A DNA stretch of 63,273 nt, counting the filler, from Salisapilia sapeloensis CBS 127946 (lineage: Eukaryota > Protista > Oomycota): the NCBI GenBank assembly GCA_023334545.1. It is 7 parts of 7 records of this genome, joined end to end, with 100 filler letters (N's around TTAATTAATTAA, not from the genome) between each part and the next. Parts side by side here need not be neighbours in the genome. Positions count along the whole stretch, not along the records: positions 57,650 to 61,226 come from JAADVB010000739.1; 6 more parts are not named here. One strand, written 5' to 3'. Shown in pieces: positions 1 through 63,273 of this stretch; the stretch's first letter is position 1, and the number at the start of each line of letters is the position of its first letter. The translations under genes were made by a program, and so were the position numbers. The notes beneath the pieces are model-generated. The model searched no databases and was not told where the DNA came from. It was given only the letters and a program-made list of their open reading frames with translations.

Positions 1-90
1 GAGGTAGAATCGTGATCTTTTCATGTCCTTGTATGCCGTCTTCATCACTTTCCGATTGACCTCTTCCTAGCCTCTTCCATCAAGAAAAGT

Positions 91-390
91 ATGGATCGCC
101 TCTATGTTTCGCTCCTGTTTTGGCAAATTCTACTTATCGATTTCCACAGTGCGGACTTTACGACCTCAGAAACGCACGAGCTCCCTTCGCCTCAAGATGT
201 ACTGCTGCTTGAAATCGAGTTCGAAATGCTTTTTGATCCTTCCAATTTTCGAGATAAAAGCTGAAAGGATCCTTTACGTTGGAACGTTAAATTGAAAATG
301 CTCGCAACTCAACATGTCGAAGATATGGCTAAAACAGAAAGCTAGCACGAGCAGACGGATCGAATAAAAGTACTGATAGGAAGCGTATAA
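91..390 (+). pseudogene. Decayed CAP/SCP (SCP-like extracellular protein) gene, copy 1
   Basis: Frame from ATG 91 reads ...SNFRDKS*KDPLRWNVKLKMLATQHVEDMAKTES*HEQTDR. This matches the CAP/SCP pattern N.YR...PL.WN..L...A..H..DMA....H. In-frame stops TGA 262-264 and TAG 343-345. Confidence 0.55.
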
Positions 391-1004
391 CGAATTCGAA
401 TATTGATCAAACTGCATATCTGGAGATAGACGTACGGGCATCTATCGTGGATAAGAGGAAAAAGTTCAAGGAAGATAACGAGCTAAATATCCAGCAGACA
501 ACTTTTCAAGCTGCAAAAATTAATGTGAAAATACCTTTTCGATGACAAAACAAAATGTTTTGGCATATCTTTCGATCAAGATGAAGATCATCAACACTGG
601 ACGACTCTCTTAGCTTTTGGCTAGATTGAAAACTGCGCAGGGGCAATAAAAGCTCATGAGAAAGGTATCTAGCTCGCCTGAAATTAAAACGTTTCCGATG
701 TTTCCGTGTACTATTGACTCAAATTACTTCAGCTTTGTGTTGAGGATCCTTTAGAGCGCTTAATGCTCGGCTTGAGTGAAAAGCTTCGTTCCTACCAACG
801 AATATCGAATTATAAATAAATTAAGCAACATTATTGAGCCCATGTTAAAAGAACTGGCGCAATCTTGGGGACTCACCACATATTATTCCGATCGGGCTGT
901 CATAAGACGTACCGCTGATAGAGGAATTTATATGTCAAGGATAAAGTCCCGCATACCATTTTACACTCGGATGTCTGGGCAAAAAGCAAGTGAAAGACCT
1001 CCTC

Positions 1005-1589
1005 ATGCATTCCCAGCTCTTCACTCTAGTTGTGCTTTTTCTTTATGCCTATTCAGCAGGTGGACAAGTAATTGCACCATCCAATAGTGGCTCTATCGGC
1101 ATGAACATATCTGAAGTTGTCGGCTTTGGTCACAATTTTGGGAAAGAGGTCTATGTCCATGGTGGGCCCTATGATTTGATTACGGAATTGAATATGGTGC
1201 GTAAGAAGCACGACAAGCCAGACTACAAGTACAATCTTGACTTGGAAGCGATCAGTCAATCTCACGCTTAAGTCACGTCGAGTCACCAAAAAGCAAGCTT
1301 GACCGAGTCAAACGGAGAAACCTTCGAGGATCGCTTGAAAGAGCACGAGGTCAAATACAATCATGCATACGAACTTGACTGGCGTGGATCCCTAGTAAAG
1401 AAGCAAGCTTTTATCGAGAGAATACTCACAAAGTCTATGTATGCGATCATGAGAGACTATGAATATATTGGAGTTGGTCATAGCATGACCGTGGATGACG
1501 AGTTTTCGTACTGGTCACTGATTCTCGTGGAAGGAAAAAGTCTTAGAGACGTCCCGGTGACTCGTATCGAAGACTGGCCGTGGTCCTAA
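1005..1589 (+). pseudogene. CAP/SCP-domain secreted protein with one in-frame stop (pseudogene or base-call error), copy 2
   Basis: ORFs 990..1271 and 1299..1589 share a frame and are separated only by TAA 1269-1271. Signal-peptide-like MHSQLFTLVVLFLYAYSAG, then ELNMVRKKHDKPDYKYNLDLEAISQSHA*..., GETFEDRL and DYEYIGVG, all SCP-like motifs. Confidence 0.65.
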
Positions 1590-1887
1590 AGTGAATGAAA
1601 TGGTGAAAATTGATCATTCTGTTTATCTTACTTGCAGAAGGCATTGCTTAAGTATCTAGTAATGAGACTTGTCGTTGATTCCACAGCTTATGTTTGTTTG
1701 TGTTCATTTGTAGTGCAGCAAAGTATATTTCTTGTTATACATTATTATTAGCATATTTCAGCCTCTCCTCTTAGCTTGCATAGAAGTGCAGTCGTTACTA
1801 AAGTGCGATGCATTCAAGCTGAAACGACAACTTTAATTCCGGAAGCGTCTCTGCTATCTTCACTTTAAATACGTCGAACGCGACCTC

Positions 1888-4732
1888 ATGTCCCTCTTTC
1901 AAGTTCGGGAGTGGTGGCAAGTAAAAAGCGAACAAGATGAAGAGGAATACTCCTTCGGCGCGGTCGCTGTAGGCAATGTTGACAACGATCATTCCGGCCA
2001 AGGTATAAACTTCCGTCTAGTACAACAGATCCAGATGACTGAATAATTTGACAGTAAAAATTGTGACCGGAAGTCTCGATGGGTTTCTACGCTTCTACTC
2101 GCCGACGTCAAGTGGCTTTAAGATTGAGCACTTGTTACTTGAGGAAGACCTGGGTATGCCTATTTTGCAAGTTGAAATCGGATACTTCGTCCCGTAAGTA
2201 TTATTCGCTAAAGGTGTATTGCTTCTGCTGTAATGAATGATATTTAGGAATGATACAGCGCTATCTCTAGCCGTTCTCCATCCACTACAGCTATCTGTCT
2301 ATGCTGTAGAAGCTATGGGTGGACAAGGAGCGGCTGCGAATTACCATAAACTCAGTCTACGATACTCACATCGACTTGGGATTGACGGTAAACACTTCAC
2401 GGCTTACAACTTTGTCTACGGGCCATTTGGCTCGCCAACACCAAGCTCGGGTACAATAAACGGGAACAGAAAGGATTTACTTTGTATACAATCCTTGGAT
2501 GGCCGACTACAAGTGTTTGATCAGGATCGAATGGCATTCTTGCAGCCTTTGAATAATCATTTTCTACCCGGCGCACTTTATTACGTTTCTGCATTGGATT
2601 CGTTTGTGGCATCGACTTCCGACCTTCAAGTTGAGTGCTATCGATATCAAGTACTAGCTTCAGCGTCAATGCGGCAAAAGAAGTCGACCTATGGAGAATC
2701 GAAAGATGAAGAAAGTAAAAGTAGCACCAGTACAGCGCTTCATTCAGATTGGAAAGTAAATGTTGGCGAAAACGTACTGCAGGTGTGTGCTTCACAGTAT
2801 CTTCAGACCGATGCGACCACTCCTGACATTATAGTCCTGTGTGAATTTACTCTATTTGTCTTGGACGCGGATGGAAGCATGTTGATGCAAAAGCGTTTGG
2901 GTTTTACACCGCTTGCCATGACTTTATTTCCACGACCAATGAGTAAGGCCTTGAGAAACGAAAGTAAAGCTGAGATCAGCCCACAGATGCACAATTTGCT
3001 CATTGCAAGCAATACAAATGATTGGATTGTTTACCAAAACTCGACAATCATTTGGTCTGCCTGTAGCAGCGGAAGCACCAGTAACGAGAGTACGGAGATG
3101 AACATAGCATTACCATTGGCAATATTAGTGAACACATTTGGAAATATTCCTGGGATGATCGTATGCCTGGCTTCCGATGGGGCGTTGTCAGTCAATTATA
3201 TGGGCACAGATCCTCCATCTTCATCCGTGGCTGCGCCGGACTCGAAGGAAATTAATTATGAAGAGATGGATGAAGAGCATCGACAGTTACTTAGTGTCAT
3301 TCGGCGGTCACAGACCGATCGCAAGACTGAACCAAAGGAACGCATTTTACTACGCGTACAGGTTCCACCCACTGTAGATGGATACAGGAACGAGAGAGAA
3401 GAGTTTGAAAGCACTAAACAGGATGTGGATGAATCAATCCAGGTAACCATTCGAGTCTATATGACGTTCACTGGTAACTCTAGAGTCGAGAACGTTACTT
3501 TGTCCACGACAACTCCATCCAACATCATATCGGATAGTCCATCTATCATCATCGACGCTGTAGACGGCAGATCATCAACGCCTCTGATTATCCCAATTAC
3601 TTTACGAGCCAAGCCGAGTTGGATGCCGATAGGACTAGACGCAACAATCTCAGCGACATACACACTAGAGTCAGGCCAGCCCCGAGTATCCAAAACAACA
3701 ATCAAACTTCCATTGGGTCTTGCATGTACTCTCGTACCACCAGTTAAGATCAGCACGTACAAATTTACGCTTGACACGAATTATCCTCCCCAAGAGCTCG
3801 TGAACCTTTTCCATGACATCTTCGAGCAAGCTGCTAGCAATCGCGTCAAGTTGGATGGAAGTGGGTCAAACGTTGCTAGTTTCCAATATTATAATGGCGT
3901 CCATGCTACCATTCTCGTGTCAAAGAATGCAGGCCGCTATCGCGTTCAAGCAGACGAGCTAGATGCCTTGTGGATGGTATCGAGTGAGCTAGTAGCGAGG
4001 CTACAACTTGCTTGTAATAATAAACCTGCAATTCAAACGGATGATGAGGGCAAAAACGAGGATACGACACTTCAGATCATATATCAGGAGCCACTTCCGT
4101 TAGCGGATTTCTTTGGGGCTATCGATGCTCACTTTGACTGTAGAAAAGAGAAGCAGTTCCTCGTCGCAGAACTTAACGACCGAGCACATCAGCTGCGGGT
4201 ACTTCAAAAGCGACTTCTTGTTCGCTTTAAAGACAGAAATCCCGCACCTCTTAACTGCCTAGACACTCTGCTCCATGGAACGTACGACCAGATCATGGGA
4301 TTAAGTAAAAAGATAGAACAAGTGGAGCATCAGCTAAAGAAAACGGGGAACCGACTGTCATGTTGCGTCCACTTGATGCTGCTTTTGATGCGTTACCGGT
4401 TTAATCTTGGTGATGAAGACATGACGGTTTTAAAAGGATACTTGAGTCCATACATTGATGAAGATGGTGGTAACAGTGGCGAAAGTGGAAGTGCTGATCA
4501 AGGATGGGAAGAGCGAACAGATGCAGCGTTAATGGAGTTACTCCGCAAGAATCTTTCTATGGGTGATGAAGGAGTTATGAACGCCTCCAACCCTGGCTTG
4601 GCTCTCCAGGATCAAGAACTCAGTGTACCGAAGGATACGAAGCGACTGAAGAAACACATAACATTTTTGTGTGATCGTCTTGGCAAAGGTGCTACGCTAG
4701 TTCCATCAGCAGAGGCCGCACCGGTCATCTAG
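1888..4732 (+). CDS. BBS9: BBSome subunit PTHB1/BBS9; join(1888..2002,2055..2193,2248..4732)
   Basis: Spliced N-terminus MSLFQVREWW...GNVDND..KIVTGSLDGFLRFYSP...LLLEEDLGMPILQVEIGYFVP matches the BBS9 N-terminus. Two GT-AG introns (52 and 54 nt) keep the frame into the 831-aa ORF containing DLLCIQSLDGRLQVFDQD. Confidence 0.92.
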
Positions 4733-4787
4733 AGCTACATAACAATATACTCGACTGCATAGATGTAGCAAGATCTATTGATTTTTA

Positions 4788-5239
4788 TTAGATTCGAAAG
4801 TTATAAATTCTTTCTTTCAATAAGAAGGATTGAGCAATCGCATGGGCATCTCGTAGCATTGGCGTCAGCTTACCAGAGGCCTTTAGACTGACAATTTCAC
4901 TGCCGCCACCGACGGACTGCCCACGGATGAACACATTGGACACAGTGGATCGACCTGTTTTCTCTTGCAGCACACGCTTGATAGCACCTCCGGAGATCCC
5001 GTCATGCGACTTCAAGAGATCAATACTTTTGTATCTCGCTCCACTCTGCCTTATCGTTGCTTTGGCCTGATACCACACATAAGTTACTCGATAGGCATAT
5101 ATTGACAAAACATGCTTCTTACAGTAGCGCAGTACGGACAGTAGAACTTGGAAAAGATCACGACGGGATTCTCGGCAATGATTTTCTCGACAAACTGGCG
5201 GGCTGCCTGCAGTTCACCTTGATTGTGTCCGAATACCAT
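4788..5239 (-). CDS. Dithiol glutaredoxin (CPYC); complement(join(4788..5066,5123..5239)), 131 aa
   Basis: Exon 1 ends VVIFSKFYCPYCAT. A 56-nt GT-AG intron follows, then exon 2 with TGRSTVSNVFIRGQSVGG. Confidence 0.9.
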
Positions 5240-5401
5240 CCTTGACTGTTCCTTTGTTTGGTTCTTTTAATTGTGGCGATCTACTCGAGAAGATCGTACT
5301 ACTCTCTGTGATTGACTATCTGTAATATAAGACAAAATTTTGTTCCACTGGAAACTTGAGGATTTCATTCTGACTTCAAACAAACTACCACGAGCTATAG
5401 A

Positions 5402-6679
5402 CTACTTGGTGACAGGCAAAACTTCGATGGAAAGCATACGTCTGTCTGCTAGACGCTTCAGCAGAGATCTACCACAGGCACTGGCTGGTGTGAGAAATCC
5501 AGCAGATCCATTAGCTCCGTCATGCTCATCCTTGGCAAGACACAGAGCAATTTCGGAGATCATATGGGCTGTGACGAGGTAGGATACATCTCCTACGCAA
5601 TGCACAGACCCTGTAGCAATAAGATTTCGGTCCGAGTCATATGCAAAAGCTTCAGCTTTCATCTTTCCATTGATCATTTCTTCGTCCGACGGCCCTTCAC
5701 CAGGGGATGGCGCCACCTTTCGAGCGATTTCATTCGTCCATGGAATGTAGCTTAGGATACCCAGTATGTACATGAAGGATGTGAGTAGCATACTTGTAAG
5801 AAATCCACCGATAAACATTCTTTCCGAGAACACGAAACTGGAGCCGTAATATTCGTGTAGCTTCAAGTTGCTTCGAAGGACGACAGCACCATCGGTGGTC
5901 GATGTAAAGAATGGCGTGGTCCAGCTATACAAGTCCTTCTGAAATCGAGGGACAAAAGAAACTTGGTTCGCAAGTACATTTGCTTTCGGTTTGTTTTGCT
6001 TATAGTCGGCATCGGCGAGGAGATAAGGGTCACGCAGTATCCTCCATAGCTCCTCATTCGTCGAGTGAAGGACGTGATTAAAGAGACTATGGACTGTGCC
6101 TCCACTAGGAGACATATTCAGATCCGTTAAGTAGTAAGATACGCTCGAGCAATATGAGTCTCTTTCTTGTCGCGCAAAGTCAGTTAATGCAAAAGTCATC
6201 ATGTCGGCTGGCACGGATTCAAAGCCGCAACAATTGACAATGCGAGCGCCAGTCTCCGTAGCTTTCGGCTCAAACTCATGAATCATCTTTTCTGCCCATA
6301 ACATTTCTCCGGTCAAGTCACAGTAGTGAACGCCATTCTCTGCGCATGCTTGCACCAGCCAACTTCCATGACTTGCATACGGTCCGACGAGAGCCATGAC
6401 TACCTTGGTCATCTTCACCATTTTCGTGATACTGATCATATCGGAAGAGTCTGCTTCGATGATTGGAATGTCATCCACTTTCTTTGCAGAAACATCGTCC
6501 ACTTGGGTTTTTAATTGCGCTTTAACTGCTTGAAGCTTCTTGTCGGATCTCCCAGCGATAGCCCATCGAAAGGATGGATCGGATGAAGTTTCAGGATTTG
6601 ACAGAAAGTATCGAGTCACGAGCTTGCCAGTGAATCCCGTTGCACCAAAAATGACCACATCGTACTCCTTTTCGACCAT
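5402..6679 (-). CDS. Saccharopine dehydrogenase-like oxidoreductase (SCCPDH-like family), paralog A
   Basis: 425-aa ORF with YDVVIFGATGFTG Rossmann motif, WAIAGRS, VGPYA, HYCDLTGE, CGFESVPAD, SGGT, PSPGEGPS. Confidence 0.88.
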   Translation of the reverse strand: MVEKEYDVVIFGATGFTGKLVTRYFLSNPETSSDPSFRWAIAGRSDKKLQAVKAQLKTQVDDVSAKKVDDIPIIEADSSDMISITKMVKMTKVVMALVGPYASHGSWLVQACAENGVHYCDLTGEMLWAEKMIHEFEPKATETGARIVNCCGFESVPADMMTFALTDFARQERDSYCSSVSYYLTDLNMSPSGGTVHSLFNHVLHSTNEELWRILRDPYLLADADYKQNKPKANVLANQVSFVPRFQKDLYSWTTPFFTSTTDGAVVLRSNLKLHEYYGSSFVFSERMFIGGFLTSMLLTSFMYILGILSYIPWTNEIARKVAPSPGEGPSDEEMINGKMKAEAFAYDSDRNLIATGSVHCVGDVSYLVTAHMISEIALCLAKDEHDGANGSAGFLTPASACGRSLLKRLADRRMLSIEVLPVTK

Positions 6680-6882
6680 CGCTTCTTACAAAGATGTGCA
6701 AGAACGCAGTCGGCCAAGTGACCACGTCACCTGGTTGTCATGACCATATACTTGTATACAAGATTAAAAAAACATATAGACAAGTTAATGTATACGTCGA
6801 CAGACTGGGCACATTTATAATTAGAATTATTCTATATAAAAGTTTCAATTAGATCATTTTCTAATTATCTTCCGTGATAGCG

Positions 6883-8151
6883 ATGACTTCGAAGCAATTT
6901 GATCTCATAGTCTATGGTGCGACTGGTTTTACGGGTAACTTGATCCTTCGTCACCTGCTGACGGATTCGGAAACGAACTCTGGTTCAGTCAAATGGGCCA
7001 TGGCAGCTCGCAGTCAGTCTAAGATGGACAATGTCAAGCAGGACTTGAAAGAAAAGCTTCCATCCATTGATTCCAAGACCATCGACAACATCCCGACGAT
7101 TACAGCCGACAGTAGTGATAAAGCATCCCTGACGTCGATGGTGCAGCAGACGAAGGCAGTAATCTCGGTTGTTGGACCATACACGTACTATGGCACATTG
7201 TTGCTGGAAGCTTGTGTGGAGAATGGAGTCAACTATTGCGACTTGACGGGCGAAATGGGATGGGTCACGGACATGATTAAAAAGTTCGAAGCGAAAGCGC
7301 AGTCGACTGGAGCTGTCATCGTCCACTGCTGTGGCTTCGAGTCCGTGCCAGCAGACATGACCACGTACGTGACTGCTGACCGTGTGATCTCTACTACGAA
7401 GGCACCTCCCAAACAAGTGGATCTCCACTACACCAAGTTTCAAGGAGGCTACAGTGGCGGTACCATTGCCTCCATCTTTGCAGCACTTGAAAGTATGGAC
7501 AGCAAGAAGCAGAAGAATGCAGCCAATCCGTTTCTACTGACGGATGAAACCACACTTGCGAAAAGAGAAAAAGACAATGTGGTTGGACCGAACGGTCAGA
7601 GTGTCCTGATGAAGTACGAGAAGCCTCTTGGCAAGTACTCGGCCTTCTTCATCGGTGGAATTGTTAATGAACAGGTCGTTCATCGCTCCAACTACCTTAT
7701 GAAGGAGTATTATGGGTCCAAATTTGTCTATCGTGAACGTATGGCAGTAGGAAACGCTATCACCCAGGCGCTGATGACGTTTGGAGTTGCCATCGTTGGT
7801 ATTATGCTCTACTTCCGTCTCACCCGAGCCTTGCTAAAGAAGGTGCTGCCAAACCCTGGTGAAGGTCCGTCGGAGGAGTCGATGAAGAACGGTCATATGG
7901 AATGCACGGCGTTCGGGCTTGGAGACGATGGACAGGTGAAGGTGAAAACAGTTGCCACTGGATATGGCGATCCAGGGTACTTGATGACTTCCAAGGTCAT
8001 CGCCGAGTGTGGTCTTTGTCTAGGCAAAGAGGAATTCAACGGACAGAAACTCCAAGGTGGTTTCTACACTCCTGCGAGTGCCTTTGGCAAGTCCCTCACA
8101 ACGCGTCTGCAGACGAAGAAGATTATGGAGTTTGATGTGCAAGAAGCTTAG
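6883..8151 (+). CDS. Saccharopine dehydrogenase-like oxidoreductase, paralog B
   Basis: ATG at 6883. Motifs FDLIVYGATGFTG, VGPYT, YCDLTGE, CGFESVPAD, SGGTIAS, PNPGEGPS, GDPGY, GGFYTPASAFG. Confidence 0.88.
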   Translation: MTSKQFDLIVYGATGFTGNLILRHLLTDSETNSGSVKWAMAARSQSKMDNVKQDLKEKLPSIDSKTIDNIPTITADSSDKASLTSMVQQTKAVISVVGPYTYYGTLLLEACVENGVNYCDLTGEMGWVTDMIKKFEAKAQSTGAVIVHCCGFESVPADMTTYVTADRVISTTKAPPKQVDLHYTKFQGGYSGGTIASIFAALESMDSKKQKNAANPFLLTDETTLAKREKDNVVGPNGQSVLMKYEKPLGKYSAFFIGGIVNEQVVHRSNYLMKEYYGSKFVYRERMAVGNAITQALMTFGVAIVGIMLYFRLTRALLKKVLPNPGEGPSEESMKNGHMECTAFGLGDDGQVKVKTVATGYGDPGYLMTSKVIAECGLCLGKEEFNGQKLQGGFYTPASAFGKSLTTRLQTKKIMEFDVQEA

Positions 8152-8284
8152 GCGCATTCATCCCGACACTCTTTCTTTTTAAATTTCAATATAACAAGAC
8201 GCTTTCAAGGCTATAACGTATCTTGGGATGTGGCGAGACGAATCGACGGACTGGTTGACGAGTCCCTTCATATTAAATTTGGAA

Positions 8285-9382
8285 ATGGGGAATCAACTTG
8301 GTAGCCAGCCGCTTCCTTTCGAGTATGGAAGACGACCGACGGACAGTGAACTGCTTTTACTCCATGGACTACAGAAACAACTCTTTACTCGACTTGTGCA
8401 ATCACCAACGGTATGTATCTTATCCTACAGTCTTGGAATGTCTGGCTTAAGCTACTCGATGTAGCACATTGGCTTGTTGGAACGATACTGGCAAGCCATG
8501 GTGGTGGATGTGTTTCAGCGCCAACACCCGAGTTGTGAATTGCCGACATTCGTGCTGTCAAGTCCGCTGTGGCGAACGTATGGCGGCTTTACGACCGACA
8601 GACCTTCCTACGATCTACGTCTAACGGGTGAGCTAGGACTGCGCTGCATCGTGCACTTTGTGGAACAGTTTCCAGGAGAAAGTTTATTGATGAAACGAAA
8701 ACGAGGTGGGTATCCATTTGTTCACGGTGCCATGGCAGTGGCAAGAGTGATGGCGGAAGCGCTATGTTTGGTGGACTCGGACGGCCAACCCGGCGCTTTT
8801 GGTGCGACCGAGACTGTGTATTGGCATCTCGTACGAGCAGACCAGGACATCTTTCTACAGCTATTCGCAGTCGCATTCATGCTCTTTGAACGAGAGTACT
8901 GTGCTCAAATGTCGAAAGAGCATGTAGATACGTCGTGCTCGAAAGAGCGAGTACGATTGCTCGCAGGCAATGTCAAGGTGCAAATGGTAGCTGCGTTGGA
9001 GCAATGTCCACGCCAGATCGATGATCTACACTCCGTGTGTTCCAATGCGAAGCATGCGCTGGAAATACTTGGGTCCATGGAATTCGAAACGAACCAGGCT
9101 TCGCATGGAAAGATCTCTGGTCGGAGTAACTGGCACAAGAAGTCGGATGCGACTAGTCAGAAAGAACGAGTCGCGAAGCGACTGTTTCCACGTAGTCCCG
9201 AAGTCGTTACGGGCGAAGTAGAAGCAGGTCGCAGTCCATATGCGTTCTGGTCCAACCATTCATCCAGCCATGATATCTTTGAAGACGCAATTGATATCTT
9301 TGAAGGATTGGAAGTGAAGAAATATTTGACGAGCAATGTAAAGGAAGGACAGGAGGAAGTCGGAATGAACTTGGATATGTAA
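8285..9382 (+). CDS. ELMO/CED-12 domain-like protein; join(8285..8410,8465..9382)
   Basis: W..YGGFTTDRPSYDLRLTGELGL resembles the ELMO core W..LGFQG.DP.TDFRG.G.LGL. A 54-nt GT-AG intron joins an MGNQLGS start in frame. Confidence 0.62.
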
Positions 9383-9447
9383 TCAGAAGCCGTTCTCAGA
9401 TAGTTTGGAAGTGTTTGGACAGTTTCACATAAGAATTAGCGGCTAGA

Positions 9448-9772
9448 ATGACAGACTGCATCGATTGCAAGGCAGGCGACCCGACGTATCACAAGAGCGC
9501 GGTGGAAAACACTGGGTGCGAAGGGTCGTATGAACGTGTCGACGGTAGGCAGCATAGAGCGCTATTATATCTACTCGTGGGTACTCACGGTCTTCTGCAG
9601 AGTGTATGAAGCAGCATAACGGGCGCGTCTCTGCCTGCAAAGAAGTACCTACGCCATTCGAAATTGCGTCTCGATCTCATATGCTAACGACTTCAACTAG
9701 GTCTGGGCCCACTTCCGTCAGTGCCACGAGCAGAACAAGAACGCACAGAAAGCGCAGAAGCAAAGCAAATAG
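9448..9772 (+). CDS. Small twin-CX9C (CHCH, COA4-like) mitochondrial intermembrane-space protein; join(9448..9544,9601..9644,9701..9772), 70 aa
   Basis: Two 56-nt GT-AG introns (the second with a CTAAC branch site) give MTDCIDCKAGDPTYHKSAVENTG-CEGSYERVDEC-MKQHNGRVSA-CKEVWAHFRQC-HEQNK. Not in the ORF track. Confidence 0.82.
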
Positions 9773-10064
9773 ACAAATCATGTGAGCATTACCACGATCC
9801 CGTCTACCTTAAATTTTCAATCGGCCCGCCTTTAGCCTGATTTTATATGGCTTCTTTGCGTCATCTAGAAATCACATCTGTCCAATCACGTGCGTTGTTT
9901 CTAAATTCAACGACCATACAAATGTCTGCGTATCGTCCACAAGCTTCGGAAGCCCACTACGGAATCGGCACGAGAGGAAGCAAGGCGATTCACACTCACC
10001 TTTGTGCCTTCGCAACTACAGATTTTCCCTACAGGACGCAACGTCATTGCATGCATTGATAGAG

Positions 10065-10328
10065 ATGCTTTATGGCTACGGCAGGCCGAACGCCTTTGGG
10101 CATGACCTTGATGAACATGAAACGATGCTGCTCGCATGCACGATTTTCGTCGTGTCCGTGCTTATCGTACTTGTCTACAAGTCCGCTCGCGGGTGGGACG
10201 ACGTGGACTTTTGCAGCAAACCTCGACTTTTATCTAAATTCAGACGACGACGTTCGAGTCGACTCCAGAGCCTGGACACGATTCTCGAAGACGAAGTCTT
10301 TATCGCCGTCGACCTGAAGCAATTATAG
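10065..10328 (+). CDS. Small single-pass membrane protein of unknown function
   Basis: ATG 10065 in ORF 10002..10328. One hydrophobic span MLLACTIFVVSVLIVLVY, followed by a basic cluster and LDTILE. Resembles oomycete hypothetical proteins I have seen. Confidence 0.5.
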   Translation: MLYGYGRPNAFGHDLDEHETMLLACTIFVVSVLIVLVYKSARGWDDVDFCSKPRLLSKFRRRRSSRLQSLDTILEDEVFIAVDLKQL

Positions 10329-10685
10329 CATGCGAACGCTACGGATGGCATCCAAGGAAGATGCACGCATTGACAAGACGATTTTTATGGAGTAGTTTAA
10401 CCACATGAATGTAGACTATACACAATTTCCAATCCTAGTGCTCTTCATACGTTTATGGTTGCCACGCCTCTTCCTTAACTCGGAAACGTTCCTTGGAATC
10501 GCATGTGCAGGATCCGTCAGGCTGATTCCCACCCAACCTGGCGCAAGCGTCGATATCCAGGCCACCTTTCCATACACTTTCACTGACTTTTTCAATACAA
10601 TTTCTCATTGGTCAAAATAACGCTTTTCAACCAATCGCCTCCATCCGATGCCATCCTAACAGCTCATTTGTACTCTGTACGCGAG

Positions 10686-11645
10686 ATGGACGAGTGGGTC
10701 GACAGCGAGTTGGAGAGCGAGGACTCTCCACGCTCACGAGACTTCTCCACCGACATGTTCGCCAATACGCCAAATAATAAATCATACCAGAAAGTGAACG
10801 GAAATGCGTTCTCTGCGTCCGACGATGGCGTGGCAAATCTACCTATGCCGACGCTTTCGTCCTACCGCGACATCCCAGTGTGCATGGTGCCGCAGCGAGT
10901 GAGTGGTCGTGCGAAAGAATCCAAGCAGCTGATCACGCGTGATATTCAAGCCCAATCATTGTCTCAAGTCTCGATGGCGTGCAACGCTGTCGTTGTTCGC
11001 GGCGCCTCTGGCAGCTATTACGTCTATCATTTCGAAATCACGAGCGACTTTTACAAGCAAAAGTGGGTCGTATGCAAGCGCTATTCAGAGCTGTATCGTC
11101 TACGAAAGCTATTGCTCACTCGCTTATCCCGGCATAAGAATCCACAGACACTTCGCAAGTGTTCATGCTGCTGCGATATTGGGAAGAAGCTCAAACGCAC
11201 TTCGTTTCCCAAACGCTTTGCACCTTTTGAAGACGCCACCGCTCTTGTTCAGAAGAGGACGTCTGGCCTCGAAGGTTTCATCTCGAGTGCATGCCAGTTT
11301 CTCGCTGCTGATCCGGAACAAGGTGAATTCGACGGTATGGCAGTCGTTTGTCGAGAAGTCCAGGCGTTGCGACAAAAAGTAAAAGAGTTTCTCCAGTTCC
11401 CACTCGACCATGAAGCCCAGCACATTCGATCGATATGGCAGCTAAAGTACGTGGACGCTCGAGACGTCCAGCTAGATACAGACTCGTGCCCCATTTGCCT
11501 ATGCGAATGGGTGGAACTAGATGGGAATCGACTCGTCCTATCTCCCTGTGGCCACTTTTTCCATGAACACTGCATCAATGAATGGTACCGCACTCGCTTC
11601 GACTGTCCTATGTGTCGAACGATAGCTGGTGAACCATTCGCTTAA
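10686..11645 (+). CDS. PX-domain plus RING-H2 putative E3 ligase
   Basis: PX-like YVYHFEI...WVVCKRYSELYRLR...FPKR...KRTSGLEGFI. C-terminal CPICLCEW...PCGHFFHEHCINEW...CPMCR is a RING-H2 finger. Start codon uncertain. Confidence 0.8.
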   Translation: MDEWVDSELESEDSPRSRDFSTDMFANTPNNKSYQKVNGNAFSASDDGVANLPMPTLSSYRDIPVCMVPQRVSGRAKESKQLITRDIQAQSLSQVSMACNAVVVRGASGSYYVYHFEITSDFYKQKWVVCKRYSELYRLRKLLLTRLSRHKNPQTLRKCSCCCDIGKKLKRTSFPKRFAPFEDATALVQKRTSGLEGFISSACQFLAADPEQGEFDGMAVVCREVQALRQKVKEFLQFPLDHEAQHIRSIWQLKYVDARDVQLDTDSCPICLCEWVELDGNRLVLSPCGHFFHEHCINEWYRTRFDCPMCRTIAGEPFA

Positions 11646-11688
11646 ATACGTTTAAATCTTGCAACAAGAGTGTCTTTGTCTTTTATTC

Positions 11689-14600
11689 CTATTCTCTTCC
11701 TAGTCGAGACAAGTGGAAACCAGCTTGTTCGAACTCGTCTTCTCCACCTTGCTTGCCTATGATCGCACACTTGGCTTGCTTGACGCTGTCGTCGTTAAAG
11801 TGTTTCTGAGCAACGTCCATAAGGCTCTGTCTCGTCACTGACAAATACTGTTCACGACGCTTTTGACGCATGTCGTTCGAGATACCTCGCATGAACGACG
11901 TCTTGCCCTTGCTCGAAGGCGTCTGAGGCGCGTCGACACTGGCAAAGACGGACAGTTGGGCTTCCGATACGTCGCGATCGGAGAACCCGCCGTCTCGCGC
12001 CCAGTTCAACGCTCGTTCATAAGCCTTAATAGTCGCCCACGTCTGCGGGTCATAGTGAGACGCAAAGGAGAAGGCTCCTTCGCCCATACCAGCCATGGAT
12101 CCGTACGCACCACCAGTCTCCCGAACGTCTTGATGGACGACACAAGAGGACATGAGCTGGGCCAGGACGGTCAATGGAACGTGGTCGTCATGTGCGAACG
12201 AGACACTCGGTAGCGCTTGAGCGACAAAGTTAACGGAAATAGGGAAACCAAAGTACGCGTTCGTCGGTGCATCCCTCAAATCCGTGAGCAAAGACGACAC
12301 GAACGGATCGACAGACGTGTCCAAGGACGGCGCATCCGATTGCTGATACAATGGACGCAAGAGCTGCGAATCTAGTGCTGCCTCCACTTGCGTCTGCTGT
12401 GTCGATTCCGCAACAACAGAGATACGCAAATGCTGTGGGCTGAAGACAACCTTGGACAGTTTCTCCAGCACAAGAGCGAGGTCACGTAGCTCGGCATCTG
12501 ATGCACGCGCCCACTGCTGCAACAATTGAACGTGCGTGAGTCCGCCGTACACTTCCTGGTATGGCGCAGACGCAGTGAGACCTAGACGAGCCCTGCGTCC
12601 AGCCAACGGAGCGCCAGAGGAAGAGATGGAGTTGGCTGCATTTGCCGCACTGCTCTGTAGAAGGATACGCAACTGCGCGAGGTTCCTATCGTCCGTGAAC
12701 TGCGTGTCGGTCAGCACTTGCGTGAGTAGCTGAAGGTTGTCATCGAGTTTGTGCGGTAGGCACATACTCGAGACGAGAAGCTGCTGCTGACTATGGTTCG
12801 CAGCGTCTGATAAGTCCGGATGCGCCTGCGGAGCAAAGGAGATGCCGCCACTGCAGTTCTGAACAGCCGTCTGCAGCGCATCGTGCGATAGACTGGAGGT
12901 GCCTAGCGCACCGACGACAGAGGCGAGGAGAGGCAGGTAGGCATGGTACTCGAATGGGATGTTGGCGTCCTGGATATCAAAGAGAAGACGTAGGTAGCAC
13001 ACTTCGTTTGTCGTGGGCACCTGCACAAACTCGACTGGTGTCTCCTTTTCGCCTACTCTAGTATACACAATATCATCTAGATTCTCCTTGTGGACCGTCG
13101 GAATGTCTTGGACGTTCAAAGTAGGTAGACACTCAACTGGTTGCTCTGCCTTTTGATACGTCTCGAGTTCATTACTTTCCTTTTGGATGCGTAAAACGTC
13201 TTCTTCCGAAAGAGAAGCATGTAGTTGTTGTAACTCTTCCTTCTCCTTGTCTTCTAGAGACTGGACGTAGGAAGCGTTAGGCTCCATGAACAAACGGACG
13301 CTCTTGGTGTCGTTCGATAGGAGGTAGGTGCTGATGTAACTTTCTAAGAATCGGGGATCTTGCTTCATCTTTGAGCGTAATTCGGACAAGACCGGATTCA
13401 CCTGCAAGTTAGAGGCAACGTCACCGTCATGAGCCCAGATGGAGCTGACCCCATGCATCAGATTGAGACCAAAGTTGCTTGAAATGTGCTTGATACTGAG
13501 TTCCAGCTGGTGTAACAACGCGTCTACACGTTCCGAGTCAAAGCCATTTGCTACGACTTGGTGTAACGTCGTCTCAATGGCCTTTTCAATGTCGTCTACA
13601 GACGCTTGACCGTTCGATAGACCTTCCAACGCGATACCGAAGGAAGTGTAATACGTAGACGTGTCAAAGCCAGTGCCGACAGCAAAGTCTTGCGCCAGTC
13701 CAGTGTCAATAAGTGCCTTGTACAGCTCCGACGACGGGCCGTTGGTCAGAAGGTAGCCAACAACACGCAGCACGAACGTGTTGAAAGCGTCTGTAGACGG
13801 AACAGGAAGTAGTTTCGTCGTTGCGAACTTAGTATTGTCTCCACCTTCGCCCATATTGGCCGTCGGACCCTGCATGACAATCATCTCCGGCTTCTTTCCA
13901 TCCGATTTAATGGAAAAGTCGTCCGTGGATACTCGAATGGCTTCCGACGGAGCGTTGTATTCGAATCGAGACAAGACCTTCTCGTCCAAATACTGCAGGT
14001 GATCCGTTAGCGGCAGATCTCCGTAGGTGTAGAACATAGAGTTCGTCGGGTGGTAGTGCTGGGCGTGGAAGTCTGTCAATTGCTCGTACGTGAGAGATGG
14101 GATGACACTTGGGTCACCACCACTAACGTTGCCATAGATACTTCCTTTCAACAGCTCTTGCTGCAACCTCGTGGCGAAGAGATTGTCACTGTCGGACATG
14201 ACGCCCTTCATTTCATTCAACACGACACCTTTACGCACGAGTTCCTTTGATTCAGAGTCGATCTCTAGACGGTGGCCTTCTTGTAGAAAGTCAAGGCGAT
14301 GGAGGTGAGGGAAGAAGGCTGCATCACAGTAGACGGACAGGAGATTCTTCCAGTCCTCTGCGTTCGTCGTCGCGAACGGGTACATGGTGTGGTCGTATGC
14401 CGTCATGGCGTTCATGAATGTATTCAAGGATCGCTTCAGCATGTTGAAAAACGGATCGCGGACCGGATACTGCTGCGAGCCACACAGAACCGTGTGCTCG
14501 AGAATATGCGGCACTCCGTTCGAGTTGTACGGTGGCGTCTTGAACATGACGCTAAAGACGTTGTTTGCATCTGCAGCATCAATATGGAGATACCTGGCTT

Positions 14601-14835
14601 TGGTTCGATCATGAACTAGTTCCAACGCTTCGACATTGTACTCTGGCACGGGTGTCCGTTGTACGAGGCGAAAGTTGTGATACGTCTCGCCAATCTGCAG
14701 TTTACTGCAGCCTTCTCCACGTTGTAGCTCCGTAGAAGAGGCCGTAGAGCTCGAGGCGGTGGTAAAGGTCCGCGAGACGTACGTCGGACGATGCACGGCG
14801 GCCCGACGTCCGGCTAGAGACCACTGTCGGATCAT
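11689..14835 (-). CDS. PreP: Mitochondrial presequence protease (M16C metallopeptidase)
   Basis: 1048 aa with inverted zinc motif GVPHILEHTVLCGS, RDPFFNMLKRSLNTFMNAMT and VRETGGAYG. The Arg/Ser/Thr-rich N-terminus resembles a mitochondrial targeting peptide. Confidence 0.93.
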   Translation of the reverse strand: MIRQWSLAGRRAAVHRPTYVSRTFTTASSSTASSTELQRGEGCSKLQIGETYHNFRLVQRTPVPEYNVEALELVHDRTKARYLHIDAADANNVFSVMFKTPPYNSNGVPHILEHTVLCGSQQYPVRDPFFNMLKRSLNTFMNAMTAYDHTMYPFATTNAEDWKNLLSVYCDAAFFPHLHRLDFLQEGHRLEIDSESKELVRKGVVLNEMKGVMSDSDNLFATRLQQELLKGSIYGNVSGGDPSVIPSLTYEQLTDFHAQHYHPTNSMFYTYGDLPLTDHLQYLDEKVLSRFEYNAPSEAIRVSTDDFSIKSDGKKPEMIVMQGPTANMGEGGDNTKFATTKLLPVPSTDAFNTFVLRVVGYLLTNGPSSELYKALIDTGLAQDFAVGTGFDTSTYYTSFGIALEGLSNGQASVDDIEKAIETTLHQVVANGFDSERVDALLHQLELSIKHISSNFGLNLMHGVSSIWAHDGDVASNLQVNPVLSELRSKMKQDPRFLESYISTYLLSNDTKSVRLFMEPNASYVQSLEDKEKEELQQLHASLSEEDVLRIQKESNELETYQKAEQPVECLPTLNVQDIPTVHKENLDDIVYTRVGEKETPVEFVQVPTTNEVCYLRLLFDIQDANIPFEYHAYLPLLASVVGALGTSSLSHDALQTAVQNCSGGISFAPQAHPDLSDAANHSQQQLLVSSMCLPHKLDDNLQLLTQVLTDTQFTDDRNLAQLRILLQSSAANAANSISSSGAPLAGRRARLGLTASAPYQEVYGGLTHVQLLQQWARASDAELRDLALVLEKLSKVVFSPQHLRISVVAESTQQTQVEAALDSQLLRPLYQQSDAPSLDTSVDPFVSSLLTDLRDAPTNAYFGFPISVNFVAQALPSVSFAHDDHVPLTVLAQLMSSCVVHQDVRETGGAYGSMAGMGEGAFSFASHYDPQTWATIKAYERALNWARDGGFSDRDVSEAQLSVFASVDAPQTPSSKGKTSFMRGISNDMRQKRREQYLSVTRQSLMDVAQKHFNDDSVKQAKCAIIGKQGGEDEFEQAGFHLSRLGRE

Positions 14836-15718
14836 AGTTTTCTTTTCTTTTGTGTTTGCTGGTCAACGATCTGAAGGAGGTTGGCCAATGAGAAAGAAGG
14901 TCGGACATTTAGTGAAGTGGGAATAAAAGTTCAATATAAAGTGGTTTTAAGCTAGCGCACGGAGGATGGATTGAAAAGTTACATGATCGCTTTGTATCGA
15001 TGTTAAATGCTTTTCGCAATTTATTGGTGCAATGGCGGCTTCTCATAGTTTGCCTTGTCGCCATTTTGGTTTTAAATGTCAGCAAAATATCTTTGAGAAT
15101 CTGCTCTATAGAATAGAGCTCGATATTGAATCCTCATACTCATTCGTGTAGCTTATGGATGTAGTAACGCGATGTTATTTAGCTTGATACAAGCAGTTGT
15201 GGCTAGAAGGAAGTCACTAATATAAGTAGACCGTGAGATTGCCCTTTAGGTTACCGTCGATAACGACTGAAAAGTATACTGTCTATAACAGCGATAGCAG
15301 GATTGATGGCGATCTTCTAGTGTGTTTTAAGCTTCCTTGTCGTCTATATTGGTCCCTACGATTGTATGAATGTTCTTCGGTTCTTTTCCACAAATTGCGG
15401 CTTATGTGCTGTAAGTGGTAACTTCGGGCGAACTTGTAAATATTGGCACATTGGCAAATATCTAAGTACGAGGTGGCACATGGAACACGAAAACATATCA
15501 ATAATAAGTTGCTGTTGCCCAGCTTGCCCTAGTGCTACTAAATTCGGGCTCATGTGAACCGGTAAGTGCGATGCTTTCAGATAGATCCGATGACGTCATT
15601 ATACATTCACTCGCGAAGAATGCATGTTTCCACCGTCTGAAGCCATTCGTTGTCAAATAAAGCTTTCGACTACCAAACCTGACGTTTGGCTCGCGACTAA
15701 ATAATAGCAATAGAAGTC

Positions 15719-16252
15719 ATGCCAACGCCTGGTGATAGAGAAAACATTCTCATTCGAGAGTACCGAAGTGCGGACGAAACGCAGGTTGTAGCATTATTCA
15801 AATGTTCACAACAAGACCAGATTAACAAGGCTGATGCACCATTCAAACCGGAGATGACGTCTTACCTGGAGATGTGTATGCGAACTGACTTGGCGGACTT
15901 GGAGGGTACCTACTTGACTCCTGGCGGCAACTTTTGGGTTGCCGTTGATGGAGAGGAAATTGTCGGTATCGTTGGTGCGGAGAAAAAATCGGACGATTTA
16001 ATCGAGTTGAGGCGAATGGCGGTGGTTGCTTCCTATCGCCGTTTTGGACTTGGTCGACGACTAGTTAATCGACTAGAAACGTGGAGTCAAGAAAATGGTT
16101 TTCAACAGATCAGGCTGTATACTTTGGACATCATGAAGCATGCGATGGCTTTCTACGAATCGATGGGATATACATTGATGGAGGAGCGTGAAGTATTTGT
16201 GAAAGATCCTTGCACGTCCATCATTTCGTATACAAAGAAGCTAGATGGTTAA
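15719..16252 (+). CDS. GNAT-family N-acetyltransferase (NAT8/camello-like)
   Basis: 177 aa. GGNFWVA, then ELRRMAVVASYRRFGLGRRLV (acetyl-CoA motif A), then AMAFYESMGY. Confidence 0.88.
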   Translation: MPTPGDRENILIREYRSADETQVVALFKCSQQDQINKADAPFKPEMTSYLEMCMRTDLADLEGTYLTPGGNFWVAVDGEEIVGIVGAEKKSDDLIELRRMAVVASYRRFGLGRRLVNRLETWSQENGFQQIRLYTLDIMKHAMAFYESMGYTLMEEREVFVKDPCTSIISYTKKLDG

Positions 16253-17241
16253 AATGATAGAAAACTTTGTCGAATAGCTTTTTAATTTTATTACTTATCC
16301 TCATTGTAGAGGTCTATGCCCGGTTAAGCGTACCAGAGGTGGGCTCCTAAGGATGTCGTATTTTAAAATAATCTAACACACTTCTCATTCTTTGCAAAAA
16401 CAAGATAGTGGTCAATGCTCCTACCCCGATTTGTTTGCATAAAAGGAAACGGTAATCCTGGTCATGAAGATGCTGAAATCTGATTCGGTCATGGGAAATA
16501 ACTCAACAGTACTGAAAGTATGAAGCCGTAAAAATGATGCTTAGGTAGACAGTGTACTTCATTTGATATCAACGATCTCTTTGTTAATACCATCACATTG
16601 TATCAAAAACAGTTAGAGAGATAAATTTTACTGTCGTATAGGGAACGCTTCATGCTCATACATGTAGAACGTAAAGAGACTTTGTCTGTCAGCAACCGAT
16701 AGTGTAGTACAGTTTGTTTGACAGTATGTGCCAAGAGCTTTGTGCTCTTCTTGGCGTGTGCCAACATATTATTATTATCATAAGTATGTGGTATATTGCG
16801 TTATGTCTAGTAAAATCTAAGTAACGATCATTGTGATTTAGCACCTGGAAGGAGGTACACCTTGCCACACTGCAAGCAAAGAGGAATGCATCTAAGTTGC
16901 TTTTTAACGCGGCTAATATTCTTCCAGTAGGGCCGTTCAGAGTTCTTGCATCAAATGAATTTGTGAATGGGGTATATCAGAAGATAGATGATAATGCTGG
17001 AATTCGAGATATGAGGGATGGATCTGGAGATGCTGGAGAAGCCGCATGTCCAAAGGCTTCTCTGCTTGTTGATGTGGCCCTATGCAATAATGTATACGAA
17101 CGTCCTTGCTTACTTGCTTCCTTGTGACCTCATCCGTTCAGTTGATAGGACAACGTCAGCCATATTAATCGGATCTCTCTCTTCTTCTGGCTTGAGTATA
17201 TTCCGGAAAGCTCGTTGTAGCTTGTTCGCCACGCGATGCAA

Positions 17242-17794
17242 CTAAGCAAAGTCGATCAGCGCAAACACTTTGTCGTGTGGATAGACCGGCGTGTCACTCT
17301 TCGGGCAAGTGCACACGTATGGATAGGGAGCAGCCATCGGTCCTCCTCCTCGCAGCAACCCAATAGGAAACGCATGCGCTGTGCCCGCCGTCAAGTACTC
17401 AAAGACATCACTAAAGGTGAGGAAACTCTTTTTCAGCGACTTTGGGATACTGTAAGCATAAAGCAGCTCTTGCCATTCAAGATGCGTTGGATGAAGGGGT
17501 TGATAGACGGATTAAAGAAGCTCTGGATGAGTAAATCGTCTACTGCAAAGGACGGGAACAAGGCTCCTCGCATGAACCGTTCCTGGAAGAACGTCCCATC
17601 ATCCTGCTGAGATCCAGGCCAGAGATCCCCGAGACTCGGCAGCTCGTCATCGGCCGACACTTGACTTTGCTGCGCCTGTAGCAAGGCCGTGTGCTGCGAC
17701 AGCGTGTGCAAATTGCCCAAGAAGAAGGCTTTCAGCTGGACACCAAAGTTCCTCCAGACACGTCGCTGGTACTGGAACCAAGTCACTTTTCTCC
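17242..17794 (-). CDS. C-terminal fragment of a BK/Slo-like (RCK-domain) cation channel, with an apparent frameshift near 17454; 5' part lost in the gap
   Basis: ERFMRGALFPSFAVDDLLIQSFFNP continues in another frame as IPKSLKKSFLTFSDVFEYL...FPIGLLRG...YVCTCPKSDTPVYPHDKVFAL*. This matches the RCK2 tail pattern of Slo channels. Confidence 0.6.
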
Positions 17795-17894
17795 NNNNNN
17801 NNNNNNNNNNNNNNNNNNNNNNNNNNNNNNNNNNNNNNTTAATTAATTAANNNNNNNNNNNNNNNNNNNNNNNNNNNNNNNNNNNNNNNNNNNN
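17795..17894. other. Assembly spacer (44 N + TTAATTAATTAA + 44 N)
   Basis: Seen directly. The 12-mer carries stop codons in all six frames. Confidence 0.97.
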
Positions 17895-17896
17895 CA

Positions 17897-18037
17897 TGCC
17901 CCAAATTCGTTCGATCGTTGGCAGAGAAGTGTCTTTCGAATAACCCGGACGATCGCCCGACTGCCGTCAATATCCAGTACTACTTCCACGAATTGATGAA
18001 GCATGGGTCATCTCAGGACGATGCTACCTTTGAATAA
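17897..18037 (+). CDS. 3' end of a protein kinase gene (subdomain XI, TKL-like); the rest is lost in the gap
   Basis: Open frame from the gap edge: CPKFVRSLAEKCLSNNPDDRPTAVNIQYYF...*. Matches CP..L...CL..DP..RPTA. Confidence 0.75.
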   Translation, partial: CPKFVRSLAEKCLSNNPDDRPTAVNIQYYFHELMKHGSSQDDATFE

Positions 18038-18157
18038 AAGTTCATTCAACATGTAGATAAGACATACGACTCTTCTCATTTATTTTATTGAAAAGTCCGG
18101 TTATGCCCTATTGCTGCAGTGGACAAAAGGATCAAGTGGAGAATGGAACTCATTCTT

Positions 18158-18949
18158 CTACTCACTTGGAGGGTACACTTCTTCGATCTCATTAAACTTG
18201 GCGTAGAATCGTTTATCACGGAACACATTAAGCACTTTTCCGGCATTTGTAGTGTCCTTAAGACTTTCCATCATTGCTTCTCCAAGTGTCTCCGGTGCCA
18301 CTATGCCACCGTATGCATCGGATAGCCCAGGCACAGCATCTAGCGTTGGCTTTGTCATCGGAGTTTCAACAATGCCTGGAGCAACAGCTGTGACTCGAAC
18401 GTTTTGCTTGCCCTTTAGGAAGGCCATCGCTCGGGTAGCTTGAGCTACGCCAGCTTTGGCCGCAGCATAGTCTGGGTTTCCACCAGAGTTATAGACTCCA
18501 AAGATACTCGAAATATTGACGATCACACCTTCTTCACCTTCAGGTAGCTCCTTGAATTTGTGGATTGCCACCTGAGTACCACGTAGCACACTGGTAAGGT
18601 TGATTTCAATGACGCTTTTGTGCACTTGGTTCAGGTTGTCCGCGTGGAAATCCTGCGCTGGACCAATGCCGGCATTATTGATGAGGACGTTTGCCGGACG
18701 AGCAAAATGTGACTTGGATGCCTCAAAGACGCGGTCCCAATCTTCACTCACTGTTACATTTTGTTGGGCGGCGGTCACACGATCTTGGCCGTATGTAGAT
18801 TGTAGCTCCTCAAGAGTTTTATCGAGCAGATTCTTGTTAATATCAGTCAGCACGACGCGGCCACCGGCAGTAAGGATGTACTCGGCATACTTGCGACCGA
18901 GTCCTCCAGCAGAACCGGTGACAATGGCGACAATGTTGGTAGGCTCCAT
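18158..18949 (-). CDS. Short-chain dehydrogenase/reductase (15-PGDH-like), paralog A
   Basis: AIVTGSAGGLG, LINNAGI, VNISS, catalytic YAAAK, VAPGIVET. Likely ATG at 18949. Confidence 0.9.
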   Translation of the reverse strand: MEPTNIVAIVTGSAGGLGRKYAEYILTAGGRVVLTDINKNLLDKTLEELQSTYGQDRVTAAQQNVTVSEDWDRVFEASKSHFARPANVLINNAGIGPAQDFHADNLNQVHKSVIEINLTSVLRGTQVAIHKFKELPEGEEGVIVNISSIFGVYNSGGNPDYAAAKAGVAQATRAMAFLKGKQNVRVTAVAPGIVETPMTKPTLDAVPGLSDAYGGIVAPETLGEAMMESLKDTTNAGKVLNVFRDKRFYAKFNEIEEVYPPSE

Positions 18950-18978
18950 AGTGGTATGGTCTTTGATGGTTCCAGCGC

Positions 18979-18992
18979 GAATTTGAAAATGC
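18979..18992 (-). promoter_or_regulatory. Oomycete INR+FPR core promoter element (first base deviates)
   Basis: Minus-strand GCATTTTCAAATTC fits CATTYBNNNWTTY, about 30 nt upstream of the SDR ATG. Confidence 0.55.
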
Positions 18993-20485
18993 GGTACGAA
19001 CTGAGCAAAAATTGACACACGATCTGATCACATTGAAGAGGATCCGTTTACGACTCGTCGATGCATCTCATGAAGGCACGGCAATGATAATGTTGCATAT
19101 GGCAGTGTATAGTATCTGCTCAACGCTGGACTGTGCAGAAAGTACAATTTAAAGACTGTAATGTATTTGAGCAAGGTCAAGAAGAACGACTTTGGGAGTG
19201 CTTGAGTAGATAGTAGCATCTAAATAAATATAAACTTTCTGTATGCACCTCTTCTGTCGAGCGCTGGCTTTTGTATTTGCATGCATCTCTCTGTATCCTG
19301 AATACGCTTGTCGGGATTCATCTGTTCTCTTCGTATTCAGTATTGTGCCATATACCGATGCTAGAAATGGACGCAACTTTCGCGCTGGATCCGTGGTGTG
19401 GATGAGCAAGGTGCTATAAACTACATCAGTGTTTAAAACAAATCATATATAAGATGCTAGTGAACTGGAAGGTGGACTGACCGTTCTTTGACTTCCTTTT
19501 CGACTTCAGTTGCCCATGAGGCTACATGTTGGTAGGCGAGTACCCAGTAGGTCATCGACTCGAACGAAAAGCTGGATACTGACGTCGATGATCGTATTGT
19601 TGTAGTTGAAAGGAGTAGCTCTGAGAGCTTTTCTTGAAGGTAGGAAGGTAGTAAAAGGTGTGCATATCTAGCAACTTTTCATGTGAGACGGCAGAATAAG
19701 TAACTGCCAAAACGTAAAACATCTTCCGTTATATATATCATATCCGCTAGTACTGCAGCTATCTTTTCTTTACACTCATCCACCCCATGTAGACATTCAT
19801 ACTTTTTCTTCAGTCCTAGAGCTTTAGCGATATTTCACGATAAGCTTAGGCGAATAGTGCATTTCCTCGTGGCTCTTCTGCGGTGCGTGCCTAGCTGCCA
19901 CGTAGTCGAGTTGGGGTATTCTGTTTGTTTTATGCTCTATACAAGCATTCTTCGTCGTGGTGTCAGTATCCGGTAACGGCAGTAAATGTTACTCGCTTAG
20001 TTCGTTCATCCTATCGATAAATGCACTGTGGTATCTCTGCAACCTCACTTATATTAACACGGACAGTACGGTAGATTGACATGAGTGGTTCATCATGTGT
20101 CTATCGTTATTTACAGTATCGACCTACTTAAACGGACTTCTATTTATGTGCCTGTGGAATAGTGCAGTACACGGAAAACGAGAAACTATTAATGCAAAAA
20201 CAGGTGGCGATATGTGTGTACTAGCTGTGATATTGACACGATAACGAGCAGATCCGTTACTGGAGTATCCTGTATCTCAGCCCTAAGCCATTTCGTCCAT
20301 GCATTGTGGCATCGAACACATCTCACCGCATAAATAGTACTCAAAAGCCTCTACTACCCATCGTTGTGTGGTTGAAGGCCTAACGTGTCATCAAGGGAGA
20401 CAATTAAATGGTGGCATAGGCCCATCCTGCTCATTCGCCAATATCTCAGCAAACCCCCAAAGCACGTACAAATCATTTGAACAAG

Positions 20486-21271
20486 ATGACTCTAACGCAG
20501 CTATATGCGATTGTAACTGGCGGTGCTTCCGGGCTTGGACGTGAAATCTCACGCAGCATCCTCGAAGCTGGAGGAAGTGTCTTTGTCACGGACGTGAACA
20601 AGGAGACTTTGGATACCACGGTAAGCGACTTCCGATCTACATACGGAGAAGCTCGTGTAGGTGGTGCTCAGCAAAATGTAACAGAAGAAGACAGTTGGAA
20701 AGTCGTGTTCAATGCTGCCGAGTCTCACTTTAAGCGCCCGGCCAATTGCCTCGTGAACAATGCTGGCATTGGCACGAATGGCACCTTTTACGATGATGAT
20801 CTGAACAAGAGTCACGTATCTGTTGCCAACATTAACTTTACGGCCGTGTTGAATGGCTGCCAATACGCTCTTCACAAATTCAAGGATCTACCTGAAGGAC
20901 AAGAAGGTTTGATTGTGAACATCGCGAGTATCCTCGGTGTCATCCCATACTCGATGGCACCTGACTATTGTGGCACGAAAGCTGCTTTGATCCACATGAC
21001 AAGAGCATTCGAATCTATGAAAAGCCAACGCAACATTCGTGTGACGTGTGTTGCTCCAGGGTTTGTCAAAACACCTGCGACTCGACTTGTTTTGAAAGAT
21101 GACCCGACAATCGGTGACCCTTTCGGTGGCTTCATGGAGCCTGAGGTACTTGGCAAAGCCTTTGTCGCTTCGGCTTCGGACAAGGAAAATGCCGGCAAGA
21201 CCTTGATTGTGCTACCGGAAAAGCGTTTCTACGCAAAGTTCACTCAGCCAGAAGATCTCTTTAAGCAATAG
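20486..21271 (+). CDS. Short-chain dehydrogenase/reductase, paralog B
   Basis: AIVTGGASGLG, LVNNAGI, VNIAS, YCGTK, VAPGFVKT. Colinear with paralog A through to the C-terminal KRFYAKF. Confidence 0.9.
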   Translation: MTLTQLYAIVTGGASGLGREISRSILEAGGSVFVTDVNKETLDTTVSDFRSTYGEARVGGAQQNVTEEDSWKVVFNAAESHFKRPANCLVNNAGIGTNGTFYDDDLNKSHVSVANINFTAVLNGCQYALHKFKDLPEGQEGLIVNIASILGVIPYSMAPDYCGTKAALIHMTRAFESMKSQRNIRVTCVAPGFVKTPATRLVLKDDPTIGDPFGGFMEPEVLGKAFVASASDKENAGKTLIVLPEKRFYAKFTQPEDLFKQ

Positions 21272-21901
21272 AACAAACAATGCCGTATCAACTATCTTGC
21301 CATAAGGCTATCTTTTTTAATTACGCATTCGCCCTCTTTCATGTCTTTGCTTCGTCTCTCACGTTCGAGATATCTTGGCAATACGATCGGCTTGGAAGAA
21401 AGTGCGTTGATACCGAATGCCTTACGGTGTCTAGTGTTTGCTGTCACGCGCTAGTCGTGTAGCATCATACCGGCTTAACCATTGTACGCTGTGATTGCCT
21501 CTTTCGTACCAACAAGCACCAATGTATCTATACTACCGATGCAAGAGTTCGGCTAAACTGTTGTAACATGCTAGCAGCACAACTGGACTCTGTACAGTTC
21601 CTGCACGTGAGCATGTAACCGCCATATTCTCTTTCCAACTTGACCCTCAACTCCTCCTCATTGCAACATACAAAGCCATGCATGCAGCAATAAACAAATA
21701 GAAATCAAAAGTAAAAGTTTGTTATTTGTTCATCCACATACTATTGCTACTTCAGTACAACTCGTAAACTCCATCCAACTGGCGATATAGACGGGCGCCA
21801 ATCCACTCATAAGCCACCTTCCCATCATTTAGCATCTGCCCTGTCCAGTACTTGTAACACGCTCCTCCTCACCCACACACCAGTCTCAATAGTACTCGAA
21901 C

Positions 21902-22689
21902 ATGACGACAGTCGTCGTGACAGCGGAGGCTGCATCCAATGCTTCTCCGACGAAAAAGTCCTCTCCGCTCGTCTCCCTCGAGCTAGCTTCTGCACCTCCT
22001 CCATCCTCCTCTAGTCCGGACGACCGGAAGAAGCTCCGACGGCGGTCTCTACCTCCTAATGCCACAGACGAACGAGCGACCAAGCGACGTGCCACTCACC
22101 GTCTTTGCTTCCAAACGGCCGATATTGTCGAATTCGAGCCAACGGCCTATACGACGACTGTCACCTCTGGCGGCGTACCGGTATAAAGTAGATACTCTGC
22201 ACTGTCTGGAATGATGCTGACGATGCATGTAGCTCGGTATGTCGCTAAAGGAACGATCGAGGAGTCGCCGACGTCTTGATTCATGGGAGCAAGAGCGAGC
22301 AAAGACGTATTTATACTCGATTAAAATATATCTAGTATACCATTTTTAATAATTTGAGTAGGAGAATCCATCGTCAGCAGTATATGGAGGAAGGATACAT
22401 TGATCCGATCGAGCGTGAAACTATTTTAAAGAGTGCCGGGTGTCCTCAGCCAGTGGTGGACAGAATAGAGACTGAGGTCCATCGAATCATTGAAGGTCGA
22501 CGCATTTCGAATGAAATTGATGCCGATGAACTTGGCATCATCGGATGTGCAGAGGAAGAGGAGGAAGTGGAAGAAGTCGAGATTGAGCCTGTAATCACAA
22601 GCGAGAGTGAGACCGAGAGTGAACGAGAGCCGGAAGTGGAGAATGATAACTCGGCGGATGAGGACTATGAGGATGAGAGTGACGGGTAA
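21902..22689 (+). CDS. Hypothetical protein with a CSRNP-N-like motif; join(21902..22180,22233..22306,22362..22689)
   Basis: Two GT-AG introns (52 and 55 nt) give LCFQTADIVEFEPTAYTTTVTSGGVPLGMSLK, resembling V.F..V.V..F.R....VP..GG..LGM. Acidic C-terminal tail. Confidence 0.65.
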
Positions 22690-24573
22690 AGTGGTATTTT
22701 ATGCTTGATACCAGATACTTTCTTTGCCATCACGGCTTCAGAAATATACTACCAACCTGTTTGATGTGAAAATGACTGTCGACTGTCTTGTTGTATCACT
22801 GTGTGGGGAAAGCAAAGCACATGTATCCATGCCATCAATAGACTAGGAATGGCATAATTATAGACATGTAGGAGATTAGCTGCTAAGAGTAGGAAAAGAG
22901 AGCGTTTTCCTGGCTGTCGTACTATATATCTAGCTGATAGAGACACAGTAACACCATGAAGACTGAGGTCGTGCAGTGATATAATGAAGAGTAGACGAAG
23001 GATGTGATAGAGTTTTATCATCGAATGATTTGGTAGGTACCATTGTCATGAGTGCACCATCGTTGTCCATGTGCCGAGACAATAGAGTGCATGGTAATTC
23101 CTTGAAGCCATGCGAGTACAATCGTAGGCTCGTCTGACTTGATACTCAGATACGCTCTTTTCGCATATCACGTTTGCGCCAGCAGTCCACAAAGTGGATC
23201 TGACGGCGTTGAGAATGAATCGACGTGAAGAACCATTAAGCAACTCGTCGGATTTTCACCGATTGCACTTGGTACAAATTGGTTTACATGAAGCATTGAC
23301 ATCTGAGTACCAATACAGAGCCATCTTTTGGTGTATCTATCGCTTTAGTAACTTGCATTGATGTTGAAATCCTTTTTTATATTTCGATCCGTATGAAGTC
23401 TATGCGATCTCTTCTGTTGTATAGTTCATATTCGAGTTAAAAGATAAGCAGTTAGACTTCGCTTTAAAGTAGAAATGAGCTTAAAGGTGAATTGAAGAGA
23501 GCTTAATCTGCCAAGATAGAAGTAGCTCCCACATTGTGAATGCGATGAGGATTAGATTTGAACATCTCCATCACTACATAATGCAGTCTTTGTAAAGTAA
23601 TAAGATACTACCAGCTTTCGCAGGATAAAGAGATGTTAGGAAAGAAATAATTCAATGCTATTTGGCTAAGAGTGCAGATAGAGGAACACTCAACTCGAAC
23701 GACATACATACCTACCATTGAACTGCTGGATTCGTCGATATGGGTAGTTCATCTTTCCATCCTGATCAACATCTACATGCAGCTCATGATACCCAAAGTT
23801 GAAACTTGATCTGTTTCTGTCATTAGTGCTTGACACCACTTGCAGAAGTACACCTCAAGAAATCTTACAGCACCGGAACCAAGAGCATCTAACTAGATGC
23901 AGGCATTACTATCCGTTTGCTCAATCAGCCCACATGTTTGAATGCGCTTCAAGATAAATCTTATCCTGCTCAACTTCAAGTGACTTCCCTCCAGCCATCC
24001 AACCGATCATACGCTTTGATACAACGCTTCAATACTTGAGGTGATTGTTTGTGCATTGACAAGTAGTCATGCTGACCAACATTTAGCTGGTTGCTGAACA
24101 GGAAGCTAGTCAACACGGATGAGTTATCTGGTCGCATTAGCGAAGAGAGTTTTCGTGAGTATTGAGAGTCGCGAGAGTTTCATGACAGACAGATCGAAGT
24201 GGTGTCTTATGCTACTCAGACAGGAGGAAAGCTCTATGGACGTATGCTTGGGAGATGTGTACGATTGGAACATATCGTAATAGAATGCATCGATAAAGAT
24301 GGAGTCTCGTGTATTGGATACCGACATAAAAAGTCTGTTTCTGATAACAATCCTGTTCTTGCACCATTTCTGTGTTCGTAGATAAATCGATTAATACATC
24401 ATTATAATCTACGAAAGGAAATCAAAGTGACTAATAAGACGTCGATCAAGACATCTCCTTGGCAATCTGCATCTGTGCACGTCAATTCCTTCTCCACCGA
24501 GCAATTATCAGCTTGAAGCTCTCATTCACGTCGGATGTTTTTCGCGGTTAATCAATCGATCTGCTCATCTTGG

Positions 24574-24587
24574 TCATTCCTAATTTT
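24574..24587 (+). promoter_or_regulatory. Oomycete INR+FPR core promoter element
   Basis: TCATTCCTAATTTT is an exact match to YCATTYBNNNWTTY, about 40 nt upstream of the subtilase ATG. Confidence 0.7.
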
Positions 24588-24626
24588 GTTTTCCATCGCA
24601 TAATCCAATCGTCAAGCTACTCCATC

Positions 24627-26021
24627 ATGGTTCTCGCCAAGTTCACCGCTGCTGTCTTCGCTGCTGCTGTCGCGGTTGCCAGTGCCTCTGGCAGTGTCAT
24701 TCATCCGGATGTCCACCGTGCTCTTCGCGAACAAGATTCTGTTAACCTGATCATCGAAATTGAGAAACCAATTGGCTCGCTCCAGAGCGTGAAAGACCAA
24801 AAGTTCGACAGTCGCGAGGAGCAGGTCAATGCGGTTGTCAAGGCTCTTCGAGACCAGGCTACTTTGACCCAAGCTCCGATTGAAGAAACGCTTTCGAAGT
24901 CGAGTGGTGATTTCACTTCGTCAAAGAAGCACTGGATTTCCAACACTGTCTACGTCGAAGGTGCCACGACTGAACTTGTCGAGAAGCTCTTCCTTACCCA
25001 GGGTATCGTTTCTGTTCGTGAAGAAAAAATTCTTCCCCTCCTCGACCCAGAGCTCCAAATTGTACCGGACAACAATGCCACCCGCAACCTTCAAGCGTCC
25101 GACATTGAATGGGGTGTCGAACGCGTCCGTGCACCGTCCGTTTGGGGTAGTGGTAACACTGGCGAAGGTATCGTTGCCGGTATCATCGACACTGGCGCCC
25201 GGGCAACGCACGAAGCTCTCAAAGACAGCTTTCTAGGTGACTACGGCTGGTTCGATGGCTACACCGGACGTAGCCAGCCTTTTGATGACCAAGGACATGG
25301 TTCACATGTGGCTGGTACGATTGCCGGGTCTAAAGGTATTGGCGTTGCACCTGGTGCCAAATGGATGATGTGCAGAGGGTGCAACACCTTGGGCTGCTCT
25401 GAATCTGCTTTACTCGCCTGTGGTGAGTTTATTACGTGCCCGACGGATCCCCAGGGAAACAATGAAGACTGCTCTAAGGCGCCTCACGTTGTGAACAACT
25501 CGTGGGGTGGAGGACAAGGCGAAAACTGGTACGCTGATATTGTGGAGGCGTGGCACGCTGCCGGTATCATCCCTGTCTTTGCTCTTGGTAACGAAGGACC
25601 ACGATGCAACACCGCGAGTTCCCCCGGCGACTATGACAATGTTATTGGTGTTGGCAACATTGACTCTTCGGACACGATTTGGAGAACTAGCAGCAAGGGA
25701 CCAACTGTCACTGGTTTGATGAAGCCCGACATTTCTGCACCTGGTACAAACGTTGTCTCGGCTTACTACGGTACTGACAACCAGTATGCTGGTGCCACTG
25801 GTACGAGTATGGCTTCGCCTCATGTGACTGGTGTCGTCGCGCTTCTTCTTGCCGACAACGGAGATCTTGAGTATGACACGGTGTACTCTCGTCTTACGTC
25901 AACGGCGGACACTGGCTTGGGCAGATCAGGATACACTTGCGGTGGTATCTCCGACTCTACCTACCCGAACAACGTATACGGACACGGTGTCGCAAATGCG
26001 GAATCCCTTATTTCTTCGTAA
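24627..26021 (+). CDS. Secreted subtilisin-like serine protease (S8) with an inhibitor-I9-like prodomain
   Basis: Signal peptide MVLAKFTAAVFAAAVAVASA. Catalytic motifs IIDTG, GHGSHVAGT and GTSMASPHV; oxyanion Asn in ALGNEG. Confidence 0.93.
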   Translation: MVLAKFTAAVFAAAVAVASASGSVIHPDVHRALREQDSVNLIIEIEKPIGSLQSVKDQKFDSREEQVNAVVKALRDQATLTQAPIEETLSKSSGDFTSSKKHWISNTVYVEGATTELVEKLFLTQGIVSVREEKILPLLDPELQIVPDNNATRNLQASDIEWGVERVRAPSVWGSGNTGEGIVAGIIDTGARATHEALKDSFLGDYGWFDGYTGRSQPFDDQGHGSHVAGTIAGSKGIGVAPGAKWMMCRGCNTLGCSESALLACGEFITCPTDPQGNNEDCSKAPHVVNNSWGGGQGENWYADIVEAWHAAGIIPVFALGNEGPRCNTASSPGDYDNVIGVGNIDSSDTIWRTSSKGPTVTGLMKPDISAPGTNVVSAYYGTDNQYAGATGTSMASPHVTGVVALLLADNGDLEYDTVYSRLTSTADTGLGRSGYTCGGISDSTYPNNVYGHGVANAESLISS

Positions 26022-26565
26022 ATGAACAGTGCTTAAAAGGAAGTTTACTCCAAGTAGCAACTTTGCAACCGTTGTTTCATACGTTTCCTTCTTATAGATG
26101 CTGTTTATAAACTCTCGCAAGGTATTGCTTTCTGATATGTCTTCCACTTGCATCAATAAATGCCAAACATGATCCGGATGCCATTTTTCATTGTAATTTT
26201 TCAGCTTCCTGGGTTACCGATAATTTTGCTGATATAAGCACCTTGATGTTTTTGAGTACTTCCAGTGTGTGATCCAAGCAAAAGTCGGCTATGTATGGAA
26301 CCTAGCAAACTAGACAAGAAGAGGGGTCAGCGCAACATATAAAATTAAGTTTGCAAACCATAGCAACTTCTATCTAAAAGCAGACATTATGGGTTAAGGA
26401 AATAAGTACGAAGGCTAATTGAATACTAGCAAAGATCTAATATTTTATCTAAACTGTAGATGTAGTCATGGTCTCTATTCGTACATAAGGCAGATTACCT
26501 GTAGCGTACTTTGCCAGCGAAAAGTTTCGCCAGTATCTTCGAGTATGCTTGAATGCACCTACAAA

Positions 26566-26665
26566 NNNNNNNNNNNNNNNNNNNNNNNNNNNNNNNNNNN
26601 NNNNNNNNNTTAATTAATTAANNNNNNNNNNNNNNNNNNNNNNNNNNNNNNNNNNNNNNNNNNNN
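26566..26665. other. Assembly spacer
   Basis: 44 N + TTAATTAATTAA + 44 N. Confidence 0.97.
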
Positions 26666-29296
26666 CAAGGATCGTCTCAAATGAACCCACTTCGTACGTT
26701 TTACGTCGCTTCGCAGTCCGTTTGATTATGCAATCATTTCAGGATGAATATCAGGTCGCACACATTCTTTAGGAGACGATGAGTCGGAGGATAGCGATGT
26801 CTTCGCGTTCGACGATAATGGTTTTATACATCTACGCTTTATGAAAATGTCCTTGATATATGTGGATGATGATTAAAGACTACTATTTTCATTCGAAGCT
26901 ATTGAGCTAATAAATTTGAAATGGCGTGATTGGATTCACTTTGCTCAAGAAACAACACGCATCGCATGCACTGCTGCAAAAGACAATTGAGAGTGCATGT
27001 GAGGAGTGCAATCTATTAGAAAGGTTTTGCGATTTAACTCTTATCTAAAGTGCTTAGATCATGTTACTCTTAGAAGTAACATTTATAATCATTTATCTGT
27101 CGTCTTAAGCTAGGAACCTTATCTACCTGTATAGCTCCATACTTGCCCTTTGTAAATTGCGATCCCACATTTGTCTTGATGCTTAAATGAAAAAACAAAA
27201 TGTCTTTTCTGGGAAGCTAGTGGTGATAGCGCGTTATAAATTACTTTGTAGGAAGCACTGACGTTTGAGAATAAAACAGGACCTGTTCATAAGATACTAT
27301 ATAGCTATCTGTTTCATCTGCATGCAGAAACTAGCGCCAGCTAGACCCTCGAATAACCTCGTATCGATCGATAGCTCATTACTATTATACCTTCACTCTT
27401 TGTGGCGAAGAGAGAAACCTGACAGTTTGTATATCGAAGGCAAAGTTTCTATGTCCCAAGTTTCCGCTGTCTTTGAAGAGCAGGCCAAGCCGCGTAATCA
27501 TTTAGCACAATAATTTCTACAAAAAAGCAATAGTTGAAATGAGAAACTGGACGCAAAGAAAATATTGGATGTGTAGAGAATCATTATTTCGTTAAGTGGT
27601 GCTGTGATATCTTGTGTTTGATCTTGCTTTATAAACGTGTAAGCGGACCTCTACTCATTGATAAAACCACCCGTTTGTCTAACTTCAATTTATTGCACGC
27701 GTGTATGCTGTCTTTGTATTCTCCAACTGACTTCAAGTGTTGTCTATACTAGCACTTGCAGCTGCCCTTGCTCTCAGTCGTTTGAAATCTACCATCGGAG
27801 CCGCACATTCTATATTTTTGTGAATTTTGTGTCATCGGATAGGACCTCAACTTGAGGATAGTATGCGATAAATATCTTCTCGATATCAGCATGTCTTGGT
27901 AGACATCCTTGACTTTGAAATGTATCTTTTATAAAACTCGACCAAATAGAACGCACTTATTCGCTCTCATAATCTCTGTTGGAGTAAGCGGCTCCATTGA
28001 GTCCCCTGTGATACCCCGAGATGACACCAGATTCGGATCTGGCTCATTAGAGGAGAAAGGACGCGCCAACAGCCTGAGTATTGGATACTACTGTTGAAGC
28101 AGTCATCACAAGGATTGGATACATATTCTATATTTGCATATAGAAGGATAAATGAATCCCTCTTCCATTTTCCTTCCGAAGATCAGGCTAGTTGTTCCAA
28201 AAATCTCAAACAATAATCCATAGCATACAAGCAGGTAGAAACTGGAGCTTCACATAGTATCGCTAAATCACCTACGCAATGTCAATGTCAATGAAGTATC
28301 AAGTCGGATAAAGAATTTTAATTAATTTTAGTTCTTTGCAATGCATAGATACTGCAAGGCTCGGCAACGGCTAAGAGGACCAATATGAAGCTGATTCCGT
28401 TGAGATCGAAGATAGAATTTACGTTTCGACAGGCAAGGTTTTCTAAAACTTGCTGCCGGTTTATGACACGATGCAATCATCGAAGATACACTATATATAA
28501 TACGAATAGTACCCTTATCACTGGTTGTACAATTAATCTTTAAGCATGTTCAAGACAATGAAAGTCCTAGTTCATATAACTGTTTTGGTCAACCATTTGG
28601 GCTTTAGATTCATCGAGGATTTGACTGAAGTATCCTTGCGGTAACAGGTATCCAAAGTAAATCCTTTTTCGCATCGCATACATGCCAGAAAATGCCTGAA
28701 GTTGAGATAGCTGCTGTATGTCAACAGAACGCCAAAAGGCTTTCTTGTTTATTGTAGTTGTCGATATAGAAAGCATTTCGCTGATTAGAGTGCGAAACGA
28801 GAAGTGAAGATTTATTCTTTAAGCTGGCGTGAGGTCTGCATCTGCATGCATTTTCGTACAATATTAGCTCCCTTCCCGTTGGTGTCTGCATGTGGTATGA
28901 CCTCAGATTTCCATGACTGACCAGAAGGTCTAGGTGTTTATAAACAGTGGTATCTTAGGATGAAGTATCCACCATGAGTGCCAGTGTCGTATCCTGCATC
29001 TAAATACTAGTATCGCTGTCTGGACGGAAATTTCCTCATTTTAATGGTCTCAATCGCCTCATATTATCTACAGAGACGTGGCAATGAATTACTACGCTAT
29101 TATGCACAAAGCATGGGTGCAAAAATCTAGCACGCGGTAAGGAGCACATTCGATCCATTTTCCTTTCCTCCTTCTAGCGAGCAAGTGCTACCAAGAAGCC
29201 TCTTTTGAGTAGCAATAACGACGAAAAATAAATACTGGCCTCGATCAAGCCCGAAGAAAAGCTAAACGGAGTGATATTAGCTATATCGGAAAAAAC

Positions 29297-29946
29297 ATGA
29301 CTCCGACGGAAACACCTTACGCGACGGTAGATGCATCTTCTGTGGACATGCCAGCTAGTGGGAAATGGGAAGCTGGACTGTGTGACTGCTTCAGTCATTG
29401 TATGCCAAACTGTTTCATGAGCTGGTTGTGCCCGTGTGTCTCCATCTCTCAAATCGTTGCACGACTTGGGATAATGAAGTACTGGCAGGTGTTGCTCATT
29501 ACTGGTATCTGATCTTTCCCATTTGTTTTTTTTTCATAAAATGATTAATTTATTTCATAGTTCCTCTTGGTGTCTTTTTCGTGGGATTATCCAATATGTG
29601 GATAGCCGCTGCGATAGCGTCTTTTGATACTGAAAGTTATATCAATATCTACGGCACGTCGCATTCATATGAAACAAGTATTAGTATGACCATTCTAATG
29701 TACTATACTCCCATTTTCCTGTACATCGAAGCTATTGTAATCTTTTTGATTGCTTTCGCTTTCGTTTGGTACATCCGTCACAAAACACGCAAGGCATTTG
29801 ATATCCCAGGAAACTGTCTTGGCGATTGTTGTACTAGCTACTGGTGTTTCTTATGTACCATAGCTCAGATGGCAACGCACGTCAAAAGCTACAAACCTGG
29901 TAGTTGCGACTTTGGTCGGCCCGATACTTTAACGGCGTACGCGTAA
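29297..29946 (+). CDS. PLAC8-family Cys-rich membrane protein; join(29297..29504,29561..29946)
   Basis: WEAGLCDCF..CFMSWLCPCVSISQI and IPGNCLGDCCTSYWCFLCTIAQMATH motifs. A 56-nt GT-AG intron keeps the frame. Confidence 0.88.
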
Positions 29947-30885
29947 AGTGTCTTTGTTTTCATCCGTATGTTAGCCAAACAACTAGTTTACTCAGCTTGT
30001 AACATTAAAATGACAAGAAAACCTTCTTTTTCAATAGTTTTCCATGTTCTCATATCGTGGAAACTCTGTAAAGCATTATCAGTCATTTTTCGGCGTACTT
30101 AAACGTAGTAAGTCACAAACATTAGTCTAGCCTACATAGTTCCCTTGTATCCAGATATTAAAAGTTTATATTTTCATTTTCACACCACAGAAGATCGATT
30201 TCACCTCGAGTGTATTTGAGCGTTTCAATAGATAGAAGGATGATTCATTCCTTTTAATGCAATAAGGTAGAAATGAAAAGCTACAGAAAATAAAGCAAGA
30301 GCATGTGCTCGTCTGGATCCATGCCACCAACTGTGAGAGCTTTCACTACCAGAGTTCTCACTAGCGTGGTATAAATACCGTCCTTTAAAGGCGCCTAAGT
30401 CGATAGCTTTTGGTATGTAGCTGCAGTCTCTCTCTCTAATGTTCAGGTTGATACCGCTCTAATTTCGTTCAGATGACTCACCAGTTATTAATATTCACGT
30501 TTATAGATCTATGGATAAGAGACGATGTAATAGACCCTCAGTATCATTGAAGCAGAATACTAACATAGCACCTAGTTAGGACTGAGATCATTTCTAGGAG
30601 TAATCGGTCGAAGAGAACAGGGCTCACCAATTTCGTATATTTTAAAAACCATGTCTTGTACTGTGCATGATTTAGAATGAAATAAAAGTCAGAACTCTCG
30701 ATACTATTTATTCAATAATGTGGAGCCACAATCCGTGACCAACGATAACCCTAGGAAAGAAATTTCCTTTTGATATCGATCATTTCAGCGAATGTATTAT
30801 CAAACTTGTTCTTAGAATAAAAAAGGATACTCTACCGCCTATAGAGTGGATACACCCTCGGATGTCGTCACTATAACGAGATTTG

Positions 30886-31200
30886 CTACGCTATACAGAT
30901 CCACTGCGATCGAAACATGCACAACTACAGATCTCGCCTAAGAGTATGTGTCAGGCTTGATATGGTCGTGCGTTTCAAGGCATGCATCTTTGCGTTGGTA
31001 AACCTAGGGGAGCTTTAAATCATGAACCTGCCGAAGGGATATGTAGAGGAAATTTTGGTGGACTATTAATGTTGGATGGAAAACAAATTGGAATTGCAAC
31101 ATATGCATTTAGCATATGCGGACAGGGTTCCAGCGTTTGCTTGCGCATATCGAAAGTCCTTAGGTGGATTCAACATATAATGCGAAGAAAAGACCATTAA
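30886..31200 (+). pseudogene. Decayed trypsin-like (S1) serine protease, C-terminal half
   Basis: LQISPKSMCQA*YG...MHLCVG...ICRGNFGGLLMLDGKQIGIATYAFSICG...CLRISKVLRWI. Catalytic GDSGG is eroded to GNFGG; in-frame TGA at 30958-30960. Confidence 0.65.
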
Positions 31201-31420
31201 AAGATTGTAAACGGACTGAAGGTTTCTTATACAAGGACTTACCGAAAGTATACGCTAACTCTCAATCTTGAATGAAAAGTTTGATAGTTACTTTTAGGAA
31301 GGGAAAAAAAGTTTGCCTTTTGTTTCGGCAAATTGAGAAGTGATAAGATGCATTCAGAGTTAAGGAAAGAGTAGGGATGAGAGTCTGCGTGCCCCATGTA
31401 GAGAAGGAGCCGTGCTTCTT

Positions 31421-31476
31421 CCGGATGATACCAGATATACGGAAGCGGGGTCCAGGCGTATATCTGGGGTCATCGG
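31421..31476. other. Imperfect inverted repeat (hairpin, stem of about 20 bp, 15-nt loop)
   Basis: CCAGATATACG (31431-31441) and CGTATATCTGG (31457-31467) are perfect reverse complements. Pairing extends outward with one mismatch, one G-T and one bulge. Confidence 0.6.
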
Positions 31477-33903
31477 TGACTAACTGGTAACCTGGATGTA
31501 TGACACTAGGTGGACATCTGGCATGAAGCGAAAGAGGGTGATGACCTGGCTACGTCAACAGTTACATATTTGCTTGAATGTATGGAAGGATGAAGCCCTT
31601 CAATACTAACTATTAGACTTTTTACTATGCCTCTGTTGGCCTTTAAACGAGCGCCAATGTCAGCAGAAAAGTATTCACGGCGCATAGTTTGATTGAGCAG
31701 CAACAAAGTGAATGCTCTCTTTTAAGCCCTATATTTGCTTAATCTCACTCGCAATCGACAGTCATTCATTTCAATCTTGCGTCGATGCATCTTTAGATAT
31801 TTATTAAATTAACACGTCAACCTAGTCAATGCTAGGGCACATTTTATTAAATCTTTTATTTAAATCTAGCCGAGTCAAAGATGACAGAATTGACCTTCTG
31901 TCACACCAAGAGTAATGCTAATTTTGGATGATGAAATTTTGACGAAGTAGCCATTGATATATATATATAAACTAATGGTTTTTGTCCATAAAATTCACGT
32001 GCCAAAATGCCAGAAGCATATAATCATAATAATTTAGCATAAAATGGCAACGATACGGACAAACAATGAAGCTATTGCCTTTTGCTTTGAGAACCAAGAG
32101 ATTTTCATAGATAGCGAAGGACAAAAAGAGTTAAATAATAGAAAGCGCGTGCAGAAAAAGCTAAAGGAAGAAAATTATTTTAACACAAACCCAAAATTTT
32201 CGATGATAATGCAAGGTTACTCCTAGCGCTTGGCTCTAGTAATTGCATTAGTTTTGTTTAGAGGACACGACATTCTACAAACACATCTATTAAGTTCATA
32301 ACATATAATTAAGTGGAAAGCTAAAGCTCGCTTCTTAATCAAACCTATCATCTAGTTCAAATTGTGCTTAATGTGGTGATGAAAGTGCGCGTAGTTGCAA
32401 GGTACAGCCTGTGATCAAAATGATCGTTCTTAATAACTCTTTCGGATCACGTGCCGAAGGCTTCGACACATAATATAGGTCGAGGCTATCATTATTTATT
32501 TAAGATTCACTTAAGCTGATTGTTCTGGGCTGAGCTAGAAAGCGAACTTGAGTCAGTTGAAGATGGAGACACAAGTCGGGCCCGCTAAAAAGATTCTTTT
32601 TTCTTTTAACTTGAACAGAGTGACGTCGAGGAAGAGATCTAAGTGTCAGCTCATGCGATATGCGGAAGAGACCGTCGGACAACAGAATGTGCCAATCCAC
32701 TAACATGCTGAGAGCCGGATGTTGAAGATCATTTCGTACCGATTATCGGTAACTCACTCACACCCTGCTTCCGTGGAAACTTTGCCGAGCAAAGAAATGA
32801 AGCTCAAGGAAGCAGCACGAGTGACAAGTAGAAGACTTAGGACATACTCTAATCACTCAATTCATTTACCTTTTTATTTTCTAAGGCTTAAGCTACTTTA
32901 TCAAGCTTAGTTACTGGTAACCTACAGGACGTCTGAGGGCACAAGGCTGACGACGTCGTAAAAAGAGGACGCGAACTTGGAACACTTATGTTGTGAAAAA
33001 CAGCTTGACTGGCTAGAAGTGAGACAGCTATGCTTGTACATGCTACTTTTGCAGAGGCAACAGCATCCGAATCATAAAATACTCTACAATGAAAAATGGC
33101 GATAGAATGGCGTAAATTCCTCATTTTAAATTAGCTTACATTCTCAAACTAGTAGGAGTATGAAAAATACTCGAGAAAACAGGTCTATCCGACGAACTTG
33201 CTGCATTTAAAATACCTGTCAACGAAACACTGGTTCAACGTGATTTCGATGTTGCCTTATCCGAGTCACCATCATGTTCTGATTTATCTTTAACACACAT
33301 GCCTTTTTCATTTTCTCAAGTTTGTGTGAGTGCTCATAGGCGAAATGATAGTACGAATGATTAGTATTAAACCAGGTTATTGTTCGGAAAATATTACGCA
33401 TATGGTTTCGTCACAGACTATTTACGATGTCATTTTGTAAGACTAACAAGCTAAAATCAACAAAGTCCAAATCTTTCGCATGAACCTTAATCTAATGAAA
33501 GGCCAAGAAGAAAGGCCTATAGTTTTATAAAAATTATAATTAATGCTTTCGCCTATGGATTCGGATTGGCTTCATTCTCATTTGCAAACGATGTCTTTTT
33601 AAACCTGACTAACTATAACGTGGTTGTTGCATTAAGCCAAATGCCATCAATAGCATCACATGGGAAGATACTACAACGTTAAATATCTATATTAGCCTTA
33701 CGCTTGCTGTATACCAGCACATGGGACATTTTGCGGTATGTTGCATCATACCAGTCACTTATGAATGTATTCTCCGCACAACCCAACAACAAAACAAACA
33801 CTCTTACTATCAATCAGATAACCAAGTAAGCAATATCCATGCACCACTAATCCATCGACTAACACCGGTCGATGAATAGATGTTCTTGGCATCCATCATT
33901 GGC

Positions 33904-34003
33904 NNNNNNNNNNNNNNNNNNNNNNNNNNNNNNNNNNNNNNNNNNNNTTAATTAATTAANNNNNNNNNNNNNNNNNNNNNNNNNNNNNNNNNNNNNNNNN
34001 NNN
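33904..34003. other. Assembly spacer
   Basis: 44 N + TTAATTAATTAA + 44 N. Confidence 0.97.
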
Positions 34004-34564
34004 CGGGAGCGGACACGGAGTAGACGATCCAGAGCCGTCCGAACCGCTGTCAGAGCTGCCGTCCGATCCGTCACCAGGAGTCGGGAGCGGACACGGAGTA
34101 GACGATCCACTTTCAGAGCCATCCGAGGCAGAATCATCGCCGGATCCGACATCCGACGGACCCGGGAGCGGGCATGGCGTGTTATCACCAGAGCCATCGT
34201 CGGAAGGACCTGGAAGCGGGCATGGAGTCGAGTCGCCAGAACCATCATCGGACGGACCTGGAAGCGGACACGGCGTGCTGTCGCCATCACCCGGAGACAC
34301 CGGGCATGGCGTGCTGTCGTCACCGTTACCCGGGGACACTGGGCAAGGAGTGCTATCATCACCCGGAGAGACTGGGCATGGCGTGCTGTCATCCCCACCT
34401 GGAGCCACTGGGCACGGTGTATCCGCACTCACAGGGCACGGCGTCTCGGCACTGATGGGGCACGGCGTGTCTGCACTGATCGGGCAAGGCGTGTCTGCAC
34501 TGATCGGGCAAGGCGTGTCTGCACTGATCGGGCAAGGCGTCTCGGCAGACACTGGGCACGGCGT
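34004..34564 (-). repeat. Coding repeat array: 7 x 24-nt TPCP units, then longer Gly/Asp/Ser-spaced TPCP units up to the gap
   Basis: 15 TPCP motifs counted in this segment. Confidence 0.85.
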
Positions 34565-35107
34565 AGAGTCGGTCGAGAAGACACATCCCCACGCTCCGGT
34601 ATGAATTTTCTGACACGTACTGTCGACTGGCATGACGCACTTGTCGACATCGGCGTAGCTTTCGAGGTAGTTGAGGCAGTCGGCCACAGCTACGTCACCC
34701 TTAACGGGACAGTTTGAACCCGCCGGCTGATCTCCATCGCCACTACAAATGGGTCCCTGGATACAGTAAGTAGCGTCATGCTCGACACTCACTTCGATAC
34801 ATCCCTCCGTCGGCATGTGCTCTGCAGCCACCGGACACGGGGTCTCGGCAGATACCGGGCACGGCGTCTCGGCAGAGATCGGACACGGCGTATCCGCGGA
34901 CACCGGGCATGGGGTGTCAGCAGATACCGGGCATGGCGTCTCGGCAGAGACTGGGCACGGAGTGTCAGCACTGACTGGGCAAGGAGTGTCTGCAGACACT
35001 GGGCAAGGAGTGTCAGCGCTGACTGGGCATGGCGTCGTCGGCGCCGGCGTGGGCTGCGCGGAGGCGACGGCCATGAAGGCAGCCGCGATTAACCACGGCG
35101 CTTTCAT
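34004..35107 (-). CDS. Secreted Pro/Cys-rich repeat protein with an oomycete Cys-rich mucin/CAR-type core domain; 3' end lost in the gap
   Basis: Signal peptide MKAPWLIAAAFMAVASA. Core VSVEHDATYCIQGPICSGDG..PAGSNCPVKGDVAVADC...C...TGAWGCVF, which I recognise from oomycete mucin-like surface proteins. Flanked by TPCP repeats. Confidence 0.85.
34820..35035 (-). repeat. Coding tandem repeat, 9 x 24 nt (TPCP[V/I][S/A]A[D/E])
   Basis: Counted in the translation; the DNA units differ mostly at third codon positions. Confidence 0.9.
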
Positions 35108-36122
35108 CTTTTTTTCTCTCACCTACGGCTGATTCACCAAAAGACAAAGTGGGTCGAAGATGAGGCGAGGGATGCTCGATTCTTGCAGCTCTTTTTCCAA
35201 CTGATTACGAGAAGTGCATTGCATACGGTGTACTAGCTTTTCGCGATCTGGTTTTGGATTTTTGTACTTGGAAGGAATGGTGTAGATCGAGATCATTCAT
35301 TTCATGCGGTTTTATAGGAAGGAGGCCTGCTCCAGGTAGAAGTACATCGATTCCGGCGCAGCTTCCGAAGGAGCGTTTTTTCTGGGTATCTGTAACTTAC
35401 GCCATCTGCGTGCTTATGCGTGATTTGAATGTGGGCGCTGGCCACTCAAGTTTTGAGTCACCACGCCAATGTTGAAGGTTGGAAAAGCTCAAGACTGAGA
35501 TTTCTACGTGAAAACGCACGTTGACTGGGTCCTGCGTTCTTTGCGGAAATACAATGAGCTGACAGATTCTGTATTTTAAAGGATTATAAACTAGCTTGTA
35601 CTTCCTTTGCATACGCACTGCATCTATCTCGCAAAAAAGCCTAGCACTATTCCATTTCTCTTGACCCCATTTCCTCGAGCAGAACATGACGATGACTTCC
35701 TTGACTAGCATTTGCTTCTTCAACCGAAAGCCCTTTACCAACGTACCTGGCAGAAAGATTTGGTAACCCAGACAGAAAGAAAAGAAAAAGAAAGATTCCT
35801 CGAAAGATTACTTCCGCTTGCGTACATCTCTCTACCCATGCTATACCCTTCGTCTATGTCAAAGCAGTAAGGCTTACACGTATAAAATAGAGTACGGTGA
35901 CATGTTAGCACGTCGATCAGACTATATCATCTGTAGGAGACTTGGAAGGATGGATTCACGAACATATTCCATTCTATTCGACTGATAAAGGGGTCGAAAA
36001 AAGATGATAGCGATCGCAAAAGGTGACTCTATTTAATGATCACGTAGCTACCGACACCGCTGTATGCTGAAGTGGCATCCTGCCTTCATACGTGCAGAAT
36101 CCAACTATTCGCCGTGGCGTCT

Positions 36123-37025
36123 CTACTTTTTTGTATTGTACGCCAAACTCTCTTGGTTGAGCGGATTCTCGGGCGACTTTCGCCACTACAAAACCACACA
36201 CGTCAGTTCTTATCTTCATATAACAAATCCTATCATTAAGACATACGATATCGCTTAGCTTTTGCTTATACTGTGACAATTTCAATCCCGGGTACTCTTC
36301 CTTGAGCTCTGGCATCATTCGCTCCTCGAATGCCTTGTACGCCTACATACGTATCCTCGAGTGAGCTTCAAGTCGAATAAAAAGTTTCCAGAGTAACCTA
36401 CCGCCTTCGCTCGCTTCTCCGGATGCTTCTTAGGGCCATTGTCCGATACACCAAGCACATCAAGCGCCTGGTCCAAGCCATGCGCATCGCCGTCAGGATC
36501 CACTTCACGATTACGGTTCTCCTGGATGTCGGCATTACCAAACTGGATGCCCTTGTTCTTGTTTTGACTCTGCCTCTCCGCCTCTTCCTTCTCCTTTCGA
36601 GCCTGGATCTGTGCCTGCGTCACCTTTCCACCTCCAACAGGGTTCATAGGCTTCCTGTTTCTATTTCCAGCCTTCTTCTTCGGTGCTGCAGCCAGCAGCG
36701 CGTCTTCCCATGGCTTACTCGCCGGCTCATTCTTAGTCTTTTTATTCTGACGAATCAACTTCTTATCCTCCTGCTTGCCTAGCGTCTCGTCCTCCATGGC
36801 CTTCAGACGTTCCTTTTCAGCCTTCTTCGCATCCGCCTCCTGACGCTTCCGTTCTTCTTCCTCACGCTTGCGCTGACCTCGCTTGTCTGCACCTTGGTTC
36901 CACTCAGCTGCGAGCTTCGCTTCTGCTTGAGCAGCAGCCTTGGCATCCTTTTCAGCCTGCGCACCAGCCTTCTTGGCCTTGGCAGCCTCTACCTTGGTAT
37001 TCGCTCCTCCCTTGTTCTTCCCCAT
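36123..37025 (-). CDS. CCDC124: CCDC124 (Lso2-like ribosome-binding factor); complement(join(36123..36185,36247..36342,36402..37025))
   Basis: N-terminal NTKVEAAKAKK and spliced C-terminal HPEKRAKAAYKAFEERMMPELKEEYPGLKLSQYKQKLSDIWRKSPENPLNQ. Introns of 59 and 61 nt, GT-AG. Confidence 0.9.
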
Positions 37026-37187
37026 TGTGGACTAGTGGCACGCGCCTTCTTCCAGAAGTTCTTATTGTTGTTAATGGCCATATTCCCGTTCAGAACATGT
37101 TTCCAAACACAATCTGATAACTATAAAGCAACATAATGTTATGAAAATGTTGGGAAAATGTTGGGAATACACAAGTCGAGCAACAAG

Positions 37188-38013
37188 ATGGCTGCTAGTG
37201 CGTATAAGAAGACGGTGGGCGGTAAGCTCAAGCTAAAAGGTTCTTCTTCGACAAAGTAAGTCTAGTTGCATTTATAGGCTCTATTGGGATGCTTATGATG
37301 TATTGTAGGAAAAAGAAAAGTCACAAGAAACGCAGTCGAGAGGATAATTCCAAGACGGACGAAGCGGTTGAGAAGCAGACATACGAACTAGTCAAGCAGC
37401 AAGGAACTGGACGTATCTTGTCGTCTGGAACCACTTTGATGGGTCAACCAGGCACAAAGTTCTTGCAAGAGCTGTCGACTGGAGATGCATTAAGTGTACA
37501 GCATCCAAGTTCGCTCGTCGAGGAGACTCGAATTGTTCGAATGGTGCTGAGCGACGTATCAGCGTCCATTAGTTCAGCCTTTAGCTCCGATCTAGTCAGC
37601 TCCACGCCATTCCATTATATTAAGGCACCACCAGAGGAAGAAGCGAATAAAGAAGAAAAGAAGGTAGAACAGTCGACTCGTTTGACACTACGTTCGAGCT
37701 CTCATTCTTTTCTTTTGTAGCTGAAGAAGAAGCAAAAGAAGGAGACGGACGAAAAAACAGCCTTCGGGACGTATGCTGGTGGGACAGATGCAGGGTCGCA
37801 GTACACTTACCGAGTGAAAAAAGGTGGAGCCTATGGAGGGTATGCGATCATGAAAGAGGTACCATTATACACTTACTGCCGTGTAGATGTAGGCATCATG
37901 AATATGATTGGTGATTGATTTGGATTGTACTCTAGGATGCTGGTGTCAGCCGAAGTCGAGAAGATTTGTTGGATATACGGGAGAAAAAGAAAGGGGATCG
38001 CCATTGTATGTAG
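37188..38013 (+). CDS. Conserved-looking protein of unknown function, 212 aa; join(37188..37255,37309..37663,37721..37858,37936..38013)
   Basis: Three GT-AG introns (53, 57 and 77 nt) give one continuous frame: GGKLKLKG (FAM32-like start), GTGRILSSGTTLMG, YTYRVKKGGAYGGY, SREDLLDIREKKKGDRHCM. Confidence 0.8.
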
Positions 38014-39670
38014 GTAGGATTTTACGATTGTAACAGGATCCCATTGCCTACGATTTATAGATTGGCTTGCATGAATCTATTTTTATCGTTAAAGTTTTTA
38101 TGAATGGAATCAATGCGGTTCCAAATTATTTTTTAAAAGCTAGTAGAAGGTCGGAGTTAAGTATATTAAGGCTATAGGTATCGAATCATGCCATTTCTTG
38201 ATGGCTGCTGGCGTGCTCGGATGAGACAGGAAAGCATCATTTGTGTTCGTCATCAGATGCAGCTGACTATGGATACCGCGATATCACCATGGAACATGAA
38301 CTAGTCTAACGTTTAGCTACTATGCTCTTGTCGTATCCACAGCAAGAACGAAAAGTTATATGTATATTAACTTTCTTGAATGTCTGCTTCGAGAGAACTT
38401 CTGGGATAGATCAAATCTCCATCTTTACTTTGATTGAGTTTGTTCATCAAGTAGACTGATGAGATTATACCTGTCACAGTTCTTGTCTTAATGGCTCTAA
38501 TTGAGGCTGCTACTCGGTAGGTCAGCACAGGACATCCATGAAGGCCGAATAGGAATAACGTCACAAGCTAATCGCCTATGTTGACAATTTCGTCATGCGA
38601 CTATGGGCATCATACCATACCACCGCTTCGGAAATATACTCGATCTTTGCGACCGACGTGAACTACCTCGACAACGACGCTCGAACGGTCATTGGCGTCT
38701 ACCCAAAGGAAGTTTGTATCAAGCATCCGCATGACATACAGCTAGATCTATACTCGCACAAAGTCGAACTGGTGTAGCTGATTGATGTGGTAATCCAAGA
38801 CCCGTGTTGGTGGAGGTGAGTGCATTAAGTGTGAAAATTGTTTTCGAGTCACTTGACAAAGTATGTTTGTAGAACACCGTAGCTCACTTGTGGCACCATG
38901 GCCGAATGAAACCAAATCGTGTACAGGTACAAATGATTCCTAGACTCCACTTGCAAAGCTACAGTGATGGGTCTACTTTCAGCAATATCTGTCTTTCATT
39001 TAATGCTGTATCGAACAAAGGAGGAAAGCTGGTAATAGGACGACTAGAATATTCTTCTTCACTACGTACGCCAGATGATCTACGGATAATAAGCTGCTGA
39101 ATCGAAGCTTTTGGCAAAGAATGAACCCGATACCTATACCAAAATGCGGCATGGAAAGCGGTCAAAATAGGCTGGAAACGTCGGCACTCAATAACTGCAT
39201 TGGTACTGTAGCGAGACTAAATCCTTCCGCTTTCGATCCAGATAGTAACCAAATTTTAGCGCAAGTAGACGCATGCTACTATAGAGATCTTTCAAATACT
39301 CGAGCGACTAGTCGAAGGCCTTTTGCCAACAGTACAAGGGATCCTATCATTCCATTGTGAACTACTTTTCACGGTAATCAGATAAATCCACGACGAGTTT
39401 TGTCGCATTGGCAAACGCACACAGGATCCCTACCTCTTCTTCGAAATCTGTTTCAGTCACATGCGTCTCCCTGGATATCCACTCCTTTCGAACAATCTTC
39501 GTACGGCAGTACAACAGCACTGGCGTGGTTCATGTCGCGATAAGGTGTTGGTGTGCTTAATGGATGCAACGTCCTGTAGTAGTAATACTACAATGCATCG
39601 ATAGACAAGTAGAACGATCCATTATCATTATTAATTTTGCGTCATAAGCATCAATTGATTGACAAGCAAG

Positions 39671-40749
39671 ATGGTCCGTTTATCTTCTGCACTAGTCCTG
39701 AGCGCTGTTGCTGCTGCTACCGTGGCTCAGACGGAAGCCCAGAGCTTTACGCTTCGAGGCATCAACTACAATAGCCGTGATGGTCCGGATTGGGCTCCTG
39801 AAGACCAAAAGTGTAAGACGTCGGATGAAATCACTGCCGATCTCCAGACACTCAAGGGTCTCTCGTCCAACCTCCGTCTCTACAGTCTCATGGACTGCAA
39901 CCAGGATGCAAACGTCATCCCGAAGGCCATTGACATGGGTTTCAAGCTCGATGTCGGTCTCTGGGTTGGCGTCGACGGAGCTGGTTTCAACGAAGAAAAG
40001 GGTCGTCTCCAGTCGCTCGTTAACCAAGGGCTCATCACTCCTGACAACGTCGCTCAGATCCATGTCGGTAGTGAAGCTGTCTACCGTGAAGACGTTACGG
40101 TGGATGCCATCATCGGTTACTACAACGAGATTAAGCAAATGGTCCCGGATATTCCACTTACCATCGCCGATATTGGCGACTCGTTCCTGTACAACCCAAA
40201 GATGATCGAAGCCGTCGACTTTGTCAGTGCCAACTACTTCCCGTTCTGGGAGAAGACTGACATTAACGACGCTGTCAACCGGTTCTGGGATCGATACTCG
40301 GAGCTCTTGAACAAAGCTAAGAGCATGGGCAAGACAGTCAAGCTCAGTGAGACTGGCTGGGCGTCTGAAGGACAGAGCGACGACGCGAGTGCCGCAACTC
40401 CCGAGAACGCTGCCAAGTACCTTCGTGACTTTGTCCTTCTCGCGGAAGAAAAGGACATTGACTACTACTACTTTGAAGGTATTGATGAGGCATGGAAGAA
40501 TGAAATGGCTGAAAAAGATGCGACGGTTGAAGGATCGTTCGGTATCTACCAGGCAGACCGTCAGCTCAAGCCTACGATCGCCGCCATCAACTGGTCTGGT
40601 AACGAAGGTGGCTCTTGCCCGAACACGGAGAACGACGTAGACTACGCCGGAAACGATATTACGACGGTCTGGGGTGTCAAGCTGGAGCAGTGCTGTGACA
40701 TCTGTGCCAGTGATGCTCGCTGCAACGCCTTCGCGTATGTGCGTGATTC
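39671..40749 (+). CDS. Secreted GH17 beta-1,3-glucanase/glucanosyltransferase with a C-terminal PAN/Apple domain; 3' end lost in the gap
   Basis: Signal peptide, then GINYNSR, IHVGSEAVYR (acid/base Glu), ANYFPFW, LSETGW (nucleophile Glu) and YYFEGIDEAWK. Ends C..ENDVDYAGNDI...CCDIC...CNAF (PAN). Confidence 0.9.
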
Positions 40750-40849
40750 NNNNNNNNNNNNNNNNNNNNNNNNNNNNNNNNNNNNNNNNNNNNTTAATTA
40801 ATTAANNNNNNNNNNNNNNNNNNNNNNNNNNNNNNNNNNNNNNNNNNNN
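40750..40849. other. Assembly spacer
   Basis: 44 N + TTAATTAATTAA + 44 N. Confidence 0.97.
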
Positions 40850-41684
40850 CCACAGTCGACCAAGAATTCACCGCAGTCTGCATGCACGTTGAGACATAAA
40901 ATGCATTGAACAACTCTACGGAGAAAACGGTGGTGTGTATAATATCTTCCGGCATAGATAAAAGTAGGTTTGCCATTAAATTCTTCATGAACACTTTGAT
41001 GACAGGAAGCACGAGTACAAACGCAGCTTGTTCCAGACCTTGGAGTCTGACAAAGACAGCAGAGAAAGCTGGGTATACAACTATAAGCGTAGCTTGTGCG
41101 AGCAGCAACTTGATAGTTAGTCCAACCGTTTGATAGACGTTCGAATTGGTCAAATGATCCGTGTCAAAGACGACTAGAATTGACAGTCCAATAGCTAACA
41201 CTCCTAGTGTGAGCAGTATCAGGAGACTGTATGGGATTGGAAATGTCCAGATATAGCCAAAGAGCATCATTAATCCTGTCTGGACGACCACGGTGACGCT
41301 AGACGAGAAAATGAGAATTCGCATCGGTATAAAAACTTCTGAATGTGCTTGTAGAAGCTGGATCCAACAGGCAAGTGTGCATATAAACTGAAATCCCGAA
41401 GATCGAATGAAGAACATGTAGTTAGCTTTCCACCCTGCTGTTGGAGACACTAACGGAATGCATTCCAGACCAATTATGCACACTATTGCTGGTACTGGCA
41501 CTAGTAGAATAAGAGCAATGCTGCTTGTCCATGGCTTTGCTGAATATTCTTGAAACGCTTTTATTGCCTCCACGGAGTAGACTCCTTTCCGAGATACTTG
41601 GAGCCGTTTATACGTTTCCACCGTATGCTCTAGGCCGATATACTGAGTGAACCGATGAGGAAATGCATGCGGAGTGGTAGGCAT
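40850..41684 (-). CDS. Oomycete multi-pass membrane protein family member (unknown function); 3' end lost in the gap
   Basis: QVSRKGVYSVE...PVPAIV...ECIPL.SP..GWKANYMFFIR, followed by about 7 hydrophobic spans. The pattern is typical of an expanded oomycete family. Confidence 0.7.
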
Positions 41685-41850
41685 CGTATACAACGAAATA
41701 CCTTTATGTTATTTTAAGCGAAAGTTGTCCAGTTACTTCGAGCTGGTAATCTGAAACGTGTTGCTAATCTATTGCTGGTACATGTAGATACTCATAAAAG
41801 ATGAAGTCATGATAAGTTTTTTGTGTTTGTTGAATGGTAAAGATTTAGAC

Positions 41851-44517
41851 TTAAGGTACCGGAGTTTTGGCTAGTTCCCTTCTTAAAGATCGAAATGACC
41901 ATGACAGAATATCTTGTGTTTGCCATGCTGTCTCTCCAGTGGATGCAGAGAACCCCACCCAAGCTCTTCCATGGTTCAATTCAATCGTTTCCTCAATGCG
42001 AAGGGGAACCATGAGCACAGGCTTATTCATGTCATCAAGATAGATAGATACAATTCCAATGCCTGAATCCCATGCACCATTCGCAAAAAAATCTCCTGCG
42101 ACAGTAGAAGCAACGAATGAAGGCGAGAATAGCCTACAAGAATATCGAGTTAGATGTCAAAAGATGCAATAACACGTCACTTACTTTTGCTCGTCCACAT
42201 TTGGGTCGTAGACTATACGAACAGCATGCAAATCTGTTGTCAGGTCTGGTATGCTTACAGTTGAACCGAGCGATTGTGTATGATTAGCTCTCACAGGCAT
42301 GATCTTGTCACCAATGTGGACGCTAATATGATTTTCAAATGCATCACTTTGCTCAAAGTTGTACCATGTATCAAATTCCATAGCTATTCCATTTCGCAGA
42401 CCTCCATACCCAAGTTCCATACCACCATTCCCTACTGCCATCGCTCCGTCATTTTGTATGACAAAAGCAAACCCATCCCCTCCACGTGATCTACACCTTG
42501 TGTACGTGTCGTCCATGCGCTTGCAGTTTGTAGACGGGTTGGCAATACGGAAAGTGAAAGTAGTATCGAAACCTTCACGCACATTCATAGAGCGAGGATA
42601 CCATGCACTTCCAGTTTGGAATGGGTGGGATGAAGTTAGTCGAAGCGATGGTCCACAGCTGGATGTAATTGGTGCAATGTTCTCATGTAAGCTACCGTCA
42701 TACACAGATGCAGGAACCATTTTCTTTGATGGAGACGGAAGGGCACTATCACTGTTACTACGCACGGATCGTGTAGTGTATGAATTGATGTAAGTGGACG
42801 CGCGTGTCTCGACTTCACCACAAATGTATTCACAGGAGTCCACGTGAGCACCTTCATTATCCACATTGTACCCATCGCAGCAACTCACGGTGATATTGCA
42901 ATTCTCAATCTATCATGAAGATATTATAAATATTATAGGAGCAATGTTCATACAGATCGCCACCTGTGCGTCGCCATTTATCGTCAGTCCAAAGTGACCC
43001 TGGTCACCGATTTCGCCTGTCGGACCACGTGTTGGCTCGAAAGTGGGAGGTGAAAGTGCTGACAAGTTGGTAGCTTGGCCTGCGCTGAACGTTACGAAGG
43101 AGATGTCTGTAGATTAAGGAAGTCAGATGGATGGAATCTACTTGAAGAATGGATGGAGTGAGTATACCTTGCTGAAATGTCGAAATACAGTCGGACAGGG
43201 GAGAGCTGCTTCCTACGATTGCGTTCGGGTCCATTGTACGGCGACCATACAGATCGATATCTTGCAGTTTCTCTCCAAGACGTTGGTCTTCCGTTAAGGC
43301 GGAAACCTGAAATTCGTAGTCTGTACTAAGATCAAGTCCAATTATACTCGTGGAAGTCACATTCCCGACAACTATGTTATTGTCATCAAGAAACAAAGTC
43401 TCTTCACACTGCTTCCATTCGATCAAGTACCCTGTCACAGTAAGACTTTCTCGTACAGACATTGGCGCTTTCCAATTGACATCGACTGCATGGGCAGCTT
43501 GGTTAGAAATCACAGGTTTGTCCATCAAGTGCACAGGTGATGCAAACGCTAGCATGGAACTGCTTTCTTGTAATCCTGGTAGCCTACCATTGCGTACTTG
43601 GACATTAGACGGATAGAACGGCTTTTGCATCCATTCAGGCTGTACAGGTGGAAGTGTACATTGTAGCTCGGTTTCTGGTATAGTATGCACGATATCGATG
43701 CAACGCACACCATCAATTGTAACTAGAGCATTACTTGTTCCAAAATGCTTTCCACGAATGGTAATGCGTTCACCGCCAGATCGAGCACAATTATAGGTGG
43801 ATACGATTGGTAAAGACATTGGAGTACACGATCTAGTGATTGATTCGTGAATTCCATTCGTGTAATGTCTCATCTCACTACAATTGACTTTCGGACCTCC
43901 GACGAGATCGTGTTCATAGAATTCATCAATGCAGCCTCGCACTTGAGTTACAAGAGGAGCTTTATCATAACAGTTGAGTTTATAAATCTTTACAAAAAAG
44001 TTGAACGTCGGAGCATACCTTTTGCGAAAGCTACCCAATCGAGTTGAAAGCCATGACCACTTTCTCGAGACGTGGGAGGTGCTGGTAATGTACAAGGATG
44101 AAACCTCACACGTCGGATCATACCCGTCACATGCTTCCACAGTGGAATGTAATATATGACAAAGTCTAGAGCATTTTGTACTTGAAAAGGGATTTCCACT
44201 GGATTGTGTAACTCGTGTTGGCGAAATACAGTGGTCATTTCGTCTGGAGCATCTCGATCAATAGAGATCATCCCCGTGTCACACTGACCATGGTAGCGTA
44301 ATCGAAAGACTAAATAGTCCCTTTCATCTGCTTCAATGATAGTATAGAGAGGGGGAGAGTCGATGAAAGCACCATTGACATTTCCACTGAGTAGCAGGTT
44401 GCCTTGGAGGTATCCATATAAAGCCTTTACATCGATTCCCATATCCAGTGGCGTCGCTTCACCCCATCCACTCGGTCCATCATCATACTCCCACATAGCT
44501 ATATGATGCATCAGTAC
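41851..44517 (-). CDS. Multidomain CBM-like + IPT/TIG + FN3 + legume-lectin (L-type) protein; exons 44019..44517, 43168..43959, 42964..43106, 42185..42909, 41851..42133; 5' end unresolved
   Basis: Four frame-consistent GT-AG introns (59, 61, 54 and 51 nt). IPT: SGGERITIRGKHFG. FN3: VNWKAP...GYLIEW...GLDLSTDYEFQVSA. Lectin: LRLTS..QTGSAWY, GGDGFAFVIQ, IAMEFDTWYN, AWVGFSASTG..ILSWSF. Confidence 0.8.
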
Positions 44518-44981
44518 CTAGATAAGATCGTACATCTCATAAAGCGTACTTGGAATCGACTTGATCCTATCAGCCGACAAGGACGTGGCCATCATACCAC
44601 ACAAGATACCAAACCTTTTGATCCACAATATCATTTCTCACTTTGCAAAATGGACAAATATGAAGAGACATATTCAAGAGGCACATGCAAAGACGGAAGA
44701 GATGCTCTATTCGACTTGACCTTGCCCATATCCAAGTTGAAACGCCTGTTCGCACCTCTTAAAGATCTCGAACTTCTCGTCCACTCGTTCCACATTCGCA
44801 GTCAATTATCGTCTCACCAAACATCTATCCGTTGTCATCTCCTTTCTCATCTTTACGTTCATCTATATAATATAAACCAGTAAATCTGTCCAAATACATC
44901 AAGTGGTCTGAAAAAATGTGACATGAAAACGACTTTTCACCGCCAGACCCAAAAGCAAAGAATTCGAGGCGGGAACGAACG

Positions 44982-47900
44982 ATGGAAACAGTCGCGGAGA
45001 ATCGTTCGCGTCGGCACCACACGACTGATCGGCGGCGTCAAGCTGCCCCTTACGATACCTCAAATCCCGAGGATCAATCCAGTCTAACGTCTTCCTTTGA
45101 CTCGGACGTTGAGGACGCAGAGCCCGCCTCGTTCTTTGATCGTGTTGCCAGTTACATCCCCTTTGTCAGTCGAATGGCAAGTGAGAAGCAAGTACAAATT
45201 CATACGCGTCAAACAAGTACGACGGAAGGTGGAAAACCAGTTCGTCGTGAAGATATTGAAGAAGTGACCGTACTTCCTACCAACGAAGAAACGGCTTCAG
45301 CACCGGAAGTACTCATTAAACAGTCGGTTACACGTACAGTCGACTCGAAATCTAGTGATAAGGAGCAAGTAAACCAAGAAACCTCTCCTGTGGATAAAAG
45401 TAGTGATAAAGTGCAGGAGGACGAGATCCCGAGTACGCAGGAGACGGAAGAGGGAGACGAAGAGCCTGCCCAACCTCCTCGTCGTCGTCAAAGCAGCGTC
45501 AATTCGCACCATAGCGAAACGTCGAGCCGACACTCGGATCACCACCGACCCCATCACGTGATTGAGGAACTAGGACCGGTGCTACCAAGGTCTCGGCGGC
45601 GTACAACTACTCCACCAACAAAGGCGTACGTACCTACATCCCACTCGTACCGCAAATCTTCGCGTCGCCGCCACAAACCCTCTAGCACGAATTCTCCCGC
45701 CGACTCTGCCTCGACTGCTATTAGCCAGAAGAAACCGATCTCGTACGACGAATACAAACGACTGGAGCAGCAGTTACGAGAGCTTGTGGATACGACTCCA
45801 GAGTCTGCTGTCGTGCTAACGAAAGACGCGTTCCACCGAGGTCTAGAAGCACAACTACCATCATCTCGTTCGTCCCACGCACCTTCGCGTCGACAGGAAA
45901 AGTCGGACAACAGTCATTCCGACGCGTCTGAATCGAATTTAGGTAAACGCAGTCGCGAGTCACCACTCCCGTTCTCGTTCTCGGAGGTACCGCCGAAAAA
46001 TCTCTTTAGTTTGTCTCGTGAACAACGTCTTGCGCGTAAACCACGTATGCCAGCTGTCTTAGCTGGACGTTCAAAGCAGGAGAAGGAGCAGTTCTCGGCT
46101 CAATTGTCTGAACGCATCCTCGCATCGTTGAAAAAGATCGAAGAGCCTGTGAAATTGTCGGGTTCCAAGTCATCTCTTTCCTGGGCCAAGTGCCATCTCG
46201 CACTATCCGATCGGGATGGAGCGGAAGAACGTACGCTAACAAAGTTCCCCAAGCTCGGTGATGCACCTCCGAAATCCACGCTGCCGCCTGCGTATCCTCA
46301 AAAGGTCGGATACGGCCTCGGGTCTCTTGATGACGATGTGAAGACTAGCTTGGGACGTACGTATGAAGAAGACATGCTCGCATCTCCGGTGAAAATGAAG
46401 GCAAAGCGTGCTTCGACATATGATGGAGAAGTGTACAGCTTCCAACTGCCACGTGCCACACAGGATGTGGATATGGATGCAGACGAAACGGACGGCATGA
46501 ATTTCTCTTTCTCTGCACCACCGTCGCAGCGTGAACCGCCACAGACGTCGATGAAGAAATCTGACGACAGGATGTTTTCGTTCATGCCGCCAAGTCCGAA
46601 AGCTCCGACGGAAGGTGTCGCTGTTCGATCCGTCAAACCGACTCCATCTGCAGAATCTGATGAGCCTACGCGTACCACTCCTGAACCAACGTCGGGTGAA
46701 AATCCCCTTGCCAAGTTTATGAAGGTTGCAGCAGGTAGCTGGAAGTGCTCCACGTGTGCTGTCACGAACGATTCCGTGGCGAGTAAATGCGTCTGCTGTG
46801 ATGCAGCTAAACCAGCTAGTGAAGAAGCACCTGCGTCTGACAAACCCGAGGAGACGCCTGCACCTGAGAAGTCTACGGAGACGCCTGTACCTGCTACGAA
46901 TCCGTTGGCCAAATTTATGCAGACGGAACCTGGTAGCTGGAGATGTTCTGGATGCTCCGTCTTGAACAAACCGACGCAGGACAAGTGTCCATGCTGTGAC
47001 GCGTCCAAACCAGGTGCCCCTACCACATCTGCACCTGAAGCACCGAAAGAAACACCAGCATCTAGCTTTTCTTTTGGTGTCTCTGCTGCAACTACGTCTG
47101 CGCCCAAGTCTCCCGTGGCCACTGGAGGCTTTACGTTTGGTGCTTCGACACAGCCGGAGGAAGAGACGACTCGATCGTTCTCGTTTGGAGCTCCTTTATC
47201 TACTGAAGCACCTGCCTCTACTTCATTTGGTTTCAGTGCATCAAAGCCGAGTGAAGAACCAAAGGCTGCGTCTGGCTTCTCGTTTGGTGTTCAGGAGTCT
47301 TCGACACCTTCGACGTTTGGAGCGTCTTCATCGACGTCAGACTCGACTTTCACGTTTCAACCACCAAGGGATGGGGCAGAGTCGGCCCCTGCCGCAACAG
47401 ACGAAGCGCAGCCTGCTTTCAGCTTCTCTGTGCGTGACAAGTCTGCATCTACCCCATCCTTTTCATTCGGTAGTGCTTCCTCTTCGCATGGAAAACGAAA
47501 GGATAGAGAGGAGGAGGAAGCTCCTAGTGCTAAACGTACTGAGGTAGCAGCTCCTACGTTCTCTTTCGGTGGACAGAGCAAGACGGATGCATCTACGTCG
47601 TTCGAAGCGAGTGCCAAGAAGACTGAAGAGAAGAAACCCGCGTCTTCTGGCTTTAGCTTTAGTGCTCCAAAGGATACATCGGATGGACAGCCTTCGTCTG
47701 GCTTTAGCCTCGTTTCTCATAGTAAACCGGAGGAGACATCTAGCTTTGGCTTTAGTGCTCCGAAAGACAAGGCAGAGGAGAAGACGTCAACTGGATTCAG
47801 CCTGATCTCTTCCCAGGACAAACCAGAAGAGAAGGCATCGTCTGGCTTTACGTTTGGTGCTTCCAAGACACCAGAGAAGACGTCTTCTGGATTTAGCTTT

Positions 47901-49343
47901 GGCTCTTCGCAAGAAACATCCAGCAAGCCGTCGTCTAGCTTTGCGTTTGGTAATGCTCCGAAGGAGACACCGGAGAAATCTTCCTCTGGCTTTACGTTCG
48001 GTAGTGCCTCGAAGGATAAGCCAGAGGAAAAGTCATCTAGCTTTACTTCTGGTGTTTCCAAGGATACTTCTGAGATGAAGTCTTCTGGCTTTAGCTTTGG
48101 TTCGTCTGGAGACAAGACAGAGACAACTCCGTCTTCTTCCTTTACAATCGGATCGAAAGACACGTCGAGTGATAAGGATGCATCTAGCTCTGCTTCTCAA
48201 GCTACGCCAGAGAAATCTTCGGATGCGCCTGCATTTACATTTGGCTCCAAGAGTGATGCTGGACAATCTACTTCGACTCCATCCTTTACGTTTGGTTCGC
48301 AAGAAACGTCGAAACCAGCGTCTCAACCGGCATTCACATTCGGTAGTTCGAAATCTAAGGAAAGTGCTTCGACTGTCGAGCAGACGTCGAGAGGAGACAC
48401 ATCCACTACTCCTGTCACGAAACCTACGTTTACGTTCGGTGCATCCTCCACTTCTGCTCCTGCCTTTGGCGGATCTGACAAACAGGACACTTCTACCTTT
48501 ACGTTTGGTGCTACTGACGCCTCCAAGCCCCCAGCTTCTTCGCTTGCTTTAACACATAGCTCCTCGAGCAGTGACGCCATGATGCAGTCGCCTACACCTG
48601 CCAGTGCTAGCACTGAGAAACGCACGACATCCTTTGGCTCGAACGACAAGGACAGCTCGTTCGTCTTTGGTGGCGCACCATCTGCATCAACTGCTTCCTC
48701 CGCCTTTGGTGCCACGAGTAACACGTCTGCTCCGTCCTTTGGATTTGGCGCTGGAGCGAATGAGAACAAGTCGTCGTTCGGATTCGGATCTAATACGTCG
48801 TCTGCACCTGCCTTTGGAGACAACACGTTCGGATCGAATAACACGCAGCCTGCTCCGGCGTTTGGCAACAACGCGTCGTTCAATGCATCGAACGCTGCTG
48901 GAGCAAGCTCTGGTTTCAATGCGCCAGCGACTTCGGGCTTTGGTGCATCGCAACCGTCGTCTGGCTTTGGCAACAACCAAGCATCTGGCTTTGGTGCCAG
49001 CGCCTTTGGATCCCAGCCAGCCTTTAGCCAAGCTCCAAGCACGGGCTTTGGTGCATCAACTGGAGCGTCGAATGGCTTTGGCAGCACGTCTTTTAATGCA
49101 CCTGCGTTTGGTGCGCCTGCGAGCAGTAGCTTTGGTGGTCAGGCGCAGACGCAGAGTCAACCGGCGTTTGGTGCGCAGCCTAGTGGCAATGCGTTTGGTG
49201 CCCCTGCCTCTGGCTTTGGTCAGTCTGGTGGTGCGAATGGTGCACCTGGCGGTGGATTTAGCATGGGTGCGGCTCCACAGCAGCAGCAGGCGAATACTCG
49301 TGGTCGACGTATTCTCCGTGCGAGACCTCGGAAGAGAAATTAA
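44982..49343 (+). CDS. Nup153/Nup1-like nuclear basket FG nucleoporin with two RanBP2-type zinc fingers
   Basis: 1453 aa intronless ORF. Fingers GSWKCSTCAVTN...KCVCC and GSWRCSGCSVLN...KCPCC, dozens of FxFG/FG repeats, and a basic C-terminal RRILRARPRKRN. Confidence 0.85.
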   Translation: METVAENRSRRHHTTDRRRQAAPYDTSNPEDQSSLTSSFDSDVEDAEPASFFDRVASYIPFVSRMASEKQVQIHTRQTSTTEGGKPVRREDIEEVTVLPTNEETASAPEVLIKQSVTRTVDSKSSDKEQVNQETSPVDKSSDKVQEDEIPSTQETEEGDEEPAQPPRRRQSSVNSHHSETSSRHSDHHRPHHVIEELGPVLPRSRRRTTTPPTKAYVPTSHSYRKSSRRRHKPSSTNSPADSASTAISQKKPISYDEYKRLEQQLRELVDTTPESAVVLTKDAFHRGLEAQLPSSRSSHAPSRRQEKSDNSHSDASESNLGKRSRESPLPFSFSEVPPKNLFSLSREQRLARKPRMPAVLAGRSKQEKEQFSAQLSERILASLKKIEEPVKLSGSKSSLSWAKCHLALSDRDGAEERTLTKFPKLGDAPPKSTLPPAYPQKVGYGLGSLDDDVKTSLGRTYEEDMLASPVKMKAKRASTYDGEVYSFQLPRATQDVDMDADETDGMNFSFSAPPSQREPPQTSMKKSDDRMFSFMPPSPKAPTEGVAVRSVKPTPSAESDEPTRTTPEPTSGENPLAKFMKVAAGSWKCSTCAVTNDSVASKCVCCDAAKPASEEAPASDKPEETPAPEKSTETPVPATNPLAKFMQTEPGSWRCSGCSVLNKPTQDKCPCCDASKPGAPTTSAPEAPKETPASSFSFGVSAATTSAPKSPVATGGFTFGASTQPEEETTRSFSFGAPLSTEAPASTSFGFSASKPSEEPKAASGFSFGVQESSTPSTFGASSSTSDSTFTFQPPRDGAESAPAATDEAQPAFSFSVRDKSASTPSFSFGSASSSHGKRKDREEEEAPSAKRTEVAAPTFSFGGQSKTDASTSFEASAKKTEEKKPASSGFSFSAPKDTSDGQPSSGFSLVSHSKPEETSSFGFSAPKDKAEEKTSTGFSLISSQDKPEEKASSGFTFGASKTPEKTSSGFSFGSSQETSSKPSSSFAFGNAPKETPEKSSSGFTFGSASKDKPEEKSSSFTSGVSKDTSEMKSSGFSFGSSGDKTETTPSSSFTIGSKDTSSDKDASSSASQATPEKSSDAPAFTFGSKSDAGQSTSTPSFTFGSQETSKPASQPAFTFGSSKSKESASTVEQTSRGDTSTTPVTKPTFTFGASSTSAPAFGGSDKQDTSTFTFGATDASKPPASSLALTHSSSSSDAMMQSPTPASASTEKRTTSFGSNDKDSSFVFGGAPSASTASSAFGATSNTSAPSFGFGAGANENKSSFGFGSNTSSAPAFGDNTFGSNNTQPAPAFGNNASFNASNAAGASSGFNAPATSGFGASQPSSGFGNNQASGFGASAFGSQPAFSQAPSTGFGASTGASNGFGSTSFNAPAFGAPASSSFGGQAQTQSQPAFGAQPSGNAFGAPASGFGQSGGANGAPGGGFSMGAAPQQQQANTRGRRILRARPRKRN

Positions 49344-49542
49344 GATGGAAAATTAGCATCGTGGTCATGTGTCTGCTTGGCGTATTTAAATCATGAGATT
49401 CTCTAGGTAGCTTTCGGAAATAAAAGAAGCTTTCTTTTCTTGATGCGAGGTTATTTATAGTTGAGAAGTGCTTAGTGTCTGAGGAGAGCGTTGGGTAGAA
49501 GAGTTTTGCATCTCATTCGAGCTTTGACAAGGTACGACGAAG

Positions 49543-50732
49543 ATGACGGATGCTGGAGTCTCTGAGGCCGTGAGCATTGGCAACTACAAGGGCGTTATGC
49601 TCTGTAATCGACCATTCCAAGGCGTCAGTAGCAGTAAGCACAGACTCTTGCAGTGTAGATGGATAGAGCTAAGAGATGGTGGATGTAGCTCTGGCAAAGG
49701 AGTGTAAACCGACCGTGTCTGGACCAAATTTGAGTGATAACACCAAGGCTGCGTTTTTGGCTGGTAACCCAGGCGAACCACTTGGGCTTAATGTGCCGAT
49801 CTTAGACGAACCATCGGTAAGGACAGCTAGTACGAGTTATGGATTGAACGCATCTTATCTTGGTGCGGATAGCATGCTATTAAGCGGAGCAAGAAGGACA
49901 CTGCGCTTTCCAAGCATAAAAAGTGGCTGCATGATCTTCAAAAGGAACGCCAAGAACTACAAGAAGCTCTTAAGTGCGAGGATGAACGCAAGCGTGAGCG
50001 ACATGAAAAGTAACTTCTTTATGAGATCACTGGTACTTGTAAGATCTGAAGCATATGCCATGTAGGTTCCGACAGCGTGAGGCCAAGTATCGTGGTATCA
50101 TTCGTCAACGCCGAAACAATAATGACGATGATGAATCCGACGGAAAAGATGTCGCTAAACGACCCATGTGGGCACTGACCAAGGAAGGCGCTGAAGTGAA
50201 GCAAGAGATGATGGAAGATCACGAGGCAGACGATCTGATCAACTTTGCGAATAACTTGGATTTGGATCAGTTCATGGATGATGTCGAGATCAAGGCTAAG
50301 ATTTCACAAGTGGAAAAGCAAATGGAAGAGCTACAGACTATTGTGAATCAAGAAGAGAGCGAAGAGAAACGGCTTGAGCAAGCCGAAAAGGACGAAGAAC
50401 TGAGCGAACGACAGCAGTCTCTTTTGAATGCGGAAAATTTGTCACGATTCGGTGGAAACGATGATCGCGATGATCCAGAAGATGATGCAGTTACCGTTGC
50501 CTCCACTGTGCTCTCCGAATGCAAATCCATTCGATCCGTGCACTCGATGAGGTCGCTCACTGCGCTCACGAGACGAGCGGAAGCGAAAACTGGCAGTTCC
50601 AGTATCATGAGCGAGGATCAAGTGTCCGTCGATCCAAAGATCATCACCGTGGATGAAGATGCAGGAGTGCGTGCACAACTTAAAAAGCACCCGAGTAACC
50701 TGCCGTACATTCATCGAAACCCAGCAATTTGA
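49543..50732 (+). CDS. Coiled-coil protein of unknown function, 340 aa; join(49543..49633,49689..49816,49873..50009,50066..50732)
   Basis: Three GT-AG introns (55, 56 and 56 nt) give one frame with IGNYKGVMLCNRP, LSKHKKWLHDL, RPMWALT, DDLINFANNLD and C-terminal SNLPYIHRNPAI. Confidence 0.78.
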
Positions 50733-51147
50733 AGCGAGTAGAAGTGGAAACCTGACTATCAAGAGGAATTATAACAATACTAGGAAAGAGTTCGTAAATC
50801 AAACAACGACTGTGCTAGCACATTCATGTGCCTTTTCTATTATATATAAGCCAAAGGGTCATCTCAATCAACTTGATCAGGAACCCACAATGTTCTCTGG
50901 TTTCCACAAATACATTGATTACCGTGCCACTTTTTTCTCACATGACGTTGCTACAGAGTTAGTTTGTAGTGCCTACATGCACACCCAAGTATTTTCCAGT
51001 GTGATACGAAGCTAACCCACGTATAAAGCTGGTATAGCGAAGGAGTAGGTTGATGGCCGAAGTCATTCTGTTCACCATTTGACTTGAACAAAGTATGAAA
51101 CCGTTCGAGTGAAAATACTCAGAGGTTATTTCGCACGCGATCGAATA

Positions 51148-53757
51148 ATGTGGAATTGGTTGACAGACCACTTTGGCTCTGACGACAACCATCGTTCCCG
51201 TCTATCCTCTCTCTTCTCCCCTCCATCATCCTCTGGATCCCAAATAGCTGCAGCACTAGCTGGGTCTGGTGATGACTACAAGTACTCTATCGATCGTATG
51301 CAGCGACTGCATTCTCGCCTACAGCGCTTCGAGTCTTTGCCTGAAAACGATGTCATTGAGCTATTAAGAGCACTTTCCGAGTTTCTAGTGTATGCAGACC
51401 AGACGCCACCAGAATCTACTACTGGACGCGCGTCTAGCCAACGCATGAACTGCTTCGAATACTTCTGTGAAGCGAATATGCTTGGCTTGTTGGTCCAACT
51501 AAGTCAGCACCAGAAGAAGCATCAGTCGCCTGCTGTCCAGACACAGCTCCTACAGACCGTTAGCATCCTCATACAGAATATCGCGACACCTACATCGCTG
51601 TATTACTTGCTGTCGAACAACCATGTCAATCATTTATTAGAAGCTCCGTTCGACATTTCGAGTGACGATGACGTCCGCGACTGGTTCGTCACATTGCTCA
51701 AGGCTCTATCACTACGTCTAAATAAAGAAACCGTCCAATTTTTCTTCGACCGGCAGCATGATGCATTCCCATTGTACGTTCAAGCTCTGCGTCTCCGTCG
51801 ATGCCCAGACCCGATGGTCGGTGTCGCCGTCAAGACACTCGTATTAAACATCCTTCGTGTACCAGACGATCGTGTGCGGCAGTTTGTACTTCAGTATCAA
51901 GACGGAGCATACTTCCATGAGCTCGCGACAGCTCTAAACGACAGGGCACTGGAGCTACAGCAGCAACTAACATTCGACATCCCAAGTCAATTGGATCCGT
52001 ACAAGGTACAGGAAAAGGTAGAAGACTATGTCGACCACTGTTTCTACCTGCAAGACCTTCTAGATGTGAACATCCCAGAACTCTGTTATCTCCTCGGCGA
52101 CCTCGTCTACAATCGCCACTTTCGTGGACTACTTGTCGGCAGCATCTTGCCAAATTGTAACTTACCAACTGCTTACCGTCGTGTATCTACTCAAGTCGCA
52201 CTCTATCTAGTCACGAGAGCTCTTGGTATCTTTGACCACACACCTCTCGTAAATGCGCTCGCGTTTCTATTATTACATCACGAAGGCTCGGAGCATGCCA
52301 CCTATTCTGCCGTAGCACTCGGTTCTGGCGGTCGAAGTAACTCGAGCTCTTCCTTCCAGGACGTTCAAAACAGAGAAAGCCTAGTAGTCAAGTATGAAAA
52401 AGCACAGACGTTTGTACCACACTCAGATGACAAGTGTCGTACGAATGAAAGATGCTATCTTGAACATTGCTACGATAGTGGAGACTGGTCATTGGAAGAT
52501 GTCGAAGCGTTCCATCCTTCAAGTGATACGAACTGTGTCTACCAGGCACTGTGTCACTTGATGCACTCTCAACACCATCATCTATCGTCGTCTGCTGTAC
52601 TCGTTTTCTTGGCTGTGCTTGATAATAATGCGATTGACTACTCTCTAGTCCATGAACTACGTCTTCGATGTGCATCTTTCCGACATACAAAGCAGCATGA
52701 GCTTACACAGGAGGATGATGATAGTAGACACGATGTGGAAGAAGAAACGTCGAGTATGTCGGATGTATCCGTTAATTCCGAGTCGAATGCACACGAGTAT
52801 CAGAAGTGGATCGTCCAGAAAGCTTTTAAACTATTATCCAAAAGGTCTCGACTCCTAGATGCGCAGCTATGCACTCGATTGCTTATGGAAAGCATGGTGG
52901 AAAGTCGACAAGGAGCGACATGGACTACGACATGCCTTGCATCAGACGATCGAGAGGAGCTCCAAGCTTTGTATGCTTCCTCTTCTCAAACGATATACCA
53001 GGCAATGATAGACGAGAGTGCATCGTCATCTCTCTTTATAACGCTGGTTGAAGAAGCTTACAATGCTTTCCTTCAAAGCGACTTTCCTTGTCGTTTGCAA
53101 CTCACGAGCTGTTCTCCTTTCGAGTATCTCATCGATGATCCGACAGCCTTTGCTTCCGATCCATTTACGAACCAAGCTCCGACCATTCGAGAACGCCAAC
53201 CGATAAATGACATAGAGCAAGTACAATTGTCTTTGCATATCTTGTTGCTCCTGCGAAAGCTACGACAAGAGCTTGACCCTACCTTCGAAGATGACTTGGA
53301 TCAGGTCGTCGTGAAAGAGGAGGATCGTATTGGTGATGATAGTCTGAAGCATATGGAAGGACTGGCTTGTCGATGGGGAGACCACGGTCATTGCTCTTGT
53401 CCATCCAACCTCAGCTTTGTGCTGACAGACGAGATGCTGACGGTCGTGGAAACCGTCGTGAATACAAAAGATAGTGAACGACTCCAGCTACGCATCGATA
53501 TGAATCGAATCAGCACTTTAATAGATACTCGAGATCGACGTCTACTCCACTTGACGCTATGGTCGTCCAATCCTATCGACAAATGGAAGAAGCTGAGGAA
53601 TACGGACATGATGGCGGACGGAATCGATCAGTATACTGCTGCTCTTCTCTTCACCACTGCTCAGGACTGTCAAATAGCTCACGAACATGTCGAGAAGAAG
53701 CGAGCGGACGTATGTAGAAGTAGATATGAGCAACTAGTTAATCTCTTTAGGCCATGA
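51148..53757 (+). CDS. CLEC16A: CLEC16A/TT9/gop-1 family protein (FPL domain)
   Basis: FEYFCEANML...QLLQTVSILIQNI..PTSLYYLLSNNHVN...LKALSLRLNKETVQFFF...FPLY is the FPL-domain signature. Confidence 0.85.
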   Translation: MWNWLTDHFGSDDNHRSRLSSLFSPPSSSGSQIAAALAGSGDDYKYSIDRMQRLHSRLQRFESLPENDVIELLRALSEFLVYADQTPPESTTGRASSQRMNCFEYFCEANMLGLLVQLSQHQKKHQSPAVQTQLLQTVSILIQNIATPTSLYYLLSNNHVNHLLEAPFDISSDDDVRDWFVTLLKALSLRLNKETVQFFFDRQHDAFPLYVQALRLRRCPDPMVGVAVKTLVLNILRVPDDRVRQFVLQYQDGAYFHELATALNDRALELQQQLTFDIPSQLDPYKVQEKVEDYVDHCFYLQDLLDVNIPELCYLLGDLVYNRHFRGLLVGSILPNCNLPTAYRRVSTQVALYLVTRALGIFDHTPLVNALAFLLLHHEGSEHATYSAVALGSGGRSNSSSSFQDVQNRESLVVKYEKAQTFVPHSDDKCRTNERCYLEHCYDSGDWSLEDVEAFHPSSDTNCVYQALCHLMHSQHHHLSSSAVLVFLAVLDNNAIDYSLVHELRLRCASFRHTKQHELTQEDDDSRHDVEEETSSMSDVSVNSESNAHEYQKWIVQKAFKLLSKRSRLLDAQLCTRLLMESMVESRQGATWTTTCLASDDREELQALYASSSQTIYQAMIDESASSSLFITLVEEAYNAFLQSDFPCRLQLTSCSPFEYLIDDPTAFASDPFTNQAPTIRERQPINDIEQVQLSLHILLLLRKLRQELDPTFEDDLDQVVVKEEDRIGDDSLKHMEGLACRWGDHGHCSCPSNLSFVLTDEMLTVVETVVNTKDSERLQLRIDMNRISTLIDTRDRRLLHLTLWSSNPIDKWKKLRNTDMMADGIDQYTAALLFTTAQDCQIAHEHVEKKRADVCRSRYEQLVNLFRP

Positions 53758-53866
53758 CGTGCTAGATCGGATAGAGTAGACTCGTACCAAGTCGCTAGAA
53801 ACTCCCATAACCTGTCACATTTAATACCATCGGGAATCTGCACATCACTTTGTCCTGTCCACCGCC

Positions 53867-54812
53867 ATGACGGTCACGAGAGCTGCGATACGAGCCGAGA
53901 TCGGTGGCGTCCATCGGTCCACGGCAACACAGGCCCTCGATGGCTTCGTCGTCACGCAGCTCGTGGATAACGGCATGGATGAACTCGCAGCGAAAATTAA
54001 CGTCCTGACGCTGCGACTTAAACTGCTTGAAGCCACTGCCGTGCAGCAGCATGAGGACAATGACAAGCAGCGAAAGCATATTGCTAAACGATTGCAACGG
54101 AGCTTAGCTGCAGCCTGTAGACTCCTCCGGCGCCATCGACAGCAGATGTCTACGTGCATCTCGGTCGTCCAGCAGGAAGTGGATGCTGCTGCTGCTCGTG
54201 CTAGAAAGAAGCGTGTAAAGCCCATGGAACTGCCTACTCCTGATGTTGCCGGGTTTACGTATACGGAGCAGGTCATTACGCACTTCGGGGTCCTGCCTTC
54301 CACAATGGAAGAGAATGCATTGGAAGTGGGATGGCATGTAGCAGCCAAGATAGCTCGTAGTCATGAATTATGGATTCTCGCAAAAGTAAAGCAGTATGAT
54401 GGCAGGTCTGGATTGTACCAGGTAGAGGACATGGATACAGGTGATGAAAGTGATGAAGAGCACAAGGAAGGAGAAGTGAAAGGCAGATTGCACTGGGTCG
54501 AACGTCGAAGGGTGGTGGAATTACCGGCGGATGTACTAGAAGAGTACGAGTGGCTTCAATTTGAAAAGGGGCAAAAAGTGTTGGCCATGTACCCGGATAC
54601 CACCAGCTTCTATCGTGGCGTCGTCCAAATGCCCAATCCCAAAGTAGTCTTCTAATGATACATAACTGTCAAGTACTGACGAGTGCATGTAGGGCGCGCC
54701 GTGGGTCGTGCTCAAATTTGACGACGATGTGGAAGAGTTCACGAAGGCACCAGATCGTAAAGTCCCGTTCCGATTCGTTGCTCCATTGAAACCTTGGCTT
54801 GAGTCTACTTAA
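53867..54812 (+). CDS. SGF29: SAGA-associated factor 29 (tandem Tudor); join(53867..54643,54693..54812)
   Basis: VAAK...WILAKV...YQVEDMD and FEKGQKVLAMYPDTTSFYRGVV. A 49-nt intron adds VVLKFDDD...RKVPFRFV. Confidence 0.85.
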
Positions 54813-55097
54813 AGTAGCAAATACATGTCGTGTCGATCTAGTAGAAAGCATCAGATCATATTCCTTCCAACGCTCTTTTATTCTCGCCCATTAAAAATAT
54901 TTATACTTAATTAAAGTAGCAAAGCTTGTATTACGGCACGGCTTTGCCTCAATGCACTCTGTTTCGCCAAGGCAGCAGCGTAGTACGAGTGTCTGTGCGG
55001 CCGTTGGCGGATCTTTCCACCTCATTGACTAGCTATTCTCCCACATCGTCTCTACCTCCAGTCGAGTATCCCCAAGAGACGCCAATTCGATAAGATC

Positions 55098-56177
55098 ATG
55101 ACCATGGCAGAGCAATCAGTAAACACGACATCCGGGCCGGGTCGACTACCATCCAAGGTCACGGGCCATACAGATCCTCCAAGGCGTACCCAAGAACCGT
55201 CAACAATGTCTTCCCCGTCCTCCAGGTCCTCCATGGACAGCCCTGATAGTGCATACTTGCGTGAACCTGAAACAACGCTGAAAGTCGTCTTGATCGGAGA
55301 CTCGGGTGTCGGGAAGTCGAATCTCGTCCTGCGTTTCACCAAGAATAGGTATCAAGCTGATAGCACGCAAACTGTTGGTACGAAGCATATGCATACCTCA
55401 TTATGATAGTATTGAACCGACGACGTAGGCTTTGAGTTCGCGACGAAAACGCTGCGAGTGGGAGACCGTCGTCTACGTGCTCAGATATGGGATACAGCAG
55501 GACAGGAACGATTTCAATCCCTCACAGCAGCCTACTACCGAAATGCTGTGGGTGCCATGATCGTATACGACGTCACGGACCGCAGCTCTTTCGAACACGT
55601 TGCGACATGGCTGAATCAAGTCCATGAACATGCACATGAAAGCTTAGTCGTCGTGCTCGTAGGTAACAAGTGCGATCTAGCACACGTCCCGCAGACACGT
55701 GAAGTCTCGACATTCGAAGCCGCACGCTTCGCCTCGCAACATGGCATCGATTTCCTCGAAACTTCTGCTCTGGATGCGACTAACGTCATCGACGCTTTCA
55801 AGAAACTCATCGTACCAGTCGGACGACTCCTGTCTCCAACCCACCCAGATAAATCCATTGCCCAATTACCTCCAGGATGGCGACGAGTTCGCTCGCGAAC
55901 ACGGTAGCTTGGGCTCTATCTCTTTCTATCTTGATGCACTGACAGGATGTGTAGACCTGGAGAGTATTCATATGAAAATCAGTACACGAAAGAGCGTCTA
56001 GCGTTCGCACCGAAGGAGCCAGCGAAACCTTCTCAACAACGTTTTCGACCGGCACCAAATGCCGTCGGAGGTGGCTCGACCGTGACGAAAGAAAGTTTAC
56101 AAAAGCAGCATCAGCAAGCCTTCTTGGCGCAATCACATTCCCAACCATGCAGTATCTGTAACTGTGTGCTGCAATAA
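55098..56177 (+). CDS. Rab-family GTPase (Rab11-like) with a WW-like domain and CaaX end; join(55098..55377,55429..55903,55955..56177)
   Basis: G motifs GDSGVGKS, TVGFEF, WDTAGQERF, GNKCD and ETSA. Spliced LPPGWRRVRSRTRPGEYSYENQYTKE; ends CSICNCVLQ*. Two 51-nt introns. Confidence 0.85.
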
Positions 56178-56215
56178 TAACTCAGAACACAACACTTGGA
56201 TCCTTGTCACGAGTT

Positions 56216-57549
56216 CTATTTCTTACGTACTACCATCGCTACCGCCACAGCTGTCGCGACAGCAGCACCTACGAGCGCATAGTCCGATGCAGCTTGCTTC
56301 AGACGATCTACCACTGACATCTCACTCCTAATCGTCCCACGAATGAACGACGCGACTGCCTCCGTGCTATTCTCCAGCACAACCGATCGAGTCGGCAGAG
56401 CTTCCAACGCCTTGAGGATCGGATGCTGCGTCAAGTCCGATTCATCCACTTCGAGTGCATTCGACACGGTCGGTAGGAACTTGCCGTAGTGGGCCGTACC
56501 AACGACCACGACGGCTGACTTGTCCTTGTTCTTGAGGTAGGACGCTGCGTATCTCTCTGCTGCAGCCGTGCCGATGGCACTGTGTGGATCGAACAAGTAG
56601 TTGTGACTCGCATTCCACTTCTTCATGGTCGCACAGACGTCCGGCGTCAAGACCGAGTAACTAGACATTTGGTGCTGTGCCATCTGGAGCATACTGCCAG
56701 AGATCGTCAGCTTTCCTGTAGCTTCAAACGCCTGCATCCATCCAGATAGTGTCGCCGGGTCTTCACCACATAGGACGAAGAGGAAACGCTCAAAGTTACT
56801 CGATACACAAATGTCCATAGATGGAGATAAAGTGTGTTGAATGTCGCGACGATGGTACTCTCCCGATGTGAAGAATCGGTGGAGAATGTCATTCTCATTC
56901 GTGGCGACAATCAACTTTTCAATCGGAACACCAAGTCGTTGGGCGTAGAACCCAGCAAGGATGTCGCCAAAGTTACCAGTCGGAACGGAGAACGAGACGT
57001 TATCAATACCCATTTCCTTTGCACGCAAGTATGCATGGACGTAGTACACGATCTGAGCCAAGATACGCGCCCAATTGATCGAGTTCACGGCACCAAGCTT
57101 GTACTTTTCCTTGAACGCAGGATCGGAAAAGAGGTTCTTGACGATCAATTGGCAGTCGTCGAATGTGCCTTGGACAGCGACGTTGTGGATGTTTTCATCC
57201 AACACAGTCGTCATCTGACGCTCCTGGATCTGACTCACTCTACCGTGAGGATACAGGATGAACGCGTCAACGTTTTCTTTTCCTCGGAGACCATAGATCG
57301 CGGAGCTACCAGTGTCTCCGGATGTCGCACCAACGACCGTGATGCGATGCGTCGGCTCAGAAGCTTTCTTGTTCGCATTTCGACGCTGTAGGAAGAATTC
57401 AAACAGGTTGCCTAGGAATTGTAACGCAATGTCTTTGAAAGCAAACGTCGGGCCGTGGAATAACTCGAGAACAAGCATCTGATCCGACAACTTCGTCACC
57501 GGTGCCGTCGCAGGAGAACGGAAAGTAGTGGCATTATAACTACGGTCTA
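56216..57549 (-). CDS. thrC: Threonine synthase (PLP-dependent); 5' end lost in the gap
   Basis: LELFHGPTFAFKDIALQ (PLP lysine), GATSGDTG, AVNSINWARI, VPTGNFGD, SPSMDI.VSSNFER, DPHSA. The frame is open up to the gap. Confidence 0.93.
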
Positions 57550-57649
57550 NNNNNNNNNNNNNNNNNNNNNNNNNNNNNNNNNNNNNNNNNNNNTTAATTA
57601 ATTAANNNNNNNNNNNNNNNNNNNNNNNNNNNNNNNNNNNNNNNNNNNN
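57550..57649. other. Assembly spacer
   Basis: 44 N + TTAATTAATTAA + 44 N. Confidence 0.97.
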
Positions 57650-57712
57650 CAACTTGTTCTGGTTTCATATATACCTCGGATTCACCAGGACGAACTTTGT
57701 GTCAGTGACAGC

Positions 57713-58978
57713 TTAGTGGCTCTCCGTGGCGTGCTCCTTCTGGTTGTCCTCCGCCTTGCTGCCGCTCGTCCACTGCGTCACCTTGTCCATCATCTTGCTG
57801 ATCGTCGACTCCTGGTTCTGGCCGTCCTCTTCCTTCTGGTTGTCCTCCTTTTCCTTTTCCTTTTCCTTCAGCTCTTTTTCCTTTTCTTTCTCCTTTTCCT
57901 TTTCCTTCTTCTCCTTCTCCTTCTTGTCCTCCTTGTCCTCCTTCGAGTGCATCTTTTCCTTCACCTTGTCCATCTTCGACTCGCCCTCTCCTTCCTCGTC
58001 GCTCGAAGAAGAGCTGGAGGATGACGAAGACGAATTGGAATTAGAACGCTGCATGCGGTGCTTCAGCGCGTGCGCCTTCTTGCGGAGCATGCCGCCCGTG
58101 TCCTCCGCGTGCTGACGAAGGTTGCCTGGCGGCGGGTCCTCGCCCTCAAAGTCGGCACCAGCGTCCATCATGGCACGAAGGATCGCGTCCTGCGTGGCGC
58201 GATCCTCGCCGTCCATCAAGTGCTCTTCACCACCGTCCTTGGTGTCCACCAGCAAGATGCCGTGCTCAAACTTCTTGTCATCGCGAGACACCTTGGCACC
58301 CTTGCCGCTCATCTCGGCAGCAGGACTGTGCGCAATATCCGACGTGAACAGCCAGATACGGTCGGCCTTCTTGTCCACCACCAAGTACTGCTTCTTGCCG
58401 TGGTTCGACGTCAGCTTCGCCATGAAACCCTCGTGCACCTTCACCTGTTTGGCGAACGACGCATTGTTCAGCGCCGTCCACACGTTCACAGGCGCATCCT
58501 CCGGCAGGAGACGCTTGTCCACCGGCACGAGGAGCTCCACTTCCATCACGGTCGGCGAGATCGGGTCCGCCATCTTGCTCTCCTTGGATGGAGCCAACAC
58601 ACCCAACAGCACCACCGCCTGGGCTACTTCCTTGGCATATCGGCGTGACACCGAGTCTTCCACGTCACCCGTCTTGCCCTCCGACGTCGCGCCTTCTTCG
58701 TGCTGCTCCGAGGCGGCCACCTGGCCTTCCTGCTGCACGTGGGCAGTGTTCTGCGGCGTGCCATGCTCGCCGTGCCAGGTCTCGACGGCCTTCACGAGCT
58801 CGCTGCCGCGCACGCCCGTGGTCTTCTTCACCAGCATCTTGTGGTGCGTCGTCATGATCTTGTCCGAGTTCGACAAGAAGTAGTCGGCAAAGCTGCGCGC
58901 GTCCTGCTGGACGTTGACCGAGAGCTCGTCGAAGCGCATGCGGCGTTCGATGACGGTTCCCTCAAACTGTTTCACCAT
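57713..58978 (-). CDS. DEP-like/PH-like protein with a Ser-rich and Lys/Glu-rich, dehydrin-like C-terminal tail
   Basis: 421-aa intronless ORF with strong G/C third positions. GVRGSELV is DEP-like; VHEGFMAKL..GKKQYLVVD...IWLF is PH-like. Tail: RSNSNSSSSSSSSSSSDEEGEGESKMDKVKEKMH plus a KE repeat. Domain calls are tentative. Confidence 0.75.
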   Translation of the reverse strand: MVKQFEGTVIERRMRFDELSVNVQQDARSFADYFLSNSDKIMTTHHKMLVKKTTGVRGSELVKAVETWHGEHGTPQNTAHVQQEGQVAASEQHEEGATSEGKTGDVEDSVSRRYAKEVAQAVVLLGVLAPSKESKMADPISPTVMEVELLVPVDKRLLPEDAPVNVWTALNNASFAKQVKVHEGFMAKLTSNHGKKQYLVVDKKADRIWLFTSDIAHSPAAEMSGKGAKVSRDDKKFEHGILLVDTKDGGEEHLMDGEDRATQDAILRAMMDAGADFEGEDPPPGNLRQHAEDTGGMLRKKAHALKHRMQRSNSNSSSSSSSSSSSDEEGEGESKMDKVKEKMHSKEDKEDKKEKEKKEKEKEKEKEKELKEKEKEKEDNQKEEDGQNQESTISKMMDKVTQWTSGSKAEDNQKEHATESH

Positions 58979-59028
58979 GCTCGTTCTTGTCTCTTGTCTC
59001 TCTCTGTGTTGCTTGCGTTCTTCGTAGC

Positions 59029-59042
59029 AAATTGCGGAATGA
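59029..59042 (-). promoter_or_regulatory. Oomycete INR+FPR core promoter
   Basis: Minus-strand TCATTCCGCAATTT is an exact match, 50 nt upstream of ATG 58978. Confidence 0.75.
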
Positions 59043-59755
59043 AAGGAAACCTGACTTTGGATTCCTTCAAGTTCGCATGCGGTCGATTAAAGCGAGACAG
59101 CCATGGATCCATGACTCGTCTCTTTTTTCTGGCGCGCAAAAATTTGGATCGGAACGTCGTTGGAAGGAGAAAATGATTCATGGGCATAGCTCGGCATATT
59201 CGAGGCGTACGCTCGGTGGTGGAGTGGGTGCGTGGGAAGAAGCGACTTGGCCGTCGGAACGACTGCGGCAACGGATCTTTGCGGTCAGGGAATGGGGCCA
59301 AGTGGCTGAATGCGGATAGGTATCGTCTCAGACGGTGCACCTTACAAGATTGACTTGGGCGGCCACGTCCATGCACTTCAGGTTTGATCGCCGGTAGTCT
59401 CGCGACTTGGTGGATAGGTGGACTGGAGCGCCCGCGCATGATTTCTTGAAGCGATCTTGCCGACATTCCTACTGTTAGTAGGTACGCTTGACCAATGAAT
59501 GTGAGCCAGGCTCACGTTCCGACGTCGCTTGCATGCCAAGTTACCGCCGACGTCCTCTCGAACATCGAGCAGCAGACACTCGGTTCTCCCGACGATTGAA
59601 AGTCAGCTCACACGAGACGATAGATGGATTCAATGCCGATGATGACTCATGCCAAATTTGGAAGCCCATGATTATTGCACCAAAGTAGAGTATCTACAGA
59701 ATTCGTCTGCACAGCTGGTCCTGGCGTCGCAGCCTCCGACGATCGCTCGTACACT

Positions 59756-59769
59756 TCATTTCTCCATTT
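59756..59769 (+). promoter_or_regulatory. Oomycete INR+FPR core promoter
   Basis: TCATTTCTCCATTT is an exact match, just upstream of ATG 59786. Confidence 0.72.
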
Positions 59770-59785
59770 TCCATCGAAAGAAACC

Positions 59786-60112
59786 ATGGACGGAGCCTTT
59801 GCGAACGTGCGGAAAACGGCCAAAGAAAAAGCACAGCGCGTGCAGGCCAAAGTCGCGCCCAACACGGTGGGCAAGAACAGCACCGCCAAGCTGTCGAACG
59901 GCGAGCGAGTTAAGGCGAAGATGGCGGAGCTGCGCGAAAAGGTCCAGCCGTCCGCCAAAGAGAACCCTCCGTCCTCTCTGCAGGCTAAGCGCAAGGCGGA
60001 GGAAGCGGAGAGGGGTGCTGCCAAGGATCTCGAGCGGGAGGGCAAGTTGAAACGGTCGGGCTCGAGCAGCAGCAGCAGCGGCCGAATTGGGTCATCTTCC
60101 GACGAAGAGTAG
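59786..60112 (+). CDS. Small basic hydrophilin-like protein (108 aa) ending in an S-segment-like motif
   Basis: ATG 59786 follows an INR+FPR element. K/A/E-rich, no Cys or Trp; ends KLKRSGSSSSSSGRIGSSSDEE*. Confidence 0.68.
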   Translation: MDGAFANVRKTAKEKAQRVQAKVAPNTVGKNSTAKLSNGERVKAKMAELREKVQPSAKENPPSSLQAKRKAEEAERGAAKDLEREGKLKRSGSSSSSSGRIGSSSDEE

Positions 60113-60579
60113 TTGAGAAGTAGTGTGCTTGCCGACTTTAGGTTGAAGAATACAATTTCTATTATATGAATAAATCATGGTGCGTTCTGCTTTGGTGTCC
60201 ACGATCTGTCTAACACGCATCCGAGCGTACTTTGTCTCGAGTACCATTACTGAAGACTATCCAGCAGAACTGGAAACTACATCGACATGGTGAGCACCCG
60301 CTGTCCAACGCAATACCTTCCGATGTCCAACGCTTCTAGCATCGTGCATTGCCAACAGCACAGATAAGAAAAAGGAGGCGTTTCGCATATCGAAAAAACC
60401 CCGCGAACAGCTTCCTCACCCAACTTCCACCTGGAAATGGCTACATTTTCCAACTTCAAATCAAACTATCCGAAAATTCAGGAGATAAATTTCGTTTCAA
60501 GCAGGCCAGTGCGACGGGATCCGAGACAAGTGTAGGCTCAAATGGCTGCAGAGTTGCGGACTGCGGTGCCTGAGCTACT

Positions 60580-60593
60580 CCATTTCCGAATTT
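60580..60593 (+). promoter_or_regulatory. Oomycete INR+FPR core promoter
   Basis: CCATTTCCGAATTT is an exact match, 42 nt upstream of ATG 60636, followed by an AC-rich leader. Confidence 0.75.
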
Positions 60594-60635
60594 GCCAAGC
60601 AACGAAACAACCAACAACCAACAACCAGCATATCG

Positions 60636-60998
60636 ATGCCGATCGCCGCCAAAGCCAAGCTCGAGGCCGCCAAGGTCAAGCACGCCCTCACGCCGGGCCA
60701 CCACACCGCTCCTGCCCACGGACACCACACCACTGCCGCACACCATAGTCCTGGTCACCACGGACACGGTATCGGCCACGGCCACGGCCACACTTCGCCG
60801 ACCCACGGTATGCACGCCAAGCCATCCATGACGGACAGAATGAAGGCCGCAGTGACACCGGGGCACAAGAAGAAACCAGCAACGACGGGCGAGAAAGTGG
60901 AGGCGAAAGCCAAGGGCTTTAAGCACATGGTAGACCCAACGACCCACACCCATGAGGAGAAGCCCAAACACAAACACAAGCATAAGCACCACATCTAG
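60636..60998 (+). CDS. Small His-rich hydrophilin/dehydrin-like protein (120 aa)
   Basis: 25 His counted in 120 aa; Gly/Lys/Thr-rich, no Cys or Trp. INR+FPR upstream; GC-rich third positions. Confidence 0.75.
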   Translation: MPIAAKAKLEAAKVKHALTPGHHTAPAHGHHTTAAHHSPGHHGHGIGHGHGHTSPTHGMHAKPSMTDRMKAAVTPGHKKKPATTGEKVEAKAKGFKHMVDPTTHTHEEKPKHKHKHKHHI

Positions 60999-61226
60999 AG
61001 TGTTTCTCTCTGACGTGAAGTCCCTGCGCCAGCGGTGCCATGCTTCCATTTATCTAGCTATATTATTCTTTCAATAAAAGGCTTTACAAAAATTTTCTTT
61101 CGATCGTTTTGTTATCTTGATTATGCATACGAGAGGAGATACCTGACGCTGGGTATGTAGGCGAGTGTATTGGACGAGTCAGTGGAGAGTGTGTTGGAGT
61201 AGAGGCGAGATTGGATAGTATGCCTA

Positions 61227-61326
61227 NNNNNNNNNNNNNNNNNNNNNNNNNNNNNNNNNNNNNNNNNNNNTTAATTAATTAANNNNNNNNNNNNNNNNNN
61301 NNNNNNNNNNNNNNNNNNNNNNNNNN
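61227..61326. other. Assembly spacer
   Basis: 44 N + TTAATTAATTAA + 44 N. Confidence 0.97.
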
Positions 61327-62593
61327 CGCGAGCTTTTCTATCGGCTGATCCCAATCGCCTTCGAGATGGGAAGCTCGGCCATCCTAACGGAAGCATGTAT
61401 GTATCATGCGCTAGCTACGAACCGTGTGGACCTTTACAATCCTGGACCATCAAGAGAGCATTGACCCCACAGCCATAGTGCTATAAGGGCGAAGTGGCGT
61501 CATTAAAGCACTCTAGCAACCCAGAAGACATTAATCATCTTTAAAGAGATAATAGCCTACAGCTGCTAAGCGAAATTTTTTTAAAGATTGGAATATAAGG
61601 TCGTGTCCGTTCAGCCGATTATCGGGTATCATGAAAACAAACACGCAAAACCTAGAGTAGAAATCAATGCCTGAGTCTTTGGCAGTTCGCCCTAGGCTTA
61701 CGTCGCTATCCACCTTTCTATTTCTATTCATTTATATCGCCCGTTCCTCTGTCATGCTTTAGCGGCGCACAGTGTCGTGTGTATCGTGGTGGGTCGTCGG
61801 AAGTCCAAGTTGAAGTTGAATTCGATTTACTTGCGTTATTGAGCCTTTCGCCATTTCAGTGGGACGAAGTACAATGCGCTTCACAAATTTTACTCAACTA
61901 TTTAATCCATCACTGTATTTTGCCTGTTCCGAAATAAAAACGAACAGCTCACTAGCGCAAGTAAAGCGAAGAGCTCTCCGAGTCCTTCGCGCGCTTTTTC
62001 AAATTTGCACACTCTGAGCATGAGGCGTGACTGGAAATCTTCTCGAAGATCTTCTCTTCATGATCTCTGTAAAGATGAAGACAAAGATGTATAAAAAATA
62101 AGTAAGGGCATATTCGTCGACAGGACGATCGGGGATGATGCGAGGCAAATATGCGATATGAGAATGAGCACGTGCGAAGTGTGGTCGGTATTATGCCTTT
62201 TGAATCGGCCTGCTTGAAATGCACGCAAAATGTAAATGGTGTCAAAGGCTAAATCGATTCAGACCCAATTCGCTCCAAGAACGTCATTTATATGTTGCAA
62301 CTTTCACATAACTCATGCTACAACAAGCATGGCAATGGAAACCTCACTTATAACAGAGTATGAAGCGGCGTGTCCATTGGCACCACCGATCACTTACCTT
62401 TGTACTCCTCGTTTGGCAAGAACGTTATATTATAGTGCTACGTTGGGTTACCAATGGCAAGTAGCAAACAAGATCGGCAATTCTCAACGATCGCAGCGTG
62501 TGTCGATTCGATTATCATGTATAGACTGACGATACGCGAATCCCCGATTTCTTTGAACATTAATTTGGTGCGACCATGGCCTAATTCACGCAT

Positions 62594-63001
62594 TTATTCC
62601 TTTCTCTGGAGAGAAGTAGATGAAACTGTATTCTTGAATAGACGTGTTGTCAATACTCGGGTACATGCAGAAACGCCTTTGAACGACGCTTTCGAGGCAG
62701 ATGCTTTATGTACATGCAGGGCGGTGATCGGGCAACCGCAAAATAGCTCGATTTCATATACGCGCTGAAGACAGAATCCCAGATCGTCCTGGCTTTCGCA
62801 TTCGATGAGTGCTAAAACGAGTATCTGCGAGGACGGAGGTATTGCTGGGTTGGTCATCACTGTCGAATTTGTAGTTGAATGGAGTCCAATACAAAAAGTA
62901 GAACCCTTTAGCGCGTCTTCGCGCTGCATGCGCGATATGCACGCCACCATATACGAGGTCCTGACCGTCCAACACGACCTCCACCGAGACAAAGCGGACA
63001 T
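62594..63001 (-). mobile_element. Degenerate MULE (Mutator-like) transposase fragment
   Basis: IGLHST...ILVLALIECESQDDLGFCLQ...PITALHVHKASASKASFKGV...TRLFKN parallels the MULE core (LDGT...LAFAL+E.E....W.L...+.D...A+..VF...HL..N). The catalytic Asp positions are not retained. No TIRs identified. Confidence 0.4.
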
Positions 63002-63273
63002 TGCAAGACTGATCTCAAGTCGTCAACAAGTAGATAGCGTAAGAGAGCTCTTGTATATTTCTCTTCAGGTGTTAGAAGCATTGTAGATGTACTCGCTTGC
63101 TCATCAATCTACTCGTGAGCATCCAGATTCCATCCTCTGGCCTTTCGCTTTCTAGCTTGACGTGTGTTCCTACAAACTTCAAGTGGAGATACTTGAAAGG
63201 ACGGATAGATCTTCCAGCGAGCTCTCATGAGGCAAGGAATGACATGTAGAGTCTCTGGATCATCCCATTAGAC

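What the first reader, a model, noticed from the sequence alone, without database searches (positions are those of the whole stretch)
57713..60998. Three-gene cluster of dehydrin-like hydrophilic proteins: candidate oomycete desiccation/cold-stress locus
Seen: three adjacent intronless genes on one contig, each with an exact INR+FPR promoter and GC-rich third positions. Gene 1 has RSNSNSSSSSSSSSSSDEEGEGE followed by SKMDKVKEKMH. Gene 2 has KAKMAELREKVQP and ends KLKRSGSSSSSSGRIGSSSDEE. Gene 3 is 21% His and contains SMTDRMKAAVTPGH. Established: plant SK-type dehydrins carry an S-segment (LHRSxSSSSSSS(D/E)EE, a CK2 target), a K-segment (EKKGIMDKIKEKLPG) and often His-rich stretches. Inference: a co-regulated dehydrin-like module for spore or cyst survival, probably convergent. 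I am not aware of such a module being described in oomycetes.
Basis: partly seen in the sequence, partly recalled or inferred. Interest (0 to 1): 0.8.

Follow-up and report, generated by a model that had tools for sequence, protein, structure and literature searches.

The report
Dehydrin-like motifs in three oomycete genes
Three neighbouring, transcribed oomycete genes carry short motifs that resemble plant dehydrin segments, but one is a folded membrane-binding (PH-domain) protein with a charged tail and the other two are small orphan disordered proteins, so this is a motif-level look-alike and not a demonstrated stress-protection gene cluster.

Summary
The sequence facts are all confirmed. 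There are three adjacent intronless genes, G1, G2 and G3. Each has one exact INR+FPR core promoter match, third-position GC (GC3) of 0.75-0.83 and RNA contigs, and the quoted peptide strings are present.

G1 (421 aa) is not a dehydrin-like hydrophilic protein. Its first ~280 aa form a DEP-like plus PH-domain module shared with 45 oomycete-type relatives, 11 of which are fused to glutathione peroxidase. Only its lineage-specific 136-aa tail looks dehydrin-like. The tail has an 11-Ser run with an RSNSN lead and a DEEGEGE end, then MDKVKEKMH, then an E/K-rich helix.

G2 (108 aa) ends in LKRSGSSSSSS...SSSDEE, a close match to the plant extended S-segment. G3 (120 aa) is 21% His. Both meet the hydrophilin criteria and may be weak tandem paralogs (p about 0.005).

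The proposed K-segments of G2 and G3 score no better than shuffles (p 0.29-0.73). No gene hits Pfam Dehydrin, and G2 and G3 have no detectable homologs.

Assembler depth differs about 100-fold between the genes. INR+FPR is a general core promoter, so co-regulation is unsupported.

Best reading: these are convergent multisite phospho-serine/acidic clusters on otherwise unrelated charged proteins. A stress role is untested.

The parts
57713..58978 (-). G1 coding sequence, 421 aa, intronless, very high assembler depth in RNA runs
   Evidence: ORF. RNA contigs cover 57650-58984 with no joints. A 97%-identical transcript in organism B has 23 synonymous and 10 non-synonymous differences.
58589..58924 (-). 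G1 aa 19-130: DEP-like helical/winged N-terminal domain (a lead, not proven)
   Evidence: Foldseek aligns pleckstrin and pleckstrin-2 DEP plus C-terminal PH to aa 19-274. Atlas feature hits to pleckstrin score 0.82. pLDDT is above 90 over most of it.
58151..58468 (-). G1 aa 171-276: PH-domain fold
   Evidence: VIA-align Z 12.5-11 to many PH domains. Foldseek probability 1.0, TM by target 0.7-0.8.
57716..58123 (-). G1 aa 286-421: lineage-specific charged low-complexity tail (K 20%, E 18%, S 14%, GRAVY -2.1)
   Evidence: None of the 45 relatives has a tail with a Ser run longer than 3.
57980..58066 (-). G1 aa 305-333: S-segment-like cluster, LKHRMQ-RSNSN-S11-DEEGEGE; mixed Ser codons
   Evidence: Conserved in the 97% relative apart from one S-to-G change.
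57947..57979 (-). G1 aa 334-344: K-segment-like SKMDKVKEKMH
   Evidence: Score 36 against HKEGIVDKIKDKIHG, p=0.00045. p=0.003-0.005 against canonical K-segments.
57845..57943 (-). G1 aa 346-378: E/K-rich repeat, predicted as a long single helix
   Evidence: Model helix 349-404 with pLDDT 76-89 over aa 351-380. DNA repeat family D1.
57779..57799 (-). G1 aa 394-400: second SKMMDKV copy
   Evidence: DNA repeat D15, 16 of 17 nt identical to the first copy. Highest hydrophobic moment in the tail.
59027..59042 (-). INR+FPR core promoter of G1
59756..59771 (+). INR+FPR core promoter of G2
59786..60112 (+). G2 coding sequence, 108 aa, hydrophilin-type orphan, low assembler depth
   Evidence: No homolog or family found. 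AATAAA at 60169 lies near the contig ends.
60044..60109 (+). G2 aa 87-108: C-terminal S-segment-like KLKRSG-S6-GRIG-SSS-DEE
59837..59953 (+). G2 aa 18-56: core weakly similar to G3 aa 68-102
   Evidence: BLASTP E=0.006. Smith-Waterman p=0.005 against shuffles.
60580..60595 (+). INR+FPR core promoter of G3
60636..60998 (+). G3 coding sequence, 120 aa, 20.8% His, hydrophilin-type orphan
   Evidence: No homolog or family found. AATAAA at 61073.
60681..60815 (+). G3 aa 16-60: His/Gly-rich block with HGHGIGHGHGH and two of the protein's three PGH motifs (the third is at aa 75-77, 60858-60866)
   Evidence: Three PGH in the whole protein has P=8e-4 against shuffles.

Best explanation
Three separately transcribed, intronless oomycete genes lie side by side.

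G1 is a cytosolic two-domain protein: a DEP-like domain followed by a PH domain. The same module is fused to glutathione peroxidase in many oomycete relatives. In G1 it is followed instead by a lineage-specific, highly charged tail. The tail runs, in order: a basic helix; a Ser run led by a hydrophobic-x-Arg-x-x-Ser context and ended by an acidic patch; a short amphipathic Lys-rich motif; and an E/K-rich single helix.

G2 and G3 are small, lineage-restricted, intrinsically disordered hydrophilin-type proteins, possibly diverged tandem paralogs. G2 ends in the same kind of Ser/acidic cluster. G3 is a His-rich probable metal binder.

Shown: gene structures, transcription, folds, motif statistics and the absence of family membership.

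Inferred: the Ser/acidic clusters are multisite phosphorylation switches. An acidophilic CK2-type kinase would work back from the acidic end, and a basophilic CaMK/SNF1-type kinase would act at the Arg-x-x-Ser start. This would add a large negative charge that could bind Ca2+, or change how the adjacent basic and Lys-rich segments and the PH module meet membranes.

The likeness to plant dehydrins is convergence on short linear motifs, not homology. No stress role or co-regulation is shown.
For: - Gene models, INR+FPR and GC3.
- Separate RNA contigs without joints.
- PH fold.
- Two-domain module shared with Pythium, Globisporangium and Albugo-type proteins.
- Glutathione peroxidase fusions in 11 of 45 relatives.
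- The tail is unique among relatives.
- Purifying selection on G1 including the tail motifs.
- Mixed Ser codons in G1, arguing against recent slippage.
- S-segment flank statistics.
- G1 K-like motif.
- Hydrophilin criteria (Gly >6%, hydrophilicity >1; PMC11277543) are met by G2 (7.4%, 1.15) and G3 (10%, 1.10).
- G2-G3 similarity.
- No Pfam Dehydrin hit.
- No homologs of G2 or G3.
- The kinase logic rests on established CK2 (S/T-x-x-D/E/pS) and CaMK/AMPK/CDPK (hydrophobic-x-basic-x-x-S) specificities, and on dehydrin S-segment phosphorylation and Ca2+ binding (PMC4215689).
Against: - No phosphorylation, localisation or stress data exist.
- Shuffle nulls assume independent residues and overstate significance. 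Ser runs followed by acidic residues are common CK2 clusters in eukaryotes.
- A real-protein background gave one other K-like hit in 36.7 kaa.
- The DEP assignment rests on weak alignments (TM 0.21-0.28).
- The G2 and G3 homolog searches were word-based and did not cover unannotated oomycete genomes.
- Most KS-type dehydrins escape PF00257 (PMC8669000), so the negative Pfam result is not decisive for G2 and G3.
Confidence: 0.55

Rival explanations
1. One reading: the three genes form a co-regulated dehydrin-like module that protects spores or cysts against desiccation or cold. The K- and S-like segments and the His-rich stretches would act as they do in plant SK/KS dehydrins: membrane and protein protection, metal binding, and CK2-regulated Ca2+ binding.
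For: - S-like clusters in two adjacent genes, and an S-then-K order in G1 as in SKn dehydrins.
- G2 and G3 meet the hydrophilin criteria.
- G3's His content exceeds that of AtHIRD11 (13.3%; PMC3617826).
- The nearest named Atlas clusters for G2 and G3 are Grg1, HSP12, LEA/KIN2 and Dehydrin, but only at 0.61-0.70.
- All three promoters carry INR+FPR.
- Relatives of G1 fuse the same module to a phospholipid-hydroperoxide-type peroxidase, which hints at a membrane-protection theme.
Against: - G2 and G3 have no K-segment, the defining dehydrin feature.
- No Pfam hit.
- G1 is 70% folded signalling-type domains.
- Assembler depth differs about 100-fold, and G2 moves opposite to G1 and G3 between the two samples.
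- INR+FPR does not imply shared regulation.
- Atlas scores in this range also occur for shuffled proteins.
Confidence: 0.15
2. The resemblance is a coincidence of low-complexity sequence. The genes are unrelated neighbours, and the Ser runs and K/E repeats are neutral or generic disordered linkers with no dehydrin-like or phospho-switch function.
For: - The only sub-threshold Pfam hit is the low-complexity SR-25 family.
- G2's Ser run is 5xAGC, which looks microsatellite-like.
- K-like motifs occur in unrelated positions of real proteins, for example P0024.
- The tails of G1's relatives vary freely.
- The finding was chosen after reading many windows, so there is a look-elsewhere effect.
Against: - Flanks specific to the extended S-segment are improbable by composition: 2e-5 and 4e-4, in two adjacent genes.
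- G1's Ser run uses five different codons and is kept under purifying selection.
- G1 has very high assembler depth in the RNA runs.
Confidence: 0.2
3. G1's tail, or G2/G3, derive from a plant dehydrin gene fragment acquired by horizontal transfer and later fused or diverged.
For: Only the motif order S - acidic - K-like - Lys-rich in G1, and the C-terminal S-segment plus small size of G2, which recall SKn and KnS dehydrins.
Against: - No significant sequence similarity to any dehydrin model.
- GC3 of the tail (0.83) equals that of the rest of the gene.
- Native oomycete promoters are present.
- The similarity is limited to about 35 low-complexity residues.
Confidence: 0.03

Closest known systems
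Plant dehydrins (LEA group 2, PF00257), SKn and KnS/HKS architectures such as AtHIRD11
   Same: - A Ser tract with an Arg-Ser lead and an acidic end (G1, G2).
- The order S, then acidic/Lys-rich, then K-like in G1.
- A hydrophobic-D-K-hydrophobic-K-E-K-hydrophobic-H core close to the AtHIRD11 K-segment.
- A C-terminal S-segment and a size of about 100 aa in G2.
- High His content in G3.
- Hydrophilin composition in G2 and G3.
   Different: - No HMM match.
- No K-segment in G2 or G3.
- G1's K-like motif lacks the Gly and Pro-Gly positions and sits on a folded DEP-like/PH protein.
- No Y-, F- or H-segments.
- The organism is not a plant.
- No evidence of stress induction.
Pleckstrin-type DEP + PH proteins, and the oomycete PH/glutathione-peroxidase fusion family (for example Pythium oligandrum TMW55450.1, Globisporangium K3WJ88/K3WJ90)
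   Same: - G1 aa 1-280 aligns with 45 relatives at E down to 6e-27.
- The PH fold scores Z 12.5.
- The whole module matches the K3WJ88 model at TM 0.53-0.57.
   Different: - Identity is 36% or less.
- G1 has no peroxidase domain and carries a unique Ser/Lys/Glu tail instead.
- Pfam PH and DEP models do not reach significance on G1 itself.
Hydrophilins and small fungal stress proteins (HSP12, Grg1), and fungal dehydrin-like DPR proteins (DprA/B, AbDhn1-3)
   Same: Small, Gly-containing, very hydrophilic, probably disordered cytosolic proteins in a filamentous microbe. They are a precedent for 'dehydrin-like' proteins outside plants that lack homology to dehydrins.
   Different: - G1-G3 have no DPR signature.
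- No sequence match.
- Atlas similarity is only 0.61-0.70.
- No expression or phenotype data.
ER/K single alpha-helix (SAH) segments and CK2 acidic Ser clusters of eukaryotic proteins
   Same: G1 aa 346-378 is an alternating E/K repeat predicted as one long helix. The Ser runs end in S-x-x-D/E contexts.
   Different: Neither feature was tested experimentally. Here they are combined with dehydrin-like flanks.

Membership tests
Dehydrin (LEA group 2) | At least one K-segment (EKKGIMDKIKEKLPG-like); required by definition (PMC5415607, PMC4215689) | tested here: not met
   G2 p=0.29/0.73 and G3 p=0.38/0.26 against shuffles. Only G1 has a partial match (MDKVKEKMH, p=0.0005-0.005), and a real-protein background gives a comparable hit. 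As a three-gene set the feature is not met. For G1 alone it is inconclusive.
Dehydrin (LEA group 2) | Match to the Pfam PF00257 profile | tested here: not met
   No Dehydrin hit at E<=10 for any of the three proteins. Caveat: most KS-type dehydrins are missed by PF00257.
Dehydrin (LEA group 2) | S-segment: LHR(S/T)G-S(4-10)-(D/E)n; optional in the family | tested here: met
   G2 has LKRSG-S6...SSSDEE. G1 has LKHRMQ-RSNSN-S11-DEEGEGE. The flanks are improbable by composition. Motif definition from PMC5415607.
Dehydrin (LEA group 2) | Whole protein hydrophilic and disordered | tested here: inconclusive
   Compositionally met for G2 and G3 (GRAVY -1.15 and -1.10). Not met for G1, whose aa 1-285 are folded with pLDDT above 90 and GRAVY -0.53.
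KS/HKS-type dehydrin (AtHIRD11 group) | N-terminal H-segment, K-segment, poly-Lys segment and C-terminal S-segment in one protein of about 100 aa | tested here: not met
   G2 has only the C-terminal S-like segment. G3 has only the His richness. Neither matches the AtHIRD11 K-segment. The H-segment was not modelled, because no profile was available.
Hydrophilins | Gly >6% and hydrophilicity index >1 (PMC11277543) | tested here: met
   G2: 7.4% Gly, 1.15. G3: 10.0% Gly, 1.10. G1 as a whole: 6.4%, 1.05, reached only because of its tail.
Hydrophilins | Induction under water deficit | not testable with these tools
   The RNA runs are coded and carry no condition labels.
PH-domain superfamily | Seven-strand beta sandwich capped by a C-terminal helix | tested here: met
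   G1 aa 171-276: Z 12.5-11, rmsd 1.7-2.6 A. Foldseek probability 1.0.
Pleckstrin-like DEP + PH architecture | DEP winged-helix domain N-terminal to the PH domain | tested here: inconclusive
   Pleckstrin DEP plus C-terminal PH aligns to aa 19-274 but with TM 0.21-0.28. Atlas score 0.82. No Pfam DEP hit.
Fungal dehydrin-like (DPR) proteins | Repeated DPR signature motif (PMC3788798, PMC3103405) | tested here: not met
   No DPR tripeptide occurs in G1, G2 or G3, read directly from the translations.

The most novel reading that the evidence does not exclude
G1 is a membrane-targeted dehydrin analogue. An oomycete DEP-like/PH module, which in relatives delivers a phospholipid-hydroperoxide-type glutathione peroxidase, here delivers a convergently evolved S-K-polyLys/Glu tail. 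That tail protects membranes or buffers Ca2+ when phosphorylated. The adjacent hydrophilin pair G2/G3 (one phospho-regulated, one metal-binding) belongs to the same protective system. This would be the first SK-dehydrin-like module outside plants.
Probability: 0.12. Interest if true: 0.65.

Novelty: new variant of a known kind. Interest (0 to 1): 0.35.

Why it matters
If the Ser/acidic clusters and the K-like motif work as they do in plant dehydrins, this locus would show independent evolution of dehydrin-type short linear motifs in a stramenopile. It would also point to a membrane-protection theme for an oomycete-specific DEP-like/PH module that is otherwise fused to glutathione peroxidase. 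As it stands, the result is mainly a corrected annotation: one abundantly transcribed PH-domain protein with an unusual tail, plus two orphan hydrophilins. It is also a caution that low-complexity motif matches need real-protein backgrounds.

Tried and rejected
- A word-index homolog search with whole G1 returned nothing, because low-complexity words crowded the candidates. The exhaustive search with aa 1-300 worked.
- Exact look-ups of G1, G2 and G3 found nothing on record.
- Word-index searches for G2 and G3 found no homologs.
- The single-sequence structure model of G1 was poor, pLDDT 45. It was replaced by the alignment-based model.
- The metagenome scan for close G1 relatives found none.
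- The Pythium oligandrum locus of the best relative shows tandem peroxidase fusions but no G2- or G3-like neighbours, so it gives no synteny evidence.
- The PDB sequence search with the family profile hit only the peroxidase part. With the tail alone it hit nothing meaningful.
- Rfam on the piece gave no match.
- A literature search for an exact Ser/acidic string found no paper.
- Searches for dehydrin or LEA proteins in oomycetes found only plant-side work and one annotated LEA protein in a P. cactorum proteome table.
- I did not compare against a full-length plant dehydrin. None was available by reference, and typing one was not appropriate.
Full report
**What is in the sequence.** The piece 57650-61226 holds three open reading frames with strong coding signatures:
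- G1: 57713-58978, minus strand, 421 aa.
- G2: 59786-60112, plus strand, 108 aa.
- G3: 60636-60998, plus strand, 120 aa.

Third-position GC is 0.83, 0.77 and 0.75, against 0.43-0.52 in the spacers. The 16-nt pattern YCATTYYNNMATTTKC occurs exactly three times. Each copy lies in the sense orientation 15-64 nt upstream of one ATG, with none expected in shuffles. This is the oomycete INR+FPR supramotif of Roy et al. (PMC3599244).

**Transcription.** Four RNA-type runs of the same organism hold 66-78% of the sampled words. Two of them were laid on the piece. Each gene is covered by its own contig with no joints, so the genes are intronless as read. A stretch at 60175-60480 is silent, which argues against DNA carry-over. 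G2 and G3 contigs end near AATAAA at 60169 and 61073.

Assembler word depth in the two runs is:

| Gene | Run X2 | Run X3 |
|---|---|---|
| G1 | 2970 | 6858 |
| G2 | 47 | 10 |
| G3 | 184 | 544 |

This is a poor measure of expression, but it gives no hint of equal or parallel expression. G2 falls between the runs while G1 and G3 rise.

Runs of a second organism (B) hold a 97%-identical G1 transcript. Applying its 38 differences gives 23 synonymous and 10 non-synonymous changes. The Ser run is kept apart from one S-to-G change, and SKMDKVKEKMH is kept unchanged. One of those runs also holds 13% of the words of the G2-G3 stretch. I could not lay it a second time.

**G1 is mostly a folded protein.** An exhaustive HMMER search with aa 1-300 found 45 relatives, with E down to 6e-27 and at most 36% identity. 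Named ones come from Pythium oligandrum, Globisporangium polare and G. ultimum.

A model built on 25 sequences has pLDDT above 90 over most of aa 10-70, 110-130 and 150-280. Residues 171-276 are a PH domain: VIA-align Z 12.5, rmsd about 2 A, and Foldseek probability 1.0. Pleckstrin's DEP plus C-terminal PH aligns to aa 19-274, and Atlas features point the same way. These values are weak, so I call the N-terminal domain DEP-like only as a lead.

The whole two-domain module matches a Globisporangium 'PH domain-containing protein' model at TM 0.53-0.57. It also matches a 'Glutathione peroxidase' entry over 282 residues at 4.4 A. Eleven of the 45 relatives carry a GSHPx domain after the module. 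In P. oligandrum three such genes lie in a cluster, two of them directly in tandem.

No relative has a Ser run longer than 3, and none has a tail of G1's composition. The part of G1 that looks dehydrin-like is therefore a lineage-specific 136-aa appendix.

**Anatomy of the G1 tail:**
- Basic helix, aa 295-311.
- LKHRMQ-RSNSN-S11-DEEGEGE, aa 305-333.
- SKMDKVKEKMH, aa 334-344.
- An alternating E/K repeat, aa 346-378, modelled as one long helix with pLDDT 76-89 over aa 351-380. This is typical of ER/K single alpha-helices (my own knowledge).
- A second SKMMDKV at aa 394-400, whose DNA is 16 of 17 nt identical to the first copy.

The eleven-Ser run and the two Ser codons just before it (13 Ser codons in all, aa 312-326) use five different codons. 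That argues against recent slippage and for selection on the peptide.

**Testing the dehydrin motifs.** The Pfam Dehydrin model gives no hit at E<=10 for any of the three proteins. Most KS-type dehydrins are known to escape that model (PMC8669000), so I added motif tests. These used K-segments printed in the literature: the canonical one and two Vitis variants (PMC5415607), and the AtHIRD11 K-segment (PMC3617826).

- **G1, K-segment:** the best ungapped BLOSUM62 match in the tail scores 35-36. Against 5,000-20,000 shuffles of the same sequence, p is 0.003-0.005 for the canonical forms and 0.00045 for AtHIRD11. The class pattern hydrophobic-[DE]-K-hydrophobic-K-[DE]-K-hydrophobic arises in 8e-5 of shuffled tails.
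- **G2 and G3, K-segment:**
- **Real-protein background:** among 114 oomycete proteins and ORFs (36.7 kaa), one sequence, P0024, holds IVEKIKEKV and scores 33. The K-like motif taken alone is therefore not rare enough to carry weight.
- **S-segment:** this evidence is stronger. I held the Ser run fixed and shuffled the rest. L-[HKR]-R-[ST]-G directly upstream, as in G2, arises with P=2e-5. R-[ST]-x-[ST]-x, as in G1, arises with P=4e-4. An acidic triplet after the run has P=0.02 in each. G2's LKRSGSSSSSS differs from the plant extended S-segment LHRSGSSSSSS (Leu 90%, His 74%, Arg 94%, Ser/Thr 97%) by one conservative residue.
- **Limits of these tests:** the nulls assume independent residues, and Ser runs ending in acidic residues are generic CK2 clusters. 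The numbers show non-randomness, not homology.

**G2 and G3.** Neither has a Pfam family, a homolog in the word-indexed 5.8-billion-cluster collection, or an exact record. Both meet the hydrophilin criteria of Gly above 6% and hydrophilicity index above 1 (PMC11277543): 7.4%/1.15 for G2 and 10.0%/1.10 for G3. Neither has a hydrophobic N-terminus, so both are probably not secreted (read directly from the sequences).

The two share a 35-39-residue core, R-hydrophobic-x-A-x-V-x-P ... GE+V+AK ... V-x-P. BLASTP gives E=0.006 and Smith-Waterman gives p=0.005 against shuffles. This is compatible with old tandem duplication but does not prove it.

G3 holds three PGH motifs (P=8e-4), an HGHGIGHGHGH block and a KHKHKHKHH end. 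By analogy with His-rich dehydrins such as AtHIRD11, which bind Cu and other metals through His, metal binding is the most likely property. The nearest named Atlas clusters are Grg1, HSP12, LEA/KIN2 and Dehydrin, but at 0.61-0.70. Shuffled proteins also reach that range, so these are leads only.

**How it most likely works.** Shown: structure, transcription, motif non-randomness and non-membership. The rest is inferred.

Both Ser clusters begin in a hydrophobic-x-Arg-x-x-Ser context (M-Q-R-S-N-S in G1, L-K-R-S-G-S in G2) and end in S-x-x-D/E. By the established specificities of CaMK/SNF1/CDPK-type and CK2 kinases, this predicts priming at both ends and processive phosphorylation of the run. 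In plant dehydrins, S-segment phosphorylation gives Ca2+ binding and relocalisation (PMC4215689).

In G1 such a switch sits between a basic helix and a Lys-rich amphipathic motif, next to a PH domain. It could therefore tune membrane contact or partner binding. I give this reading 0.55.

**Promoters and co-regulation.** INR+FPR is present in only 8-15% of oomycete genes, so three in a row is mildly unusual. It is a core-promoter element associated with high and developmentally variable mRNA levels. In P. infestans, 54% of INR+FPR genes go down from hyphae to sporangia. It therefore does not support a shared spore-survival programme.

**Novelty and verdict.** I found no paper describing dehydrin-like proteins of oomycetes. 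Fungal dehydrin-like DPR proteins are the nearest precedent, and their signature is absent here.

The finding is best filed as a new variant of known kinds: a PH-domain family member with an unusual S/K/E tail, and two orphan hydrophilins. It is not a dehydrin family member. Interest is moderate to low until orthologs, expression and phosphorylation are examined.

Noticed in passing
L001:3625-13425 (Pythium oligandrum SPLM01000147.1), and proteins P0001, P0009, P0011, P0017: The DEP-like/PH module of G1 is fused to a glutathione peroxidase domain in 11 of 45 relatives. In P. oligandrum three GSHPx genes lie in one cluster, two of them directly in tandem. This looks like an oomycete-specific membrane-targeted peroxidase family.
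   Followed up: partly
P0024 aa ~79-93: A metagenomic relative of G1 carries a K-segment-like KPVGIVEKIKEKVDP in the linker of the N-terminal domain, at a different place from G1's motif.
   Followed up: no
window 59144-59785: Low-depth RNA contigs (depth 5-47) run across the G1-G2 divergent spacer, well upstream of the G2 INR+FPR. This could be a longer G2 5' leader, an upstream start, or an unannotated transcript. The strand is unknown.
   Followed up: no
window 57837-57934: The E/K-coding repeat breaks Logan contigs in every run. This may be why the full G1 product is not on record in the protein collection.
   Followed up: partly
window 57657-59017, and part of 59700-61092: RNA runs labelled as a different organism (B, 2025) contain a 97%-identical G1 transcript at depth 46-185, and about 13% of the words of the G2-G3 stretch. 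This suggests a close relative living in or with that organism.
   Followed up: partly
window 57713-58978: G1 has very high assembler depth (about 3000-8000) in both RNA runs laid, far above its neighbours. It may be one of the abundant transcripts of this organism, but depth was not normalised.
   Followed up: no
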